Part shown: positions 1 to 64,000 of the stretch, piece by piece
Layout: each line of letters opens with the position of its first letter
Numbering within the stretch: position 1 is the first letter of the stretch
IMG/VR virus record: IMGVR_UViG_3300014204_000132
From: a virus
Lineage: Duplodnaviria > Heunggongvirae > Uroviricota > Caudoviricetes
Reading direction: 5' to 3' (one strand)
DNA: 64,000 nucleotides
Made by a program: the position numbers and the translations under genes
Notes under the pieces: model-generated
Database searches by the model: none
Seen by the model: only the letters and a program-made list of their open reading frames with translations
What the model was told of the DNA's origin: nothing

Positions 1-399
1 ATAGTTGCTACCAGTGGTTAACAATTCTAAAAACTTAACCCATGCTCCACCACTTCTTCTATACCACAAATTACCAACTGGTGATGTACCTAAACAATAT
101 AAATATCCATAAACCACAATAGTCCATTGTGCTGATTTTCCATACATATCGACTGACCTATTAGCATCAATTTGTGAAGCATTATTCACATCGTAAGAAA
201 CCGTCCCAAAATTAATATATGGTTGTGTATAACTATAATAATTACTCATACTCACTGGTAAATATGAAGGGATAGCATGTGATGATACAGTAGTAAATTG
301 TTTGGGTGATACTGAGTTTCTATCAACTTCCTGAGATATATTTCTATTTATACCTGCTGTCCCCAATAAACTTAAACTACCACTTGCTAATAGAGTCAT
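1..399 (-). CDS. hypothetical protein, partial (N-terminal 133 aa; continues beyond window start)
   Basis: Minus-strand ATG at 397-399 (MTLLASGSLSLLGTAG...) stays open to position 1. It lies co-linear with the following minus-strand genes. It is absent from the ORF track only because it is truncated. Confidence 0.35.
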   Translation of the reverse strand, partial: MTLLASGSLSLLGTAGINRNISQEVDRNSVSPKQFTTVSSHAIPSYLPVSMSNYYSYTQPYINFGTVSYDVNNASQIDANRSVDMYGKSAQWTIVVYGYLYCLGTSPVGNLWYRRSGGAWVKFLELLTTGSNY

Positions 400-416
400 A
401 AATTAATATTTTTATT

Positions 417-1175
417 TTATTGTATATATATTTTTGTTAAAACAGGTTTATTATCAAAATATTTTTCAAATACTTTTTTCCATGAATGACTAACTTCATT
501 CTTAATTATATCATCTCTATAATATTTATAATAACCGCACGATTTACAAAAGATTTTTAACAAATCTAACATAGTATCATCATCACTTGGTATGACTTTT
601 CGTCCAATATTTAATCCAAGTATTCTATCTATGTTCGCAGAAATAGCACAAGGATAAAAACCGTATAAATTTAATCCTATTCCACAATTCTGACTAATTA
701 CACAACCAGCTTCGAAGTTATCTTCTTTAAAATATGAATTATCAATAGGTGCATTATAAATATTAACAAATTCATCTAAATAAAAATCTGTTTTATAACT
801 AATATTAACAACAACGTTCGATTTTATGAAATATATTTTCAATAATTCTTTTGTTTCTATTGAAATATTATTAGTAGTTATTTCAATTAACAATTCTTTA
901 TTATGTTTTATCTTATATTGATAAATTAATTTCAGTATTTCTAAGAAATCTGGATGGAGTGTTGGTTCACCACCTAACAACCTAATTCTTCTCCAAATTT
1001 TATTATTTATTACACTGTTTTCTAAAAATTTTCTAATTTGATTTATTTCGAAAACATCATCTGAATTTATAATATCACAGGAACGATTACAATTATGACA
1101 TTTCAAATTACATTTATAAGTAATATCGATTTCAACACAGTCTAAAGAACGGTGATATATACAATCACTTTTCAT
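417..1175 (-). CDS. radical SAM domain protein
   Basis: CNLKCHNC (CxxxCxxC Fe-S/SAM motif) near the N-terminus and GGEPTLHP glycine-rich SAM motif. 252 aa. No other ORF competes in this interval. Confidence 0.6.
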   Translation of the reverse strand: MKSDCIYHRSLDCVEIDITYKCNLKCHNCNRSCDIINSDDVFEINQIRKFLENSVINNKIWRRIRLLGGEPTLHPDFLEILKLIYQYKIKHNKELLIEITTNNISIETKELLKIYFIKSNVVVNISYKTDFYLDEFVNIYNAPIDNSYFKEDNFEAGCVISQNCGIGLNLYGFYPCAISANIDRILGLNIGRKVIPSDDDTMLDLLKIFCKSCGYYKYYRDDIIKNEVSHSWKKVFEKYFDNKPVLTKIYIQ

Positions 1176-1181
1176 TATTTA

Positions 1182-1898
1182 TTATGGTTTCATATTCAAA
1201 AGTAAACTATATAAGTCTTTATTAAAAATACTCATATCTACATAAGCTTTAAGGTTATTACTATAACCATACGTTTGATTAAATAACATTGGGCAAGCAA
1301 AAAAGGTCTTTATATTTGGTTGTTGTTGATAATAATTACATGACCATTTATCCATATCATCCATAATATGATTTTCTATGACTTCAATATTTGAAAATCT
1401 ATCTATAAATGTATCAAAAGTTGTATTTTTATAAGCTACGGCATGTCTTAATGTAATTCTACCACCATTCAATTTGACCAAATTATTACTATATTTTATA
1501 TAATGATTTTTATTCATATATTCTTCCACTGTTGTAATTTCTTCATCATTTTTAAACCATTCAACTCTATGAGGTATACCGCCCAGATAAAACATATCCC
1601 ATTCTGGGTCTATTTCATTAACACAATTTTCCATCTTAGTTAAAACATCACCATCTGGTTCAATATCATCTTCTAATATCAATATTTTATTATAATTATT
1701 AGATTTTGCATCTAAAAATATATTAACACTTGATTTATTACAACCTATATATGAATTTTCATTAGTAACACCGCTTACAAACTGCACTAAATTCAAAATA
1801 TTTAATTCAGTAAAAAGAGTAGTCATATTTTCTTTTCTTTGGGTATCATCCACAAGATTTATACAATAAATTTTATCGAAGTAATTAAATGCATTCAT
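1182..1898 (-). CDS. glycosyltransferase family 25-like protein
   Basis: N-terminus KIYCINLVDDTQRKENM...FVSGV matches the GT25 (LPS glycosyltransferase) start pattern i-Y-v-I-N-L...R...f-A-v-dG. 238 aa. Confidence 0.45.
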   Translation of the reverse strand: MNAFNYFDKIYCINLVDDTQRKENMTTLFTELNILNLVQFVSGVTNENSYIGCNKSSVNIFLDAKSNNYNKILILEDDIEPDGDVLTKMENCVNEIDPEWDMFYLGGIPHRVEWFKNDEEITTVEEYMNKNHYIKYSNNLVKLNGGRITLRHAVAYKNTTFDTFIDRFSNIEVIENHIMDDMDKWSCNYYQQQPNIKTFFACPMLFNQTYGYSNNLKAYVDMSIFNKDLYSLLLNMKP

Positions 1899-1914
1899 AA
1901 TTTATATTTTTATT

Positions 1915-3423
1915 TTAAACGTTACCTATTATAATGAACCTGTTTGACAATGTGCCACCATATACATATCCAATTGTAAATTCAGCAGATTTAACACCTC
2001 CTGTAAAACCTGGTATATTATATGTTTTTAAAACAGTATTTGCTGTATTTCTAAAATTAATAGTAAGACTATCACTTGACCAACCATTTGAGTTTATATT
2101 AACCAATAATATTGAAGATAAAGTAGTTGTTGAAGACTCAAAACTGTCTAACTCAACATTATATATAACATCTACATGAGAATTTTGTATCTCAATGTTT
2201 GCACAAATATAATAATATGTTCTACTTATTATTTGTTCAGTAGTAACATCAGCTCCAGTGGTGAAAGAATATATTACTTGATTTTTTACAACATTTGTAT
2301 TGACTGGAAATGTCATAACACCAGTAAAATTTGAAGTTGTACAATTTAATGTGGTGATATTTGATGTTGTAGAATTCATTGTGGTAAAAGATTTAGTACC
2401 TGTTATAGATTGGGTTGAACCAGTTGTTACATAATCAGTGGGTCTTTCTAATGAAATCCAACCACCACTATAACCCTGAAAATTTGCACCATTATATCTA
2501 ATAGCACCATTAACAGTTGGAGTTGTACTACTATTAACTAATGCAATTGCTGGCATATACACAACGTTGTTATATGTTGTTGCTGCATATCCAGACATAC
2601 CTATAATAGATACATAAGATAAACTGGATGCGATTGATGAATTATAAGATGCTATTATCGAATCACATATACCAGCAGTATTAATAGTGTTAGTATTACC
2701 ACCAATTATTACACTATTTTGTGAAGTATTATTTATTGTATTAGAAATACCAACAAATATACCATTATTACTAACACCGTTAATAGTATTTAATCTACCA
2801 CCTATGATAGCTGAAGCTGTACTAATACCAATAAGATTATCAACACCGCCAATTATTACACTGTTAGAACCTGCAATATCAGATGTTCTGGTACTTGTCG
2901 ATGAAATATTAACAGATGCAGAGGCACTTGCAATAACAAGATATGAAGCTGAACCTATACCACCAGTCATACTGGCTTCACCAGCAGCCGTAGTATATTC
3001 ACCTTGGGAATGTGCATATTCAGCACTTGCAGTTGTTTTATATCCTTCGGCATGAGCATAATCGGCAGATGATGTTACAATTGTTTCCCTACCTTCGGCA
3101 TGAGCATAATCGGATAATGGTTGAACATTTAATCCATTTGCTAAATAATACGTGCCGGGCGTACCAACAATAGTACCCACAACAATAGAATCACCAGTAA
3201 TATCACCACCTACATCAATAGATATAGTTTTACTTTCACCCGTTGAATCAACATATTTAATATTTCCAGTTTCACTATCAATACCAAACAGAATATAACC
3301 TGCTTCTGGAATAGATAATTGACTGAATTTCGTTTCTTTTAATAATATTGCCATAAAGCACAAATTGATTTTAATGTATATATTATTTTTTATATTAAAT
3401 AAAATAATTATTTTTGTAACCAA
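1915..3423 (-). CDS. tail fibre-like protein with AHAEG and SxxxIIGG repeats
   Basis: Repeats DYAHAEGxxT(x3) and IIGG..NTI units, typical of phage fibre/receptor-binding proteins. The true start is probably the internal Met at 3354 (MAILLKETKF); the upstream extension is low-complexity. Confidence 0.55.
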   Translation of the reverse strand: MVTKIIILFNIKNNIYIKINLCFMAILLKETKFSQLSIPEAGYILFGIDSETGNIKYVDSTGESKTISIDVGGDITGDSIVVGTIVGTPGTYYLANGLNVQPLSDYAHAEGRETIVTSSADYAHAEGYKTTASAEYAHSQGEYTTAAGEASMTGGIGSASYLVIASASASVNISSTSTRTSDIAGSNSVIIGGVDNLIGISTASAIIGGRLNTINGVSNNGIFVGISNTINNTSQNSVIIGGNTNTINTAGICDSIIASYNSSIASSLSYVSIIGMSGYAATTYNNVVYMPAIALVNSSTTPTVNGAIRYNGANFQGYSGGWISLERPTDYVTTGSTQSITGTKSFTTMNSTTSNITTLNCTTSNFTGVMTFPVNTNVVKNQVIYSFTTGADVTTEQIISRTYYYICANIEIQNSHVDVIYNVELDSFESSTTTLSSILLVNINSNGWSSDSLTINFRNTANTVLKTYNIPGFTGGVKSAEFTIGYVYGGTLSNRFIIIGNV

Positions 3424-3440
3424 ACTAATTTAAAACTCGT

Positions 3441-4157
3441 ATGAAAATTTTCCAAAAAAACAGAGGTTTAATGAATTCATTTATTACTGGTTTAGTAATA
3501 TTTATAGGGTTCATTTTCCTTAGTTCTATATCGAATGATGTACAATACATTAAAGTAGAAGTACCAGTCGATAGACCTGTACCTGTTGAAGTGAATATTT
3601 TAAATGCTCAAAAATTTATTCACGAATTGAGTTTATTTGAATCAGCTACAAATTACGCTGCAAGACGACCAAATTTTATAATAGATGGTGATACTCTGTG
3701 GTCTCAATATTGGGGTAGATACCAGTTTGGTGAAGCTTGTAGAATGTGTTTAGATATCGACCACATATCATGGGAAGATTTTAAAAATAATCCAGAACTT
3801 CAAGATGCTGCAATGATTTATTACATTGCTATTCTTAATAGTCGATTTGAACACTATATGGAGAAGGAAGATACCGTAACCAGAATTAGGAATATTTTTA
3901 ACGAATATTCTAATAAAGTTATAAGAACTCATTATATAACAAATAGCGGACTTGTTGCAATGGCTCACAATATTGGTATTTCAACAGTGGTTGAGTTTTT
4001 AGATTCTGGTTGTAAAACAGTACCAAAAGATGGGTTTGATACGGAATCAGCAAATTATTTAGCATTATCAAATTTTGATTTAAATGTACCAATAGATAAA
4101 GCTAAATATAATCTGGATAAAATTCTGAAAAAATATAATCTTCAGAAAAAAATATAA
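3441..4157 (+). CDS. membrane-anchored hypothetical protein
   Basis: N-terminal hydrophobic segment LVIFIGFIFLSSI. Its stop overlaps the next start (TAATG at 4155-4159). Confidence 0.5.
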   Translation: MKIFQKNRGLMNSFITGLVIFIGFIFLSSISNDVQYIKVEVPVDRPVPVEVNILNAQKFIHELSLFESATNYAARRPNFIIDGDTLWSQYWGRYQFGEACRMCLDIDHISWEDFKNNPELQDAAMIYYIAILNSRFEHYMEKEDTVTRIRNIFNEYSNKVIRTHYITNSGLVAMAHNIGISTVVEFLDSGCKTVPKDGFDTESANYLALSNFDLNVPIDKAKYNLDKILKKYNLQKKI

Positions 4158-4396
4158 TGGATAAATATATAGACGAATTATATAAACTGGACTTTACTTG
4201 TGAAAGTCCAGTTTCTTTTGTTTTAAAAGTTAATGGCGAAAGGGAAATGTTTGTTGAAACAAACACTCGTTTCAATTCATTGTGGGTTAGAATGTCACAA
4301 GGCCAATATAGAATGATTAAAAAGGTAGAAAAAATAGAAGATTTAATACCTTTTATCAAAAATGAAGTCAGAGCATTAAAAATCAGAAATCTCTAA
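4157..4396 (+). CDS. hypothetical small protein
   Basis: Translationally coupled to the upstream gene. Ends ...EVRALKIRNL, a weak version of the shared C-terminal tail. Confidence 0.4.
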   Translation: MDKYIDELYKLDFTCESPVSFVLKVNGEREMFVETNTRFNSLWVRMSQGQYRMIKKVEKIEDLIPFIKNEVRALKIRNL

Positions 4397-4729
4397 TATT
4401 TTTAATCTTCTCAAAATCTGTTTTATATTTCGATTGATTTCAGGTTTATCCCTTGTTATATTATCCAAATTGTTTAATAATTTAACATTCTTATTTTGCT
4501 CATCTAATATTTTGTTTAATTCTTTTTTTGTTATAGCAACATTTGGATATATTACAGTTACTTCATATTTTTCAGATGGTATAACAATCATTTTAAATTC
4601 AGTATTATCAGTATTATCATTTAAATCGACCAGTATTTTTTCTAAATAATACTTTAGAACTTCTTGGGTTTGACTCGCAGAAATACCTACGGGATATGTA
4701 CACTTTAATATAACTAATTTTTTATTCAT
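4376..4729 (-). CDS. hypothetical small protein with shared C-terminal tail (RRLKILEISDF)
   Basis: 117 aa. The C-terminus matches the R-[KR]-L-K-I motif family. Confidence 0.45.
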   Translation of the reverse strand: MNKKLVILKCTYPVGISASQTQEVLKYYLEKILVDLNDNTDNTEFKMIVIPSEKYEVTVIYPNVAITKKELNKILDEQNKNVKLLNNLDNITRDKPEINRNIKQILRRLKILEISDF

Positions 4730-5021
4730 AGAGCGAATCTATTTTATTTTTTCTCTTATTTTGAATAAAAATTTTATATAGTTCATGTAATGTAATATAT
4801 TTAGGGTTTTTATTTCCTACTAATTCGAAAATAACACCAGAATTTTCTATTAATTCAAATTTATCCATATCAATTTTAAATAATTTAAATGATATTATTG
4901 GTTCAAAAACCATCATATCAATAATATAATACTCATTAATAATATGAACTACAACAGGTCTATACGGAGATTCGTGATTTATATGTTTAATTAATTCTTT
5001 ATAGTGAAGACAATCTTTCAT
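4722..5021 (-). CDS. hypothetical small protein with C-terminal RKNKIDSLYE
   Basis: 99 aa. Its C-terminus is near-identical to that of 8085..8573 (RKEKIDSLYD). Confidence 0.45.
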   Translation of the reverse strand: MKDCLHYKELIKHINHESPYRPVVVHIINEYYIIDMMVFEPIISFKLFKIDMDKFELIENSGVIFELVGNKNPKYITLHELYKIFIQNKRKNKIDSLYE

Positions 5022-5690
5022 TTATACTATATTTAAAGCTGATAATATGGGTTTATATTTTATTTTCAATAATATTACCTTATCTGGATTGTATTCAGAT
5101 ATTTGATTCCAAAATCTTCTAAACCATTTTTTATTATTTGTGCTGTAATAATATTGTAGTTTACTTTCTAATTCTTCAAAAGAAAAAGATTTATATGCGT
5201 ATTCCTTTCTTTTTGACTTAGTTTTTATGATTTTTATACCAACACCACCAAGTATAGACTTATAATCGAGAAAAGATAAATCATTATTATCAAAAAATTC
5301 TTTTAATCTATTAAAATGGTCAAATATTATTTTTCTAAACCAATAATCTCTAAAATCCCGTTCAACTGTATAATATCCGATAATATGATTATAAGACATA
5401 AAATCTTCTTCTCGATTGAACATCATTTTTTGTTCTTTGTATAATTCATCATCTACTATTTTAAATAATAATTCATCATTTGATTTCTTATTTTTTTTAA
5501 GTGTATCAATTTTCAAATTAGTCGATGATTTTTCTACAATCAAATTCGTAAGTGAAACTGTATTAACTTCTGTTTCTACTTTTTGTGAATTATAAAATTC
5601 TTTCTTCAAATCCAGAATTCTATTATCAAATTCTTCCTGTAAATTTCTAAGTTTTTTCAGGAACATTTTTTCAGTTTCAATATTTATCAT
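5022..5690 (-). CDS. hypothetical protein
   Basis: 222-aa ORF with a 4-nt overlap with the downstream gene. No recognisable motif. Confidence 0.5.
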   Translation of the reverse strand: MINIETEKMFLKKLRNLQEEFDNRILDLKKEFYNSQKVETEVNTVSLTNLIVEKSSTNLKIDTLKKNKKSNDELLFKIVDDELYKEQKMMFNREEDFMSYNHIIGYYTVERDFRDYWFRKIIFDHFNRLKEFFDNNDLSFLDYKSILGGVGIKIIKTKSKRKEYAYKSFSFEELESKLQYYYSTNNKKWFRRFWNQISEYNPDKVILLKIKYKPILSALNIV

Positions 5691-6300
5691 AAAGCAACAT
5701 ATAAACGGTTCATGTTTAAAACAACCTCATCTATAATTCGGTCTAAATTTTCAATTGGTGGTTTATTTTCAAATATTAAATCAAATCCATCATAATTATC
5801 GAGTTCAATTTCTGATGCATGATTCATATCTCTCTGGTCATTTTCTCTTAGAGATGTTGGGTCACCATTCAACCTGATTAATAAACCACCCATTTTTTTG
5901 ATATAATCAGCCTCGTTTTTAAATCTAACATCCGAAACAACCCAATTATCAACTTCAGGGTGATACTTTGAAAACAATGATAAAACCCACGCATCATGAT
6001 GAAGATTATTTCTAATAGCTTCAGTGCCTATTTTTTGCTGCATTTCACCAACTGTCATCCCCCACTCAGGTAAAAATTTTAGTTTACCTTCTCTGGACAT
6101 AGCTTCTTCCATAGATATACCAGTTAAATAAGATACGATATATTTTAAATCGTATGCAAATTTTTTGTTTTCAAATTTAATCCCTTGTTTTTCGTAATAC
6201 TGAATAATTCTTTCAGAAAATGCATCTTTTCCATTTAACCCGACCCTATCTTACCAGAAATCCCGATTAGATAGGGTCGTTTTTTAATTGTTTTATTCAT
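5687..6300 (-). CDS. deoxynucleoside monophosphate kinase (T4 gp1-like), apparently frameshifted
   Basis: The C-terminal part (5687..6112 plus in-frame upstream extension to 6253) reads ...GLNGKDAFSERIIQYYEKQG...WVVSDVRFKNEADYIKKMGGLLIR (dNMP kinase-like). The N-terminal piece 6235..6300 reads MNKTIKKRPYLIGISGKIGSG* in another frame. A 1-nt change in the ggtt/aaa run at 6234-6241 would fuse them into the GxxxxGKD P-loop. Confidence 0.55.
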
Positions 6301-6360
6301 TTTATTTTATTTTATTTTTTAATATTTAATAAATATTATAAATGATATAAATTTTAATTA

Positions 6361-7086
6361 TTAATAATATTTCCATATATAACCTTTTGCTGTTTTTGTT
6401 TTATTATTGCAACAATTTCTTATAGTTTCAGAATCACAATTATATTTTTCAGATGCAACTCTACAATTTTGATATTTATCAATAAAATTACCATCAATAT
6501 CATATTGTGCTACACATTTACTTCTATTACTAATATCAATATTTAAACCTTTATTCCAAGGTATATTACCTTTTTTAAATGTTCCTGAATTAGGTTTATT
6601 ACTTTTATATTTTGAAGTACATTTTTGACTACAAAATTTTCTATTCGTGTTGGGTGATGCAGTAAATTTTTTTCCACACATTTCACAGATAAATTCATTA
6701 GCTTTATCATAATTCCAAGGTATATTACCTTTTTTAAATGATGTTTGATTACCATATGTTAAACCATCACCACCACAAGTATGATTAACTAAATCAAAAC
6801 CCCAACTATTCATTAATTGAATCCAAAATTTTTCCCAGAATTTCCATTCTAAAACAGATACTTCATCAATTATTTCAAATAATGGTTTTATTTTTTCCCT
6901 TTTTAATAATTCTATCCAATTTGTTTTATGTGTTTTTTCATTGTGTTTACGATTCATATGATTTTTTAATCTCATATTTGGATTATTTGTCTTACCCACA
7001 TACCTAACTAAATTATTACGAGGGTCACTGAGAGTGTAAATATATACTGTTTTCACACTAATTTTACCACTCACACCTATTAACAT
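6361..7086 (-). CDS. GIY-YIG homing endonuclease (Seg-like)
   Basis: VYIYTLSDPRNNLVRYVGKTNN...RLKNH GIY-YIG motif. The C-terminus carries a repeated GNIPWN module and Cys-rich zinc-finger-like DNA-binding modules. Confidence 0.75.
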   Translation of the reverse strand: MLIGVSGKISVKTVYIYTLSDPRNNLVRYVGKTNNPNMRLKNHMNRKHNEKTHKTNWIELLKREKIKPLFEIIDEVSVLEWKFWEKFWIQLMNSWGFDLVNHTCGGDGLTYGNQTSFKKGNIPWNYDKANEFICEMCGKKFTASPNTNRKFCSQKCTSKYKSNKPNSGTFKKGNIPWNKGLNIDISNRSKCVAQYDIDGNFIDKYQNCRVASEKYNCDSETIRNCCNNKTKTAKGYIWKYY

Positions 7087-7088
7087 TT

Positions 7089-7601
7089 TTATTTAATCAT
7101 TTTTTCTCCAATAATTTTCTTATTCACTGATAAGAAAATTGGATTATACCTATAATCATTGGTTATATCATTTTTAAACCAAGGGTCAGGTATATAACTT
7201 TGAATTGATATCATATCACTACGATATTCCACGACCATTATATCTTCATAAAGATTTTCATACTTAATTAACGAGATAAGATTGTTTTTAGAGTCATTTA
7301 AGGTATATTGGGTATAATGTATCACTTTGGGTTTTGAAACCGCATACATAACCTCAAATTCACTCTGAGATATGTTTATTCTTATTTGATTCCTTTTTAT
7401 AGTACCAATATCTTTAATATTCAATGAAAAATCTGTTTCATCAACACACTCGGCATACGTTTCAAGACTATCACTTTCCTTATTTAGGAAAGCAAGCATA
7501 TATTTTTTAAAGGGGAAAACATTTAGATTTAAGCTGGACGGTAAAACACTAACATAAAACCTTTTACAGTATTCAATACTTAAACAAGACAAATCTGTCA
7601 T
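7089..7601 (-). CDS. hypothetical protein
   Basis: 170-aa ORF, tightly packed with its neighbours. Confidence 0.45.
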   Translation of the reverse strand: MTDLSCLSIEYCKRFYVSVLPSSLNLNVFPFKKYMLAFLNKESDSLETYAECVDETDFSLNIKDIGTIKRNQIRINISQSEFEVMYAVSKPKVIHYTQYTLNDSKNNLISLIKYENLYEDIMVVEYRSDMISIQSYIPDPWFKNDITNDYRYNPIFLSVNKKIIGEKMIK

Positions 7602-7668
7602 AATGTTTTTATTTTCTTATATTCCTTAATACAATTTTTGTTTAAAAAATATTTGAAAATAAAATGTT

Positions 7669-7872
7669 TTATTTTAAAATTTTTTCAATTTTAATTTTCC
7701 GAATTTCATTTATACTATTTGTGTAACATGTGAGAAATTCAACAATAGCTATTTGTATGACATTTTTACAACCATCTTCGACTAAATAAACATCATTTCC
7801 ATCGCATTTAACATAGTGATATTGTTTGTATGTATGTCTATTATAAAATATATTATAATTACTCATCATCAC
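7669..7872 (-). CDS. small protein with shared C-terminal tail (EIRKIKIEKILK)
   Basis: 67 aa. Overlaps the upstream paralogue by 14 nt. Confidence 0.45.
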   Translation of the reverse strand: MMMSNYNIFYNRHTYKQYHYVKCDGNDVYLVEDGCKNVIQIAIVEFLTCYTNSINEIRKIKIEKILK

Positions 7873-8092
7873 CCAAAATCTGTTTTATTTTCAATCTCCG
7901 TATTTCATTTTTATCTGCTGTGAATCTCTCATAAAAATTTGGAACACTGAAATATTTTTTCTTACTTGTCCCAACTGGTCTTAAAGTTGCCTGATGTTTA
8001 TTTATAGATAAAACATAATATTCTCTTTCTGTATGTGTATCATATATAATTTTATTAGAATCTATTAAAAAATAAACTGATTGGTTAATCAT
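7859..8092 (-). CDS. small protein with shared C-terminal tail (EIRRLKIKQILGDDE)
   Basis: 77 aa. The C-terminus matches the tail of 51962..52264 (RKLKIKDILGDE). Confidence 0.45.
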   Translation of the reverse strand: MINQSVYFLIDSNKIIYDTHTEREYYVLSINKHQATLRPVGTSKKKYFSVPNFYERFTADKNEIRRLKIKQILGDDE

Positions 8093-8573
8093 ATAAACTA
8101 TCTATTTTTTCTTTCCGAGAAGAAATTTTTTCAAATTCTTCATAAGTTTTTAAAGTCAAATTATAATTATCTGTTTTTGCATATATAATTATTATAGTTC
8201 TAATTGACATTAACGATTTTTCAAACTCTGATTTTAGTTTATCAGAGCCATTGATAGATAATTCAATTAATTTTTTATATATGTCACCGTTTAATTTTTT
8301 ATATATGTCACCGTAAATATCATTAATACTTTTCAGTTCATTTGCCAGATATTTTGCATATTTTTTTAAATATGTTTGATTTGTTGAATCAATGATAAAA
8401 TTAGAAATCATTTTAGGTGTAACATTAAGATGACCTGATATAATTTCACGATGTATGACTTTTTTATCACACCAAATTTCAACACAGTCCCCACCATCAC
8501 CATCACAATTATTTCTAAGAGTCCAACCATATTTTTTGTTATTTATCGTTATTTCTCTGAATTTCTTTTTCAT
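8085..8573 (-). CDS. hypothetical protein with internal 8-aa tandem duplication
   Basis: 162 aa. NGDIYKKL is repeated twice (24-bp tandem duplication at 8271-8318). C-terminus RKEKIDSLYD. Confidence 0.5.
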   Translation of the reverse strand: MKKKFREITINNKKYGWTLRNNCDGDGGDCVEIWCDKKVIHREIISGHLNVTPKMISNFIIDSTNQTYLKKYAKYLANELKSINDIYGDIYKKLNGDIYKKLIELSINGSDKLKSEFEKSLMSIRTIIIIYAKTDNYNLTLKTYEEFEKISSRKEKIDSLYD

Positions 8574-9481
8574 AATAAATATTTATCTGATTTATTATAT
8601 TTTTCCAATAACCTTATTGCAGAACTACTAATATGTTCATATTCTTTATCACAAAATATAGAAACAACCTTGATATTAGGTTTTAAATCCTGAAGAAACC
8701 TATACTGTGTTAATTCATATTGCAGGTCTGTAATGTTTCGCAATCCCCTGATTAAAGTAACATCATATTCAAGGGTGTCAAGAAAATCCGTCAACAACCC
8801 ATCATAAAATTCTACTTGTCTGGATTTTATTATTTCTGGTAATTCAATTAAAACATTATTTTTTTCAGTGTTAATACCCCTTGCAATAATTACTTTATCA
8901 AATATTTTTTCCGCTTTTTCTAAAATATTCAAATGTCCTCGGTGAAAAGGCGAAAACGTACCTGCATAAACAGCAATATTTGGCTTTTTATATTTAATAT
9001 AATCTAAAAACTCTGGTTTCAAATTATAATTTTCAAGAATTTTAAGTCGGTGTTCTTTATATTTTTTGTAATCGATAAATTGATATTCTTTGAATATTGC
9101 ATCTTCAAATTTAATGAATGTTTCAATATCTGAATATAATACATCCAAGTCCAATCTACATAGTAACGTAGACAAATAACTATTTGGAACATGGTCTTTA
9201 GTATCCAAAATAGCATATTTTATTTCATCATTCTCTACATATAGCCTAAATAATTCGGCTGATTTTTCTTCATTATCCTTGTTTTTAGGATTATAAATTA
9301 TATCATGAAATATAATAGCTAATAATAATTCATCTGATAATATACCTTGTTCTTGGGCTTTTAATAACATATATTCAATATGATTCCAGTTATGATAAAA
9401 TCGGTGAGGTTCATCATATCGAAGAAGTTCATTTGGATTGATATTAAACTTCTTAAAAACTTCCAATACTAATTCTTTCAT
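8570..9481 (-). CDS. HD phosphohydrolase / cytidylyltransferase-family nucleotidyltransferase fusion
   Basis: N-terminal HD motif (HNWNHIEY...FHDIIY) and C-terminal AVYAGTFSPFHRGHLNILEKA (HxGH nucleotidyltransferase motif, PPAT/NMNAT-like). Confidence 0.65.
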   Translation of the reverse strand: MKELVLEVFKKFNINPNELLRYDEPHRFYHNWNHIEYMLLKAQEQGILSDELLLAIIFHDIIYNPKNKDNEEKSAELFRLYVENDEIKYAILDTKDHVPNSYLSTLLCRLDLDVLYSDIETFIKFEDAIFKEYQFIDYKKYKEHRLKILENYNLKPEFLDYIKYKKPNIAVYAGTFSPFHRGHLNILEKAEKIFDKVIIARGINTEKNNVLIELPEIIKSRQVEFYDGLLTDFLDTLEYDVTLIRGLRNITDLQYELTQYRFLQDLKPNIKVVSIFCDKEYEHISSSAIRLLEKYNKSDKYLL

Positions 9482-16624: not shown

Positions 16625-19600
16625 TTAATTTAATTTTTTAAGTTCTCTTTTTAACTCCGATAAATCATCCAGCCAAAGTTCATGTAAAGTTTTTTTAGAA
16701 TATTCTTCCAATTCTTTAATTTTTTCAGCTAATTGATTTTTTAAATTATCATATTTTTCTTTGGAAAGAGAATATATCACCATATTTAATAGATAATCAT
16801 ACGAATCATCTATTTTATCCAAATTATTTTTTATACATTCCTGTTCAATAAATTCTTTATTTTTATTGGATATAACGATTTTATTTTTAATTATTAAATC
16901 TATAAAATTACACCTGTTATTAAGTATCTGTATATCTCTTTTGAATTTATCAATTACAGAATTTTTTCTTTTATCATAATAATCTAATCTGATTTCCATG
17001 AAATCATCTATTACTTCATAAATGTCCCCGTATAATTTGATTTTATCATTCTTATCAAACAAATTCATGTTCGAATTATTGATATACGATGTTAAATCAA
17101 ATATTTTCAAAATATAATTAGGGGTAAATAATTTTAAAGATTCTTTAGGTAATTGTATTATAATATTGACGTTCTCATCTGTACTATGCTTAGTATAATT
17201 CAATATAACTTTAGTATCAATCAATTCATTTAATTTGAAATAAAATTTATCATACCACAATCCAATCGGTAATTCAGTTATTTTTAACCTATCATTATGT
17301 AACTCAAATGTACCCTCTGTAACATATCGGTCTTTATCCAGATATATTTTACCTTTAAATTTATTATAATATGGATTAATATTTTTTCTTGGATTAGCTG
17401 AACCTTTTATTTTTTTTTCAATATAATCAACCAAATCAACAATATTATATTTTGGAACTAATGTTGACCAACCAGTTCCAATACCTTCTGCCCCATTCAC
17501 TAATACCATTGGAATAATAGGTATATAAAATTTAGGTTCAATCACATATCCATCATCATCTAAATATTCTAAAACTGCATTATCTTCTTTCCTGAAAATA
17601 TAATCTGTTATAGGAACTTTATTTGTAAAAATATATCTCGAAGCAGATGAATCTTTACCACCCATTGAACGAGTTCCAAATTCTCCAGATGGTATAAGCA
17701 AATTTATATTATTTGAACCAACAAAATTCTGAGCCATATTGATAATTGTTTGTTCAAGTGACTGTGGGCCATGATGATAAGAGGTGGCTTCAATAATAGC
17801 ACCTGATAATAAACCCACTTTAACTTCATCTTTATAATTCTTTTTATTTAAAGTATAAAGTATTTTTCTATGAGTTGGTTTAAATCCATCAATAACACTT
17901 GGTATTGACCTAATATTATCGGCCATACTAAATTCAATAAGTTCATCATTTATAAATGAATCATAATATGTTTTTTTACCAAATTTATCTACTTCATTGT
18001 TTGGTTTATATTTCAACAACCAATTTTTTCTATCTTCAGCCCTATTTTTACGAAAAGCCATATCAATTAAATCCTTGGTTATTTCTGGATTTCGATAATT
18101 AAAACGTATTAGATGTTTATCAATTTCTTTAAAGAATTCTTTTGATTCATGTGGTTCTATTGTACCAAGTCCTTTATAATATTTTACAAACCAATTATCA
18201 ACATTTACAGTTTCTTTCCATCTCCTGTATTCATTTAATTTATAAAAATATTTAACAACAGCACCTTTTTTTACTTTAACAATTGGTGTAACAAATTCGT
18301 ATATAAAGTCAGCTTCAAGTAAATATGGGAAAAATGTTTCAAACAAATTAATCAACAACCCTTTAATATGTGAACCATCATGGTCTGCATCGGTAAAAAG
18401 AACAACTTTACCATATCTTAATTCAGAAGTATTTGTATATTTTTTACCAATTTCTAAACCTAAAGCTGATATAATACCCTTAATTTCTTCATCTTCTAAT
18501 ATTTTTTTAACTGCTATATCTCTAACATTTAAAGGTTTTCCTTTCAATGGAAATGCACCATAATAATCTCTACCAGTCACTGAAAATCCTCTTAAACAAG
18601 AAGAAAGTGCTGAATCCCCTTCAGTTAAAAATAATAAACACATTCTACTATCTTTAGTACCAGCTCTATTAGCATCATCTAATTTTCTCACTTTAACAGT
18701 TCTACCATTCTTATTTTTAACAGCTTTCTGTAAAGCTAATTGTTCTTTGAGTTCAATATAATCAATAATTTCCTGAGTAATATCTGATTTTAATATTTTC
18801 TTAATAAAATTATCTGATATTTCAATATCTTTAAATGATGATATTTTGGTATTTAATATTTCTTTAACCTGACTGTCAAATTCTGGATTAAACACTTTAG
18901 TATTTAAAAATAAAAATATTTTTGATTTAATATCATTCGGATTAATCTCGAATTTATTTCCTCGTGAAAGGGATGATTTTAGTTTACTTGTTATTTGATT
19001 TATAGCATGATTTACATGAGTTCCACCTTGTAATGTAGCCAGACCATTAACCAATGAAATTTGTTCAAATGAATCAGAAAAAGTTTTCATAACACCTATT
19101 TCCCATAAATCGTTTATTTTTTCATAAATAATTTCATGGTTATCGAGCATGAATAATTTCATATAATCTTTAAATGATTTTATACTAATCAGATTATTGT
19201 TGAAATATACTTTCACATTTGGATTATATGCAGCTATATCAATAGTTCTCTTAATCATAACTGATTTAATATCATCAATTAATTCTATAAATCCGAACCT
19301 TTCGTAATCTGGGAGAAAAGATATTTTAGTAAATTTTTTTGAAGATACTCTAATGTGTGGTTTTGGTAATTTACCTTTTTTATCCGATGATAAATTATCA
19401 GTAAATACTTGTTTGTAATAATTTTTACCATCAGCAGTTTCAACTATAAACTCTTTAGAAAATATATTACAAGCTTTTGCACCTATACCATTTCGACCAC
19501 CCCCTATTCGTTGTTCTGTATCATCATAATTTTCACCCGTAAGTAAATGTCCAAAAATTAATTCTGGTACATATACTTTTTCATCTTTATGAATAACAAC

Positions 19601-19918
19601 AGGTATACCATCACCATCATTCCAAACAGATATTTTATTATTATCAATTTCAATTTTAATAGATTTAACTCTACCTGTCTTTACACTGTGGTCAGAAGCA
19701 TTAGTAATAATTTCATCAAATATTTTTATTAATCCAGCATTATAATTAATTTCTTTCTTAACTATTTTTAAATTTTCAAAATTATCTATATTATCAACAG
19801 TGAATACCATTCTTCTTTCAGAATTAATTGAACCAATATAAGTATCACTACGCTGTAAAACGTGTTCTCTCTGGGAGAGTTTCTTATATTGTTCTTCAAT
19901 CTTCTTTTTCTTAACCAT
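16625..19918 (-). CDS. type IIA DNA topoisomerase, fused ATPase plus breakage-reunion subunits
   Basis: GHKL N-box IFDEIITNASDH, GGRNGIGAKACN, Toprim LTEGDSA...DADHDGSHIKGL, PLKGKPLNV, DGFKPTHRKILY and the active-site tyrosine motif SRYIFT. 1097 aa. Confidence 0.9.
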   Translation of the reverse strand: MVKKKKIEEQYKKLSQREHVLQRSDTYIGSINSERRMVFTVDNIDNFENLKIVKKEINYNAGLIKIFDEIITNASDHSVKTGRVKSIKIEIDNNKISVWNDGDGIPVVIHKDEKVYVPELIFGHLLTGENYDDTEQRIGGGRNGIGAKACNIFSKEFIVETADGKNYYKQVFTDNLSSDKKGKLPKPHIRVSSKKFTKISFLPDYERFGFIELIDDIKSVMIKRTIDIAAYNPNVKVYFNNNLISIKSFKDYMKLFMLDNHEIIYEKINDLWEIGVMKTFSDSFEQISLVNGLATLQGGTHVNHAINQITSKLKSSLSRGNKFEINPNDIKSKIFLFLNTKVFNPEFDSQVKEILNTKISSFKDIEISDNFIKKILKSDITQEIIDYIELKEQLALQKAVKNKNGRTVKVRKLDDANRAGTKDSRMCLLFLTEGDSALSSCLRGFSVTGRDYYGAFPLKGKPLNVRDIAVKKILEDEEIKGIISALGLEIGKKYTNTSELRYGKVVLFTDADHDGSHIKGLLINLFETFFPYLLEADFIYEFVTPIVKVKKGAVVKYFYKLNEYRRWKETVNVDNWFVKYYKGLGTIEPHESKEFFKEIDKHLIRFNYRNPEITKDLIDMAFRKNRAEDRKNWLLKYKPNNEVDKFGKKTYYDSFINDELIEFSMADNIRSIPSVIDGFKPTHRKILYTLNKKNYKDEVKVGLLSGAIIEATSYHHGPQSLEQTIINMAQNFVGSNNINLLIPSGEFGTRSMGGKDSSASRYIFTNKVPITDYIFRKEDNAVLEYLDDDGYVIEPKFYIPIIPMVLVNGAEGIGTGWSTLVPKYNIVDLVDYIEKKIKGSANPRKNINPYYNKFKGKIYLDKDRYVTEGTFELHNDRLKITELPIGLWYDKFYFKLNELIDTKVILNYTKHSTDENVNIIIQLPKESLKLFTPNYILKIFDLTSYINNSNMNLFDKNDKIKLYGDIYEVIDDFMEIRLDYYDKRKNSVIDKFKRDIQILNNRCNFIDLIIKNKIVISNKNKEFIEQECIKNNLDKIDDSYDYLLNMVIYSLSKEKYDNLKNQLAEKIKELEEYSKKTLHELWLDDLSELKRELKKLN

Positions 19919-19994
19919 TCAAAATATTTTATTTTTATACGATATGATTTTATATAATCATTTTATCACTTTGTTTTATTAAAATTTATTAAAA

Positions 19995-20024
19995 TGAAAA
20001 AAGCCCTCATTTTAGAGGGCTTTC
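19995..20024 (-). terminator. rho-independent terminator
   Basis: AGCCCTCattttaGAGGGCT hairpin followed by a T-run on the minus strand, downstream of small ORF 20036..20169. Confidence 0.5.
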
Positions 20025-20035
20025 ATATTTATGAA

Positions 20036-20169
20036 ATTTTAGCAAGCACTATTATTTTTTTATAACTAAACCCAACAACATAATTTTTAATAATAGAGTT
20101 ATAAGACCCAGTTATTTCTGAATTTTGTTCTATTGTTGAATCAGCTATCAGTTTTCCTTTTATTTTCAT
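20036..20169 (-). CDS. small ORF (44 aa), N-terminal paralogue fragment of 21165..21623
   Basis: MKIKGKLIADSTIEQ... parallels MALKIKGKQLADGTITQ at the start of 21165..21623. Confidence 0.25.
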
Positions 20170-20227
20170 ATTTTATTTTTATTTTGTATAGGTATATATT
20201 TAATTCACGAATCTTAAAAATAATATA

Positions 20228-20235
20228 TATAAATA
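20228..20235 (+). promoter_or_regulatory. TATAAATA box (T4-type late promoter-like)
   Basis: Exact TATAAATA 13 nt upstream of the ATG at 20248. Functional assignment is inferred. Confidence 0.25.
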
Positions 20236-20247
20236 AAAATATTTTTA

Positions 20248-21066
20248 ATGACTTATATTCATAATTGGAATTCATTTAACGAGAATATAAATTTATTAAA
20301 CAATTTAAACGATTTTGATTATATATTAGAAGGTAATAATACCTTAGAATTTATGAAAGAAAAAATTAAAAATATGTTTGATAAATTAAAAACAAAGTCA
20401 CAAATAAAAGAATTTTTTAAACAGGTTGTCACTAAAATTTTTAAATCTAAATTACCTTATAAAAGAATTTTATTAATATTCTTAATATCAATTTCAACAT
20501 CTAAAATAGCCTCATCTGATTTAAAAAGAATAGATTTCATCGAAAACGAAATTAAGGATTATGTAAATAAATTAATAGATTTTGGATTAACTCCATACAA
20601 AGACATATCATATATGGATGCATCTTCAGATGAAACATTAGAATTTCTCGATAAATTAGCATATAGAGAATCAAGAAATAATTGGTTATCTGCTAAAAAA
20701 GGATACGTTGGTAAATATCAATTCGGAAAACATGCTTTTAAAGATATAAAAAAAAATCAAATTGATTCAGCAACATTCGTTAATAATCCTAACTTGTATC
20801 CAGAAGACGAACAAAATAGAGATGTAATAAAATTATTAAAAAATAATAAATATTATTTAAGAAATTATTACAAATATATCGGTCAAACTATTGGTGGTAT
20901 TAAAATAACCGAATCTGGAATGTTAGCAGCATCTCATTTAGTAGGTCAAAAAGCAGTTAAAAATTTTTTATCATCAAATGGTAAAATAAATGATAAAGAT
21001 GGTAATGGTGTTTCTTGTTATAATTATTTAAAATATTTCACTGGTTATAAATTAAATTTAATATAA
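20248..21066 (+). CDS. lytic transglycosylase (SLT)-like domain protein
   Basis: ESRNNWLSAKKGYVGKYQFG fits the E-S...G-x-x-Q SLT catalytic region. 272 aa. Confidence 0.4.
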   Translation: MTYIHNWNSFNENINLLNNLNDFDYILEGNNTLEFMKEKIKNMFDKLKTKSQIKEFFKQVVTKIFKSKLPYKRILLIFLISISTSKIASSDLKRIDFIENEIKDYVNKLIDFGLTPYKDISYMDASSDETLEFLDKLAYRESRNNWLSAKKGYVGKYQFGKHAFKDIKKNQIDSATFVNNPNLYPEDEQNRDVIKLLKNNKYYLRNYYKYIGQTIGGIKITESGMLAASHLVGQKAVKNFLSSNGKINDKDGNGVSCYNYLKYFTGYKLNLI

Positions 21067-21164
21067 TAATTCCAATAATATTTCTGAAAAATATCTTAAT
21101 ATATTAATCCTAAATATAAATTGTGGAATAATAAATATATCGATAATTTAAGAAAAATTTTTTC

Positions 21165-21623
21165 TTAAATTCTCGTTAAATAAATAAAATCTATTTCATC
21201 ATTAGTATCCAATTGGTATAATGCTGTATCAGTATTCCAATAAAAATAATCACCAACTTGTTCGTCATCTGGCAATCGAATAATTATACCATTTGGAGAA
21301 AAGAAACCCATATAAGTTCCACCTGAACCACCCACATTAATTTCAATACCATTTATCATAACCTTAACATTAGAATTAGTAATACTTGAAATAGGGGTGC
21401 TACATGCTAATTGTGAACCAGAACCTGATGTGGTTATTAATGCTGCCATATTTAAGTTAGTCGTTGCATATGTTATACCAGTAATTTGACCATCAACATA
21501 TGTATCCACATATTCTTTAGTTGTTACACTTGTAGCACTAATAATACTTTCTGTTGTTACACCTAAATTAATTTGTGTTATTGTTCCGTCAGCTAATTGT
21601 TTTCCTTTTATTTTTAGAGCCAT
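21165..21623 (-). CDS. hypothetical protein (possibly structural)
   Basis: 152-aa ORF. Its N-terminus is duplicated in fragment 20036..20169. Confidence 0.5.
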   Translation of the reverse strand: MALKIKGKQLADGTITQINLGVTTESIISATSVTTKEYVDTYVDGQITGITYATTNLNMAALITTSGSGSQLACSTPISSITNSNVKVMINGIEINVGGSGGTYMGFFSPNGIIIRLPDDEQVGDYFYWNTDTALYQLDTNDEIDFIYLTRI

Positions 21624-21725
21624 AATATATTATTATTTTTTTTATATATTAAAAACATTTGTTTTTTTTTAATATTATCTTGAAATTTTTTCAAAAATAT
21701 ATATATATATAAATTAAAAATATTT

Positions 21726-22280
21726 TTGATAATGAAATCCAGAAAATTTATATTTTCTTTAAACGAGTGGTTGAATGAACAATTCAACCCACATAAATAT
21801 GAATCATTCTCAGAACTTACAGAAAAAGATTTATATGATATTGGTAAATGGGGGTTAGAAAACGATTTTTCAACAAGTGGTGCATGGGATGGTGCTGATA
21901 ATTTAGAAGAAGCTATAAAAAATATTGTTGATGGTTTTAAATTATTACTCAAAGATAAATTTCCCGATGGTTTTAATGAAATACCTAATATTATTAAAGT
22001 ATATAGATTTATTATATTAAAATCCCCAGAAGAATTAAACACAGAACATTTAGGATATTCATGGTTTTCTAATCCTGAAAGAATAACGAATCCTTATTTT
22101 AAACAACAAATGTGGCATTTAAAAGAACCCAATTTATATTTAATAACAGCAGAAATTACTGAAAGTAAAATTGATGTTCCAAGAAGTTTATTTCAACGAG
22201 ATATGGTCTGGGTAGAAAATGAAATTGTTTTGAAAGACGATACAAATATTAAAATATTATCTTTAGATAAAATACACTAA
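21726..22280 (+). CDS. hypothetical protein
   Basis: 184-aa ORF of normal composition. The competing minus-strand ORF 21614..22042 is low-complexity. Confidence 0.45.
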   Translation: MIMKSRKFIFSLNEWLNEQFNPHKYESFSELTEKDLYDIGKWGLENDFSTSGAWDGADNLEEAIKNIVDGFKLLLKDKFPDGFNEIPNIIKVYRFIILKSPEELNTEHLGYSWFSNPERITNPYFKQQMWHLKEPNLYLITAEITESKIDVPRSLFQRDMVWVENEIVLKDDTNIKILSLDKIH

Positions 22281-22957
22281 TACACATCACCATCCAATAA
22301 ATTATTAATTTTTAATTTCCTTATTATTTTAATATATTCAATACCAGTACATTGAAAATATGTCTGTCTTTTATTATGTAATATACGTTCATACATCAAT
22401 GTTAAATATTTTGAACGCTTGATATCTCTGTATACCATACAATAGTGATAATTAATTAATGAATATTCAATATCAAATATTTTAAACATACGATAATATA
22501 CATCTTTTTTTACTGACTTATAATCACTTGGAAATAATTGCATAAAAGAAAAACCATTTAGATTATGTTCAAAATAACCATTATTATATCCATATCTAAT
22601 ATCATAATCAAATATTTTACCATCATATATCTTACTTATACCATAAATAATAGTTATATGATGTTTATTACTGGTAATTGTCGGTATGGCATTAATTATT
22701 CTTAAATAATCTATTTTATATTTATTATTTATTCTAAAATATACTGATTCGGATTCTTTTATATTATGAAATTTAATAAGGTCGGTATTAAATCCTATAT
22801 TCTTAAATAAATTAATAAATTCTGAATATATTAAACATATATATGTCTTTTTAAATTCAGTAGTAACTTTTATTTCTATACTATTTAACTTTAATAAAGA
22901 TTCATATCCTCGTCTATTATAAAGTACGAATTTAATTTCTATAACATTTACATTCAT
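22277..22957 (-). CDS. hypothetical protein
   Basis: 226-aa ORF. Confidence 0.45.
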   Translation of the reverse strand: MNVNVIEIKFVLYNRRGYESLLKLNSIEIKVTTEFKKTYICLIYSEFINLFKNIGFNTDLIKFHNIKESESVYFRINNKYKIDYLRIINAIPTITSNKHHITIIYGISKIYDGKIFDYDIRYGYNNGYFEHNLNGFSFMQLFPSDYKSVKKDVYYRMFKIFDIEYSLINYHYCMVYRDIKRSKYLTLMYERILHNKRQTYFQCTGIEYIKIIRKLKINNLLDGDVY

Positions 22958-23109
22958 TATTTATAAATAAGTAGTAAAAATAATAAAAAAAAGAGAAAAT
23001 ATATATTATATATAGTATATATCATTAAGTTGTACCTTTTGAAGAAATTCAAAAATGTTATTTTATATATTGTTGTTAATCAATTGATTATAATTAGGAT
23101 TTATTTATG

Positions 23110-24180
23110 CTAAAAACGTGAGTTGTTTTGGGTAACATCTTCTTTCAATTTAATATAAAAAACTATTTCTTTTTGATTAACATCCACGTAATAATCCACA
23201 CGATAATTCCAATTATATTTCAGAATCCAATTTTCCAAAGCGGTTAAGAATTGAAAATGTGGAGTGTTTGGATTAGTGAAATCACCATATTCGAATTTTT
23301 TATAAACAATTTTATTATTTGAGATGTAAACTGGTTTTTCCTTCAAGAATTTTTTGAATTCGGTTCTAACTTTACCTAAAAATGTAAGATTATTTAGATT
23401 TATAGTTTGTAATATACCATAAATCGACATGGTAGAATTCATACTCAGATTTTTTAAAAATTTCGATGTAGTTTTGAATTGACCTGTTTGAATTAGTTTA
23501 TGTTCATGATTTATATAAAGGCCATATTTCAAAACAAAAGATTCTACTGAAAAGTAGAATGCGAGATTTGGTATATTATTATTTGAAGATATTGCATTAA
23601 ATGTAGTAATCAAAGATTCTTTATCTTTTAGTTCATTAATTAATAATGTATAATCAGAAATATTGAATGTATTGAAAAATAAATTATAATTTCCTGTATT
23701 CAAATATAATTTATCTTTTGGTTTGATGAACTTAATATCAAATTCGGAAAGTATTTTTAATAAGATGACAAATGCCCTTTCACCGTCAAACAACATTTTG
23801 TTTTCTTTTAACAGGGTAGAGAAAAGAATAATTTTTCTTTCCATTTGTACTTCAACGTCTGATATAGTATCAACAGTATAAAAATTATTCATAAATTTTT
23901 TAAAATATTTATCTAATAAAATTTTTACACAATCGGCTGCTGATTTTTTACCGACACAACATTCTTCGATAGTATCTTTGATATCAGCGAAATTATTATA
24001 TTCATTCGTAAAAAATCCATCATTAAAATTATCAACTTCATCTTGTGATATGTTATATGGTTCACCAGTGATGATAACTTTTAATTCATTCTGAACCCCG
24101 TCAAAGTAATATTGATACATTGGGTCAAATATGGGTCTCATATTTCGTAAATTCTTTCTATTATTAAGATTCTCTGGCAT
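23110..24180 (-). CDS. hypothetical protein
   Basis: 356-aa ORF. Confidence 0.5.
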   Translation of the reverse strand: MPENLNNRKNLRNMRPIFDPMYQYYFDGVQNELKVIITGEPYNISQDEVDNFNDGFFTNEYNNFADIKDTIEECCVGKKSAADCVKILLDKYFKKFMNNFYTVDTISDVEVQMERKIILFSTLLKENKMLFDGERAFVILLKILSEFDIKFIKPKDKLYLNTGNYNLFFNTFNISDYTLLINELKDKESLITTFNAISSNNNIPNLAFYFSVESFVLKYGLYINHEHKLIQTGQFKTTSKFLKNLSMNSTMSIYGILQTINLNNLTFLGKVRTEFKKFLKEKPVYISNNKIVYKKFEYGDFTNPNTPHFQFLTALENWILKYNWNYRVDYYVDVNQKEIVFYIKLKEDVTQNNSRF

Positions 24181-24413
24181 ATGTTTTAAATTTTATTATT
24201 TTACTTTCTTGAATTCAGGTAGATTATTATTCTTTAATTTTTTCGATTCTTTTATATCATTAGAATCGGGGTAAATAACATCATTTAATAAAAATTAGAG
24301 AATTTAGTAATCTTCATAGATGACACAATTTTTTATTTATATATTAAAAACAAAAAATTAAAACAATAACCTTAATTTTGCATATACAATTTAAATAATA
24401 ATCAAAATTTTTA

Positions 24414-26093
24414 ATGGTTGAATTCGAAGATGGTAAATATCAGCTTTATTATGATTTAAAATATGAACCCAGACAACAGCAGATAGATGGGGTCAATTTT
24501 ATTAAAAAAGCTATATTAACTGGTAATAAATATATGTTACTGAATTTGCCGACAGGTGTTGGCAAAAGTTTTTTAGCTACTATGTTCATAAACTGGTATT
24601 TAAATCATGTTAATGAAAATGCTAAATTTGATGTTCTGACAAATTCTAAATTACTGCAAGAACAATATATTAAGGAATTTCCATACATACGAAATCTTAA
24701 AGGCCGAGTTAATTATCCATGTGATTTGTATAATACAACTTGTGATGAAGGTATGGAAATTTGTTCTGCCAAGAAAAAAAGATGCGATAATTGCCCTTAC
24801 ATGATAGCATTATCAAATTTTATAGGTAGCCGAGTATCTATGACCAACTTTCATATGTTTGATATTGCCAGTATTTTTAATACTTCTTTTAAACAGTCAC
24901 GGGAAAGTAATGTTTTAATTGTTGATGAAGCATCCGACTTTGACCAAGTGTTTTGCGACTATATGACCACTGAATTAAATATAAATGTATTTATAAAATG
25001 TGGGTTTGAACAAACAAAAATAAATGAGTATAGAAATATAATTGCTTCAACAAATGATATTTTATCCTTGGTAGATACAATTAATAGGGTATTTCTCCCA
25101 GACTTAGATAAAAGATTAAAATTTTTAAAGAGTGAAATGACTGATGCAGAGGCACATGGTAAGTCGATACCAACTGATACTTATAAAAAATGGGCTGCAC
25201 AGGCAAGAGAAACTACGTCTAAATTTAATTCCTTGGATTTATTTGTTACTGAATTCAATAACAATCCAGAAAATTGGATATTAGAAACTGTTTACAAAAA
25301 AGATAAAAGGAAAAAAGAAGAAGGTGAGTACAAATCCTTAGTTATTCAACCAGTATGGGGTAGTGATTATATTCCAAAATATGCATTGGAACAATACGAC
25401 CATGTTATATTCATGTCTGCTACTATTTTAAATAAAAAATTATTTTGTTCTATAAATGGGTTGGATGAAAAAATAACCAAGTATTATGAAATACCATCAC
25501 CATTTCCAGTTCAAAACAGACCTATTTATTATATAAAGGCTGGTAAAATGACTTACAAGGAAAAGGAATCAAGTTACCAGTATCATTTAGAATATATAAA
25601 GAAAACTTTAAATAAGTATAGTACTGATAAAGGTATTATTCATACATTTAATTATGAATTAGCGACATGGTTAAATAATGATTTGAGTAAAACTGAGTTT
25701 AAAGATAGAATTATTGTACATGATACAGCCAATAGAAATGATAAGTTGAATCAACATGTGAATAGTAGTTATCCTACGGTTTTAATATCTCCCAGTATGA
25801 TGATGGGGATTGATTTAAAAGATGAATTAAGTCGTTTTCAAATAATAATGAAAATCCCATATCCAAATATAAAATCTAAGTTAGTAAAGAAAAGACAACA
25901 GACAAATCCAGATTGGTATCGATGGAAAACTATTGTTGATTTAGTTCAGCAATATGGTAGAAGCATCCGTTCTGAGGACGACTGGGCGCATACAATTGTT
26001 TTAGATTCCAGTTTCTCAGATGTACTTGTTAGTGATTTTTTACCAAAATATGTAGTTGATGCAGTTAAGCATTTAAAAATTAAATATTATTAG
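24414..26093 (+). CDS. Rad3/XPD/DinG-family DNA helicase with Fe-S cysteines
   Basis: Walker A LLNLPTGVGKS and DEAx box VLIVDEASDF. Cys cluster YPCD...TCDEGMEICSAKKKRCDNCPY. Motif VI QQYGRSIRSEDDWAH. Confidence 0.8.
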   Translation: MVEFEDGKYQLYYDLKYEPRQQQIDGVNFIKKAILTGNKYMLLNLPTGVGKSFLATMFINWYLNHVNENAKFDVLTNSKLLQEQYIKEFPYIRNLKGRVNYPCDLYNTTCDEGMEICSAKKKRCDNCPYMIALSNFIGSRVSMTNFHMFDIASIFNTSFKQSRESNVLIVDEASDFDQVFCDYMTTELNINVFIKCGFEQTKINEYRNIIASTNDILSLVDTINRVFLPDLDKRLKFLKSEMTDAEAHGKSIPTDTYKKWAAQARETTSKFNSLDLFVTEFNNNPENWILETVYKKDKRKKEEGEYKSLVIQPVWGSDYIPKYALEQYDHVIFMSATILNKKLFCSINGLDEKITKYYEIPSPFPVQNRPIYYIKAGKMTYKEKESSYQYHLEYIKKTLNKYSTDKGIIHTFNYELATWLNNDLSKTEFKDRIIVHDTANRNDKLNQHVNSSYPTVLISPSMMMGIDLKDELSRFQIIMKIPYPNIKSKLVKKRQQTNPDWYRWKTIVDLVQQYGRSIRSEDDWAHTIVLDSSFSDVLVSDFLPKYVVDAVKHLKIKYY

Positions 26094-26261
26094 TGAAAAT
26101 AAATAAAAATGAAAATATTAAAAAAGTATTAGATAGGTGTAAAGAGAAAAATTATAAATTAATAGAACCTTTTTTGTAAGAGTAAAAATATTAGATTGAT
26201 AAGAATACTTTATTATGATTTTAATAAAATCGATGAAATTATAAAAATAAACTTTTTATGA

Positions 26262-26633
26262 ATGAAGAAAATATACATTTTATGTAATATGAGAGTGATG
26301 AGTGATGAGGTTAGACAACAACTGGAAGAATATGTAATTGAACTTAAAAATAAAGGTTATAAGGTTCAATTACCTCATCAGGATGATAATCAGAGTAAAA
26401 GTGGTTATGAAATATGTAAACAAAACATGAAATATATTAAAAAGGCTGATGAAATACATATTTTTTATAATAATCAATCCAAAGGATTACATTTCGATTT
26501 GGGTATGGCCTTTATTCTAAAAAAACCGATTGTTGTAGTAAAGAATGAATTATACAGTGACGGAAAAAGTTTTCCAAGGATGTTGAAAGAATGGGAAAAA
26601 TATATAAAAAAAACATATCATGAAGTCGAATAA
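26262..26633 (+). CDS. hypothetical protein (possibly nucleoside 2-deoxyribosyltransferase-like fold)
   Basis: 123 aa. HFDLGMAFILKKPIVVV loosely resembles that family. Weak evidence. Confidence 0.35.
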   Translation: MKKIYILCNMRVMSDEVRQQLEEYVIELKNKGYKVQLPHQDDNQSKSGYEICKQNMKYIKKADEIHIFYNNQSKGLHFDLGMAFILKKPIVVVKNELYSDGKSFPRMLKEWEKYIKKTYHEVE

Positions 26634-26784
26634 ATTAATTGATTATTTTGTTAAGACAAATAGGTTAAAAGTAGGGGGTTACCACATTATGGAGGTAAAC
26701 AATATGTATATAGTAATGGTGAAGATAAATTTGGTGGTAACATAGATTGTAAAAAACTGGGGGAATTATTAGTTTATATGACTG

Positions 26785-27435
26785 ATGAAGATATTGAAAA
26801 AATTTATCAATTTACTAAATAAAAAACAAATAAATATCATGAATAAAACGGACATAATCAGGGTGGATAAATTCTTAAAAACCACCGAAGCAAAAAATGG
26901 TCAACAAATAAAATTCTTGGAAATGAAAGAAGTTGAACTTAAATCTAATAAACTTGAAATGACTTTAAACAACTTACAAATAAATATGCAAAAAACATTA
27001 TCTAAATATGATTATGATGATGTAGTCAATTTAGTCATAGATATATTTGATGGTTTGATGTTTAATAAAAAACGGGAAATAAACTTTTCAGTTAATATTT
27101 CAGATTTATCAAACATTGAAACGGTAAGAAAGCTTACAACTACTGTATTACTTGCTGGTAATAATATCGCTGTTAATGGTCGGATTGGGTTAGCGAATGT
27201 TATATTTACGAATTCTAAAATATCTGAAATATTAAAAGAAAAAATATTAAATACAGAATTTATTATAGTGGAATCATTGAAAGACCGAGTTTATTTATAT
27301 CGAAGAAATAATACGACAGATATCACTAACCTTTTATTTTGTTATGATGAAAGTTCTAACTTTTGTGATTTCATTAAAGTTGGTGACATTTCAACCCAAT
27401 TAGAAGTTGTTTATTTGACTGATAATACTAAATAG
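26785..27435 (+). CDS. hypothetical protein
   Basis: 216-aa ORF. Confidence 0.45.
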   Translation: MKILKKFINLLNKKQINIMNKTDIIRVDKFLKTTEAKNGQQIKFLEMKEVELKSNKLEMTLNNLQINMQKTLSKYDYDDVVNLVIDIFDGLMFNKKREINFSVNISDLSNIETVRKLTTTVLLAGNNIAVNGRIGLANVIFTNSKISEILKEKILNTEFIIVESLKDRVYLYRRNNTTDITNLLFCYDESSNFCDFIKVGDISTQLEVVYLTDNTK

Positions 27436-27868
27436 ATAATAGATATTCTTTAACATACTTGGGAGTTTTTCTTTTGCTTAGAAGAAATTCTTTCAAGGTT
27501 TTTATTTCATATTTGGTCATATCTGTACTGTTTTTATTATCCAGAATTTTTTCATCCCAAGCTGAAATTGGAATAACTTTAATAATATCAAACGGTACAA
27601 TTTCGATATTACCTGATTCACATATACTATATAATGTAGTGAACCCATTTGTTGGCTTTAACAAATAAATATCATATTCTTCAGTTAATAGAAGGTCATT
27701 GATAATTTCTTCTTGACACATTTCAATCCATCGAAATGATAAATGTGTTATCACTTTTTCTTTAAAGGCTTTACTATCTAAATAAAGAAAACAAAGTTTA
27801 TTAACATTATCTTCTATCATAGTATTGATATACCCATTGGTACTACTTTTTGAATATTCATTCATCAC
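27428..27868 (-). CDS. hypothetical protein
   Basis: 146-aa ORF. Confidence 0.45.
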   Translation of the reverse strand: MMNEYSKSSTNGYINTMIEDNVNKLCFLYLDSKAFKEKVITHLSFRWIEMCQEEIINDLLLTEEYDIYLLKPTNGFTTLYSICESGNIEIVPFDIIKVIPISAWDEKILDNKNSTDMTKYEIKTLKEFLLSKRKTPKYVKEYLLSI

Positions 27869-28026
27869 TGTAAAGTTTTATAAATTCAAATATGCTTCGA
27901 CCACCAGATAAATTAGAATTTCCATTTGCAGTTAATTGTATTGCAATTGCATATAATTTATATTCACATTCGAATATCTGATTCAATTTAACTTGTCTGA
28001 AATGAGGTTTTTTATTTTTTCCCATG

Positions 28027-28236
28027 TTATTTTATTTTTTTCAACCTATCTATCTGTTCAGCGTATTTATAACTTAAAAGTATATCTGAGTAAAATAAAT
28101 TTCCACACCATGTACATTTAAAACTATGACCGCCATAATTAACAGGGTCATAATATGCTTTCTTCTTTTCACATTTAGGGCATTTCTGATATAATATTAC
28201 ACCAGCTCCCCAACCGCTACCTTTTGTTCTACTCAT
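28027..28236 (-). CDS. small zinc-ribbon protein
   Basis: CPKCEKKK...CTWCGN (two CxxC pairs). 69 aa. Confidence 0.4.
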   Translation of the reverse strand: MSRTKGSGWGAGVILYQKCPKCEKKKAYYDPVNYGGHSFKCTWCGNLFYSDILLSYKYAEQIDRLKKIK

Positions 28237-28366
28237 TTCTATTAAAAATATATAAAAAATATATTATAATCGATGGTAAATATAAATATTTTTTATCAAT
28301 TTATATATTGTATTAATAAAAAATTATATATTTGTGGTATAAATTTTTAAATAAATACTTAAAGCT

Positions 28367-28825
28367 ATGGGTGACAAAATTAGAATATCTTTAAACATCT
28401 TCTTGGTATTAATAGCAGTGACCATCGTATTTTTATTCTTTTTCTGGATATTTTGTTTGAATCATACCAGTGTTAATCAAATAGGGGTGGCATACAATTC
28501 TTATAACGGAGAAATAAAAGTTCAAGATAAACCGGGCTGGTATCGCACAGGTGTATTAGTTAAAGTTGCCTATGTTTCCACCTTACCTGTAAAAGTCACA
28601 ATCCCATCTGAGGCCAAAGTTATTGTATCAAAAATGGTTAAATTTAATCCAGCAGGTGTTAATGAATTTATCCAAATGCAAGGTTTCAGTTATAATATGA
28701 ATTCGAGCCTGAGTAATATAATGTTAGGGTATGCTTTTTCTGGTAACACTTATTCATTTTTGGATGTCATTCAGGATGCTAATGCTGAAACATTAGGTAC
28801 AGACCGAAATTTAATAAAGGAATAA
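28367..28825 (+). CDS. membrane protein
   Basis: N-terminal TM segment IFLVLIAVTIVFLFFFWIF. 152 aa. Confidence 0.45.
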   Translation: MGDKIRISLNIFLVLIAVTIVFLFFFWIFCLNHTSVNQIGVAYNSYNGEIKVQDKPGWYRTGVLVKVAYVSTLPVKVTIPSEAKVIVSKMVKFNPAGVNEFIQMQGFSYNMNSSLSNIMLGYAFSGNTYSFLDVIQDANAETLGTDRNLIKE

Positions 28826-28827
28826 TC

Positions 28828-29112
28828 ATGTATATTTTTAAACGTAGAATATACAACTATTTATTAGTTGGAGTTCTGTTTTTTATATTATTCAACGTTT
28901 ATTTTCCACATAGTAGTTTAACAAAAGCTTTATGGTTTTTTGGTTCATATTTGAGTCCGAGTTGTAATGGAATCGGAACAGAATTATTTGTATTCTCTTT
29001 TCTTATCGTATATTTATTGATGGTATCTGTGGGTATATATACATCTATTTATTATACAAATAAGATATTGATAATATATTTTAAAGATTTTCTTAAAATT
29101 TTTGGAAAATAA
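28828..29112 (+). CDS. small multi-pass membrane protein
   Basis: Two to three hydrophobic segments. 94 aa. Followed by a terminator. Confidence 0.4.
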   Translation: MYIFKRRIYNYLLVGVLFFILFNVYFPHSSLTKALWFFGSYLSPSCNGIGTELFVFSFLIVYLLMVSVGIYTSIYYTNKILIIYFKDFLKIFGK

Positions 29113-29178
29113 TTTTTATAGTTAACTTAGTACTCATTTTAAATAATACATTAACCCTAACCTTTTCTATATATCCAG

Positions 29179-29206
29179 AAGACCAGCATTAATGTTGGTC
29201 TTTTTT
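29179..29206 (+). terminator. rho-independent terminator
   Basis: Hairpin GACCAGCAttaaTGTTGGTC followed by TTTTTT. Confidence 0.55.
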
Positions 29207-29254
29207 GTTTAAAACTTTTTATGAATAATAATCTATAATTATAAAACAAAAATC

Positions 29255-29863
29255 ATGAATAACTTTTATGATATTTTATTAAATACTGACAATTTAAATG
29301 AAACACTGGAGAAATATAATGGTGATACTACGTTAACATATGAAATATCTACTTCAGCCAGTGTTTATGAGATTGATAAAAAAATAGACTTTTCACCGCT
29401 TAACACACAAAAAGAAATACCATTTATTCTTTATAAAAAGAATTATAAAATTGTTCACATGGATGTTGGTTCTATTGGGACTGAATCATATTGTTCTTTT
29501 TTTCAAAATGATTTTCTATATAAATCTATTGTTTATGCCTTACAACATAAATGTGAAATAATATTAGGTCACACACACCCAACATTTAAGGATTATATCT
29601 ATGGTGCTATATTTTCTAAAATTATTTATTCTGATTTTGATGATATAGAAGATTTCATTCTGGAAGATAATTATCTTTATAAATACCATATAGATAATGG
29701 AATGTATAAAAAATTCGGTGGAGATTATTGTGATTATTTTACTTTAATGAAAATATTTAAACAAATTTGTAATATTGGTGCAGTATATAATGCCACTATG
29801 GATAGTCTCGGTTTATATGAAATTCATGATGATGGTTTTGTAAGATGTCTTAGATGGGAATGA
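29255..29863 (+). CDS. hypothetical protein, possible JAB/MPN-like metalloprotease motif
   Basis: EIILGHTHPTFKD...S...D resembles the JAMM HxH...S..D arrangement. Weak evidence. Confidence 0.35.
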   Translation: MNNFYDILLNTDNLNETLEKYNGDTTLTYEISTSASVYEIDKKIDFSPLNTQKEIPFILYKKNYKIVHMDVGSIGTESYCSFFQNDFLYKSIVYALQHKCEIILGHTHPTFKDYIYGAIFSKIIYSDFDDIEDFILEDNYLYKYHIDNGMYKKFGGDYCDYFTLMKIFKQICNIGAVYNATMDSLGLYEIHDDGFVRCLRWE

Positions 29864-29865
29864 TA

Positions 29866-30573
29866 TTATTCATCATCTTTTAATATTTCTTCAATCTTTA
29901 ACAACCGTTCGTTTCCGAATAATTGAAATTTACAATATACGTCTTTGGGGTCATTGTTTATTGGTGATGAGTCCAAACTGTTTATACTAAATGTACCATA
30001 TTTTAAGGTTAAATCTGGATTTAGATAAGCGTAACCATTATCATAACTGGAATTAGAATTTATATTAGTGAATGTAATATAATACAATTCTTTATTTTGA
30101 TAACCAGTTGAATAATCCTTTTCAACTTTCACTTGTTTATTTGTTATTTTACAAGAAGTAAAATAATTTGAGCCTATATCATCCCCTTTTATCTCATACC
30201 TTTTAGGGTTTGAAATAAATTTAACATGAGTATAATTATTCAATGGTTTCAACGATAATGTTATAGGTTGAATAGGTAATTGTTTAGCCATGATTTCTGA
30301 TGTTATCATAGCTAACCTATCTGATGATTCGATTAATAAATCAAAATTATCAATATTTTGAGTTTTTAAGAATTCTTCAACTTTATTCAAATATTCTTTA
30401 TTAATAGTAATTCGGTTTGAAAACCCACCACCAGTATTAATAGAGGTGTGTAATTGTTTAGATTTTATCACAGGAAAATACGACAACTCTTTTTCGACTT
30501 GTAAGACTATTACCATTCCACCTGAACCAGAAGTTTGGTAACTTATAATATATTCGAATATTTTTCCTTGCAT
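29866..30573 (-). CDS. hypothetical protein
   Basis: 235-aa ORF. Confidence 0.45.
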   Translation of the reverse strand: MQGKIFEYIISYQTSGSGGMVIVLQVEKELSYFPVIKSKQLHTSINTGGGFSNRITINKEYLNKVEEFLKTQNIDNFDLLIESSDRLAMITSEIMAKQLPIQPITLSLKPLNNYTHVKFISNPKRYEIKGDDIGSNYFTSCKITNKQVKVEKDYSTGYQNKELYYITFTNINSNSSYDNGYAYLNPDLTLKYGTFSINSLDSSPINNDPKDVYCKFQLFGNERLLKIEEILKDDE

Positions 30574-30683
30574 AAATTAATATTTAAGATGCTAAGTAAA
30601 TACAATTTATTTTAATAAAAAAATTAATATATACTTCTAATATTATAAAGGTTAATTTGTATTTTCATATTTGTTTATTTTTT

Positions 30684-30708
30684 GACCGCCTTTTTGGCGG
30701 TCTTTTTT
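30684..30708 (+). terminator. orphan GC-rich hairpin terminator in divergent intergenic region
   Basis: GACCGCCtttttGGCGGTC followed by TTTTTT. Confidence 0.45.
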
Positions 30709-30773
30709 ATTTACAAAAATATTTTACAAAAATATTACAGTTTTATTCTTGGTGAATATATTTATTTATACAT

Positions 30774-30989
30774 TTGGTGGTAACTAAACATTGTATAAAA
30801 CATATCAAAATGAAAATTCGTGAAATCATGTCATGGGCGATGGTGATTATAATCACCTACCTGTTTTTATCATTATGTAATTGGAATTTAAGTGTATCAG
30901 AGTGGAATGGATTTTCAAGATTTATTCTTGGAATAGAAGGTGTTGTGTTTTTACTCTGGTTATTGAATGATAAATTACATATTTTCTAA
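30774..30989 (+). CDS. small membrane protein
   Basis: Two hydrophobic segments. The real start may be the internal Met at 30810. Confidence 0.35.
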   Translation: MVVTKHCIKHIKMKIREIMSWAMVIIITYLFLSLCNWNLSVSEWNGFSRFILGIEGVVFLLWLLNDKLHIF

Positions 30990-31058
30990 TTGAAAATTCC
31001 AATAATTATATTATTGATTTTTATTATTAACTTTTCATATTAACTAAATTTTAAAGCT

Positions 31059-32960
31059 ATGAATTTTTTTATGAATTATTTATCCTACTTTGTAGTGGGG
31101 TTTGTTGTTCTGTTAATGGGTTTAGCCTATAAACCATTAATGAGATTGTTCGGTATAGTTGTTATACCAGATGATAAGATTGGTCTTGTCAATAAAGTAT
31201 TCCGTTTATGGGGTGGCGCACTTCAAATCGAGAACGGTATTGTTGCAATTAAAGGTGAAGCAGGTATGCAAGCACCTTACTTATCTTCAGGTGTCCATTT
31301 TTGGTTGTGGCCTTGGAAATATAAAATTTCTGAGATTGGTTTTTTTAAAGTAGACCAACATCAGGTGGGTTTGATTGAAGCCATCGATGGTAAACCACTT
31401 CCAGAAGGTTCTATTTTAGCAACCTATGTTGAATGTGAAAATTTCCAAGATGCAACAGCATTCTTAGAAGGTGGTGGGTTTAAAGGAAAACAAACTAAAA
31501 TTTTACCAGCAGGTACTTATAAAATTAATACATTCCTTTTTATCGCTAAAGCTGTTGATGCAGAGATTATTGAACAAAATAAAATTGGTGTTGTAACAAC
31601 TCTTGCTGGTAAACCACTTCCAGCATCTGAAATTGCAAGTAGTGAAATGACTTTTAGTCATGAGTCATTTCAAAATGCTGATATATTTTTGAAAAATGGT
31701 GGGTTTAAAGGTTTACAATCACAGGTTATTCAATCTGGTATGTATTATCTGAATCCTTGGTTTGTAAGAGTCCAAAAATTTGATATGACAGTTATTCCTA
31801 TTGGACACGTTGGTGTTGTTATATCATATGTTGGAGAAGAAGGAAAAGACCTAACTGGTGATGGTTTTAAACATGGTAATATTGTAACAAGGGGACAAAA
31901 AGGTGTGTGGAATGAACCACTCGACCCGGGAAAGTACCCAATCAATCCTCTTACAACAAAGGTTGAAATAGTACCAACAACAAACTTAGTATTAAATTGG
32001 GCTACTGGCAAGAATGAAAGTCATGAACTTGATAAAAACCTTTCAACTATTACAGTTCGTTCAAAAGATGGTTTTACATTTAATCTGGATATAAGTCAGA
32101 TTATCCATGTACCATCAAAAGAGGCTTCAAAAGTTATTGCCCGATTTGGAAATATGTTGAATCTTATTTCTCAGGTTCTTGAACCAACTATCGGTAATTA
32201 TTTCCGTAACTCAGCACAAGATAGCGATGTAATTCAATTCCTTGGTGAACGTAGAGAACGTCAAACTGAAGCCAAAGGACATATTTCAAAAGTGTTGAAT
32301 GAATATAATGTTACTGCTGTTGATACACTTATTGGTGACATCGTTCCACCAAAAGAACTTATGGCAACATTGACTGATAGAAAAATTGCACAAGAACAGA
32401 AAACAACTTTCATTACTCAGAAAGATGCACAGGCCACTCGTCAGGAATTTGAAAAAGCTAAAGCCGTTGCCGATATGCAAGAAAGATTAGTCGAAGCCGA
32501 CCAAAATGTTGTAATATCTCAAAACGTGGCTTCTCAGAAAGTAAAAGAAGCTGAAGGTACAAAACAGTCTAAAATATTACAGGCCGAAGGTGAAGCACAA
32601 GCTATCGAAAGAACTGCTACTGCAACAGCTAAAAAAATTACCCAAGAAGGTAACGCAAAAGCTGAAGTAACATTATCTATCGGTAAAGCGACTGCTGAAG
32701 CTTATCAATTAACAGTTGATGCTATGGGGGCTGATAACTTTGCTAAATTGAAAGTTATTGAAGCCATATCTTCTGGAAATATTAAGATTACACCTGATGT
32801 TATTGTTGGTGGTGGTCAAAATGGTGGTGGTAGTGCTATTGATGCACTTCTTGGTTTAGAAGTTGCTAAATATGTAGGTAAGAGTATAACTGTTGATACA
32901 CCTAAAACTGATGTAACTAAAGCTGATGATGCCAAACCTTCAAAAAAGGAATCTAAATAG
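31059..32960 (+). CDS. SPFH/Band-7 (flotillin-like) membrane protein
   Basis: N-terminal TM. Central SPFH-like region and a long A/Q/E-rich coiled-coil (QAEGEAQAIERTATATAKK) as in flotillin/HflK. 633 aa. Confidence 0.6.
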   Translation: MNFFMNYLSYFVVGFVVLLMGLAYKPLMRLFGIVVIPDDKIGLVNKVFRLWGGALQIENGIVAIKGEAGMQAPYLSSGVHFWLWPWKYKISEIGFFKVDQHQVGLIEAIDGKPLPEGSILATYVECENFQDATAFLEGGGFKGKQTKILPAGTYKINTFLFIAKAVDAEIIEQNKIGVVTTLAGKPLPASEIASSEMTFSHESFQNADIFLKNGGFKGLQSQVIQSGMYYLNPWFVRVQKFDMTVIPIGHVGVVISYVGEEGKDLTGDGFKHGNIVTRGQKGVWNEPLDPGKYPINPLTTKVEIVPTTNLVLNWATGKNESHELDKNLSTITVRSKDGFTFNLDISQIIHVPSKEASKVIARFGNMLNLISQVLEPTIGNYFRNSAQDSDVIQFLGERRERQTEAKGHISKVLNEYNVTAVDTLIGDIVPPKELMATLTDRKIAQEQKTTFITQKDAQATRQEFEKAKAVADMQERLVEADQNVVISQNVASQKVKEAEGTKQSKILQAEGEAQAIERTATATAKKITQEGNAKAEVTLSIGKATAEAYQLTVDAMGADNFAKLKVIEAISSGNIKITPDVIVGGGQNGGGSAIDALLGLEVAKYVGKSITVDTPKTDVTKADDAKPSKKESK

Positions 32961-32984
32961 TTTTAGTTTAATATGTAAATGTAG

Positions 32985-33017
32985 AAAGCTGTCAGATATA
33001 TTCTGACAGCTTTTTAT
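32985..33017 (+). terminator. rho-independent terminator
   Basis: AAAGCTGTCAGAtatatTCTGACAGCTTT hairpin followed by a T-rich tract. Confidence 0.6.
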
Positions 33018-33073
33018 TTAAATAAATTTCTTATATTTGTCATATTAAATCTGTAACTTAAAATTTTATTACG

Positions 33074-33529
33074 ATGAAAACCTTTCTGATTGTATTTAGT
33101 GTTATTTGTATTTCTTTATTGGTGTGGTTTCATTTTAAACCAGCACCCCATCATGAAACACCTGATTATATCGAAACAGTTTCAACAATCAAAGGAAATT
33201 GGCATCTTTTAAAATTATTGGCAGTCTCGCCTACTGAAACAAGTTCATATATACCAAAAAATATAGATGAAATACAAAAGATTATCACAGACACTACATT
33301 TGAGAATATATCTAATGCAAACGGTAATATAATAACATTTAGTGGGAAATATAAATTTGAATGTGATACTATTTATGTTGAATATATTAGTAGTCATCCT
33401 ATTTCCGAAGCCATTGGTGATTCAATGGTATATACTGTTCATCTATGGGGAACTACTATGATTCTTTATTCAACAAGAATTAGTGATGGTGTAGAGTTGA
33501 AAATTACAGCTTTATATTCAAAAAATTAA
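33074..33529 (+). CDS. hypothetical membrane/secreted protein
   Basis: N-terminal hydrophobic segment FLIVFSVICISLLVWF. 151 aa. Confidence 0.45.
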   Translation: MKTFLIVFSVICISLLVWFHFKPAPHHETPDYIETVSTIKGNWHLLKLLAVSPTETSSYIPKNIDEIQKIITDTTFENISNANGNIITFSGKYKFECDTIYVEYISSHPISEAIGDSMVYTVHLWGTTMILYSTRISDGVELKITALYSKN

Positions 33530-33535
33530 AATGAT

Positions 33536-33778
33536 TTACACCAGTTCTTCTAATATTTTTATTAATTCTTCCAATATAAATTGTGATTTATATGGCATTT
33601 TAGATTCAACTTTATCAGCTTCAGTGTTTATTTTAGCAATTACATCTTTAGATATTTGTCGTGCAACATAAGCTAATTCTGGATATCTGTCAGCACCTGA
33701 TATAGGTTTACCTTTAGAATCAAGTCCATTATCACGTTCTTCTTCTGTATAATTTTCAAACTTCATAATATCTTCCAT
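33536..33778 (-). CDS. hypothetical small protein
   Basis: 80-aa ORF. Confidence 0.4.
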   Translation of the reverse strand: MEDIMKFENYTEEERDNGLDSKGKPISGADRYPELAYVARQISKDVIAKINTEADKVESKMPYKSQFILEELIKILEELV

Positions 33779-33813
33779 ATTAAATGTGTTATTTTTAGGT
33801 TATATATTAAAAA

Positions 33814-34326
33814 TTATATTTTATTTTCTATAACACAATATATATCATTATTTGTTTTATTATTGATTATTATTAATTCTTCTATTTCAAACCCATTTGT
33901 TTTCCCTATACCACCACTATTAAATCCGATTGATATAACATGACCATTAGTTTTAATAATTCTTGTTATTTCTTTTTTCAGAAAAGTCCAATACTGTGTT
34001 CGTGTATGGTGTAATTTACGTTTTATGTTTAAATCGTCAAAATATTTCATCATTTGTGTTGCACTATACGGTGGGTCATATATTATTATATCAACACTTT
34101 TATCTTTCAATTCTTTCAAAAAATCTAATGCATCTAAGTGATAATCAACATTATATACACTGTTTATGTCATTGTTTATACTTGCCAATTTATTATCTCC
34201 TGAAAATGGATTCACTGATATTATATTTTCTGTTTTTTTTAGAAAAAATGAAATTTTTTCTAAAATTTCAGGATGATTGGTATAATCATCATATCTATTA
34301 TCGTCTTTATATCTTGTTATTTTCAT
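33814..34326 (-). CDS. small DPPY-motif methyltransferase (phage Dam-like / RsmD-like)
   Basis: ISVNPFSGDNK...DALDFL...VDIIIYDPPYS. 170 aa. Confidence 0.5.
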   Translation of the reverse strand: MKITRYKDDNRYDDYTNHPEILEKISFFLKKTENIISVNPFSGDNKLASINNDINSVYNVDYHLDALDFLKELKDKSVDIIIYDPPYSATQMMKYFDDLNIKRKLHHTRTQYWTFLKKEITRIIKTNGHVISIGFNSGGIGKTNGFEIEELIIINNKTNNDIYCVIENKI

Positions 34327-34833
34327 TTAAAATAATTTATTTTCAACTACACAAACTGTATCATAATGAATTCCACCATGCGGTACTATTAATATTTCTT
34401 CTATTTCTAAATTGTTAAATATATTAACACCCGATGAATTCCAACTAAAAGTTATAATTTTTCCATTTATTTTTAATTTTTTTTGATACAAATCAAACAA
34501 TTTTAACCAATATGCCTCATTATTATTAAGATGATTAGAATCGTTGAATATTTTATAACATTGATTTAATTGATAAAAGTTATAGGGTGGGTCGTTTAAA
34601 ATGAAATCTATGGAATTGTTTTCAAATAAATTTAAAAAATCTAACGCATCTAAATTATAATCCGTGTTATATGTTGTATCTAAATCATTTGTTATTTTAG
34701 CAATTTTACTATTATTAGCAAATGGGTCAATACTTAAAAAATCGGAGCTGTTATATTTTTCGATTAAATTTTTAATAGGTTTTATAGAAAAAGTATTTTT
34801 ATTTGGCATAGACCATAATCTATTGATAATCAT
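34327..34833 (-). CDS. small DPPY-motif methyltransferase, paralogue of 33814..34326
   Basis: SIDPFANNSK...DALDFL...IDFILNDPPYN. 168 aa. Abuts its paralogue. Confidence 0.5.
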   Translation of the reverse strand: MIINRLWSMPNKNTFSIKPIKNLIEKYNSSDFLSIDPFANNSKIAKITNDLDTTYNTDYNLDALDFLNLFENNSIDFILNDPPYNFYQLNQCYKIFNDSNHLNNNEAYWLKLFDLYQKKLKINGKIITFSWNSSGVNIFNNLEIEEILIVPHGGIHYDTVCVVENKLF

Positions 34834-35013
34834 AAATTTACATTCACATTTTTTTAATAATAAAAGTATATATTATAAATTTGTGGTTATATTTAGTTGA
34901 ATTTATTTTTTTTTAATTTTTTTTTATTATTTTTGCATGTGATTATTTTATTAAATAAATATATAATTTCTATAATCAACTGAATATTAATAACTTAACT
35001 TAAATTAAATATT

Positions 35014-37446
35014 ATGAAAAAAATCGATTATGAAAAAGTGTTTTATGATTTATTAAACATCGTTAAATCAAATAATGTTGAAGATTATTTGAGTGTTAAC
35101 GGTCTTTTAAATAGGGACTTGTGGAAAAATATTAATGGTGTCGTTAGCACCGATGGAATAATTCAGAATAGTAATGCTGATTGTGTACCTGCGTTAACAG
35201 AAAAATTAACAAATTCAGTTGATGCCCTTATTGAAAGGGAAATAGAATTACATAATAATTCTGTTTATCCAAAAAAATATAAAGATGTAATAAATAATAA
35301 TTGCAAACATCTGAAAGTAGAAAACTCTTTTAATAAACAACCCCATTTATTTAACAGCGACCCAAATATTTATATAGTTTCGAGATTGGGTACAACTATT
35401 CCAACTTTGAATATTATCGATAGGGGTATAGGGCAAGATATAACAACCTTTGAATCGACTTTTTTAACAATGACCAATTCTAATAAAATTACAAAATTTT
35501 GTTTGAATGGAGCATATAATACTGGGTCATTTAGTATCGTCAGACATTTAAAAGAACCTAATTATCAATTAATTATAAGTAAAAAACCAGCATCTTTAAT
35601 AAAAGATAATAAAAATAAAGATGTTTGGACATATTCACTGTTACGTATTTTTGAACCAAAAAAAGGAACAAAATTAAAAGAATTTAAATTTCTTTGTCCG
35701 AATGGTGAATTACCACACTTTGAATCCAAAGCAGGTATAAGGGTAATACCTATAAATGATGATAAAAAGAATAGAGGTTATCTTGAACATGGAACACTTA
35801 TTCAATTATATGAATGTGACACTAAGGGGTTCAATTCGTTGATAACATCCGAATTGAAATATCGTTTAGGTTGGTATTATCCAAATATACCCTTTCCAGT
35901 GTCTATGATAGAAGAACGGGAGTATGAATCTAAAGGTTCTGAAAAAGCAAAATTGAATGGTATTGTTTTCGAGTTCGAACATAACATTAAAGAGGGTAAA
36001 GAAGCCATATTATATCATGTTGATAAAATTGCAACAGTAGGTAAATATAAAATACCTTATACTATATATATTGAGAACCCGACAACCACAGCGAGGGGTG
36101 AAGGTGAAAAAAGAACGAAAAAAAACACAGACCGAAAAAAACGTGGTGACATGTGTTATTTTTTCACTGTTAATGGACAAACCCAAGCTACAAAATCCAA
36201 CTGGAGAATAAAACATATATATAGTTATATTCTGAAAAACATTGTTATGTTTATTGATTATTCCAGTATTGAACCACACGAACTCGGTAAACATATTAAA
36301 ACCGACCGTTCTGGATTGAATACTAATTCAGTTATTAATGAAGAAATTTTTAAAATCATCGAAGATGAGTTACGTGATAACCCTCATATAAATGCGATTG
36401 AAGAAGAAATTAGAAGATTTAGATTAAATTCTTCTAATGATTATAACCAAGATGAAGCTAAAAAAGTAGCTTTAAAATGTGTTCACAAACTCTTTAATTT
36501 AAAAGAAACACCTATCGCCACCGATTCTAACGGTGTTCTTACACCATATTATACTGGTAAAGAGAATGGTTTACCTAAAGATAAAAACGGTAAATATTTT
36601 AATGGTAAACATAAAGGTGTACCACGTACAACTAATTATCCCACTATTGATGATTTCATATTGAAGTATTCGAAATATGATTTTGATAATCCTAAAGTTG
36701 GATATAAAGATGAAAATTCAAGAAATCTTCTATATTCAGATAAATCAGTAGAAATAGAAGTTTATGTGGACGGAGCTGCCATAGAAACGTCTACTAATTC
36801 AGAATTCCCGGGTAATTCTATTATCTATATCAATTATTCGAGTGATAATGGATTTAGAGTTAATAAAAATTCTGAAGTGACTATCAAGTTCTATATTGAT
36901 AATGGAGGTAATATTATAGAGAAAGAAGTTACTTATAATATTATAATGTTCGAAAAAAGAGAAGAAACTGATAAACCACAAGTCACGAATAATAGATTTG
37001 CAAAGGTGAATGATAAGATTAATGTCATATTTCAGAAATATGAAGAATTAGCAGACAGTGTACTTACTAATTCCTTTAAATTGCAAAAAGATATCGTGGC
37101 TATTCCAGTGTTGGGTGGTGAAAATAATATTGACATTTATTTTAATATGAACAACCCAAACTTTGTTCGTGTTTTAGATAGTGGTGCTATTGTTAGTGAT
37201 GATGAGCAAGGACGGATAAAAAGTATAATTGATGTTGCTTTACGTGTTGAAACATTAAAATTGTATGATGTTTACCATAGATTAAGCGATGATACCGAAT
37301 CTAAAACCGATACTTCTGATTATAATAGTGGTATTATTTCACTGGCTAGTATCATGAAAGAAACTACATTAGAAAAACTAATGTTCAACCATTTTTACAC
37401 CTTACAGGATGGGTTGGTTAAATTATACAATGATGAAATAAAATAG
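35014..37446 (+). CDS. large protein with N-terminal GHKL (Bergerat-fold) ATPase-like motifs
   Basis: EKLTNSVDAL (N-box E..N..DA), NIIDRGIGQD (G1 DxGxG) and a Gly-rich NGAYNTGSFS (G2-like). 810 aa. Confidence 0.45.
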   Translation: MKKIDYEKVFYDLLNIVKSNNVEDYLSVNGLLNRDLWKNINGVVSTDGIIQNSNADCVPALTEKLTNSVDALIEREIELHNNSVYPKKYKDVINNNCKHLKVENSFNKQPHLFNSDPNIYIVSRLGTTIPTLNIIDRGIGQDITTFESTFLTMTNSNKITKFCLNGAYNTGSFSIVRHLKEPNYQLIISKKPASLIKDNKNKDVWTYSLLRIFEPKKGTKLKEFKFLCPNGELPHFESKAGIRVIPINDDKKNRGYLEHGTLIQLYECDTKGFNSLITSELKYRLGWYYPNIPFPVSMIEEREYESKGSEKAKLNGIVFEFEHNIKEGKEAILYHVDKIATVGKYKIPYTIYIENPTTTARGEGEKRTKKNTDRKKRGDMCYFFTVNGQTQATKSNWRIKHIYSYILKNIVMFIDYSSIEPHELGKHIKTDRSGLNTNSVINEEIFKIIEDELRDNPHINAIEEEIRRFRLNSSNDYNQDEAKKVALKCVHKLFNLKETPIATDSNGVLTPYYTGKENGLPKDKNGKYFNGKHKGVPRTTNYPTIDDFILKYSKYDFDNPKVGYKDENSRNLLYSDKSVEIEVYVDGAAIETSTNSEFPGNSIIYINYSSDNGFRVNKNSEVTIKFYIDNGGNIIEKEVTYNIIMFEKREETDKPQVTNNRFAKVNDKINVIFQKYEELADSVLTNSFKLQKDIVAIPVLGGENNIDIYFNMNNPNFVRVLDSGAIVSDDEQGRIKSIIDVALRVETLKLYDVYHRLSDDTESKTDTSDYNSGIISLASIMKETTLEKLMFNHFYTLQDGLVKLYNDEIK

Positions 37447-37473
37447 TAATGTCGCTCATTATATGATTATAAA

Positions 37474-37506
37474 TAGCACCACTAAAAAATGGTGCTATTT
37501 TATTTT
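37474..37506. terminator. bidirectional hairpin terminator
   Basis: TAGCACCActaaaaaaTGGTGCTA followed by TTTTATTTT. The stop codon of convergent gene 37495..37725 lies in the 3' arm. Confidence 0.55.
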
Positions 37507-37725
37507 GTCCTTCTTTAAATCATTTATTACTTTATAGATTTTGTTTATTTCTAAACATCTTTCTGGAAAGGCTAAATCTTTTATTTCATTATGTATTACA
37601 CGTATATAATTACTTATATCTTTATCTATTAAATTATTTAAATTAATAGGTTTTCTACCCCTTTTATAAGTGTGTTTATCGAATATCGCTTTAATATCTT
37701 TTGATATTTTATCGATATCTAACAC
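37495..37725 (-). CDS. hypothetical small protein
   Basis: 76-aa ORF. Confidence 0.35.
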   Translation of the reverse strand: MLDIDKISKDIKAIFDKHTYKRGRKPINLNNLIDKDISNYIRVIHNEIKDLAFPERCLEINKIYKVINDLKKDKIK

Positions 37726-37738
37726 TGTTATATTTTTT

Positions 37739-38017
37739 TTAAATATTATATATTAGTAAATATATAGTTCCAAACATAATTATAACACCGAAAATTACTA
37801 TTAAATCATTTTTTATTTTCTGCCAAAATGTTCTTTTTGCATATTCTACACACTGACCTTTATATTTAAAATGTATCCGTATCCAATAGGTTGATTCTAT
37901 GGCTTCCTTAAAATTTAATTTTAGACAAGAAATGAAAAATATTCCTATCATCCAGAATAAAAAATATAACCAATCTAAAATTTTATAAACCATTTTATGA
38001 AAATTTTTCTCCAGCAA
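37739..38017 (-). CDS. small membrane protein
   Basis: Two TM segments. 92 aa. Confidence 0.35.
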   Translation of the reverse strand: MLEKNFHKMVYKILDWLYFLFWMIGIFFISCLKLNFKEAIESTYWIRIHFKYKGQCVEYAKRTFWQKIKNDLIVIFGVIIMFGTIYLLIYNI

Positions 38018-38369
38018 ATTTATCTATTTCAAAATAATTAGCAGTAATTTCTTCTCCTTTTTTAATATTATTATTTGCTATCATATCACCCTCTATGTTC
38101 GGATTAGAATTTGGGTTGTTACTATGGTTTGTAAATCTATCATTAACAGCAGATAATAAAAATATATCAGTCTGTGCATCTAAAAAAGCATATTTCTTTA
38201 TAAATTCCTTTTCAACATCATTCAACCTTTCAACTGTTTCTTCATCCAAGGTTATATCTATATATGAATTATATTTCCATATTACCGTACCTTCTAAAAT
38301 ATCTTCAACAGCAAACACTCCAAGGTTATCAATCTCACTTTTATCTATATAAGTTTTAACCAGTAACAT
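37995..38369 (-). CDS. minimal SET-domain protein lysine methyltransferase
   Basis: NLGVFAVEDILEGTVIW...NDRFTNHSNNPNSNPN...GEEITANY correspond to the GxG, RFINHSCxPN and EELTxxY SET signatures. 124 aa, the same size class as the minimal chlorovirus vSET. Confidence 0.6.
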   Translation of the reverse strand: MLLVKTYIDKSEIDNLGVFAVEDILEGTVIWKYNSYIDITLDEETVERLNDVEKEFIKKYAFLDAQTDIFLLSAVNDRFTNHSNNPNSNPNIEGDMIANNNIKKGEEITANYFEIDKFAGEKFS

Positions 38370-38609
38370 AATACTTTTTATTTTTATATATTATAGCATT
38401 GTGGGTATCAGTAAGTATTTTAAAAATAAAAATATTATTTAAATGTAACCTTCCCCACATTACTCTCGTAAAATCTACGATTCAAATATAATTTGAATAT
38501 TTCATTGAATATTTTTTGATTATTTTGAATATTTTTTTCGTAGGATTTTTTTTATAAAAATAAACCTATTATTTTTGACACATAATTACAAACTAAAAAT
38601 TATACGGAT

Positions 38610-40103
38610 ATGAAAACAACAAAAATTTATTTCTTAGCACTCGCAGTTCTGACTGCTTTCGTTCTGACCTTAACATCATGTGAGAAAGACGAAGAATTTC
38701 TTAATCCTGAACCTAAAATTGCTGATACTAATATTGTTATCAGCCAAAACGGTGATACACTTGTTAATGGTGATAGTAATAATGTCACTGATACCACTGT
38801 TGGTTATCATCGTGAATATGTTAATCAATTCGATTTAGCCAATGTATCTAAGTTGAAAGTTTTTTCGCAACCTGATGGTTTCGTTGATTCAATTTGGGTA
38901 TATGATGTTTATGGTGATACTACTTTTGTTGTACCTATGAGCAACAAAATCGAAATGCACGATGCAAATTTAAATTATGCCTTTTCGACTATTGAAAACA
39001 TGGAGCTTGTTAGCAACTTTCTTAAAATGACTGCCGATTTTGTAGTTAGTACATATTATCCTTCTTCTAATAATACAACTGGTATTCAGGAATACACAAT
39101 GAAGTCTGCTACTATTGCCGAAATGTCAACAGTAATGGTTAATAAAGAAGATGGTACTATTGAAACTATTGAAGAAACTCCTGTTACTGATGGTGCATAT
39201 GTTGTATTACCTAATAACGATTGGACTTGGGTTAATAACGCTGGTCTTACTGTTACTTTTAGTGACGAATCATCTTCTAAAACTGGTTCGGTTATTAATA
39301 TTAATAATGCTGAATTTGCTACAATGTTAGCTGATAATTATACCGACTTCTTTAATACAACTGGTTATGAAATATCAAGTCCTTCCAATTTCGCTTGTAC
39401 TAAAACTATTAAGTTATCAAACGGTGATGTGTATGGTTATATAACATTCATACCTAATAGTAATTTGGGTGCAACATCTTGGACTTTTGTAACAGTCGTT
39501 AAAATTATAAGTAGCGGTTCTTTCTCACTAAGTTATGTAAAAACATCTGCTAATTATTCTGATTTCAATAATTCTTTTAATCTTTTGATTAATGATAACA
39601 CGGCTTTAAGTGAATATGGTTATACACCTGATATGCGTTCTTTGATAAAAGGTAATAAAGTTATTTCTCAGATTAACACTGGTACACTTGATAGTTATGT
39701 TTGGATGAAAGGTTATATGTTTGCTCCATCATTCACTATGTATGATTTATCAACAAAAAACTTGAACGCTTTTACAAACCCATCAAACACTATCAGTGAT
39801 GGTTATAACAACCATAAACTTACTTCTAAGATGATTTTATTCGGTGACTACATTTATTATATAACTGAAGAAGATGGTTCTAATTATGTGACTAAAATTC
39901 AGATTAGTACTATCAATACAACAAGTCAGCTTAATGTTGTATCGGCTGGTTCAAAAATCATAACCACAGCTATCGAATCGATTTCGACTACTGAAAATGG
40001 TTACTTCATCCTGACAAACGGTACTACTAACTACTTCATATATGAAGATGGTCATATGACAACTGGAACTACTACACCTGCTGGTGATGTTATCAACTTC
40101 TAA
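38610..40103 (+). CDS. lipoprotein (signal peptide with lipobox LTSC)
   Basis: N-terminus MKTTKIYFLALAVLTAFVLTLTSCEKDEE is a bacterial type-II signal peptide with a lipobox Cys followed by acidic residues. 497 aa, Thr/Ser/Asn-rich. Confidence 0.6.
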   Translation: MKTTKIYFLALAVLTAFVLTLTSCEKDEEFLNPEPKIADTNIVISQNGDTLVNGDSNNVTDTTVGYHREYVNQFDLANVSKLKVFSQPDGFVDSIWVYDVYGDTTFVVPMSNKIEMHDANLNYAFSTIENMELVSNFLKMTADFVVSTYYPSSNNTTGIQEYTMKSATIAEMSTVMVNKEDGTIETIEETPVTDGAYVVLPNNDWTWVNNAGLTVTFSDESSSKTGSVININNAEFATMLADNYTDFFNTTGYEISSPSNFACTKTIKLSNGDVYGYITFIPNSNLGATSWTFVTVVKIISSGSFSLSYVKTSANYSDFNNSFNLLINDNTALSEYGYTPDMRSLIKGNKVISQINTGTLDSYVWMKGYMFAPSFTMYDLSTKNLNAFTNPSNTISDGYNNHKLTSKMILFGDYIYYITEEDGSNYVTKIQISTINTTSQLNVVSAGSKIITTAIESISTTENGYFILTNGTTNYFIYEDGHMTTGTTTPAGDVINF

Positions 40104-40126
40104 AAAAGAAGAAAATATTATAAAGG

Positions 40127-40160
40127 AAATCCCATCGAGAAATCGGTGGGATTTTTATTT
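40127..40160 (+). terminator. rho-independent terminator
   Basis: AAATCCCATCGagaaatCGGTGGGATTT followed by TTATTTT. Confidence 0.6.
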
Positions 40161-40301
40161 TGGAGTATTTATCAGCTATTCTTTTGTTTATGATAAACTA
40201 TTATAATATTGTTAATATAATCCTTGTTTTGATTGAGTTTTTGAATGGTTGTTGTTGTGGTTTGATAAATATTGATATTCATTAAACCCGTTTCTCAATT
40301 T

Positions 40302-41363
40302 TTAATGTTTTTCAATTAAATCAACGATTTCAGAATAAAAATTGTTTTTAATTGCTGAATTATAAGCACCACTATAATTATTAATAAAATCACTTCTCGA
40401 TTTACATAACAATGCAATTTCTTTACATTTTTCTTTTGTCCAATAACCGTTCGGGTTTCTTAAAATATTCATGTGTGAACATAAATTATCTAACCATTTA
40501 TTTTTTCGACACAACTTATAAGCAGTGTAAAAATTTTTACTAAATTCTTTTTTCGATTTACACAATAACACACTTTTTTCACACTGTTCATATGTCCAAT
40601 AACCATATGGTCTACTTTTGGTATTCATGTGTAAACATATTTCATTCATCCATTTATTAAAACGAGCAGAATTGTAAGCACTACTATATTTAATGTGAAA
40701 AGCTTTTCTTGATGAACAGGTTGAAGCAACCTTTTGACATCTTTCTTTTGTCCAATATTTATTAGAGCCTCCTAATGAACCAGCTTTTGCTTTATTTAAA
40801 ATATTCCAACCAGCCTGTTTATATTTATTAATAAAATATTCTTCTAATATTTGTGCTTCTTCTTTAACCACGTAATCTGATAATTGTTTACATATGGGAT
40901 TAATAATCATTTTTTTATATTTTAGTACTGGACTATTCTTATTATAGTTATGATAATTTGTTCTTTCTTCTAAATTCCCAGTTAATCCTATATATGCCGA
41001 ATTATCTTCAAATTCCCACACATATATACATCTAAAATATTTATTACCAATATTTTTCATATGGGAACATATCGTATTTAGCCACCCCTTTCTATATGCT
41101 GCATGATACGCACTGTTATATTTTATATAAAAATCACTTCTTGAATAACATAATAATGACACTTCTTGACATTTATCATAATTCCAGAAATTCTTTGGTT
41201 TATGTATCTTAAACATATGAATACATATAATATCTAACCAATTCTTATTTATTGCTTTATAATATGCACCAACATGTTTACTACATAATTCTGTTCTTGA
41301 ATCACATAATAATGCAACTTCTTTACACCTCTCAAAAGTCCAATATCCATTTTTATTTTTCAT
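40302..41363 (-). CDS. GIY-YIG nuclease with six repeated 45-aa modules
   Basis: Central FRCIYVWEFEDNSAYIGLTGNLEER (GIY-YIG). It is flanked by repeats of GYWT.E.C.E.A..C.SR..F...AY..A.KN.WL..IC.HM. Confidence 0.6.
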   Translation of the reverse strand: MKNKNGYWTFERCKEVALLCDSRTELCSKHVGAYYKAINKNWLDIICIHMFKIHKPKNFWNYDKCQEVSLLCYSRSDFYIKYNSAYHAAYRKGWLNTICSHMKNIGNKYFRCIYVWEFEDNSAYIGLTGNLEERTNYHNYNKNSPVLKYKKMIINPICKQLSDYVVKEEAQILEEYFINKYKQAGWNILNKAKAGSLGGSNKYWTKERCQKVASTCSSRKAFHIKYSSAYNSARFNKWMNEICLHMNTKSRPYGYWTYEQCEKSVLLCKSKKEFSKNFYTAYKLCRKNKWLDNLCSHMNILRNPNGYWTKEKCKEIALLCKSRSDFINNYSGAYNSAIKNNFYSEIVDLIEKH

Positions 41364-41458
41364 ATTTAAAATAAAAATTTTTATTTTTAATATATACCTA
41401 TAATTTTAATATATATCTAAACACAAATTTAGTGATTAAAAAATTATAATTTTATATT

Positions 41459-44400
41459 ATGAGTAACTTTCAGAAAAATTCTCTGGTTAGTTTCCTGGAA
41501 CAGGTTTCTCTACTTAATAAAAATTCAGTTGAGATAATAACAAAAATACAAGATGTAGTATCATCAGAAGCCTCGGCTGTGGAAGTTAATCTTACAAACG
41601 AAGCTGGTATAGAATCAACATTCAATATGCCCACTGTTGGTTTCCTAAAAAAGGAAATTGATATAGCAAATAATAATATTAAACGTCTTTCTCAATTTCA
41701 AGATAAGACCACTTATATGATTGATGGCGAATCAACCAAGAAAGTATATCAAGTTGATTTAAATAGAGAACCAAATTCGATATCTAAATTAAATGTGGTT
41801 AGTCAGTTTGTTCCAGTTAATAACTGGTTCTTTGAATCATTAATGAGTCCTCTATTAAGTGTGGAAATAGATTTAACGGAGTTGGTTGAGCCAGATGTTT
41901 CAAAGGTATTATCAAGAAGATATATTGTTAGATTTACAAAAGATGCTGATGGTGCATTAACAGCTAAAGGTCAAGCATCATTGGATGATTTACGTTCCAT
42001 TTTTCTTGGAAGAAATGATATTGATATACATGAATTTTTAGATTGGTATAATAATCCAACTAATACTGGTGTATTGAATAATGATATGAATGATATTAAT
42101 GATTATGATGAAGAAATATTTGAGTTCGATTATAATACATTAACAAGTTTTGGTTTATTTTCTGTACTTAAACAAGAAAAAGATACTCTTAATAATAAAT
42201 TATGGTATCATTTGAATACATTGACTTATTATGATACAGACGGTAATCCTAAAACACTGGCAATAGGTGATGAACTTATTTTAAATAAAGAATCTTCAAC
42301 TACTCGTTATAAAGTGCATGAAGTTAATATAGCTGCTTCGAATTATAGAGTAATTTTAGAAAGGGTGGAAGGATACGACCCAGTTGTAACTGGTATAAAC
42401 ACACTTAAATATTATAGTGGTGTGCTTCTTGATAAAAAAACTAAAGTGACAATCGGTTTTGATGAGTATAACGTCATATTCCTTAAACCTATTAACGGTT
42501 CTAATAACGTTATTTCATCGTTATGGTCAAAAGGTTCGTGTTTCTATTCAAATGAATTAAAATTAAGTACAGACTCTAATATAACTCTTTCTGAGTATTA
42601 TTTGGATACTGTATTCGATTATGGTACTTTATTAAAAGACCTTGTTAAAAAAAATATACCTTCAGATGTTGGATTAGTTCCTAATGTACCAGAATTAAAT
42701 TCTAATAACTTCAAGGTTGTTCAGATAAATAAACACTTAACTGAAACAGAAGATATTAAAAAAATAAAAGATTTACATTCTCAAAAGAATAAATCTAAAG
42801 CAAGGGTAAATCAATTAAGTGATGCTATAATATTAAAAAACACGGAATTGAAAACTAAACAATTCAAATCTGTTGCTGAAAGGTCACAGAGTGAAAATGA
42901 ATTAAACAAGTTAAATAAACAATTAGATAGTGAAACAAAGACTTTAAATTCTATAACAACACAAATTACAAGTAGTAATGCAACAAACGCTAAAGTAGAA
43001 CCTAAATATCGTTTACGTGGATTTTGGGATATACCAGAAGCAAGACAAGTTGAAGGATATCGTGACCAAGAAGTAGTTCAATTCAAATTAGAATATAGAT
43101 ATTCATCTAAATCTGGTAAAGAAAATACAACCGAGGGATATAGCTTAGTTTCAAATGCAGCAAAAACTGGATATTTTTCTAACTGGAATTCATTAACAAC
43201 GGATGCAAGAAAACGTTATTATGATGAAACAACACAAGAATGGAAATGGAAAATAGAAGATGTTTCAGATGCTGATACACCTAATATTAATCAATTGGAT
43301 ATTTCTGTTACTGCTGGTGAAAAAGTAGAAATAAGAATAAAATCTATATCCGAAGTTGGTTGGCCTAATGCACCACTTGAAAGTGATTGGTCAGAAATTT
43401 TAGCTTATGATTTTCCAGATGAATTATCAATAGTTTCGGATAATGAATTTATTTTAAAACAAGCATCTGATGACGAACTTAAAATTAATTTTGAAACATC
43501 ACTGGATGCCAAAGGTTATACAAAACATATAAGTGAATCTTTTTATGTTAATGAAAAATATTATGCTCATACAGATGACACAATTCAAACTTCTTATGCG
43601 GATAGTACAGGAAATTCATTGTCGCTAAAAGAATATTTGGCAATCCTTACTAATAAAATTAATTCTCTTGAAGAACTTGTTAAACGTTCTAAAGGTGAAC
43701 TTCAGGTATTACTTTTCAGAAATACAGATGAAATAGCCATTAGTAATGGTGCTACTATAAATCAAGTTGTTGAGTGTGAAGATTATGGTACAAAGAGTGG
43801 TACAACAGGTAGAATTTATAAAAATGATATTTATTTAATATCAAGTTATTATATCAGAATAGATAATATAGCGAATGAAAATTCATTAGGATTATTATCA
43901 GATAGAACTTTTTCGATATTGAGTTCAACAAATGGTAATTCATTTTACCAAACAGACCATGCTGTTGGAATAGTTGATAAAAATAATATCTTTTATAAAC
44001 AACAGAGTAATCAATTTATATGGTTTTCAGATACAGATACTGGTATAAGAATTTATAATAATACAAATTCTTTAGTTGGTGCATTTATGTTACCCCTCGT
44101 TCCACCTGCGTTGTCAGACCCATCTCACAATGTTGGATTAAAAGCGTCTCCAACAGGGTATACAAACGGAACATGGGATATTATAGATGGAATAAATTGG
44201 GCGCATTCATCTTATACTGGATTCTTTTTATCAACGGTTCATCCTTTAGTGACAAATATAAGTGATTTACAGGAGACTGGTCAAGAAAAAACTAAATATT
44301 TAGCACCAAGTGAATCTATTACAATACCTATTAATATTTATTTCAAATTTCAAGGTACTGGAACTACAACTGGAGATTTTTCAAACCCAACAGTAACTAA

Positions 44401-44530
44401 TGATTTGTTGACACACACCAAGAAATTAAGAGTGTTCATTGAACCCACAAATTCTAACAGACCATTTGAATTTACAATAATGTTTAAATTAAGACCATTT
44501 AAAAAGGTTAATGTAACATCTGGTATATAG
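41459..44530 (+). CDS. large hypothetical protein (probable virion/baseplate component)
   Basis: 1023 aa with an internal coiled-coil. First of three co-linear large genes followed by a strong terminator. Confidence 0.5.
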   Translation: MSNFQKNSLVSFLEQVSLLNKNSVEIITKIQDVVSSEASAVEVNLTNEAGIESTFNMPTVGFLKKEIDIANNNIKRLSQFQDKTTYMIDGESTKKVYQVDLNREPNSISKLNVVSQFVPVNNWFFESLMSPLLSVEIDLTELVEPDVSKVLSRRYIVRFTKDADGALTAKGQASLDDLRSIFLGRNDIDIHEFLDWYNNPTNTGVLNNDMNDINDYDEEIFEFDYNTLTSFGLFSVLKQEKDTLNNKLWYHLNTLTYYDTDGNPKTLAIGDELILNKESSTTRYKVHEVNIAASNYRVILERVEGYDPVVTGINTLKYYSGVLLDKKTKVTIGFDEYNVIFLKPINGSNNVISSLWSKGSCFYSNELKLSTDSNITLSEYYLDTVFDYGTLLKDLVKKNIPSDVGLVPNVPELNSNNFKVVQINKHLTETEDIKKIKDLHSQKNKSKARVNQLSDAIILKNTELKTKQFKSVAERSQSENELNKLNKQLDSETKTLNSITTQITSSNATNAKVEPKYRLRGFWDIPEARQVEGYRDQEVVQFKLEYRYSSKSGKENTTEGYSLVSNAAKTGYFSNWNSLTTDARKRYYDETTQEWKWKIEDVSDADTPNINQLDISVTAGEKVEIRIKSISEVGWPNAPLESDWSEILAYDFPDELSIVSDNEFILKQASDDELKINFETSLDAKGYTKHISESFYVNEKYYAHTDDTIQTSYADSTGNSLSLKEYLAILTNKINSLEELVKRSKGELQVLLFRNTDEIAISNGATINQVVECEDYGTKSGTTGRIYKNDIYLISSYYIRIDNIANENSLGLLSDRTFSILSSTNGNSFYQTDHAVGIVDKNNIFYKQQSNQFIWFSDTDTGIRIYNNTNSLVGAFMLPLVPPALSDPSHNVGLKASPTGYTNGTWDIIDGINWAHSSYTGFFLSTVHPLVTNISDLQETGQEKTKYLAPSESITIPINIYFKFQGTGTTTGDFSNPTVTNDLLTHTKKLRVFIEPTNSNRPFEFTIMFKLRPFKKVNVTSGI

Positions 44531-44549
44531 TGATAAATAACAAAAAATA

Positions 44550-44586
44550 ACAAATCCTCTAATTTTTTAGGGGATTTGTTATTTAT
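44550..44586 (+). terminator. rho-independent terminator
   Basis: AACAAATCCTCTAAttttTTAGGGGATTTGTT hairpin followed by an AT-rich tract. Confidence 0.6.
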
Positions 44587-44616
44587 AATATATAATTGAA
44601 ATATCTATAAAATAAA

Positions 44617-45315
44617 ATGTTATCATTTGAAAATTTCCTGTTAAGACAGAACGAAGGTTTAATAACAACATATCCAATAGATAAAGCTATTGATACGTTA
44701 AATAATAAATTAATGTATTTACCATTTTGGTATAATATTAAAAAAGATAATGATAGTGTATTTCTCCTAACAGTGGTAGGTGTTTTAAATATAAACCAAA
44801 TAGAAAGTATTTTTGATTTGGTCAACAATTTACTTGGTTATTATTGCTCATTTATAAAATATTATAAAACAAATATTAACAGGGGATATCCATTTATTAA
44901 TATTGAGGATTATATTTTAAAATCAAAAAACTGTAAAAAAATAGATTTTATATTTGAAGCTAAGTTCGATAAAATATTAGGTTATAAACCAGATATTGTT
45001 TATCATGTAACAGATGAGGCGAATTTAGATAATATTAAAAAAGTTGGTATAATACCGAAATCTAAGAACAAAAAATCATTTCATTTAGAGAGAATATATA
45101 TAACTTTAAATAAAGGGGGTGCAGAAAATTTTATAAAAAATTTATCATTTAATGATAATTTATTAGGCATAACTAAATATTATAAATTTTTAGAAATAAA
45201 TATTACAGATAAATTTTATAAAGACATGAAAATTTATAAAGACCCAAACATGAAAGGTGGGTATTATATTTATAATAATATACGACCACAAGACATTAAA
45301 ATAATTGATGGTTAA
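44617..45315 (+). CDS. hypothetical protein (N-terminus MLSFENFLL, CTS-like)
   Basis: 232-aa ORF. Confidence 0.45.
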   Translation: MLSFENFLLRQNEGLITTYPIDKAIDTLNNKLMYLPFWYNIKKDNDSVFLLTVVGVLNINQIESIFDLVNNLLGYYCSFIKYYKTNINRGYPFINIEDYILKSKNCKKIDFIFEAKFDKILGYKPDIVYHVTDEANLDNIKKVGIIPKSKNKKSFHLERIYITLNKGGAENFIKNLSFNDNLLGITKYYKFLEINITDKFYKDMKIYKDPNMKGGYYIYNNIRPQDIKIIDG

Positions 45316-45359
45316 AAATTTTAATATATAATGTTATCTAAAAATAAAGATATGTTAAA

Positions 45360-48300
45360 TTGATAAATAAAAGTTTCCAATTATTAAAGACTAATCCAGC
45401 ATTAACATCAAATGTTAAGGTAGTTGTTACATCCGATTATAGACTTTATTTTGAGTCTATAAATTCGAATAAGGAATTGGGTGCAACAAAGTATAAACAT
45501 TTTGGTTTGTCAAAGAATTCTTTGATTGAAGATAAGATAAATGAGTTTTATGATGGGTTATCATCGAATTTAGCTTTTGAAGTTAAGTTTGATAATGATG
45601 AAGATATTATGTATAATGATTTTGGAAATCAAATCGATGATACTTATCTATCTGGTGCAAAAAATATTGAAGACCAATGGTATAATGAAGAATTCGAGTA
45701 TTTCGCTCCATTATTTGTAAGAAAAACTGATTTGCCTGATAATTTCATTATAATGAGAGTTGATGAACCTGCCGTTTATAAATTAGAAAATGATAAATAT
45801 CGTATTCAAGGATTAACTAAAGAAAATTTCAGAACTGAAATACTTGATAAGTGGAAATGTATATCAATATTTGATATGCAAAAAACGTCAGACTTGGGTG
45901 TGTTTTTAGCAAATAATATAACCGAAAACCCAAGATTTCCAATCAAATCATTTGAATTAGATATAAAGAAGTTTAACTTTTCGAGGTGGTTCGGATATGA
46001 TTATGATACTGGTATTTTCACAGAAAAGGAATTAATACTTGATGATAAATTATATTTTGAAACACCAGATTTTAAATTAGAAAGCTTTATTACAAATGGT
46101 TTTAAAAATAATAATTTAATTTATCCACACATTTTAAATTTAAAATTTTTATTTGATGATACCCCAGCCACACCAGATACTATTAAAAAGTGGTCAATGA
46201 ATAGATATTATGGTTTCTACCTTGAAAGTATGGAGAAAATGGAAAAATTAACATCATATGTAACACCAACTATTAGAACTGATGTTAAATTAATAAATAA
46301 TATTTTTATTAAAAATGACACAATTATTAGTGTGAATCCATTTGACGATTGGGACGAAAAATTATCATATTATATTTACGTTAATAATGATTTACATAGA
46401 GTTAAAAGAACATTAGAAAATAGTGTTTATGTTTATAAGGTTATAAGTGATGTAAAACTGGACGATATTTTTGATACATTACAAGTTAACATCAACACTA
46501 TTACTATAAATTATAATGATATTGACGGGAGAAGTTATATCAATAGTACATCAGGTAATTTAATAATAAATTCTTATATTGATGGTAGTGGTCGCACTAA
46601 TAGTATGGATGGTGATTTATTTTTAATTGAAATTAATGGAAAATTTCATGTATTAAAAAATATACAAACATTAGTTGGTAGTACATATGTAAACAACTAT
46701 TACATTCAAACAGATTATGCTATTAATTCATCAAAATTATTTTTAGAATATTGGATTGGTGGTAAAACCAGTGAATATTATAAGAGAATGAATATCATGG
46801 ATTCAAACCCAGATACCTCACCTTTAACATATCAAATATATAGAATTAGGTTTTCGGATATAAAAGACTTTGATTTTGATAGGGTTCATACACACTTTTC
46901 TGATTTTGATTATGAAAAATCTTTTTATCATAAAACAAATGAAATCAAACTCTATGCAACTGAATATAGAGATATAATTGACCCTAAAGAATATAAATTA
47001 CATGAGTATGGGGAAGATGGTCAATATCAAATAAAAAATGTGTCATCTGAATATATTGCGACAGATGAATTATTTGTAATATCAGCAAATCATAAAGAAT
47101 TAGGTGATATATGGAGAAAAAATCAATCTGTATGTAAATGGGGTTATGAAGGTTCTAATAGTCATTGTGATTATCCTTATAAATTAAATAACTCTTTAAG
47201 GACAGGTTCTGTTTTTAATAGAACAGTTAATCCCTTTAAATTTGAACCTGATGAGGTTAATAAAACACACGATTATTTTTATAGAGTAGGTAATTTTAAC
47301 TCGTCATCTACATATACAAGTTCTGTAACACCTGTTTATTATTATAAACAAACTACTAATATAACAACAGATTTATTAGACCAAACATTTAGTTCTAAAT
47401 TTAATCTGGATTTATATTTAAATTCTGATATGGACTACTTTATGTATTTCTTTAAAAATAAAGAGAGATATTACGATTTTGGTAAAACATATGAAAGAAT
47501 GTATGAAAAATATTCCATAATAAATAGTGGTGATAGGTATCAGAATTCAAGCGTATTATTTAAAGGTTTGAAGTTTAATATTTTTGGTGTTACAGATTTT
47601 CAATTGAGTGATAATAATTTAATACAAGAAGTTTTAATCGATGAAACAAAAAAATATAATGATTACAAATTTTCCATTTTATTATCAGAGTATTATAGAA
47701 GATTTTCCAGTGCTGGTAATTTAATTCAAGAAGAAACAAGGGGGTTACAAAATAATAGTGTTATCGATGTTACTAAGAATGGTATTCATATTTTTGTGAA
47801 CGATAAACATAAAAACATTTTAATTATAATAAATATTGTTGTTCCGATACTTAATACTATTGGAGATTTCAATAATTTAAATTATTTATTAAATGAAAAA
47901 TATGGATTGTATTATGCAAAACAAATTAATGGTTATAGGATAGATAATTTTTCAGCATCTCTTACTAATCGTTATCAACCAACAATGTTAACGGCTAATA
48001 ATTTTAGTTCGGCCTTAAATAATATGAATGATAAATGTCAATTTGAGAATTATATAAATTATTATTATATAAATAGTGATGGTATGTCTGGTAAAACCAT
48101 GATTACCGATTATAATAATTCTACATTAAGTAGTGTCACTGGATGGCTGAAAAAAGTACCACCTGTTATTATAAATGTTGAATTTCCAACTGAATTAGTT
48201 TTGAAAAAGGATTCTTATAAATATGTTGGATATTTTGGCCCAGACCACAATATATATAATAGTTACAATAGTGCGAATCCAGCTTTGGCCGTTAAAAGAA

Positions 48301-48728
48301 GTAGTCAAATTGACGATTATTTGGCAAGAAGAATATTAATAAACGAGGTCGAAATTAAACCAAGACCACAAGTTCATCAAGAAGAATTAATTTATAATTA
48401 TTCTATTTATAGATACAGTGGTTCGTATGAACCCATATTTAAAACTATTGAATTGTTTAATCCTTATGTAATAGTTTCTGGCACGACATATTATAGACCA
48501 TGTGGTTATTATTTTAATGATAGTTATACTCGATTTGGTATGGTCGATGAGGTTATGTATTCTAAAGTAAATAGAAGGGGAAATATTTTAATGCTTAGAA
48601 ATGCTGCGAATGATAAATCTATTTATCCAATGGTTGATGAATTTGGGTATCAATATCGTGATGGTTTTATATTTAAATCGGGTTGGGATGATGAGATATT
48701 TATCGAAACTGATTATCCAATAATATAA
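45360..48728 (+). CDS. large hypothetical protein (probable structural)
   Basis: 1122 aa, Asn/Tyr-rich. Confidence 0.5.
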   Translation: MINKSFQLLKTNPALTSNVKVVVTSDYRLYFESINSNKELGATKYKHFGLSKNSLIEDKINEFYDGLSSNLAFEVKFDNDEDIMYNDFGNQIDDTYLSGAKNIEDQWYNEEFEYFAPLFVRKTDLPDNFIIMRVDEPAVYKLENDKYRIQGLTKENFRTEILDKWKCISIFDMQKTSDLGVFLANNITENPRFPIKSFELDIKKFNFSRWFGYDYDTGIFTEKELILDDKLYFETPDFKLESFITNGFKNNNLIYPHILNLKFLFDDTPATPDTIKKWSMNRYYGFYLESMEKMEKLTSYVTPTIRTDVKLINNIFIKNDTIISVNPFDDWDEKLSYYIYVNNDLHRVKRTLENSVYVYKVISDVKLDDIFDTLQVNINTITINYNDIDGRSYINSTSGNLIINSYIDGSGRTNSMDGDLFLIEINGKFHVLKNIQTLVGSTYVNNYYIQTDYAINSSKLFLEYWIGGKTSEYYKRMNIMDSNPDTSPLTYQIYRIRFSDIKDFDFDRVHTHFSDFDYEKSFYHKTNEIKLYATEYRDIIDPKEYKLHEYGEDGQYQIKNVSSEYIATDELFVISANHKELGDIWRKNQSVCKWGYEGSNSHCDYPYKLNNSLRTGSVFNRTVNPFKFEPDEVNKTHDYFYRVGNFNSSSTYTSSVTPVYYYKQTTNITTDLLDQTFSSKFNLDLYLNSDMDYFMYFFKNKERYYDFGKTYERMYEKYSIINSGDRYQNSSVLFKGLKFNIFGVTDFQLSDNNLIQEVLIDETKKYNDYKFSILLSEYYRRFSSAGNLIQEETRGLQNNSVIDVTKNGIHIFVNDKHKNILIIINIVVPILNTIGDFNNLNYLLNEKYGLYYAKQINGYRIDNFSASLTNRYQPTMLTANNFSSALNNMNDKCQFENYINYYYINSDGMSGKTMITDYNNSTLSSVTGWLKKVPPVIINVEFPTELVLKKDSYKYVGYFGPDHNIYNSYNSANPALAVKRSSQIDDYLARRILINEVEIKPRPQVHQEELIYNYSIYRYSGSYEPIFKTIELFNPYVIVSGTTYYRPCGYYFNDSYTRFGMVDEVMYSKVNRRGNILMLRNAANDKSIYPMVDEFGYQYRDGFIFKSGWDDEIFIETDYPII

Positions 48729-48737
48729 TTTTTTATT

Positions 48738-49463
48738 ATGAAAAGTGATTTAATGTTAAAAAAATTTACTGGAACTTATGTATCTGGAACTGCCAGCGAA
48801 AAAGAAATGAGACATGTTTTTGGTGGTAAAATGTTAGATATAGAAGATACTGTCATTATTAATGATTCTTCTATACAATATTCTGATATAGTTACCGATG
48901 ATAATAATAATGGTTTCCAAAATTACCAATACGATACAAATGAACAGATTCAAATTATGGATTTGTATGCTTTAAAGGACGACCATTCTAATATTTATTT
49001 ACAATCTCAAACTGATTTAGATAAGATTAATAATACTAAGTGGGTATTGAAGATAAATGCGAAAAAAATTTTACAGGAATACTTATTTTATAAATTAAAA
49101 GAGAGTCGTACATTCAGATGTATTTATTATGAAGATTTGTATGGCTATGATGTTAATACATATATTAAAAAATATGTTGATGAAAACGTTTTAAACCGAT
49201 ATCAGTTTGATAGTATTAGGTTGTATGTAAAATATATTGATTTACTTGTTGATAGTGATATTTTTTCTTCAGTTAAATTGAAATATGACCCAATATTTAC
49301 TCGTACAGCTAATTCAAGTGAATATATCATAAAAAATGCTAACATTGGAGAGGTTGATAATATTTTATATCTGGATAATTTAGAAGTGTATTATAATCAA
49401 ACTAAAAAGTCTACTGAATATAAATTTGATTATTACTTTGATATTGTATATAAGAAAATATAA
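48738..49463 (+). CDS. hypothetical protein
   Basis: 241-aa ORF, 9 nt after the preceding stop. Confidence 0.5.
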   Translation: MKSDLMLKKFTGTYVSGTASEKEMRHVFGGKMLDIEDTVIINDSSIQYSDIVTDDNNNGFQNYQYDTNEQIQIMDLYALKDDHSNIYLQSQTDLDKINNTKWVLKINAKKILQEYLFYKLKESRTFRCIYYEDLYGYDVNTYIKKYVDENVLNRYQFDSIRLYVKYIDLLVDSDIFSSVKLKYDPIFTRTANSSEYIIKNANIGEVDNILYLDNLEVYYNQTKKSTEYKFDYYFDIVYKKI

Positions 49464-49531
49464 ACATTTTTATTTTTACTTTATATAATGAATATTAATC
49501 TCGGTGGTTAATAAAAAATATTTGTTGTTAA

Positions 49532-50017
49532 ATGAGCGAGAAAAAAAGCGGAATATTTAAAGATGAAGATATAAAGAAATTTGAAACATCTTTAATAGAA
49601 CTTAGTGAGAAATGTGAAGAATTAGATAAACACTGGAATTTAAAAATTAAAGAATTATCATTTAGATTTAAAACAAAAGATGGTAATGAGATTGTGGAAT
49701 TCATGGCAGATGTTTTAAATGAAAAACAAATGGTTCTGGAAGACATTCGTCAAGTTGCTGATAAATTAAGTAAATGTGTGAAAAGAAAGAGGGAATTGAG
49801 TGAACAAATATCCCAAATTTATTCTACTACTAATCAGATTAAAATGACCGATTCGAGATTAAATAAAATGGTCGAAGCTGAAATGAGTGTACATATTAGA
49901 CAAATAAACATTTATGAAATTCATATAGAACATTTAAGAGAAACTGCAAAGAACATTGAACAAATAAATTATCATATAAAGAATCGTATCGATTTAATGG
50001 GAATTTTAAAAATATAA
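49532..50017 (+). CDS. coiled-coil hypothetical protein
   Basis: 161 aa of heptad-like E/K/L-rich sequence. Hairpin TCTGGACAcaaTGTCCAGA just after the stop. Confidence 0.45.
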   Translation: MSEKKSGIFKDEDIKKFETSLIELSEKCEELDKHWNLKIKELSFRFKTKDGNEIVEFMADVLNEKQMVLEDIRQVADKLSKCVKRKRELSEQISQIYSTTNQIKMTDSRLNKMVEAEMSVHIRQINIYEIHIEHLRETAKNIEQINYHIKNRIDLMGILKI

Positions 50018-50075
50018 AATCTGGACACAATGTCCAGATAATTGACCTGATTTATTTAAACCAAATTATTCAATT

Positions 50076-50288
50076 ATGAAAAAATTTTGTGCATTCGGAA
50101 TAGGTTATTTGGATTGTAAAGGAGAAATAATCGAAGAAAGTGAAAATTATTATATAGTACACACCCAAGGTTATGGTGTTCATAAACTTGCATTAACGAA
50201 GAATACTAAATTAACAAAAGTTTTTGATACAATAGAAGAACGAAATAATTGGATTGATGAACAGGGATATCAGTATGATTCGAGATAA
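50076..50288 (+). CDS. hypothetical small protein
   Basis: 70-aa ORF. Confidence 0.35.
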   Translation: MKKFCAFGIGYLDCKGEIIEESENYYIVHTQGYGVHKLALTKNTKLTKVFDTIEERNNWIDEQGYQYDSR

Positions 50289-50361
50289 ATTACACCTTTA
50301 AAATAAACTTTACCATCAATTTTGAATATATACAATATATTCTAAAAAATAAAAACAATGG

Positions 50362-51918
50362 ATGAAGTTTAAATTCAATGCGGATAAATCAAAATTAATA
50401 CTCACCGAAGCTACTCAGATAGAGATTCACCAGTTGAAATTATGGTTTGTTAGATATGCCAAAGATTATAGGTTTATGACAAAATTTAAACTTGGGGTCT
50501 GGGATGGTAAAATAGATAATTATACAGATGGTTACTTTCGTTTTGGATTATGGCATGAAATTGTAAAAGTTTGTAAACAATATGATTTCAAATTAAAATT
50601 TCCAGATAAAGATGATTTTCCTTTCGATAATAAAATAACTTATGATGATATAGATAAGTTCGCCAAGGAATATTTTGATGGTTATAAACAGATGGATGGT
50701 ACGGATTTTATGCCTTACGACCATCAAATAGATTCTGTTTATAGAATGTTAAAATATAAATTTGGTGCAATAGAAGTTGCCACTGCTGGTGGTAAATCTT
50801 TGATATTAGGATTATTTTTATTTTACTATTTAAAGTATATAAATCCTAATGCTAATCTATTATTGATTGTTCCTTCGATATCTTTGGTAACACAATTCCA
50901 TGATGATATAATTGATTATAATATTGGTTATCATAAAGAACAAAAGAAACCATTCAATTTAAGGATTCAGGAATTCATGTCAGATAAACCAAGAAAACTT
51001 AGAGCTGGTGAAGAACCAAATGTAAGTATTGGTACATATCAATCACTTGAAAAATATCCAGAACAGTGGTTTAGACAATTTGATTTAGTAGTTTGTGATG
51101 AAGCTCATCAATCAAAAGCACCGAGTTTAGAAGCTATATTATCGAGAACTTTTGGTGCTGCAAATTATAGATTAGGTATGAGTGGAACATATCCTGATGA
51201 AGAAAGTGCAGACTTCATGACCATTACATCCTTACTTGGGCCAAGGTTACTGACCATTGGGGCAAGAAAATTGATGGAACAAAATATTATATCTGAGGTT
51301 AAAATAAAATCTATTATTATTAATCATAATGACCCGACATTTGCCGATAATTTATCTGTAATAAAACGTGCTGGAGATGGTAAACGGGCATATCTTTTAG
51401 AAAAGGAGTATGTTCAGAAATCACATAAAAGAAAAGAATTTATAAGAAAACTGATTGGAAAACTTAACCAGAATTCACTATTATTGTTTCATACCATTGA
51501 ATATGGTAAGGATTTGTTTGAATATATGAGTAATAATATAACGGATAAAGATTTTTATTATATTGATGGTACAACGCCCGGAGCGAAACGAAATGTTATC
51601 AAGAAAAATATGGAGATTGTTACTGGTAGACCACAGATTCTTATAGCATCATTTGGTACACTTTCAACTGGGGTTAATATTAAAGCTATTTGTAATATTA
51701 TATTTTTGGATAGTTTTAAAAGCGATAAAATGATTAGACAGAGTATTGGGCGTGGTCTTCGTCTTCATGCTTTAAAACAAAAACTGGTGGTATTTGACAT
51801 AGTTGATATGTTTTCTAAATCTTATAAAAATGCATTGTATCGTCATTATGAATCCAGACGGGAAACAATTTATAAAAAACAAGATTTTCCTTTTGATGAA
51901 TTGAAAATAGTTTTATAA
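50362..51918 (+). CDS. SF2 DNA helicase (UvsW-like, DEAH box)
   Basis: Walker A EVATAGGKSLI, VVCDEAHQS, SGTYPDE and QSIGRGLRLH (motif VI). 518 aa, similar in length to T4 UvsW. Confidence 0.75.
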   Translation: MKFKFNADKSKLILTEATQIEIHQLKLWFVRYAKDYRFMTKFKLGVWDGKIDNYTDGYFRFGLWHEIVKVCKQYDFKLKFPDKDDFPFDNKITYDDIDKFAKEYFDGYKQMDGTDFMPYDHQIDSVYRMLKYKFGAIEVATAGGKSLILGLFLFYYLKYINPNANLLLIVPSISLVTQFHDDIIDYNIGYHKEQKKPFNLRIQEFMSDKPRKLRAGEEPNVSIGTYQSLEKYPEQWFRQFDLVVCDEAHQSKAPSLEAILSRTFGAANYRLGMSGTYPDEESADFMTITSLLGPRLLTIGARKLMEQNIISEVKIKSIIINHNDPTFADNLSVIKRAGDGKRAYLLEKEYVQKSHKRKEFIRKLIGKLNQNSLLLFHTIEYGKDLFEYMSNNITDKDFYYIDGTTPGAKRNVIKKNMEIVTGRPQILIASFGTLSTGVNIKAICNIIFLDSFKSDKMIRQSIGRGLRLHALKQKLVVFDIVDMFSKSYKNALYRHYESRRETIYKKQDFPFDELKIVL

Positions 51919-51961
51919 TGAAAAGTTAAATATTATTTATAATTTTGATAAAATATCTAAT

Positions 51962-52264
51962 ATGGGAAAAATTAATAATTTTTATGATATTGTAACTGTT
52001 GTTTTAGATAGATTTAAAAAAAATTTAAATGAACCAATTAATTCTTTTTCAAAAGAAATTGTAAAAGAATTAGAAAATATTGGATATTTTGATATGAAAC
52101 AAATATCATTCTCTTGTGATTATAACGCAGATGACCCAGCCAGTATTTATTTAAGTATTCAACCACAGAATGATTACACAAAATATATTATGAAAGTTTA
52201 TTTTAATAAGTTTAGTAGGAAATTGAAAATTAAAGACATATTAGGCGATGAATTATATAGATGA
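51962..52264 (+). CDS. tail-motif family small protein, array member 1
   Basis: 100 aa. Ends FSRKLKIKDILGDELYR. Overlaps the next gene by 17 nt. Confidence 0.5.
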   Translation: MGKINNFYDIVTVVLDRFKKNLNEPINSFSKEIVKELENIGYFDMKQISFSCDYNADDPASIYLSIQPQNDYTKYIMKVYFNKFSRKLKIKDILGDELYR

Positions 52265-52574
52265 TGTATATACCAGATATGTGAGAGAAAAATATATAGT
52301 TTTTCAATCTAAATTCAATAAGAATTGTTCCAGAAAAGAATTTAAAAGATATTTAGAACAAGATATAAAAACTTATGTGTTGGAAGATTTAAAAATAATA
52401 GGTATTAATTTCAAAGATGTTAAGTTTAATTTTGATATAGTTCTTAGGTACGATTTCACTCTGGGTACATTAAGAATATTGGCTGATAATAAAACTATTA
52501 ATTTATTTCACAAGAAAAAGATTGAAATTGAACGATTATCAAAACTAAAAAATATATTTGAAGATGACATCTAA
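52248..52574 (+). CDS. tail-motif family small protein, array member 2
   Basis: 108 aa. Ends KKKIEIERLSKLKNIFEDDI. Confidence 0.5.
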   Translation: MNYIDDVYTRYVREKYIVFQSKFNKNCSRKEFKRYLEQDIKTYVLEDLKIIGINFKDVKFNFDIVLRYDFTLGTLRILADNKTINLFHKKKIEIERLSKLKNIFEDDI

Positions 52575-52929
52575 TATTGATTTTTCTGATTCAAATTGTC
52601 AATTCATTCATCAGAATGTTAATGATATTTTTAAACGACATATTATATGTTTTGATTTTGAGTCTGTTGATATTTTGAATATTAAAGAAATTATTAAAGA
52701 AAGAATAATCTATATGGTGTCTGGTATGGTTAGTGATTTTAGAGAAGAAGATTTTCGTTTTGATGTTGAATTAAATGTAGATTATGAAAGTATGGCTGAT
52801 ATATTCCAATTAAAGATAAACTTACACCCATTACACCCATATGCGAATATGATATTTAAAACAAAGAATTTTCACATTTTATCAAGAAAACTGAAAATTG
52901 AAGAAATTATCAACGATGAATTATCATGA
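52558..52929 (+). CDS. tail-motif family small protein, array member 3
   Basis: 123 aa. Ends SRKLKIEEIINDELS. Confidence 0.5.
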   Translation: MKMTSNIDFSDSNCQFIHQNVNDIFKRHIICFDFESVDILNIKEIIKERIIYMVSGMVSDFREEDFRFDVELNVDYESMADIFQLKINLHPLHPYANMIFKTKNFHILSRKLKIEEIINDELS

Positions 52930-53248
52930 GTCTAATGTAGAATTTATAAAGTCGGAACTTTACAGTGAAATTATTAATATATCGCCACGTAGAAATAATA
53001 CTTGGTATCCTATTGAAAACCCAGAACGAAGAATGTTATACAAATTAATTACAAATTTTGTATATAGTTTAACTAATATTTATATAAAACATTGTACTAT
53101 GATTTTTTATTTAAGCGATAGCACATTTAATATTAGAATTTATCCTGTTGATAATATATCAATTACTCTTTTTAATAATACTGATTTAATTTATCTGAAA
53201 AAGGTAAAAGATAGGAAGAAGAAACTCGAAAAAATATTCTCACAATGA
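52898..53248 (+). CDS. tail-motif family small protein, array member 4
   Basis: 116 aa. Ends DRKKKLEKIFSQ. Confidence 0.45.
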   Translation: MKKLSTMNYHESNVEFIKSELYSEIINISPRRNNTWYPIENPERRMLYKLITNFVYSLTNIYIKHCTMIFYLSDSTFNIRIYPVDNISITLFNNTDLIYLKKVKDRKKKLEKIFSQ

Positions 53249-53592
53249 ATTACTTTAATAAAAATATTTTTTATTTGATTGAATTTTTTAGAAAAGAGGT
53301 GGTGAATCTTTATAGCGAATCGAGTAAATCCTCATTATCACTAAAGTCTAAAGAAGATTATATTAAAGTTCGCATATTACAACATATTAGATTTTTAACA
53401 AATGAACTTATTTACGGGTTTGTTGTAAAAGTTGATTTTATTGGTAATGATGATTACTTTTTATTTATATACGATATGGATAAACTTGCAACAAATGTTT
53501 TTTATAATTTTGATTTTGACCAGTTGAAAAAACAAAAAGATAGAAAAATTAAAATAGAAGAAATATTTTCCGATGATAGGTGTACATGTTAA
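53245..53592 (+). CDS. tail-motif family small protein, array member 5
   Basis: 115 aa. Ends DRKIKIEEIFSDDRCTC. Start overlaps the previous stop (ATGA). Confidence 0.5.
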   Translation: MNYFNKNIFYLIEFFRKEVVNLYSESSKSSLSLKSKEDYIKVRILQHIRFLTNELIYGFVVKVDFIGNDDYFLFIYDMDKLATNVFYNFDFDQLKKQKDRKIKIEEIFSDDRCTC

Positions 53593-54556
53593 TTGGACTA
53601 AACCACACTTTAATAGAGAAAAAAGAGTGAATGGTACGCTTCTCGTTGATGGTAAACGAGATATTAGGCCGTATAAAATATCTAATTATCTTCTATTATG
53701 TCAGATATTATCAGCCCTTTTTTGGAAAAAATATAATGGTGAAGTACATTTATATACAGATAGAGAAGGATTTAATTATTATCAGAAGCTTGGTATACAT
53801 AAGTTTTATGATTATGTTAATATTGATTTATTGGAAAAATATGAAAATGTTAATCCAGAAGTATTCTGGGCTGCTGGTAAATTGCATGTAGAAAAACATT
53901 TACTGTGTCCTTTTGTTATGCTCGATACTGATTTATATCTTGAAATGGATTTAAATGATGTTAATTATTATTCAACTCCTATCAGTTCTACGCATTTAGA
54001 GGATACTTATCCACCTTATTACCCACCGATGGATAAAGTACTGTTTCATACCAATTATGAATTTCCAGAGAGTTTTAAGTGGGATAAACGGGCATTTAAT
54101 GTATCATTATTATATTGGGGTGATGATAAAATAAAAAAAGATTACCTCGATTTAGCACTGGGATATATGGAAACCTCTAACCCCAAAAAAGTTGATATAG
54201 ATGAATATTACAGTAGAATTATATTTGCTGAACAAAGATTATTAGGTGAATATGTTTTCAGTAATAACATACCCTACACAACATTAATAAAAGAATCTTA
54301 TAATCCAAGGGGTGATGATAAATATGATGAACAGTCGTGGTATGATTGTGGTAGAGGTGAAAACAGAGAAATAATAAGTGAAAAATTACTACATATATGG
54401 GGTCGAAAGAAAATATTTGATATTAATACCTCAGAAAGAGAATTTATAGAACATTTATTTATGGATTTAGTTGATATCAATTTTTCATCCTATAAAAATC
54501 AAATAACCTCTATCTTTGAAAAAAACAAAGACAGAGGCTATTACATTACAAACTAA
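53573..54556 (+). CDS. hypothetical protein (possible DxD glycosyltransferase-like)
   Basis: 327 aa. VMLDTDLYLEMDL contains a DxD. Weak evidence. Confidence 0.4.
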   Translation: MIGVHVNWTKPHFNREKRVNGTLLVDGKRDIRPYKISNYLLLCQILSALFWKKYNGEVHLYTDREGFNYYQKLGIHKFYDYVNIDLLEKYENVNPEVFWAAGKLHVEKHLLCPFVMLDTDLYLEMDLNDVNYYSTPISSTHLEDTYPPYYPPMDKVLFHTNYEFPESFKWDKRAFNVSLLYWGDDKIKKDYLDLALGYMETSNPKKVDIDEYYSRIIFAEQRLLGEYVFSNNIPYTTLIKESYNPRGDDKYDEQSWYDCGRGENREIISEKLLHIWGRKKIFDINTSEREFIEHLFMDLVDINFSSYKNQITSIFEKNKDRGYYITN

Positions 54557-54592
54557 AAATATTTTAATTTTTTCTTTTAGTTATTGTTTGGA

Positions 54593-55078
54593 TTACCAAA
54601 TAAAAATAAATCCGATAGCTTTTTTTAGTTTATCCCTGAATGGAAGAATGATTAGTGTTTTATCTCGGTATACGAAACCCATAAGGTCTTTTAAATTTTC
54701 ATCATAGAGTGTGTGGTATTCTCTGATGGCCTTGCGATAGAAAAATATTTTCAGAAGATAACACAACAGGGTCAATATTGGAAATGTTATTATTGTGTTA
54801 CCACCAAGTATTGATAAGAACGTGACACCTAACATTGTATAAGTTAGATATAGGAAAAGAACCGAATATGATATGTAGATGTGAGTTAGTTCGAGAACCA
54901 TTTCTTCGATTTTCTCTAAAAATAATTCTTTATTACCACCTTTTTTTATCAATTCGTTGAAATAACCCCAGCCTTTATACTGATTCCAGATGTTTTCTTT
55001 ATTTTTACCGAAAACCAAGCCTTTAAACACATAGTCGCTGTTAAGGCTAATTTCTTTGTCGTTGAGAAAGTTATCCAT
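54593..55078 (-). CDS. multi-pass membrane protein
   Basis: Several hydrophobic helices (VLFLYLTYTMLGVTFLSILGG, ITFPILTLLCYLLKIFF). 161 aa. Confidence 0.45.
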   Translation of the reverse strand: MDNFLNDKEISLNSDYVFKGLVFGKNKENIWNQYKGWGYFNELIKKGGNKELFLEKIEEMVLELTHIYISYSVLFLYLTYTMLGVTFLSILGGNTIITFPILTLLCYLLKIFFYRKAIREYHTLYDENLKDLMGFVYRDKTLIILPFRDKLKKAIGFIFIW

Positions 55079-55205
55079 ATTTTTAATATTTTTAGTTGTA
55101 ATTAATTATTTATACGTGTCATCTAATAATTATGATACAAATGAAATAAATAAACCCGTATAAAAAAAATTACACGGGTTAAAAATTTTATTTTTAAAAA
55201 TATTT

Positions 55206-55649
55206 TTAGCTTCCACCAACGGCAGACATCAATCCAGTAGGATTTGACATATTTCCAGTTTTGGCATAAAGTTTACCACTTTTAGGGTCTACACTATAAA
55301 TTTTAGATAATTTAGCATTAACCAAGGCATCATTATAGGCTTTTATAAAACTAAATAAAACATCTGGTTGACTTTTAGGATTTTTAATAAATTCGTTCTT
55401 TTTAGCTATTGCTATATCACCTGATTTTGTATTAGGATTAGATAAATTGAAAGAATTTACGATACTTCCAATTAATTTATTCTGTATTAGATTATCAATA
55501 TCAGCATCTTCTAACTTTCCTTTAGCAGCTAAATCAGTTATAAGTTGTTTCTGTTCTTTATTCATGCCGAATAACCCTTCATTGGTTTCAGATGTATCCA
55601 CATCTAATGAATATTGTTCGAATGTCTTTAAATGTTTTAAATCTTTCAT
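55206..55649 (-). CDS. putative packaged internal protein (CTS-like N-terminus MKDLKHLKTFEQYS)
   Basis: 147 aa. N-terminal basic-hydrophobic-F-E motif as in 56666 and 57180. Confidence 0.45.
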   Translation of the reverse strand: MKDLKHLKTFEQYSLDVDTSETNEGLFGMNKEQKQLITDLAAKGKLEDADIDNLIQNKLIGSIVNSFNLSNPNTKSGDIAIAKKNEFIKNPKSQPDVLFSFIKAYNDALVNAKLSKIYSVDPKSGKLYAKTGNMSNPTGLMSAVGGS

Positions 55650-55671
55650 TTTAGTTTGTTAATTTTTTAAT

Positions 55672-55760
55672 TATATATTAAATAAAAAAATCATTTTTTC
55701 TATTGATGATATATATTAAATAAAAAAATCATTTTTTCTATTGATGATATATATTAAATG
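55672..55760. repeat. 38-bp tandem repeat, 2.3 copies, in divergent promoter region
   Basis: tatatattaaataaaaaaatcattttttctattgatga is present exactly twice (55672-55709 and 55710-55747), plus a degenerate third start. Confidence 0.8.
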
Positions 55761-55830
55761 AAAAAAATGAAAAAAATTCCAAAGAAACCCACACCAACAA
55801 AATATATAAGAATAAATTTATTTATTTATT

Positions 55831-56160
55831 TTGACAACAATTTACTTAATAGAATGTATAAATGAATATGATGAACCTATATATAAAATAGGTCATACTA
55901 AAAATGACCCAATTAAAAGATTGCGCCAATTACAAACAGGGAATGGGAGAGTATTAAAATTAGTTGGATATTATTCAACCAGATATGGTACTAAACTTGA
56001 AAAAACATTACATAGGAGATATTCTCATTTAAACGTTACTAATGAATGGTTTAGATTATCATTCGAAGATGTTATTAATTTTAAAAAAGTGTGTGATATT
56101 ATTGAGAGTGGGTTAAGAACATTAGAAGAATCAAATAATTATTTTTTTAAAAAAATATAA
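55831..56160 (+). CDS. T5orf172/MUG113-type GIY-YIG-like domain protein
   Basis: IYLIECINEYDEPIYKIGHTKNDPIKRLRQLQTGN matches the T5orf172 core. 109 aa. Confidence 0.55.
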   Translation: MTTIYLIECINEYDEPIYKIGHTKNDPIKRLRQLQTGNGRVLKLVGYYSTRYGTKLEKTLHRRYSHLNVTNEWFRLSFEDVINFKKVCDIIESGLRTLEESNNYFFKKI

Positions 56161-56179
56161 AAAAACTAATAAAAAAACT

Positions 56180-56665
56180 ATGATAATAACTATTAAACCA
56201 GAGGATATTATAAAAAGATGTTTGTGGTCAGATTATAGAAGGTTTGCTTTGAAAAATCTATCTGAAGAAGAAATTGCCGAAATAATTGAAAAAAATGAAC
56301 CAACTGTAATATCAGAAGAAATAGCTTTTGTTATAGGATTATTAAAATATATTGAAACAGATAATTTAGTACACCGATTTAACTTATATTTATTAGAAAA
56401 CTTACAAATAAAAAGCAATCTTTATGATGATAATCTTTATATTAATAAGAATGTTATTATTAAAGATGTAGTTAGTTTTAAATACCGTTTTCCAGAAGCT
56501 TATAAAGCCGAAAAAAATTATATCACTGCTATACAAGATGTGGTTGAGTATATCGATGCTTTAAAAGAAAAAATGGACGGTTTAAATATTAAATATATTG
56601 TTAATAACGAGAAAACTTATGAGTGTTTAAGCTCAAATGAAATAAAGAAGTTATTATCTTTATAA
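56180..56665 (+). CDS. hypothetical protein
   Basis: 161-aa ORF. Confidence 0.45.
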   Translation: MIITIKPEDIIKRCLWSDYRRFALKNLSEEEIAEIIEKNEPTVISEEIAFVIGLLKYIETDNLVHRFNLYLLENLQIKSNLYDDNLYINKNVIIKDVVSFKYRFPEAYKAEKNYITAIQDVVEYIDALKEKMDGLNIKYIVNNEKTYECLSSNEIKKLLSL

Positions 56666-57163
56666 TTATTCATTATAAGGAGTAACTGAAATTATTTTGA
56701 CTTCTGAATCTGGGAATAATGTTATTTCGTTTTCATTTACCCACACACTATTAGTTAATAGTGTTCTTTCAAGGTCTATATTTGATTTATCTGTTTCTAT
56801 CTCATATAGAAACATAGGCGAATCATCATCAATACCTATATCAGCTATAAAGTGGTCATCTATATACATAGGGTCTGTTGTATAATGGTCACCCAAATCA
56901 AATGTATTAACTTCTTCTATATTTTCAGAAGCAAGAACCCGAAATAAAGTTATGGGGTTGGGTTGTTTTTGTATATAGTGAACATGTTCTATCAAATGTT
57001 CTAAAATTTCATCATCATCAAAAATACTATCACCAGAAGTACCTATTTTTTCTAAGAACGCTTCGACATCTTCATCTGTTATATCATTAATATCAGCAAT
57101 TTTTATTTTATCTATTATAGAACCACCACGACTGAAGGTTTCGAAAAGTTTAAGATGTTTCAT
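56666..57163 (-). CDS. putative packaged internal protein (CTS-like N-terminus MKHLKLFETFS), highly acidic
   Basis: 165 aa, very D/E-rich. Confidence 0.45.
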   Translation of the reverse strand: MKHLKLFETFSRGGSIIDKIKIADINDITDEDVEAFLEKIGTSGDSIFDDDEILEHLIEHVHYIQKQPNPITLFRVLASENIEEVNTFDLGDHYTTDPMYIDDHFIADIGIDDDSPMFLYEIETDKSNIDLERTLLTNSVWVNENEITLFPDSEVKIISVTPYNE

Positions 57164-57179
57164 TTTTATATTTTTATTT

Positions 57180-57749
57180 TTAATAACCGACTTTGTATAA
57201 TTTTCGGCTGGTGTGTAAATCTAATCCGTAATCTATTAAAACTGCTTTATCATTTATCTCACCCCAAGATGATATGGATGCTAAGTCATTAGCATCCAAA
57301 TTGTATTTATTTACCAAATTTCCCAATTTAACAGCAAATGGTTTTTCGATATAAAATCTTTCCATTTCATCACCACCCCAACCTTTTAACCAATGCATAA
57401 ACCCATTGAATTGAAATGTTGTTAATTCTTCAAATCTTTCTACTGAAATCATTTTAGCTTTTTCTTGAATTAACCACTCCCCTTTTTCACTATACTCTAA
57501 AACAATAGCGAGGACATCAGAAAATTCTTTATCTGTCCCTGCTTTTATTTCGGTTATATTTTGAGCTATACCTTTGAGGTTTTTAGCTAATTTTAATACT
57601 CTGTTTTCATCCAAAACATATACAGCTCTGGCTGTTCCAAACTTTTTATCTGGTATTTCTCGTTGAACTACATCTTTTCTTTGTTTGAAAGTTTTTAAAC
57701 CTTTCAATGTTTCTTGGTTAAAATGTTCAAATAACTGTATAAATCTCAT
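57180..57749 (-). CDS. putative packaged internal protein (CTS-like N-terminus MRFIQLFEHFNQE)
   Basis: 189-aa ORF. Confidence 0.45.
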   Translation of the reverse strand: MRFIQLFEHFNQETLKGLKTFKQRKDVVQREIPDKKFGTARAVYVLDENRVLKLAKNLKGIAQNITEIKAGTDKEFSDVLAIVLEYSEKGEWLIQEKAKMISVERFEELTTFQFNGFMHWLKGWGGDEMERFYIEKPFAVKLGNLVNKYNLDANDLASISSWGEINDKAVLIDYGLDLHTSRKLYKVGY

Positions 57750-57751
57750 GG

Positions 57752-64000: not shown

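Follow-up and report, generated by a model that had tools for sequence, protein, structure and literature searches.

The nearest described precedent for a GHKL protein encoded beside methyltransferases is the MORC/paraMORC group, whose GHKL+S5 proteins are found with methylases in restriction-modification operons (Iyer, Abhiman & Aravind 2008; PMC2292703). Phage methyltransferases of the small type considered below have also been listed already, as a circularly permuted M.MboIIA/M.MunI-like adenine methylase of jumbo phages (e.g. AQW88654.1; PMC7824862). Here we describe a locus in which two such methyltransferases, MT-A and MT-B, stand beside an 810-aa GHKL ATPase. It lies in a 64,000-nucleotide stretch (the window) of IMG/VR virus record IMGVR_UViG_3300014204_000132 (Caudoviricetes). 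Our preferred reading, to which we give a probability of roughly 0.45, is that the three genes form a phage-borne, paraMORC-like module for methylation-coupled discrimination between self and non-self DNA.

Results

Organization of the locus

Both methyltransferase genes are on the minus strand. MT-A (34327..34833, 168 aa) is a canonical member of the phage mini-methyltransferase family and the predicted catalytic subunit; MT-B (33814..34326, 170 aa), whose start immediately follows the MT-A stop codon, is a divergent MT-A paralogue and is predicted to be a non-catalytic or weakened partner. An AT-rich divergent region of 180 bp (34834..35013), read directly and presumed to hold promoters, separates MT-A from the plus-strand gene for the GHKL (Bergerat) ATPase (35014..37446, 810 aa), which belongs to a prokaryotic family without a name. 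A sigma-70 scan of this region returned 45 sites against 37.6 +/- 6.6 in shuffles, a GC content of 26% making such a scan uninformative, and the region aligns only loosely with its equivalents in L001 and L108, two of the related phage loci described below. Downstream of the ATPase, 25 nt past the stop codon, lies a terminator-like hairpin (37471..37500, plus strand) with an 11-bp stem and a T-rich tail; it is the sole such site in 33400-37800, which is weak evidence where 1.1 are expected by chance. An 80-aa open reading frame at 33536-33778 on the minus strand was considered as a fourth gene of the module and rejected: its positional equivalent in L001 matches window positions 37739-38017 instead, and a counterpart is absent from L003, L105 and L108.

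MT-A and the mini-methyltransferase family

The earlier note took both small reading frames to be amino-methyltransferases, and both are indeed amino-methyltransferase-like. The phrog_11619 profile is matched by residues 11-166 of MT-A (E 1.2e-37) and residues 28-169 of MT-B (E 1.8e-33), motif IV, (D/N/S)PP(Y/F), reads DPPY in both window proteins, and the AF2 model of MT-A (pLDDT 87.7) has a complete Rossmann methyltransferase fold. Searches with MT-A found 1,580 or more homologues, about 168-175 aa long and 49-57% identical to it. The motifs of MT-A run from I (DPFAN, residues 36-40) through NDL and DALDFL to IV (DPPY, residues 81-84). Motif I is a variant, DPFANNS in MT-A and NPFSGDN in MT-B, and in the profile search this block aligns with the DPFAGSG block of N4CMT. 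Neither protein has the beta-class order (IV-VIII, TRD, X-I-III), as motif I precedes motif IV in a permuted arrangement, and neither contains a target-recognition domain within its roughly 170 aa. PF01555 is not matched by either; the top Pfam models are PF10237 and PF03602, at 16-18 bits and under their cut-offs.

Profile and fold comparisons differ in what they suggest about the substrate. The profile matches of the mini-methyltransferases are DNA N4/N6 methyltransferases (rotifer N4CMT at E 1.5e-4, M.MboIIA, DpnA, CcrM and M.PvuII), and PADLOC Type II MTase models match them too. The closest whole folds to the MT-A model, however, are the RNA m2G methyltransferases Trm11, TrmN and RsmD/YhhF, along with an rRNA m4,2C synthase, and the JGI auto-names are TrmN6 and RsmD. 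These likenesses, the missing target-recognition domain and the RNA targets raised for another small phage DAM family (PMC7824862) would suit a module in which MT-A/MT-B methylate exocyclic amines of tRNA or rRNA and an Hsp90-like ATPase remodels an RNA-protein complex, for RNA repair or counter-defence. The three genes of L105 do sit among RNA-repair genes, with a T4-type RNA ligase and a 2H phosphoesterase on one side and Tpt1 (PTS_2-RNA) on the other, but this setting is found in only one of the five phage loci, and the ATPase family's bacterial partners are genuine N6_N4 methyltransferases of the DNA type. We regard an RNA role as quite improbable, and infer that the substrate is DNA.

Two further candidates were rejected. 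Dam-like self-protection at GATC is excluded because the window contains 0 GATC sites in 64 kb. The idea that the 171-aa and 766-aa genes flanking the mini-methyltransferase of Staphylococcus phage LSA2311 encode an unrecognised second paralogue and an unrecognised GHKL protein was considered and dismissed.

Complementary degeneration of MT-A and MT-B

MT-B aligns with MT-A at 36% identity (E 3e-31). It keeps DALDFL, DPP and an NSGGIGKTNGF motif, and lacks the family-invariant N-terminal WxMPNKNTF, D36, W131 and the PHGGxHxDT loop. Its motif IV varies among orthologues, reading DPPY in the window and L001, DPPS in L003 and L108 and DPPT in L105, so that the aromatic residue is gone in three of the five; MT-A reads DPPY in all five. 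Across the five orthologues MT-A keeps 257 of 350 family-invariant positions and MT-B 182 of 350, and the two sets are complementary: about 20 near-invariant family residues kept by MT-A are gone in MT-B, and the reverse is also true, the losses in MT-A being different ones (K113, I116, R118, I119, G137). MT-B is nevertheless still 51-69% conserved.

This pattern suits an obligate heterodimer in which MT-A would be the catalyst and MT-B would have no catalytic activity or a weakened one, and the complementary residue loss, taken with a gene spacing of 0-4 nt, points to a single heteromeric enzyme and not to two that work separately. The earlier note had proposed the latter, namely two active mini-methyltransferases with separate specificities that widen self-protection, accompanied by a MORC-like defence ATPase. 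Both paralogues of the window and of L001 do retain DPPY and all 14 family-invariant columns, and the loop after motif IV (residues 85-107) has diverged in MT-A and MT-B alike, which could alter specificity; the MT-B of the window, with its DPPY intact, could itself be an active enzyme. The reciprocal losses, the DPPS and DPPT of the other orthologues and the fixed, closely spaced MT-A to MT-B order nonetheless tell against two target specificities, a proposal that we now find very doubtful.

The 810-aa ATPase

As the earlier note had recognised from sequence motifs, the 810-aa protein belongs to the GHKL/Bergerat ATPases, but to none of the topoisomerase, MutL or kinase families. In motif I (the N-box, ExxxNxxD), E63, N67 and D70 are invariant in 26 of 26 and in 43 of 43 family members; D136, G138 and G140 (with Q141) of motif II (DxGxG) and K158, G166 and G171 of the glycine-rich motif III are likewise invariant. 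The structure prediction that the note had called for returned the Bergerat alpha/beta sandwich, in a model of moderate confidence (pLDDT 72). The HMM check was less clear-cut: the window ATPase has no Pfam match at all, the curated HATPase models (PF02518/PF13589) included, and the RsmD-like PF03602 stayed below its cut-off for the methyltransferases, while PF13589 is matched by three of 26 relatives of the ATPase (best E 3.8e-6).

In approximate layout, N-terminal helices are followed by the GHKL domain (residues ~55-300), a transducer/middle-like domain (~300-470) with invariant R302, G316, G388-Q389, D415 and R432, a helical linker with a disordered stretch (~493-540), a beta-sandwich (~555-650) and a C-terminal region of alpha/beta structure and long helices (~665-810) in which N711 and N714 are conserved. 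No nuclease domain was found in the whole protein or its C-terminal half by Pfam, NCBIfam, PADLOC, PHROG or PDB profiles. A hidden C-terminal nuclease was also rejected, since a profile of 23 diverse C-terminal halves run against PDB sequences and Pfam gave weak beta-sandwich noise only.

The protein might instead be a chaperone of the Hsp90 type that helps phage proteins to fold or assemble, its linkage to methyltransferases being incidental or that of a chaperone to its clients. Single-sequence and profile searches of Pfam, NCBIfam and PDB sequences gave no match to Hsp90, and no sequence relationship to Hsp90, HtpG, TRAP1 or GRP94 is detectable; the C-terminal half differs from that of Hsp90 in consisting of a beta-sandwich and a helical region, and the genomic settings of the family are mobile and defence-like. 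We consider a chaperone highly improbable. T4 rIIA resembles the ATPase in being a large phage protein with GHKL at its N-terminus and, for rIIA, a variable C-terminus (PMC7824862), but specific similarity is lacking (hhalign probability 1%, no PHROG match, Foldseek BFVD rank 12 with TM 0.22), and this identity was rejected. A known defence system was rejected as well, no PADLOC model matching the ATPase at E <= 1.

Conservation of the three-gene linkage

All five loci found in the phage clade (the window, L001, L003, L105 and L108) contain the complete trio, with MT-A always followed by MT-B at a distance of 0-4 nt. The window, L001 and L108 have the ATPase gene diverging from the pair; in L003 and L105 all three genes point the same way. 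The trio is thus retained down to 28-40% ATPase identity despite inversion of the ATPase and complete turnover of the flanking genes. There is no conserved nuclease gene in the phage loci, and the HNH gene of L001 is missing from the window. The phages that carry the trio form a rare lineage and are huge (about 420-680 kb) and AT-rich, and a metagenome scan for further phage-clade loci recovered bacterial-type relatives only, at <=29% identity.

Neither the 50,697 deposited phage genomes nor the PHROG and PADLOC libraries contain the trio; tblastn of the ATPase against these phage records returned nothing, and PHROG matched none of 26 ATPase family members. The association pointed out in the earlier note is real, though the wider theme, the pairing of GHKL proteins with methyltransferases, is already known in prokaryotes (PMC2292703).

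Distribution of the ATPase family

At 50% identity the ATPase family forms no fewer than 1,356 clusters, and species-representative genomes contain at least 480 of its loci. Its members are annotated solely as 'hypothetical protein', no model for it exists in Pfam, NCBIfam, PADLOC or PHROG, and we found nothing specific in the literature on the family as anti-phage GHKL proteins. Bacteria and archaea carry it patchily, often at sites resembling defence islands, and its neighbours include type I RM with a relaxase, the Bil system, GIY-YIG and Endonuc_Holl nucleases, a second HATPase_c_3 protein, SIR2/DUF262, integrases and toxin-antitoxin pairs. Neither a linked SF-II helicase nor an RE-fold, HNH or Vsr nuclease is consistent, ResIII (2), GIY_YIG_2, Endonuc_Holl and YhcG occurring sporadically.

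About one quarter of some 110 ATPase-family loci adjoin a methyltransferase. A SPPY methyltransferase of ~400 aa adjoins the ATPase, mostly convergently, in 17-19 genome or viral loci and five metagenome loci of the ~110, and in a neighbour-joining tree these loci group into coherent clades. A separate ATPase clade, together with L024, L065 and L066, has beta-class SPPF/SPPY methyltransferases of ~300 aa. Both kinds of partner are of the N4-cytosine type and have unrelated architectures. No specific homology links the mini-methyltransferases to the ~400-aa SPPY partners (hhalign probability 7.6%). Counting the mini-methyltransferase pair, three unrelated methyltransferase types are linked to the family. 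The remaining three quarters or so of bacterial and archaeal members have no neighbouring methyltransferase, and thus the ATPase has no strict need of one nearby; most members are solitary or lie downstream of a ~75-aa partner.

These distributions also bear on whether the phage genes are simply independent neighbours, orphan anti-restriction mini-methyltransferases beside an unrelated GHKL protein (rIIA-like or for host takeover, for example) and linked through shared ancestry. All five trio loci come from one lineage, so shared ancestry does contribute to the linkage. The mini-methyltransferase is a single canonical copy in cultured phages, and as an orphan without a GHKL partner it occurs in Staphylococcus, Streptococcus, Croceibacter and Rak2-like jumbo phages, just as the majority of bacterial ATPases do without a methyltransferase neighbour. 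Against mere adjacency stand the survival of the trio through inversion and flanking turnover, the independent linkage of two other methyltransferase types to the same ATPase family and the failure to find similarity to rIIA. On balance independent neighbours seem to us rather unlikely.

Discussion

We favour a methylation-linked self/non-self module because the ATPase family repeatedly adjoins DNA methyltransferases. MT-A and MT-B would each be one half of a minimal amino-methyltransferase that has become heterodimeric by subfunctionalisation, with MT-A providing catalysis and MT-B structural or substrate-binding contacts. This enzyme would mark the phage's own DNA at sites other than GATC, most likely at adenine N6, as motif IV is DPPY. 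The 810-aa protein may be an ATP-driven, dimerising GHKL clamp of the MORC/paraMORC/Hsp90 type, with a transducer-like second domain. Its activity would be coupled to the methyl mark, so that it acts on DNA without the mark, whether of the host chromosome or of co-infecting elements, and leaves marked phage DNA alone, much as a restriction-modification system does. As no nuclease domain is recognised, the ATPase may trap DNA topologically or compact it, as MORCs do, or recruit an unlinked nuclease.

A bolder extension, unlikely in our estimation, sees in the ~800-aa GHKL family the effector of a MORC-like 'epigenetic restriction' that needs no nuclease and is widespread among bacteria, archaea and huge phages. 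The clamp would read N4-cytosine or N6-adenine methylation and entrap or compact unmarked DNA without cutting it, and the phage pair would be the first viral heterodimer in the style of METTL3/METTL14, with one catalytic and one pseudo-catalytic subunit, derived from a duplicated minimal permuted enzyme.

Should the preferred reading be correct, it would provide a testable handle on a large family of hypothetical proteins missing from Pfam, NCBIfam and PADLOC, and extend the purely computational hypothesis of MORC/paraMORC-methylase coupling to huge phages, suggesting that these carry a methylation-based self/non-self system of their own against hosts or competing elements. The pair would be a compact natural case of a minimal homodimeric methyltransferase resolving into catalytic and non-catalytic subunits, with a bearing on the origin of METTL3-METTL14 and MTA1c-type enzymes, and an effector mechanism with no recognisable nuclease becomes a question that experiments can address.

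Comparison with known systems

Like MORC and paraMORC proteins (PMC2292703), members of the ATPase family carry a GHKL domain with unimpaired ATP motifs in their N-terminal part, apparently followed by a second domain of transducer type, and end in a C-terminal extension peculiar to the family; both groups are patchy and laterally mobile, with DNA methylases as neighbours, joined in some cases by small nucleases and another GHKL protein. The family, which may be one of the published paraMORC1-5 groups, differs in having no consistent SF-II helicase or RE-fold nuclease, and the phage version in using a split mini-methyltransferase. In classical restriction-modification there is a recognisable endonuclease partner, and none was found for MT-A/MT-B. 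VcSduA (GHKL-Shedu) and GHKL-nuclease fusions, in which the GHKL domain is proposed to control an anti-phage effector (PMC12137116), offer a parallel to the ATPase, in which, unlike VcSduA, DUF4263, PD-(D/E)xK and other nuclease domains were not detected.

For the methyltransferases, a purely functional analogy is with METTL3-METTL14 and the ciliate MTA1-MTA9, in each of which one paralogue keeps DPP[YW] and the other is degenerate at the aromatic position yet conserved, as MT-A and MT-B appear to be. The phage pair is not of the MT-A70 lineage, its MT-B reads DPPY in the window, and its pairing is deduced from sequence. Its closest relatives are the proteins of phrog_11619 (e.g. AQW88654.1 of Serratia phage BF), which share the length of ~170 aa, the placement of motif I before DPPY and the lack of a target-recognition domain, and whose conserved loop after motif IV (SPRQVSE...TTQS) is lost from both MT-A and MT-B. 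Elsewhere phrog_11619 is a single-copy orphan, whereas here there are two copies, which have degenerated in complementary ways and are linked to a GHKL ATPase.

A conserved gene trio in huge phages

The three open reading frames lie exactly where the earlier note had placed them. MT-A (34327-34833, minus strand, 168 aa) and MT-B (33814-34326, minus strand, 170 aa, its first base directly after the MT-A stop codon) encode two small methyltransferase-like proteins, and across a 180-bp gap (34834-35013) the gene for the 810-aa GHKL ATPase (35014-37446, plus strand) diverges from the pair. The proposed paralogy of MT-A and MT-B holds (36% identity over 140 residues, E 3e-31), LDALDFL and DPPY occur in each of them, and the GHKL motifs are present in the 810-aa protein as an N-box ALTEKLTNSVDA, a G1 box IIDRGIGQ and a G2-like NGAYNTGS. 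The G+C content of the window is about 26%. Based on its phage-family genes (a fused topoisomerase II [phrog_543 plus phrog_551], phrog_29329 and a UvsW-like helicase), the length of its source contig (678 kb) and a 421-kb relative catalogued in IMG/VR, we treated its source as a huge phage.

Searches from both the ATPase side and the MT-B side collected five independent phage-clade loci, and the complete trio was present in all of them; scanning metagenomes added none to this set. The ATPase gene is divergent from the pair in the window (contig of 678 kb), L001 (421 kb) and L108 (4.2 kb), and co-directional in L003 (6 kb; MT-A, MT-B, then ATPase) and L105 (95 kb), whose MT-B protein cluster occurs a second time on a 614-kb contig. 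Compared with the window ATPase, those of L001, L003, L105 and L108 are 70, 40, 37 and 28% identical, respectively. Beyond the trio itself, none of the genes around it in L003, L105 or L108 has a counterpart next to the trio in the window; one ORF each of L003 and L105 matches a window gene, at a distance of more than 10 kb from it. L001, though a close relative of the window, has rearranged trio flanks.

Individual loci carry further genes of their own. Near the module L001 has IS605-type TnpB/OrfB and Y1 transposase genes, and an RRXRR/HNH endonuclease gene is inserted directly 3' of its ATPase gene (214-1630 and 10642-11925 for the transposase and endonuclease genes); the window has none of these. 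In L105 the trio sits amid genes for a T4-type RNA ligase 1, a 2H-SAK phosphoesterase and a Tpt1 RNA 2'-phosphotransferase (796-1938, 5757-6233 and 10014-10535), the Tpt1 gene beginning 3 nt past the ATPase stop codon.

MT-A and MT-B as a proposed split minimal methyltransferase

The assignment of the pair as small methyltransferases drew only sub-threshold matches in Pfam (N6-adenineMlase, Cons_hypoth95), but was carried by full-length matches to the phrog_11619 'DNA methyltransferase' family (MT-B E 1.8e-33, MT-A E 1.2e-37); the DPPY region also matches many Type II methyltransferase models of PADLOC. This mini-methyltransferase family has at least 1,580 homologues, nearly all of 160-180 aa. 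Cultured phages carry it as a single orphan gene, among them Staphylococcus Silviavirus, Streptococcus and Croceibacter P2559S phages and the Rak2-like jumbo phages Serratia BF, Yersinia fHe-Yen9-04 and Erwinia pEa_SNUABM. The closest solved relatives by sequence profile are beta-class N4/N6 DNA methyltransferases (rotifer N4CMT, E 1.5e-4; further M.MboIIA, DpnA, CcrM and M.PvuII), with the C-terminal DPFxGSG block of the beta-class enzymes aligning to the N-terminal DPFAN block of the mini-enzymes. This profile search agrees with the description of the family by Iyer et al. (PMC7824862), who cite its member AQW88654.1 from Serratia phage BF. We found no experimental report in the literature of a substrate or target site for these enzymes.

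The AlphaFold model of MT-A, a confident one (pLDDT 87.7, pTM 0.86), shows a bare Rossmann methyltransferase core. Its top whole-fold matches are the RNA m2G enzymes Trm11, TrmN and RsmD, which come first because the motif order is permuted and linear. The matches might nonetheless be taken to favour a module directed at RNA, as might the location of one of the five trio loci among RNA-repair genes, which weighs against the DNA-directed module proposed below; the solved relatives of the pair by sequence profile are DNA methyltransferases, and we consider an RNA-directed module quite unlikely.

Five MT-A and five MT-B orthologues were set against 35 canonical members of the family, using the 70 alignment columns whose conservation in these proteins reaches 90% or more. 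MT-A retains WxMPNKNTF, D36, A39/N40, DPPY, Y93, W131 and the PHGGxHxDT loop, while K113, I116, R118, I119 and G137 are lost in all five orthologues; MT-B shows the reverse pattern of retention and loss. The post-motif-IV loop of the family (SPRQVSE...V.M.TTQS) is gone from both. Motif IV of MT-B reads DPPY only in the window and L001, DPPS in L003 and L108, and DPPT in L105. The flipped target base stacks against the aromatic residue of (D/N)PP(Y/F/W), and loss of this residue is a mark of non-catalytic partners such as METTL14. MT-B has nonetheless stayed well conserved, with an identity among orthologues of 51-69%, against 60-73% for MT-A and 28-70% for the ATPase, and MT-A invariably precedes MT-B with a spacing of 0-4 nt.

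The simplest reading of these sequence patterns, we infer, is duplication of a homodimeric minimal enzyme whose two copies then subfunctionalised to form an obligate heterodimer, in which MT-A would be catalytic and MT-B structural or substrate-binding. The earlier note had instead suggested that the duplication could provide two target specificities for self-protection. The complementary residue losses, the DPPS or DPPT of three of the five MT-B proteins and the fixed, tightly spaced order speak against that suggestion, and we now regard it as very unlikely.

The 810-residue ATPase

Alone, the 810-aa protein had no match in Pfam, PHROGs, PADLOC, NCBIfam, PDB sequences or 50,697 phage genomes. 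A word-indexed search returned 25 homologues of 668-811 aa, all at least 762 aa long except one partial, and an exhaustive profile search recovered 3,421 clusters at 50% identity, nearly all of 740-860 aa (1,356 of them at E <= 1e-30). Scanning species-representative genomes gave at least 480 loci, dispersed among bacterial and archaeal phyla; RefSeq plasmid copies are labelled 'hypothetical protein'.

In the match table TRAP1/GRP94 stand at 14.2 (329-349, N plus middle domains), followed by MORC3 (12.3; 275), SMCHD1 (11.7; 311), TopoVI-B (11.4; 346) and MutL (10.8; 267). Against viral models, Hsp90 and topoisomerase ATPases were best, with rIIA only at rank 12. We hold an Hsp90-type chaperone role for the protein to be highly improbable. 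The second domain (about residues 300-470; invariant R302, G316, G388-Q389, D415 and R432) is presumably a transducer completing the ATP site. Conservation is weak (P543, G600, N711, N714) in the C-terminal half, where a beta-sandwich precedes an alpha/beta and long-helix region; as a profile this half matched no known domain. No nuclease was recognised anywhere in the protein.

Neighbourhoods in bacteria and archaea

ORFs were called and neighbours clustered in about 94 genome and viral loci. A methyltransferase of about 400 aa (motif I around residue 70, SPPY around residue 260) accompanies the ATPase in 17-19 loci, usually convergent to it and directly downstream, and metagenomes added five more; a neighbour-joining tree groups the adjoining ATPases into two coherent clades. 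A high-G+C clade, assumed from its composition to be actinobacterial (L125 2330-8218, L126 1517-10044, L007 537-9304), has a conserved operon of a sigma-70-like gene, a second HATPase_c_3 protein (about 600 aa), the ATPase and a convergent beta-class SPPF methyltransferase, optionally with Endonuc_Holl or with AAA_16 plus GIY_YIG_2, and resembles a multi-gene system containing two GHKL proteins. L024, L065 and L066 also carry beta-class SPPF/SPPY enzymes. The ATPase family has thus acquired DNA methyltransferase neighbours on at least three occasions, each time of an unrelated type. N4-cytosine methylation usually goes with S-P-P-(Y/F), the motif of the bacterial partners; the phage pair carries DPPY, as adenine-N6 enzymes usually do.

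A same-strand gene of any kind lies within 400 bp upstream of the ATPase in 79 loci. In 21 bacterial, archaeal or viral loci a conserved co-directional protein of about 75 aa is encoded immediately 5' of it (KRERFxRLAxxRTNxVLKxLKxLGNCSNRSxYEYTEEExNKIF; for example L004 7766-7984, L063 283-507); it has no Pfam match and may be a dedicated partner or regulator. Other neighbours are mixed, with many conflict genes among them (type I RM, relaxase, Bil, PIN/MazE, ResIII, DndB, SIR2, DUF262, integrases). Most cellular family members are without a neighbouring methyltransferase, which weighs against a module and would suit trio neighbours with independent functions; set beside the intact trio in five of five phage loci, such independence seems to us unlikely.

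Palindrome avoidance and other window genes

Palindrome avoidance is extreme in the window: relative to second-order Markov expectation it has no GATC (166 expected), one CTAG (at 37346; 73 expected) and five CCGG (26 expected). All five trio phages avoid CTAG. For GATC the avoidance is total in the window and L105 (0/32 observed/expected) and only partial in L001 (17/47), L003 (6/14) and L108 (5/9). This avoidance points to strong restriction pressure on the trio phages. With no copy in the window, GATC is ruled out as a self-protective target of the trio methyltransferases.

Several other window genes deserve mention. A single 1,097-aa type IIA topoisomerase (16625-19918, minus strand) fuses the phage 'large' (phrog_543) and 'medium' (phrog_551) subunits, so that one chain carries HATPase_c, DNA_gyraseB, Toprim, TOPRIM_C and DNA_topoisoIV, parts which T4-like phages divide among different subunits. 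The window also encodes a 124-aa SET-domain protein (37995-38369, minus strand; PF00856, E 5.6e-12), a putative protein lysine methyltransferase of this huge phage; its gene lies two small ORFs beyond the 3' end of the ATPase gene and runs the other way. The gene for a 633-aa SPFH/Band-7 protein that has a membrane segment at its N-terminus (31059-32960, plus strand) precedes one for a 151-aa membrane protein matching DUF4488 weakly (33074-33529, plus strand); this block of about 8 kb is missing between helicase and trio in L001. A 353-aa protein (40302-41363, minus strand; L001 homologue 49% identical) has a GIY-YIG nuclease core flanked by at least six repeats of about 35 aa (YWT.E.C.E.AL.C.SR..F...Y..AY..A..N.W).

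Proposed function and relation to known systems

We propose that the phage trio is a module of the GHKL-plus-transducer ATPase and DNA methylase type. The predicted MT-A/MT-B heterodimer would mark phage DNA, and the ATPase would be an ATP-dependent dimerising clamp acting on unmarked DNA. As no nuclease was recognised in the ATPase and no nuclease gene is conserved near the trio in the phage loci, the effector step is left to MORC-like entrapment or compaction, or to recruitment of an unlinked nuclease.

Annotation and one comparative paper had already recorded the mini-methyltransferase family. What is new is the complementary split of a minimal methyltransferase, and the placing of the ATPase in a very large unnamed family without a Pfam, NCBIfam, PADLOC or PHROGs model. 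The view that the association is not a described phage module stands in so far as the conserved trio in huge phages is new, but the association of GHKL proteins with methylases is already known in prokaryotes. Iyer, Abhiman and Aravind (PMC2292703) proposed GHKL-plus-transducer ATPases with DNA methylases as a theme of restriction-modification-like systems, and the trio fits this theme in both its ATPase anatomy and its gene neighbourhoods.

Follow-up and report, generated by a model that had tools for sequence, protein, structure and literature searches.

A stand-alone minimal SET-domain protein, probably a lysine methyltransferase, encoded by a megaphage

Introduction

The chlorovirus enzyme vSET methylates histone H3K27, and to our knowledge bacteria have no histone H3. 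The SET fold also serves other targets. SETD3 is a SET-fold protein-histidine methyltransferase, and the substrate of BurB of Burkholderia thailandensis (PDB 9l4t), a SET enzyme of 172 aa, is free methionine, which it methylates on sulfur. ADP-ribosylation, phosphorylation and acetylation are established means by which phages reprogram their hosts. Substrates have been reported for Go1-SET of Methanosarcina mazei, a characterised archaeal minimal SET that acts on MC1-alpha, and for cpnSET, which acts on Hc1 (PMC3980110). Automethylation has been reported for the bacterial SET protein NUE (PMC3980110).

A description of a phage protein-lysine methyltransferase was not found in the searchable literature. 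The same holds for papers that discuss or characterise phage SET enzymes, a major comparative jumbo-phage review included. Phage SET sequences themselves are already known and are not a surprise. The exact protein analyzed here carries the JGI label 'SET domain-containing protein', and UniProt/BFVD entries read 'SET domain containing protein [uncultured Caudovirales phage]'.

Here, we analyzed a SET gene on a 64,000-nucleotide stretch of tailed-phage DNA (IMG/VR record IMGVR_UViG_3300014204_000132), which is called the window throughout. A first-pass annotation made from the letters alone had proposed a minimal SET-domain lysine methyltransferase at this site. We consider it quite likely that the gene encodes a functional stand-alone SAM-dependent SET enzyme, most probably a protein-lysine N-methyltransferase, and that it is an accessory gene of a megaphage of ~680 kb.

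Results

The window encodes a member of the SET domain superfamily

The SET gene is located on the minus strand at 37995..38369. It starts with ATG, stops with TAA and encodes 124 aa with a pI of 4.35 and no cysteine. These are exactly the coordinates at which a 124-aa SET protein had been proposed. The N-terminus MLLVKTY is the start common to nearly all relatives in the alignment and the start codon is therefore credible. We also considered stop-codon recoding of the Lak type and rejected it as an influence on the gene boundaries, since the SET gene stops with TAA and TAA ends 59 of the 77 long ORFs in the window. The Pfam SET profile (PF00856) matched the protein with 46.4 bits (gathering cut-off 22.4; E 5.6e-12) over profile positions 2-104 of 105, a match far beyond chance. 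Its sequence places the protein in the SET domain superfamily, the class V SAM-dependent methyltransferases.

Searches with the PHROGs v4, PADLOC and NCBIfam profiles revealed no meaningful match to the SET protein. Likewise, family profiles including these three collections did not match the 84-aa and 76-aa proteins encoded directly downstream. Thus, the SET protein lies outside what phage-specific and defence libraries cover. Comparison of the window copy with the SET copy of the relative L089 gave a dN/dS of 0.088/0.779 (~0.11), and the gene is under purifying selection. Judged from sequence and model, the SET gene is real and its enzyme probably active.

The active-site residues are conserved and a SET fold is predicted

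The protein was aligned with 28 homologues (alignment A1; E 8e-74 to 6e-9, every one 120-145 aa long). Residues F19, N81, H82, S83, N87, I102, E107 and Y112 were invariant across all 28, and G17 was nearly invariant. The putative SAM-binding strand of motif I comprises N15-L16-G17-V18-F19-A20 (38310..38327, minus strand). The first-pass annotation had read this stretch, NLGVFA, as a GxG motif. The residues are present at 15-20, but the motif is degenerate, with the first Gly replaced by Asn. In alignment A1 this replacement occurs only in the window protein and its 81% identical relative (P0002), and G-x-G is present in 25 of 25 remaining homologues that retain the N-terminal region. The two further signatures that had been named were both recovered. 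RFTNHSNNPN spans residues 78-87 (38109..38138, minus strand) and corresponds to the NHSxxPN SAM/active-site loop. GEEITANY spans residues 105-112 (38034..38057, minus strand) and ends in the presumed catalytic Tyr112. In addition to the homologue alignment, both assignments draw on pairing with known enzymes: the NHSxxPN residues pair with NHSCAPN of MLL4, and Y112 pairs with the tyrosine of ELTYDY in MLL1 and MLL4.

For vSET, the family was compared by hhalign with a query sequence identical to PDB 1n3j_A. The match had a probability of 97.5% and paired Y60 with Y50, NHS81-83 with NHS69-71 and Y112 with Y105. Hence the catalytic NH and Y residues, the alignment of which had been suggested as a check, do align with those of vSET, MLL1 and MLL4. 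The window protein aligns over its whole length to vSET residues 1-107 with 25% identity. In the profile ranking, vSET (E 1e-7) was placed below MLL, NSD and EZH.

An AlphaFold2 model built with the 28 homologues had a mean pLDDT of 91.6 and a pTM of 0.81. Residues 1-30 reached a pLDDT of 95-98, and the last 12 C-terminal residues were less sure (75-84). Foldseek returned 310 PDB matches at E<=1e-3, and all of the 50 matches listed were SET domains. The best matches were MLL3, MLL4 and MLL1, and the crystal structure of vSET (3kma_A) was found at rank 9 with a TM score of 0.75 normalised to vSET. The structure alignments span 117-123 of the 124 residues, and the protein may share the SET pseudoknot, in which the C-terminal segment passes through the loop behind the NHSxxPN motif. 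When viral structures were searched, giant-virus SETs came out on top, and a protein from an uncultured Caudovirales phage (UniProt A0A6J5L8Y2) matched with E 1.7e-6 and TM 0.66. The SET beta-fold is thus confidently predicted; the earlier suggestion to compare a predicted structure with SET and vSET structures returned this fold, and both Foldseek and hhalign matched vSET.

The protein belongs to a family of minimal SETs in prokaryotes and phages

We scanned 1.84 billion representative proteins (clusters at 50% identity) by HMMER. The family comprised 337 clusters at a cut-off of E<=1e-30, a number that rose to 2,897 at E<=1e-10. Its members are mostly 120-145 aa long, and a few carry two tandem SET units. 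Such double-SET proteins make up ~10 of the 150 best family representatives (P0029, P0031, P0032, P0036, P0050, P0053 and others). They are 276-334 aa long and show two SET matches, or three in two cases, in a family that is otherwise single-domain. By full-length sequence similarity, the window protein belongs to this prokaryotic and phage family of stand-alone minimal SETs.

With a 7-sequence subset of the alignment as query, relatives were located in cellular genomes (190) and on IMG/VR viral contigs (45). Beyond the megaphage group described below, the closest IMG/VR relatives were 43-51% identical and lay on contigs of 16-260 kb, all of them viral. The best cellular relatives were 36-42% identical. 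The best 80 of the 190 cellular relatives (29-42% identity) occupy ordinary chromosomal settings and come from Mesorhizobium, Inquilinus, Hyphomicrobiales, Acidobacteriota, CPR bacteria and DPANN archaea. No Bacteroidota genome was among these best 80 in the pattern-limited scan, and recent capture of the SET gene from the host is therefore not indicated. In a neighbour-joining tree without support values, the window SET first clustered with 8-9 sequences from viruses, and cellular sequences joined only outside this cluster. By sequence it falls in a group so far found on viral contigs only. Alignment A1 is also split by charge: phage-group SETs have a pI of 4.3-5.5, whereas alphaproteobacterial chromosomal SETs have a pI of 9-10 and carry a basic C-terminal tail.

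On the viral contigs the SET gene neighbours genes for the large terminase, ribonucleotide reductase subunits, tRNA-His guanylyltransferase and a homing endonuclease, and these neighbours are not common between contigs. On one 176-kb viral contig (L104, 4981-8302) the SET gene is placed between the small and large ribonucleotide reductase subunits.

The SET gene resides in a megaphage genome

The G+C content of the window is 22-31% in 2-kb windows and ~26% overall. The description of this DNA as phage-like is borne out by its genes, which include a T4-type topoisomerase II in fused form and two phage helicases, one of them of the UvsW type, and by similarity to huge-phage proteins. A 1023-aa window protein is 41-42% identical to proteins of huge phages of 634-735 kb (LR756501, LR756503, LR745206 and LR756502). 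It has weaker matches to Lak (Prevotella) phages, Sphingomonas phage PAU and jumbo phages of Tenacibaculum and Chryseobacterium. An identical SET protein is encoded on a 678,337-bp contig, and it was also recovered from further ENA and SRA samples. Because of the huge-phage similarities and this contig, the setting of the SET gene is assigned by sequence to a megaphage, the host of which is probably a member of the Bacteroidota.

The topoisomerase gene (16625-19918, minus strand; 1097 aa) joins parts of the T4 topoisomerase II large subunit (gp39-like) and of gp52 in one ORF, with matches to phrog_543, phrog_551 and the GyrB, Toprim and TopoIV-A domains. Two intergenic elements were observed elsewhere in the window. 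A DUF805b RNA motif (Rfam) at 13571-13603 on the minus strand scored 40.3 bits against a gathering threshold of 35.6. A near-perfect tandem repeat with a 38-nt unit lies at 55672-55768 (2.5 copies, 98% matches).

Megablast of 16 kb around the SET gene against GenBank phages found nothing. In tblastn searches of GenBank phages, the window SET matched only LR756504.1, and the SET of LR756504.1 as query added one weak match to a Synechococcus phage. With both queries, the remaining GenBank huge phages gave no tblastn SET match. The SET that LR756504.1 (636 kb) encodes is 135 aa long, and its gene has other neighbours than the window SET gene, being accompanied by genes for 83- and 76-aa proteins. 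Equivalence of this trio to the SET/84-aa/76-aa trio of the window was rejected, since the sequences share no similarity and the match in size is coincidental.

The SET gene heads a small operon

On the minus strand, the SET gene comes first and is followed by an 84-aa gene, a 76-aa gene and a hairpin. The 84-aa gene (37739..37993, minus strand) starts 1 nt past the SET stop codon and encodes two hydrophobic helices, and hydropathy also identified two TM segments in its L089 homologue. From this arrangement, the SET gene and the 84-aa gene are probably co-transcribed. The third gene (37495..37725, minus strand) encodes a lysine-rich basic protein of 76 aa with 14 Lys and a pI of 9.5. The hairpin at 37471..37500 has an 11-bp stem flanked by A and T runs and lies between the operon and a convergent gene for an 810-aa protein. 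A terminator scan found 2 sites versus 0.2 expected. The hairpin is likely a bidirectional terminator that would also end the 810-aa gene.

Pattern matching located an extended -10-like element, TGcTATAAT (38390..38398, minus strand), 21 nt upstream of the SET start codon. The pattern TGnTATAAT is only ~2-fold enriched in the window, and most of its copies are intragenic. The site has no conserved counterpart in L089, the 81% relative, where the SET gene directly follows another gene. A conserved promoter upstream of SET was thus rejected, the site being missing in this relative and the motif mostly intragenic; the element itself is a tentative promoter candidate.

The SET gene is also found in two further lineages of this phage group. 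In the first, a 640-kb IMG/VR contig (L001/L089), the SET protein is 81% identical and the 2-TM gene is kept. In the second, a 25-kb fragment (L135, JGI 3300063008), the SET gene, the 2-TM gene and the basic gene are all kept, the basic protein with 53% identity. The 2-TM gene adjoins SET in 3/3 related megaphage loci (69-73% identity), and among ~130 loci it was found near no other SET. In the 640-kb relative, the region examined (L001 and L089, <=8 kb either side of SET) did not contain the 76-aa gene.

The SET protein of L135 (6001-6375) is chimeric. Over residues 33-124 it has 76% identity with the window SET, and the first ~36 residues have given way to the N-terminus encoded by another gene, the 257-aa one located ahead of SET in L089 (29/38 identical residues between positions 1-38 and that N-terminus). 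As read from these sequences, a deletion or fusion removed the cofactor-binding N-terminal strand and left the reading frame intact.

Divergent from the SET operon, a gene at 38610-40103 (plus strand) encodes a 497-aa protein with a lipoprotein-like N-terminus (...LTSC), 58% identical in L135. With relaxed Pfam settings it gave a sub-threshold Pro_sub2 match only (17.1 bits against a 25-bit cut-off). By eye, a TAnnTTTG-like Bacteroidota -7 element was noted upstream of this gene. Between the SET operon and a conserved Band_7 gene there is a variable slot (window 35014-37446, plus strand; L135 6888-9906). In the window it holds the 810-aa ORF, which had no match at relaxed Pfam thresholds. In L135 it holds an AIPR gene (abortive-infection type, PF10592) and an N6/N4 DNA methyltransferase. 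By gene content, the slot looks like an island of accessory or conflict genes. Further along the minus strand, adjacent ORFs of 170 and 168 aa (33814-34326 and 34327-34833) show sub-threshold similarity to class I methyltransferases (PF10237 and PF03602, 16-18 bits) and may be tandem paralogous methyltransferases. Finally, a 353-aa GIY-YIG nuclease with internally repeated segments (40302-41363, minus strand; phrog_20046) has related copies flanking the SET region in L089 and L135, and its gene looks like a mobile gene of the homing-endonuclease type.

Discussion

The interpretation of this minimal SET as a lysine methyltransferase is supported by the SET profile, the predicted fold and the invariant active-site residues. 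How the enzyme may work can be outlined from the way SET enzymes operate. SAM would dock onto the strand near the N-terminus (N15-G17) and the loop formed by N81-H82-S83, and the side chain of the substrate, presumably a lysine, would enter a narrow channel formed by Y60, F79 and Y112. Methyl transfer would then proceed by an SN2 reaction. The enzyme is acidic, and small basic DNA-binding proteins are the targets of minimal SETs in other viruses and in prokaryotes. On these grounds we propose, with low confidence, that its substrate is likely to be a protein that is basic and rich in lysine. Equally tentative candidates would be a nucleoid-associated or ribosomal protein of the host, or the co-operonic 76-aa basic protein. 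Methylation during infection could, again at low confidence, act as a host-takeover or protective modification.

An active lysine methyltransferase might also be directed at the phage itself, its substrate then being the 76-aa protein, the enzyme itself, or a virion protein or other internal protein; the methyl groups might, for instance, protect lysines against proteases or conjugation systems of the host. The tight linkage of SET to the 2-TM gene in 3/3 relatives and to the basic gene in 2/3, the pairing of an acidic enzyme with a basic protein containing 14 lysines, and the automethylation of bacterial NUE (PMC3980110) all fit a phage substrate. We nevertheless regard it as unlikely, because the 76-aa gene is missing around SET in the 640-kb relative (L001 and L089, <=8 kb each side) and neither small gene lies beside SET in any other phage; a travelling partner would be expected to be linked more widely. 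That the target is not a lysine at all, but a small molecule as for BurB or a protein histidine as for SETD3, seems quite improbable to us. For the window SET we found neither specific similarity to BurB nor linkage to a sulfonium (DMSP or bur) pathway.

The gene could alternatively be a decaying accessory gene, a catalytically weakened pseudoenzyme or binding module that has no methyltransferase role in infection. The missing Gly at the start of GxG, seen in both the window copy and its 81% relative, the chimera of L135 that lacks the N-terminal SAM-binding strand, and the scarcity of SET genes among related GenBank huge phages, of which only LR756504.1 has one, would agree with decay. The dN/dS of 0.11 and the invariance of all other catalytic residues argue against it, as do the retention of Asn15 in both diverged copies and the high pLDDT of residues 1-30. 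Moreover, the motif I strand contacts the cofactor mostly via its main chain. Decay is in our view highly improbable. It is scarcely credible that the gene is of the vSET type, descends from eukaryotes or giant viruses and has eukaryotic histones as its target, for instance by serving as an effector that the host bacterium passes on to animal or protist cells. The protein does share the size, fold and catalytic residues of vSET, giant-virus SETs top the viral structure search and some bacterial SETs are secreted histone-acting effectors (PMC3980110). However, its nearest relatives belong to phages and free-living prokaryotes (Mesorhizobium, Inquilinus, CPR, DPANN), it shares just 25% identity with vSET, and many cellular SETs rank above vSET. 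Furthermore, the protein is acidic, and a signal peptide, an NLS-like basic tail and a nearby secretion gene were not found.

Our preferred reading thus remains an active lysine methyltransferase of a megaphage. A broader proposal is that tailed phages, including the largest megaphages, keep their own lineage of acidic minimal SETs that methylate basic host proteins (nucleoid-associated or ribosomal) as a means of host takeover. We put this forward as a possibility, with the balance at present against it. If true, it would constitute a previously unrecognised post-translational route of takeover and a bacterial-virus counterpart of host-chromatin silencing by vSET. The window gene and its ~45 viral relatives are small, soluble-looking and easily expressed, and offer a route to test lysine methylation in the conflict between phage and bacterium. 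The viral SETs could also reveal the function of the stand-alone SETs of prokaryotes, which form a large and uncharacterised family. Demonstration of a host substrate would raise the importance of these enzymes substantially.

Compared with known systems, the window SET shares with vSET of PBCV-1 (A612L, PDB 1n3j/3kma) that it is a virus-borne minimal SET. The size class to which the first-pass annotation had assigned it is indeed that of the chlorovirus enzyme (119 versus 124 aa), and like vSET it is devoid of Cys-rich zinc-binding pre- and post-SET modules; for the window protein this follows from the lack of cysteine. By sequence, it is not an orthologue of vSET, its nearest relatives being phage and prokaryotic SETs with 36-51% identity. 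The comparison with Go1-SET draws on the literature. The minimal SETs of Mesorhizobium and Inquilinus also consist of a single SET domain of ~120-145 aa with no accessory domains, align end to end from MLLVKTY with 36-42% identity and share the invariant NHS...N and E...Y residues. Unlike the alphaproteobacterial members, the window SET is phage-borne, has a pI of 4.35 instead of 9-10 and carries N-L-G in place of G-x-G. The SETs of uncultured Caudovirales (for example A0A6J5L8Y2, 128 aa) are, like the window protein, small stand-alone proteins encoded in tailed-phage genomes. In contrast, the neighbourhoods of these other phage SETs vary, and the downstream 2-TM gene is confined to the three close megaphage relatives.

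Follow-up and report, generated by a model that had tools for sequence, protein, structure and literature searches.

A short C-terminal peptide, here called the C-tag, is shared by many small and otherwise unrelated proteins of a group of Bacteroidetes-type megaphages, and is probably a portable docking helix which recruits these accessory proteins to one shared putative receptor. The window, by which we mean the whole 64,000-nt stretch of viral DNA analyzed, has a GC content of 25% and contains an operon-like array of five such genes, together with further carriers on the opposite strand.

Array of five small genes with a common tail

The sequence-only reading had described five consecutive plus-strand ORFs with similar C termini between positions 51962 and 53592, and an ORF check confirmed the genes as well as the C termini quoted. 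The same five genes are also called in public assemblies of the same genome (678-kb contig). They and the box preceding them are as follows.

51940..51947, plus strand: TAATTTTG box, a suggestive match to the Bacteroidetes -7 consensus TAnnTTTG; it begins 22 nt ahead of the array gene 1 ATG
51962..52264, plus strand: array gene 1 (ORF1), 100 aa; C-tag RKLKIKDIL at nt 52217-52243, 6 residues from the end; identical to protein P0005 of the public assemblies
52248..52574, plus strand: array gene 2 (ORF2), 108 aa; C-tag RLSKLKNIF at nt 52533-52559
52564..52929, plus strand: array gene 3 (ORF3), 121 aa from the ATG at 52564; C-tag RKLKIEEII at nt 52885-52911; public protein P0001
52916..53248, plus strand: array gene 4 (ORF4), 110 aa from the ATG at 52916; C-tag RKKKLEKIF at nt 53213-53239; public protein P0004
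53245..53592, plus strand: array gene 5 (ORF5), 115 aa; C-tag RKIKIEEIF at nt 53542-53568; public protein P0003

A UvsW-like helicase gene lies on one side of the array and a DUF6734 gene on the other, and the TAATTTTG box sits in the 43-nt gap between the helicase gene and array gene 1. TAnnTTTG is the -7 promoter consensus of Bacteroidetes (PMC4747536, PMC8748976). A scan for sigma-70-type promoters around the array returned 51 matches versus 43 expected. The genes do overlap, as the sequence-only reading had reported, although not by up to 35 nt: when ORF3 and ORF4 start at the ATG codons used in the public gene calls (52564 and 52916), the overlaps are 17, 11, 14, 4, and 20 nt. TTG codons at 52558 and 52898 are alternative possible starts of ORF3 and ORF4, respectively.

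When the five proteins were aligned, R, K, and I were invariant in the tail, while the bodies were 14 to 29% identical. The earlier description of the genes as paralogous holds only for ORF4 and ORF5, whose tail-less bodies match with an hhalign probability of 96% (E = 1e-8) and whose paralogue set includes, according to hhalign comparisons with orthologues, one extra copy in relatives; no relationship of ORF1, ORF2, and ORF3 to each other or to ORF4/ORF5 was detectable (hhalign probability <2%). None of the five proteins has a Pfam or PHROGs profile match above the curated threshold, the match of ORF2 to DUF4987 being subthreshold (25.3 bits, cutoff 28.7). An exhaustive HMMER search of 1.84e9 representatives with the ORF2 profile returned nothing beyond its own cluster except one plant NB-ARC/LRR protein, which we rejected as a chance match via LRR repeats.

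Conservation in relatives and recurrence in the window

The helicase encoded in the window is 46 to 51% identical to those of the uncultured megaphages LR756501 to LR756504 and LR745206 (635 to 735 kb), which form the "Mahaphage" clade with predicted Bacteroidetes hosts (PMC7162821). Closer relatives, with helicase identities of 86 to 88%, were found in IMG/VR, namely, L006 (640 kb) and L012 (422 kb). Both retain the array, with gene gain and loss: array gene 1 has no counterpart in them, and the orthologues of array gene 2 (P0006 to P0009 plus those of L006 and L012) keep the tag in 9 of 9 cases. Tail-less homologues in related genomes would have spoken against the sequence-only reading, but every orthologue carries the tail. 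The bodies of the array orthologues are 30 to 71% identical, yet all constrained tag positions are kept, which supports the view that constraint acts much more strongly on the tag than on its carriers. By helicase similarity, the nearest relative in culture is Tenacibaculum phage PTm1, the first 50 kb of which contains neither the C-tag nor the N-terminal tag described below.

The shared tail is real, but it is not peculiar to the array, since other genes of the window on the opposite strand carry it too. A six-frame scan placed the motif 10 to 17 residues before the stop of other, opposite-strand ORFs, and the tail profile recovered further instances outside its training set; together they yielded the following 9 to 10 further carriers of 67 to 235 aa.

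4376..4729, minus strand: probable variant carrier, 117 aa; RRLKILEIS-DF; profile score 10.5, failing the strict regular expression
4722..5021, minus strand: C-tag carrier, 99 aa; RKNKIDSLY at nt 4728-4754
7669..7872, minus strand: C-tag carrier, 67 aa; RKIKIEKIL at nt 7675-7701
7859..8092, minus strand: C-tag carrier, 77 aa; RRLKIKQIL at nt 7874-7900
8085..8573, minus strand: C-tag carrier, 162 aa; RKEKIDSLY at nt 8091-8117
9478..10140, minus strand: C-tag carrier, 220 aa; RKAKIKSII at nt 9490-9516
10512..10814, minus strand: C-tag carrier, 100 aa; RMKKLKELF at nt 10539-10565
11418..11684, minus strand: C-tag carrier, 88 aa; RKLKIEELF at nt 11445-11471
22277..22957, minus strand: C-tag carrier, 226 aa; RKLKINNLL at nt 22295-22321
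29866..30573, minus strand: C-tag carrier, 235 aa; RLLKIEEIL at nt 29881-29907; the downstream gene is convergent, hence no coupled gene

The pattern R..K[ILV]..[ILV][FILVY] lies 9 to 20 aa from the C terminus in 14 of the 83 window genes, against a single occurrence elsewhere (Fisher p = 2e-17), and the mean over shuffles was 0.07.

Distribution among megaphages and unrelated carrier proteins

LR756502 (642 kb) was analyzed whole, assembled from 13 pieces. The gene sets used in the analysis came from a crude greedy ORF caller. The motif occurs 9 to 22 residues from the end in 78 of its 938 genes, versus 24 occurrences anywhere else, and the corresponding numbers were 0.85 after shuffling whole proteins and 1.6 after shuffling the last 25 aa. 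Here the consensus reads [ILV]-R-[DEN]-x-K-[IL]-[ND]-x-[IL]-L, followed by 0 to 3 residues. Tagged proteins are mostly small ORFans: 77 of 782 proteins shorter than 300 aa carry the tag, compared with 1 of 156 proteins of 300 aa or more. Altogether, some 8 to 17% of genes are tagged in LR756502 and the window. LR745206 and LR756504 are C-tag-rich as well, and the tag is absent from the regions sampled of LR756501 (100 kb) and LR756500 (50 kb). A scan of IMG/VR with a back-translated DNA pattern gave at least 119 loci, and 92 of the 124 matches listed were in frame with a stop 9 to 22 codons later, which adds at least some 90 viral contigs to those with the tag. Two examples of 20-residue tag peptides are LKKQKDRKIKIEEIFSDD and EIRDKKIDEILK.

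The bodies to which the tag is attached appear to have little in common. Tail-less bodies of the window carriers show no significant mutual similarity, and these carriers have no BLAST homologue in LR756502, though core genes match there at 30 to 55% identity. When sets of 93 and 100 carriers were compared with Pfam, each family found was hit once and was unrelated to the others (riboflavin kinase, Tad2-like, Zn-ribbon, NUMOD4, and several DUFs), and the PHROG matches among carriers were all unannotated. Apparent carriers with FEN, PhoH-like, and ThyA-like domains were discarded, being chance regular-expression matches inside the native domains. Internal copies of the tag, in two-module proteins or ahead of C-terminal extensions, form conserved islands in homologues which are 30 to 43% identical overall (L072/L122 and L043/L101); the C-terminal position is hence preferred rather than obligatory, and such conservation is what a binding helix would be expected to show. 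As judged from these genomes, with more than 150 unrelated sequence clusters of carriers, the C-tag is a clade-wide feature of a subclade of 0.4- to 0.7-Mb Bacteroidetes-type megaphages, borne by otherwise unrelated proteins. In the literature searched, we found no prior description of terminal motifs in megaphages.

A second, N-terminal tag and possible capsid targeting

A different motif, MK[HY]LKxYK[IL]FES, marks the N terminus of many LR756502 proteins, a loose pattern matching 126 of 938 genes (about 13%) versus 14 expected. This N-tag occurs in the window as well as in each of the five megaphage genomes sampled, and many unrelated enzymes are among its carriers. Its LR756500 form, MKYIKEYEEFILE, is closely like the capsid targeting sequence (CTS) of phage T4, MKTYQEFIAE (Mullaney and Black 1996, as cited in PMC8442874 and PMC9026906), in which residues 4 and 7 serve targeting and residues 8 and 10 serve processing (PMC9026906). 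By this resemblance, the N-tag is a better counterpart of the CTS than the C-tag of the same genomes. The two tags never occur on one gene (0 versus 10.5 expected, P = 8e-6).

The genes carrying the two tags also differ in what precedes them. The upstream motif AATATATA lies directly ahead of the terminase, portal, protease, and capsid genes, and it also heads a co-directional run with the sheath gene. When only LR756502 genes with their own upstream gap are counted, AATATATA is present at 33 of 42 N-tag genes, 73 of 283 untagged genes, and 1 of 16 C-tag genes; in the IMG/VR loci listed, it is present at 33 of 42 N-tag, 188 of 522 untagged, and 5 of 30 C-tag genes (C-tag versus N-tag, p = 2e-7), and its distribution in the window is the same. 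In LR756502, C-tag genes were associated with the host-type TAnnTTTG box (p = 0.013), an association which was absent on repeat in the IMG/VR loci listed (2 of 30). From the upstream motifs we infer that C-tag genes form a separate, non-late class.

This contrast bears on the possibility that the C-tag is itself a capsid-targeting peptide, by which a large set of small proteins would dock on the core or shell of the prohead, to be packaged and then injected together with the DNA. It would then correspond, at the C terminus, to the T4 CTS, to the capsid-binding C-terminal tails of scaffold/protease proteins, or to the cargo-loading peptides of encapsulins. The head module of the clade is of T4 type (portal, Peptidase_S77-like protease, and Gp23-family capsid protein), and packaging by terminal tags is plausible because the same genomes carry the T4-CTS-like N-tag. 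Fast-evolving bodies with a conserved tag would also fit the internal proteins of T-even phages, which are diverse antidefense proteins having only the CTS in common (PMC3012670), and one C-tag carrier is Tad2-like, i.e., of an antidefense family. Moreover, an L-x-E protease-type site lies 2 residues before the tag in 13 of 24 members of one LR756504 family. However, [LIV]-x-E beside the tag is not general, occurring in 54% of that family but in 8 to 10% of other carriers, and C-tag carriers are acidic, whereas T4 internal proteins are basic (PMC8442874). C-tag genes lack the upstream motif which the terminase, portal, protease, and capsid genes share with about 79% of N-tag genes, and the mutual exclusivity of the two tags equally fits two different destinations. 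Capsid targeting by the C-tag is weakened by the regulatory contrast with the N-tag, and we deem it unlikely.

Peptide-level constraint, predicted structure, and other explanations

The tag might instead have no common partner at all, being either the best-conserved last helix of one hyperdivergent superfamily or a generic self-oligomerization module. Many carriers do lie in tandem arrays, ORF4/ORF5 and some neighbors are paralogues, and in one LR756504 family about 18 C-terminal residues are conserved. Low-confidence AF2 models of ORF2 (pLDDT 65) and ORF5 (pLDDT 48) have the same predicted order of secondary structure, alpha-alpha-beta-beta-alpha-alpha, with the tag inside the terminal helix (residues 91 to 106 and 91 to 109, respectively). 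On the other hand, carriers range from 61 to 622 aa, the 206 further carriers from other loci among the matches listed fall into 156 BLAST clusters, and the tag follows known folds which are unrelated to each other, such as flavokinase, Tad2-like, and Zn-ribbon. For independent self-association, invariance of R and K across nonhomologous carriers and deep phage divergence would be unexpected, so that we consider an explanation of this kind improbable.

A nucleotide or translational signal, whether a ribosome-binding site, a promoter, or an element coupling translation to that of the next, overlapping gene, or else a nascent peptide which acts on the ribosome at termination, would explain why the motif in the array begins at a constant 31 to 32 nt before the next ATG. 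It would also agree with the sharp peak of the motif-to-stop distance at 10 residues in LR756502, where a tightly coupled next gene (overlapping or within 10 nt) follows 71% of carriers versus 55%. Nevertheless, synonymous codons vary at the constrained positions, in agreement with the earlier view of the tail as a peptide rather than a nucleotide signal: in the window the invariant Arg is encoded by AGG, AGA, CGA, or CGG and the Ile/Leu positions by several codons, and in LR756502 the invariant R and K are encoded with the same codon frequencies as in the genome at large. The stop lies anywhere from 9 to 22 residues away, and internal copies 50 to 140 residues from it are still conserved. The spacing of about 31 nt is a property of the array and not of the signal, since across LR756502 the motif lies 16 to 282 nt from the next start, and for 13% of carriers no gene follows in the same direction, as is also the case for 29866-30573 in the window. 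A nucleotide-level signal is thus very improbable.

Short, C-terminal, helical, and both basic and aliphatic, the motif could also recall the membrane-targeting amphipathic helices at the extreme C terminus of MinD and FtsA, but its hydrophobic moment (0.26) is no higher than that of random C termini (0.31) and well below that of the MinD membrane-targeting sequence (0.45). Its mean hydrophobicity is negative (-0.28), in the window acidic residues come after the tags and their net charge is close to 0, and transmembrane segments are not enriched among carriers, all of which makes membrane targeting highly unlikely.

Least credible of all is a sliding-clamp (gp45/PCNA-like) binding tail in the manner of the T4 gp43, gp33, and gp55 tails or PIP boxes. 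An analogy to T4 replication and late transcription had been drawn in the sequence-only reading, and the C-terminal location and an h-x-x-h-[FL] pattern after basic residues, loosely PIP-like, would speak for such a tail; however, no replication or transcription protein, and specifically no polymerase, ligase, nuclease, or sigma factor, is found among about 300 carriers (the FEN-like candidate client being one of the false matches mentioned above), and 8 to 17% of genes tagged would be far too many clients. The family B DNA polymerase of LR756502, a piece of which matched only archaeal PolB and pol zeta in the PDB, ends in ...VVMDIFGGSGF without an R..K motif; its ...MDIFGG presumably resembles T4-type clamp tails. 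The tag is also absent from the sampled parts of LR756501 and LR756500, which speaks against clamp binding if those phages share the replisome.

Proposed docking helix and comparison with known systems

The earlier idea of a docking peptide on diversifying small proteins is therefore retained, but not that of a family of five paralogues, since the tag is found clade-wide on unrelated proteins. We propose that the tag comprises about 9 to 12 residues with the core R-x-x-K-[IL]-x-x-[IL]-[FLI], a hydrophobic residue standing before it and 0 to 8 mostly acidic or polar residues after it, and that it would form the end of a C-terminal alpha-helix, in line with the terminal helices predicted for ORF2 and ORF5. 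A helical wheel drawn from the LR756502 logo suggests that the constrained residues share one helix face, where the hydrophobic residue at -1, R at 0, K at 3, and the hydrophobic residues at 4, 7, and 8 would lie together, with the variable residues opposite. It is carried by many accessory proteins of a "Mahaphage"-type subclade which are small, evolve rapidly, and are unrelated to each other, the five-gene array representing one operon of tagged proteins. Through its conserved face it may bind one shared receptor and thereby bring a large and changing effector repertoire to the same machine or place. The receptor would act outside prohead assembly, because the tagged genes lack the upstream signal of head, tail, and N-tagged genes, and candidates include a phage or host hub for non-late proteins, e.g., a chaperone/unfoldase adaptor or a replication/takeover complex. 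Alternatively, carriers could associate among themselves via the tag instead of with a separate receptor.

Among known systems, the T4 CTS is similar in that a short, portable terminal peptide is all that is conserved among small phage proteins which are otherwise diverse and evolve fast; the head genes of the clade are likewise of T4 type. The CTS, however, sits at the N terminus, is cleaved off at an (L/I)-x-E site, and is part of late head assembly. Whereas it occupies the extreme N terminus (about 10 to 19 residues), the C-tag lies 9 to 22 residues from the C terminus and is not enriched elsewhere, differs in sequence, has no general cleavage site, and is encoded by genes without the late-type upstream motif. 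Encapsulin cargo-loading peptides and the encapsulation peptides of bacterial microcompartments are likewise short, terminal, often C-terminal and helical, and common to unrelated cargos which dock on one shell protein; the encapsulin motif is Gly/Ser-rich and found on a handful of cargos per system. The C-tag has a different motif and marks about 10% of the proteome instead of a handful of cargos. Clamp-binding tails (T4 gp43/gp33/gp55, PIP box, and beta-clamp motif) share the C-terminal position and hydrophobic residues three apart but have no counterpart of the invariant R/K, and C-tag carriers are an order of magnitude too many. Phage P22 scaffold and herpesvirus scaffold/protease bind an HK97-fold capsid protein through a C-terminal helix in which basic residues are essential. 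The C-tag resembles these in being a predicted C-terminal helix with basic residues, but such helices belong to one or two dedicated assembly proteins, while the C-tag is borne by hundreds of unrelated small proteins; the C terminus of the putative scaffold/protease protein of LR756502 is without a C-tag.

A wider reading, which is conceivable but which we hold to be doubtful, is that the two tags make up a two-address peptide code covering about 20% of the proteome, with N-tag cargo going into the capsid and C-tag effectors to a second receptor. The N-tag, whose genes are regulated together with head genes, would bring a very large cargo of many enzyme types into the capsid, while the non-late C-tag would send hypervariable small effectors to a different, dedicated receptor, perhaps a compartment built by the phage, a hub for takeover, or a machine for timed turnover. 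Such a code, if true, would be a sorting system with no known bacteriophage counterpart, and, should the N-tag prove a true CTS, the variety of enzymes packaged by these phages would be unprecedented.

Implications for megaphage biology

Huge phages encode hundreds of small ORFans without a handle for their study, and a 9-residue tag marks about a tenth of them. The C-tag offers a simple sequence rule for sorting megaphage genes into functional or temporal classes, and it might serve as a portable targeting peptide, like the T4 CTS. If our preferred explanation of a portable docking helix is correct, the C-tag would point to an undescribed protein-sorting or docking code, and the identity of its receptor would reveal at once where dozens to hundreds of uncharacterized proteins go or what becomes of them.

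Variants of the C-terminal tag and other terminal motifs

The C-terminal peptide carried by many small proteins (R-x-x-K-[IL]-x-x-[IL]-[FLI], C-tag) also occurs in other arrangements. Two-module proteins encoded on the IMG/VR contigs L072 and L122 carry a C-tag at the end of either module, with one copy internal and the other terminal. Homologues that are 43% identical keep both copies, and the proteins resemble neighboring tagged genes that have fused. In the first 50 kb of the related megaphage LR756504 (1-50 kb, L033), about 20 closely packed genes (70-110 aa) form a family with a common extended 18-residue C terminus, F-[WIM]-T-[LI]-x-E-[YH]-R-K-x-I-I-x-[DE]-L-[LI], where an L-x-E site of the T4 prohead-protease type lies just ahead of the tag. 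The C-tag was not found in the sampled regions of the 735-kb phage LR756501. A different motif, DPYGEE[ND]W, recurs in this phage (L001 7913-9920; L031/L032). In a tandem family (MIKKFKIFE...DPYGEEEWE) it stands near the N terminus, and other small proteins (...EDPYGEENWEK) have it at their very C terminus.

Split, fused, and apparently interrupted genes

Type II topoisomerase is encoded in the window (16625-19918, minus strand) as one fused 1,097-aa protein with GyrB-like, Toprim, and topoisomerase IV A domains; the related 642-kb megaphage LR756502 has two separate genes for it, one on each strand, of 615 and 447 aa. The family-B DNA polymerase of LR756502 is seemingly divided between two genes, 120483-121907 (minus) and 253853-255391 (plus), with about 130 kb between them; its C-terminal piece ends in ...VVMDIFGGSGF, which may be the real clamp-binding tail. 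Amid the minus-strand C-tag cluster of the window, the 303-aa protein of 8570-9481 (minus) has halves (residues 7-150 and 168-300) matching two separate LR756502 genes, which makes it a case of gene fusion or splitting between relatives.

In the two close relatives that keep the array of five C-tagged ORFs, a gene of 563-616 aa stands between the UvsW-like helicase gene and the array, replacing ORF1. It has repeated KYG-type motifs and a nuclease-like C terminus and looks like a homing-endonuclease-type insertion. The helicase of the 422-kb relative is apparently interrupted by an intein-like insert (...HNYFANNICVSNC). The regions concerned are as follows:
L012 (422 kb) 10001-12097
L006 (640 kb) 11560-13251
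L012 12099-13949

Upstream motifs and a second, N-terminal tag

The upstream motif (T)TAATATATA is strongly enriched: 17- to 19-fold in LR756502, with its start 10-14 nt ahead of the ATG, and 6- to 7-fold in the window, where it lies at about -28 (some 28-29 nt upstream of positions 14782, 15973, 33536, 44617, 55206, 55831, and 57752). It was found ahead of every structural gene identified and is thus a candidate for a late promoter or for a 5' signal of the late class. Another upstream motif, TATATTTG(TA), corresponds to the Bacteroidetes -7 box.

Besides the C-tag, an N-terminal motif (N-tag) recurs across the proteome: MK[HY]LKxYK[IL]FES genome-wide in LR756502 (L018-L030) and MKHLKLFETFS in the window. 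Of the 938 LR756502 genes, 126 match a loose pattern, against 14 expected. N-tag genes in the window lie at:
14782-15186, plus
15973-16596, minus
33536-33778, minus
55206-55649, minus
56666-57163, minus
57180-57749, minus

The N-tag is very similar to MKTYQEFIAE, the capsid targeting sequence of T4, down to an I-x-E site. Its carriers include many unrelated enzymes (PPK2, RNA ligase 1, CCA/polyA polymerase, NUDIX, methyltransferases, and Acb1-like proteins), it never occurs with the C-tag on one gene, and N-tag genes apparently share regulation with the head genes. Taken together, these features suggest protein packaging on a very large scale.

Follow-up and report, generated by a model that had tools for sequence, protein, structure and literature searches.

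A T4-type capsid-targeting-like tag at the N-termini of unrelated megaphage proteins

What does a short N-terminal peptide do that recurs on proteins with little else in common, in genes beside that of a probable virion protein? The question is raised by three genes of a 64,000-nucleotide stretch of phage DNA (here called the window; 26% GC), whose source is a phage of ~678 kb, kin of the 735-kb LR756501, in a clade of 640-735-kb megaphages whose host is probably a member of the Bacteroidota. An earlier note on this DNA took the peptide for an equivalent of the T4 capsid targeting sequence (CTS), and its bearers for candidate internal head proteins injected with the DNA. The six N-termini and open reading frames that it quoted are present as claimed, except that one start, at 14782, is slightly corrected, to 14788.

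The tag consists of basic residues and two aromatic residues three apart, often followed at once by [IL]-[NK]-E-[A/S/G] and otherwise by an acidic site a few residues on. A tag is designated class A when [IL]-x-E stands right behind the second aromatic residue, and class B when the cleavage site lies further downstream. The relevant features, with ↓ marking a candidate cut, are:

57752..60118, minus strand: neck-like virion protein, 788 aa; first gene of a transcription unit that runs into two tagged genes downstream
60141..60149, minus strand: box AATATATAA, 22 nt upstream of the ATG of the 788-aa ORF
57180..57749, minus strand: cargo 1, 189 aa; tag MRFIQLFEHFNQE, then a predicted minimal protein-kinase-like domain
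57711..57749, minus strand: segment coding for the cargo 1 tag, residues 1-13; aromatic pair F7/F10; class-B matrix score 15.3
56666..57163, minus strand: cargo 2, 165 aa; tag MKHLKLFETFS, then a helical N-domain and a predicted ART-superfamily-like C-domain
57131..57163, minus strand: segment coding for the cargo 2 tag, residues 1-11; aromatic pair F7/F10; class-B matrix score 12.9
55831..56665, plus strand: two genes that break up the cluster, 55831-56160 (T5orf172/MUG113, GIY-YIG-like, TTG start) and 56180-56665 (161 aa, no function assigned)
55801-55809: box AATATATAA, 21 nt upstream of the TTG of 55831-56160
55206..55649, minus strand: cargo 3, 147 aa; starts MKDLKHLKTFEQYS; aromatic pair F10/Y13; class-B matrix score 15.4
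55671..55679, minus strand: box AATATATAA, 21 nt upstream of the ATG of 55206-55649
15973..16596, minus strand: tagged gene, 207 aa; MIKGFYEFINEG; aromatic pair F5/F8; box at 16618-16626, 21 nt upstream
14788..15186, plus strand: tagged gene within an ORF open from 14782; MKHIRMFEEFSIVE↓N; box at 14760-14768
44617..45315, plus strand: tagged gene, 232 aa; MLSFENFLLRQNE↓G; aromatic pair F4/F7; box at 44587-44595, 21 nt upstream
33536..33778, minus strand: tagged gene absent from the earlier note, 80 aa; MEDIMKFENYTEE; class-B score 22.9; box at 33800-33808, 21 nt upstream
21732..22280, plus strand: paralog of cargo 2 (ART-like family), absent from the earlier note; tag-like leader MKSRKFIFSLNEWLNE↓Q; box TATATATAA upstream
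20248..21066, plus strand: tag-like gene absent from the earlier note, 272 aa; MTYIHNWNSFNE↓N; weak transglycosylase-like match; box upstream

Unrelated cargos behind a short disordered tag are encoded by the three flagged genes (cargos 1-3) and by five or more others in the window; 20248-21066 is a weaker case than the others. The window's best class A tag is the leader of 15973-16596, MIKGFYEFINE↓G (class-A matrix score 25.0), on a protein for which a family search gives no match. Counted from 14782 the plus-strand ORF reads MYMKHIRMFEEFS, and 14788 (MKHIRMFEEFS) is the likelier start because of its spacing from the upstream box. The 44617-45315 gene is flanked by two ORFs of >1000 aa, one of which (45609-48728) matches ORF-295 of phage PTm1; its own faint match to Tpt1/KptA (E 0.05-0.07) is not relied upon. 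Both of the genes that interrupt the cluster are kept in a 640-kb close relative, and the first is recognized by Pfam as MUG113 (2.2e-16) and T5orf172 (7e-11).

The recurrence of the tag exceeds what chance provides. F[ED]x[FYW] starts within residues 1-13 in 6 of 79 window genes, where the internal rate predicts 0.84 (binomial p 2e-4); when the order of each protein's first 20 residues is shuffled 300 times, the count averages 0.9 and never exceeds 4; the internal sequence of the window proteins carries the motif only at the rate expected from composition. The motif was defined post hoc on the window, and the independent genome LR756501 was therefore used as the test. There 49 of 1003 genes begin with the same pattern (12.6 expected; p 3e-15) and 65 with the T4-like pattern Ar-x-x-Ar-x-x-E (10.4 expected; p 1e-30), and the excess persists in the order-shuffle control (59 observed vs 6.2 shuffled and 49 vs 12.5, beside 6 vs 0.9 in the window). 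A matrix made from LR756501 only scores the three flagged proteins at 12.9-15.4, the 99.9th percentile for internal windows being 6.7. A processing-type site, NE[GAS] at residues 6-30, is likewise enriched (51 LR756501 genes vs 15.6 expected; p 6e-13), and in 28 of 59 strict tags the Glu is followed by A, S or G.

LR756501 bears the tag on 59-98 of its 1003 genes (~6-10%), and the three-gene cluster of the earlier note greatly underestimated the scale of the phenomenon in the phage clade. The consensus differs between lineages, being M-I-K-K-[YF]-x-x-F-I-N-E-A, MKHLKLFExF or MKHLKK[FY]NES. (What this means for counting is that regular expressions miss lineage variants: in LR756502 the MKHLKK[FY]NES form is caught in 4 of 70 ORFs, with ~18 visible by eye.) The 59 strict-motif genes of LR756501 fall into 51 BLAST clusters once their first 25 residues are removed, with one 8-member family, one pair and no other kinship among them. 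In three recognizable LR756501 enzymes the tag lies ahead of the start of the Pfam domain (GluRS, residue 27; CoaE, residue 14; a radical SAM protein, residue 22), and AF2 models have low confidence confined to the tag region (pLDDT <50 over the tag).

That all tagged proteins are paralogs was considered and rejected, since in the window only 56666-57163 and 21732-22280 are related. A motif at the level of DNA was also rejected: codons at the conserved positions vary within the residue class (TAT/TTT/TTC/TAC; ATA/TTA/ATC/GTA/CTT) and the DNA that encodes the window tags shows no conservation. It is well supported that the tag is a conserved and portable peptide signal.

The resemblance of this signal to the T4 CTS (for which the sequence is reported in PMC8442874) is specific. 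When the LR756501 matrix is applied to 207 T4 ORFs, the top three scores belong to gp61.1 (22.0), IPII (16.8) and IPIII (15.9), and the next is 4.7. The four strongest columns of the matrix (Ar0, Ar+3, [IL]+4, E+6) coincide with T4 CTS residues 4, 7, 8 and 10; in CTS mutants residues 4 and 7 govern targeting and residues 8 and 10 govern processing (PMC9026906). The likeness to a T4 CTS that the earlier note saw is borne out by the match to IPII and IPIII and by these functional residues. Its assignment of MKTYQEFIAE to all three T4 internal proteins is right for IPII and IPIII but not for IPI, which starts MKTFKEF and has a 19-residue leader ending ITE↓A; the aromatic pair and displaced downstream cleavage site of IPI are those of the window's class B tags. 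T4 gp61.1 has the same N-terminus, but is encoded among early replication genes and has no head-protein annotation. Since gp61.1 also carries the motif, the motif alone may not suffice as evidence.

Nor is the predicted cleavage site uniform. The downstream I/L-x-E sites of the earlier note are found in canonical form in 15973-16596 (INE↓G), 14788-15186 (IVE↓N) and 21732-22280 (LNE↓Q), but not in the three flagged genes, where the sites are FNQE↓T in 57180-57749, TNE↓G in 55206-55649 (LNE↓G in homologs) and, in 56666-57163, only an LFE within the tag. The lack of an unambiguous [LI]-x-E site right behind the tag in these three counts against capsid loading; the NE[GAS] enrichment in the clade speaks for a processing site in general.

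For some cargos a fold can be proposed. The window is not a deposited phage genome, as megablast of the region gives no match; tblastn of the 56666-57163 protein against a phage collection gives none either, and searches of Pfam, PHROGs, NCBIfam and PDB sequences with the tagged window proteins find essentially no family except phrog_4301 for cargo 1 (which has no match in Pfam). The 57180-57749 product looks like a kinase fold in its predicted model (AF2 mean pLDDT 82.7, low at residues 1-36): all Foldseek matches in the PDB are PKL proteins (APH(2''), MTR kinase, Lpg2603, POMK and NleH; best E 7.6e-4, TM about 0.4), and the residues invariant in the family are G38, R41, K53, D155, D173 and G175, with K53, D155 and D173 within VLKLAKN...LIDYG. 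Homologs of cargo 1 keep the tag as MK[YH]IK[LT][FY][ED][YH]F[ND]xE; one of them, XacN1 ORF170, is not mentioned in the XacN1 virion proteomics paper. The 56666-57163 product is probably ADP-ribosyltransferase-like, on the strength of an invariant R, a nearly invariant E-x-E and ART-like fold matches, all shared with its paralog 21732-22280; its homologs bear MKYIKLFENF and (L)KYIKVFEDF. The leader of cargo 3, MKDLKHLKTFEQYSLDVDTSETNE, ends at a (L/T)NE↓G boundary that is kept across the family; in distant homologs the leaders vary (AESL.E[YF]R...) and the LNEG junction is conserved. In LR756501 a nearly identical tag, MEKFRKLKTFENYEK, stands on an unrelated protein.

An anti-restriction role, which the earlier note proposed by analogy with IPI, finds no backing here: the cargos have no similarity to such families, they are enzyme-like or of unassigned fold, and the 56666-57163 protein has a pI of 4.2. 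Because the cargo domains resemble a kinase and an ADP-ribosyltransferase, Alt-like modifiers of the host are the better analogy than IPI-like inhibitors.

The 788-aa ORF (41.7% identity, end to end, with an ORF of LR756501; no match in Pfam or PHROG) was regarded by the earlier note as a probable virion protein, and this is strengthened by the match of its residues 302-573 to PTm1 ORF-292, annotated 'neck protein', and to PAU gp88. Tagged genes directly follow the neck-like gene in all three genomes read there (LR756501, the 640-kb relative and the window itself); the slot beside it holds, in the 640-kb relative, a different cargo of 168 aa with the same tag. The tagged arrays of LR756502 do not adjoin the neck-like gene but stand a few kb from it. 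PTm1 is the nearest cultured relative as judged by the neck-like protein, but no tag is found in the 30 kb surrounding its head module, and PTm1 is therefore unusable as an experimental proxy.

The 64-kb window contains no T4-type portal, gp21-type protease, scaffold or major capsid protein (MCP) gene. The gp21-like protease that the earlier note would have sought elsewhere in the genome is found, together with a T4-type head module, in relatives: LR756501 has head genes matching Portal_T4 (1e-69) and Gp23 (1.8e-25) and two Peptidase_S77 matches (22.9 and 24.7 bits, under the Pfam gathering score of 27), and in the 640-kb relative a portal, an MCP and an 804-aa protease/scaffold protein share 52-63% identity with their LR756501 counterparts. 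A promoter-like TAATATATAA box is found at a fixed distance of ~21 nt ahead of the operon head and of 5 of 8 tagged genes, but ahead of only 5 of the 71 others (Fisher p 5e-4). In LR756501 and the 640-kb relative it also stands before the genes for portal, protease and MCP. Tagged genes inside operons (57180-57749 and 56666-57163; LR756501 genes 127-135) have no box of their own. An ATATATA box also lies ahead of 19% of untagged LR756501 genes, and its late-specificity is therefore not proven.

The tag being nearly the same as the T4 label for loading into the head, the tagged enzymes are probably packed and injected; that is, the tag is, with somewhat better than even confidence, the megaphage counterpart of the T4 CTS, directing cargo into the capsid, where the leader is cleaved, for delivery to the host. 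In such a scheme one TAATATATAA-type promoter would serve cargo genes and head genes alike; the aromatic pair would bind the scaffolding core while the prohead assembles, and the cargo would thereby be enclosed; a gp21-type prohead serine protease would cut the leader after Glu; and the mature kinase-like, ART-like and 147-aa proteins would remain in the head, enter the host with the DNA and act ahead of any phage gene expression. Core binding, cleavage, virion residence, injection and the enzymatic activities are here inferred. The more sweeping version, in which a T4-type CTS peptide serves as a general address that loads some 60-100 proteins (~6-10% of the proteome) for co-injection, kinase-like and ART-like proteins, an aminoacyl-tRNA synthetase, CoaE and PPK2 among them, is more tentative and falls somewhat short of an even chance. 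On that version the injected proteome would be an order of magnitude more diverse than that of T4 and legible from sequence. No characterised phage is known to carry anything close to 59-98 cargo proteins.

It is unlikely that the tag is a real address signal with another destination, such as an intracellular compartment built by the phage, a chaperone or platform dedicated to assembly, or a phage protease or unfoldase setting when many phage proteins are active or turned over. The breadth of the LR756501 cargo, which takes in housekeeping-type proteins (GluRS, CoaE, PPK2, a methyltransferase), and the dispersal of its genes around the genome speak for this as they do against capsid loading; the early-gene neighbourhood of T4 gp61.1 and a range of cargo pI (4.2-9.4) unlike that of the basic T4 internal proteins also favour it. 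Against it, the sole experimentally defined role of the pattern is capsid targeting with gp21 processing, and it is at those positions that the tag is conserved; the NE[GAS] site is co-enriched; the box is common to tagged and head genes, and tagged genes adjoin the neck-like gene. No compartment genes were identified, though the search for them was not systematic.

Recombination at CTS-coding DNA shuffles the internal-protein genes of T-even phages, and the N-terminus might correspondingly be a by-product of gene gain, in which a mobile or recombinogenic start cassette (box, fixed 21-nt leader and first ~10 codons) is reused as new cargo genes are inserted and the peptide has little or no function. 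The fixed spacing of box and ATG, the homing-endonuclease-like genes within the cluster, the tandem arrays of small tagged genes in LR756502, and the non-homologous cargo at the same locus of the 640-kb relative, its first 8-10 residues almost identical, all speak for such a cassette. Codons at conserved positions nevertheless vary freely within residue classes, the tag-coding stretches of the window are unconserved at the DNA level, the tag is retained between phages with only 35-42% identity of their orthologs, and tagged genes inside operons lack the box; recombination could account for the spread of the tag, but not for selection of residue class, and this explanation is improbable. An artefact of composition or translation initiation in a genome of 22-31% GC (K, F, E, N, I and Y codons, A/U-rich 5' ends, and N-terminal positions 2-4 that are K-rich in general) is effectively refuted by the internal rate, by LR756501, by T4 (where strong scores are confined to gp61.1 and two known internal proteins; the PTm1 locus has none) and by the shuffles that abolish the signal, as well as by substitutions that keep the residue class.

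Most genes of huge phages, which are uncultured, still lack an assigned function. If the tag marks capsid cargo, a first-strike toolkit delivered with the DNA becomes predictable from sequence, for hundreds of genes across the clade, and it becomes apparent which 'hypothetical' enzymes act prior to phage gene expression. The CTS mechanism would then be ancient and scalable, not specific to T-even phages, and T4-based engineering of protein delivery would gain natural tag variants. A destination outside the capsid would instead make the tag a new sorting system in phage-infected bacteria. An earlier description of CTS-like tags in huge phages was not found in the literature searched, which was mostly outside subscription journals.

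The proposed capsid loading by way of the tag is best placed among known systems by comparison with T4. Like IPI and like IPII and IPIII (MKTYQEFIAE), the megaphage proteins have a leader of 10-25 residues that is basic and then presents two aromatics three apart; class A tags have, like the T4 CTS, [IL]-x-E and then a small residue; and in both cases the tag is found on otherwise unrelated proteins, at loci of variable gene content, in a lineage with gp20, gp21 and gp23 homologs. The carrier, on the other hand, is a 640-735-kb megaphage and not one of the Tevenvirinae, the tag is on roughly 60-100 genes per genome instead of about 3, the consensus is shifted and varies with lineage, and the cargos include folded enzymes and acidic proteins, unlike the small basic DNA-binding internal proteins of T4.

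T4 Alt is a head-packaged ADP-ribosyltransferase that is injected along with the DNA, and the cargo types fit this packaged effector and the literature on head-packaged ARTs. As with Alt, the probable ART-superfamily cargo begins with a putative propeptide, and a gp21-type protease occurs in the lineage (seen in the relatives); it differs in having no detectable sequence similarity to Alt and a far smaller domain (165 vs 682 aa), and the Alt leader, MELITELFDE, itself differs from the IPII/III-type tag. The MuF- or portal-fused and polyvalent effectors described by Iyer, Burroughs and Aravind (PMC9503650) represent a comparable proposal, of ARTs and other host-modifying enzymes delivered from the head; their delivery is inferred from fusion to structural domains, whereas the megaphage cargos are free-standing, with a leader of only about 10-25 residues. 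Giant phages of the phiKZ/SPN3US type carry dozens of different proteins in a large capsid, cut by a gp21-related prohead protease and ejected (PMC5694885, PMC13282480). Their propeptides are long (often >100 residues), with [S/A/G]-x-E sites and no short common linear tag; the megaphage candidates differ in that a short T4-type tag is common to nearly all of them.

The short N-terminal leader found in the window (the tag; for example MKHLKLFETFS, MRFIQLFEHFNQE, MKDLKHLKTFEQYS...NE and MIKGFYEFINE) is, with near certainty, a genuine, conserved and portable peptide signal. The genes of the flagged cluster are:

55206-55649 (-), flagged tagged protein
56666-57163 (-), flagged tagged protein
57180-57749 (-), flagged tagged protein
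57752-60118 (-), neighbouring 788-aa neck-like ORF

All of the ORFs and N-termini quoted in the earlier note are found in the window sequence, with one correction: the ORF from 14782 is present, and its N-terminus reads MYMKHIR... Of the 79 window genes, 6 have a motif F-[ED]-x-[FYW] that begins at one of residues 1-13, against 0.84 predicted from internal sequence (p 2e-4); shuffling the order of each window protein's own first 20 residues yields 0.9 motif genes, and never more than 4 (300 shuffles). This motif had been picked after seeing the data, and was therefore tested on the independent genome of a related phage, LR756501 (1003 ORFs called over the full 735 kb), where it heads 49 genes (12.6 expected, p 3e-15). 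A T4-like pattern, aromatic-x-x-aromatic-x-x-E, heads 65 genes there (10.4 expected, p 1e-30). The tag takes two forms: class A, with the LR756501 consensus M-[IM]-K-K-[YF]-N-Q-F-[IL]-[NK]-E-[ASG], and class B, L-K-x-x-x-F-[ED]-x-[FY]. The three flagged proteins fall in class B, scoring 12.9-15.4 with a class-B matrix derived from LR756501 alone (the 99.9th percentile of internal windows is 6.7); the same matrix additionally flags window ORFs 33536-33778 and 15973-16596.

The proteins that bear the tag are diverse. When stripped of their first 25 residues, the 59 strict-motif LR756501 genes form 51 BLAST clusters, and tags near-identical to those of the flagged proteins stand on unrelated LR756501 proteins (for example MEKFRKLKTFENYEK and MAKLKMFENFGNE). 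The Pfam domain begins past the tag in LR756501 enzymes (at residue 27 in GluRS, 14 in CoaE and 22 in the radical SAM protein), and AlphaFold models of two flagged enzymes, with overall confidence 82.7 and 83.3, are not confident at N-terminal residues 1-36 and 1-13, respectively. Codons at the conserved tag positions are free within residue class (aromatics TAT/TTT/TTC/TAC; aliphatic ATA/TTA/ATC/GTA/CTT; Glu GAA/GAG), and the tag-coding segment of window genes lacks DNA-level conservation. The cluster proteins of a 640-kb close relative share 74-85% identity with their window counterparts; there, the position behind the neck-like gene is taken by another protein, of 168 aa, whose sole likeness to the window lies in its first 10-18 residues (MKYIKLFEHF). 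Tagged LR756501 genes are scattered over the genome and cluster only mildly (18 adjacent pairs, 9.5 expected, p 0.005). A third genome, LR756502, has the tag variant MKHLKK[FY]NES; its segment L026 10153-13473 (-) holds eight tandem small tagged genes (58-186 aa) that start MKHLKK[FY/I]NE[SGN], with one TAATATATAA box ahead, and looks like a hyperplastic array of putative cargo genes. Small tagged LR756501 proteins also have a second common motif, DPYGEE[NDI]W, some 10-25 residues past the tag (132555-132890, 132880-133257, 176207-176557, 297634-297945, 338419-338715, 475399-475854, 579019-579333 and 670628-671005, for example); these may be a paralogous family, or the motif may be a second functional element.

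When the LR756501 class-A matrix is applied to the 207 ORFs of T4 (genome 1-135 kb), the best scores are those of gp61.1 (22.0) and the internal proteins IPII (16.8) and IPIII (15.9); the fourth is only 4.7. The T4 capsid targeting sequence (CTS) is MKTYQEFIAE (PMC8442874). Suppressor analysis of the IPIII CTS assigns residues 4 and 7 mainly to targeting and residues 8 and 10 to processing (PMC9026906), and the megaphage matrix is most informative at these same four columns (two aromatics, I/L and Glu). The earlier note gave MKTYQEFIAE to IPI as well; T4 IPI actually begins MKTFKEF and is cleaved only past residue 19, at ITE|A. Thus, T4 too can have its aromatic pair set apart from the site of cleavage, as is the case for class-B tags of the window. 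A junction of processing type, NE[GAS], occurs at residues 6-30 of 51 LR756501 genes (15.6 expected, p 6e-13), and distant homologs of 55206, collected by exhaustive search, vary in their leaders and keep an LNE|G junction. T4 gp61.1 (gene 61.1, NC_000866 18966-19130 (-)) is a 54-aa protein of no assigned function encoded next to the primase gene. Its N-terminus, MKTFKEFIKED, has the same first seven residues as IPI, and its IKE|D resembles a gp21 site; gp61.1 may be an overlooked head-internal peptide, or else a counter-example to the equation of motif with packaging.

The relatives have T4-type head machinery. Adjacent head genes of LR756501 encode a T4-type portal (Portal_T4, 1e-69), a Gp23 major capsid protein (1.8e-25) and an 807-aa product whose N-terminal part is a gp21-type protease domain. 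The genome has one further Peptidase_S77 paralog, a small one; both protease matches are slightly below the Pfam gathering score. Scanned against IMG/VR, the capsid protein led to a 639,979-bp contig, the same one that bears close homologs of the flagged cluster, with the portal-protease-capsid trio as in LR756501 at 52-63% identity.

A promoter-like box, TAATATATAA (also written (T)AATATATAA), occurs 24 times in the window (13.2 expected; 0 of 100 shuffles reached 24), among other places at 14760-14768, 16618-16626, 21642-21650, 33800-33808, 38384-38392, 44587-44595, 55671-55679, 55801-55809 and 60141-60149. It stands at a nearly fixed distance upstream of start codons: 21 nt in 15973, 33536, 44617, 55206 and the T5orf172 gene, with 22 nt in the 788-aa gene and 19 nt in 14788. 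The box core ATATATAA lies upstream of 5 of 8 regex-tagged window genes and of 5 of the remaining 71 (Fisher p 5e-4); among the latter are 20248 and 21732, both tag-like, and the 788-aa gene, which heads the operon of 57180 and 56666. The box also lies upstream of the portal, protease, capsid and neck-like genes of LR756501 and of the 640-kb relative. The box is not confined to tagged genes: in LR756501 it is twice as common before tagged (40/98) as before untagged genes (176/905; p 4e-6). It would thus appear to link the tagged genes to head-gene expression. In style it is reminiscent of the T4 late promoter TATAAATA, and it may mark a late or structural regulon in this phage clade.

The best-supported reading of these sequence comparisons is that the tag acts as a CTS, because its functional positions are identical to those of T4, because the lineage has a T4-type protease and scaffold, because processing sites are co-enriched, and because the box is shared with head genes and the synteny beside the neck-like gene recurs in several genomes. 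Scale counsels caution: ~6-10% of LR756501 genes are tagged, housekeeping-type enzymes such as GluRS included, and we know of no characterised phage with so many loaded protein species. This breadth, in a dispersed set, would also suit a tag that addresses a destination other than the capsid, as would gp61.1, which bears the motif though not known as a head protein; with the T4-like positions and junctions on the other side, we consider this a less likely, though serious, alternative. Less likely still is a purely recombinational 'gene-start cassette', which could account for the spread of the tag but leaves conservation of residue class unexplained. A compositional artefact is excluded, since the LR756501 excesses persist under order-shuffling (59 vs 6.2 for the T4-like pattern, 49 vs 12.5 for the window-derived one).

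If the tag is a CTS, its cargos are varied. The model of 57180-57749 has a compact protein-kinase-like fold; every Foldseek PDB match is a kinase (APH, NleH, Lpg2603 or POMK type; best E 7.6e-4), and Lys and Asp residues are invariant in the family. Homologs in the jumbo phages XacN1 (ORF170, L002:2863-3510, starting MKQVRLSQFLSEA) and Xoo-sp13 (Xoo-sp13_166, L003:2920-3540, starting MPMTFSQFLTEA) also have an N-terminal leader, of F-L-x-E-A type, similar to the EFIAEA in which the T4 CTS ends, so that Rak2-like jumbo phages may also have CTS-like leaders. No fold could be assigned to 55206-55649. An anti-restriction role had been proposed, and no flagged cargo resembles an anti-restriction protein. 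Tagged LR756501 proteins include GluRS, CoaE, PPK2, radical SAM, cREC, a methyltransferase, an HD-domain protein and a nucleotidyltransferase. The gene at LR756501 133267-134895 (L008:33267-34892 (+)) encodes a complete class I Glu/Gln-tRNA synthetase (Pfam 1e-90) with a 26-residue tagged leader, MKKMELKNLTEFEQF, and lies within a run of small tagged genes downstream of the neck-like gene.

The window has a GC content of 22-31% and encodes a type IIA topoisomerase, several helicases (one UvsW-like), a phosphoribosyltransferase and numerous small ORFs without assigned function. Along its full length, the 788-aa ORF shares 41.7% identity with an LR756501 ORF (genome labelled 'uncultured phage', 735 kb), and its identity to ORFs of three more phage genomes (634-642 kb) is 31-35%. 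The central region of its product matches a Tenacibaculum phage PTm1 protein annotated as neck protein, as well as Sphingomonas phage PAU gp88. A metagenomic contig of 678,337 bp encodes the proteins of the flagged cluster. This contig and the homologs in LR756501 and the 634-642-kb phages point to a megaphage as source. A DNA-level search of the deposited phage collection did not find the window region. Further features are:

16625-19918 (-), 1097-aa single-chain type IIA topoisomerase, GyrB-like and GyrA-like parts fused
38610-40103 (+), lipoprotein-like product (…LTSCEKDEEF), acidic residues after Cys, compare Bacteroidota surface-lipoprotein export signals
40302-41363 (-), GIY-YIG protein
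51962-53592 (+), five consecutive genes, ~100-121 aa each
55831-56160 (+), T5orf172/MUG113, TTG start
60214-61032 (+), Bacteroidota-style signal peptide (MKKYIFILIAILISTLSFSQ), then a very low-complexity Y/N/T/R/Q/S-rich stretch

The products of 60214-61032 and 38610-40103 hint at the host phylum, and the signal peptide and lipoprotein, being of Bacteroidota type, suggest a Bacteroidota host. The topoisomerase is one chain, whereas that of T4 is split as gp39/gp52/gp60; tagged 15973-16596 lies directly downstream of its gene, yet has its own box. At least the last two genes of the 51962-53592 run share a C-terminal K/R-rich motif (…KKVKDRKKKLEKIFSQ / …KKQKDRKIKIEEIFSD), and the run is probably a small paralog array; the 640-kb relative holds a counterpart of 108-125-aa genes. 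The two GIY-YIG-type, mobile-endonuclease-like genes, in or beside tagged loci, fit with gene flux there.

The nearest functional precedent for the putative cargos is T4 Alt, a head-packaged ADP-ribosyltransferase (ART), in line with the inference in the literature (PMC9503650) that head packaging is frequent among ARTs. A literature search of incomplete coverage returned no account of huge phages with a short tag of T4 type, or of tens of unrelated enzymes bearing one. The CTS of T4 is already known, as are 'CTS-like' leaders in T-even relatives (PMC9026906). In phiKZ/SPN3US-type phages the same role is served by long propeptides (PMC5694885), whereas the megaphage tag is short and of T4 type.
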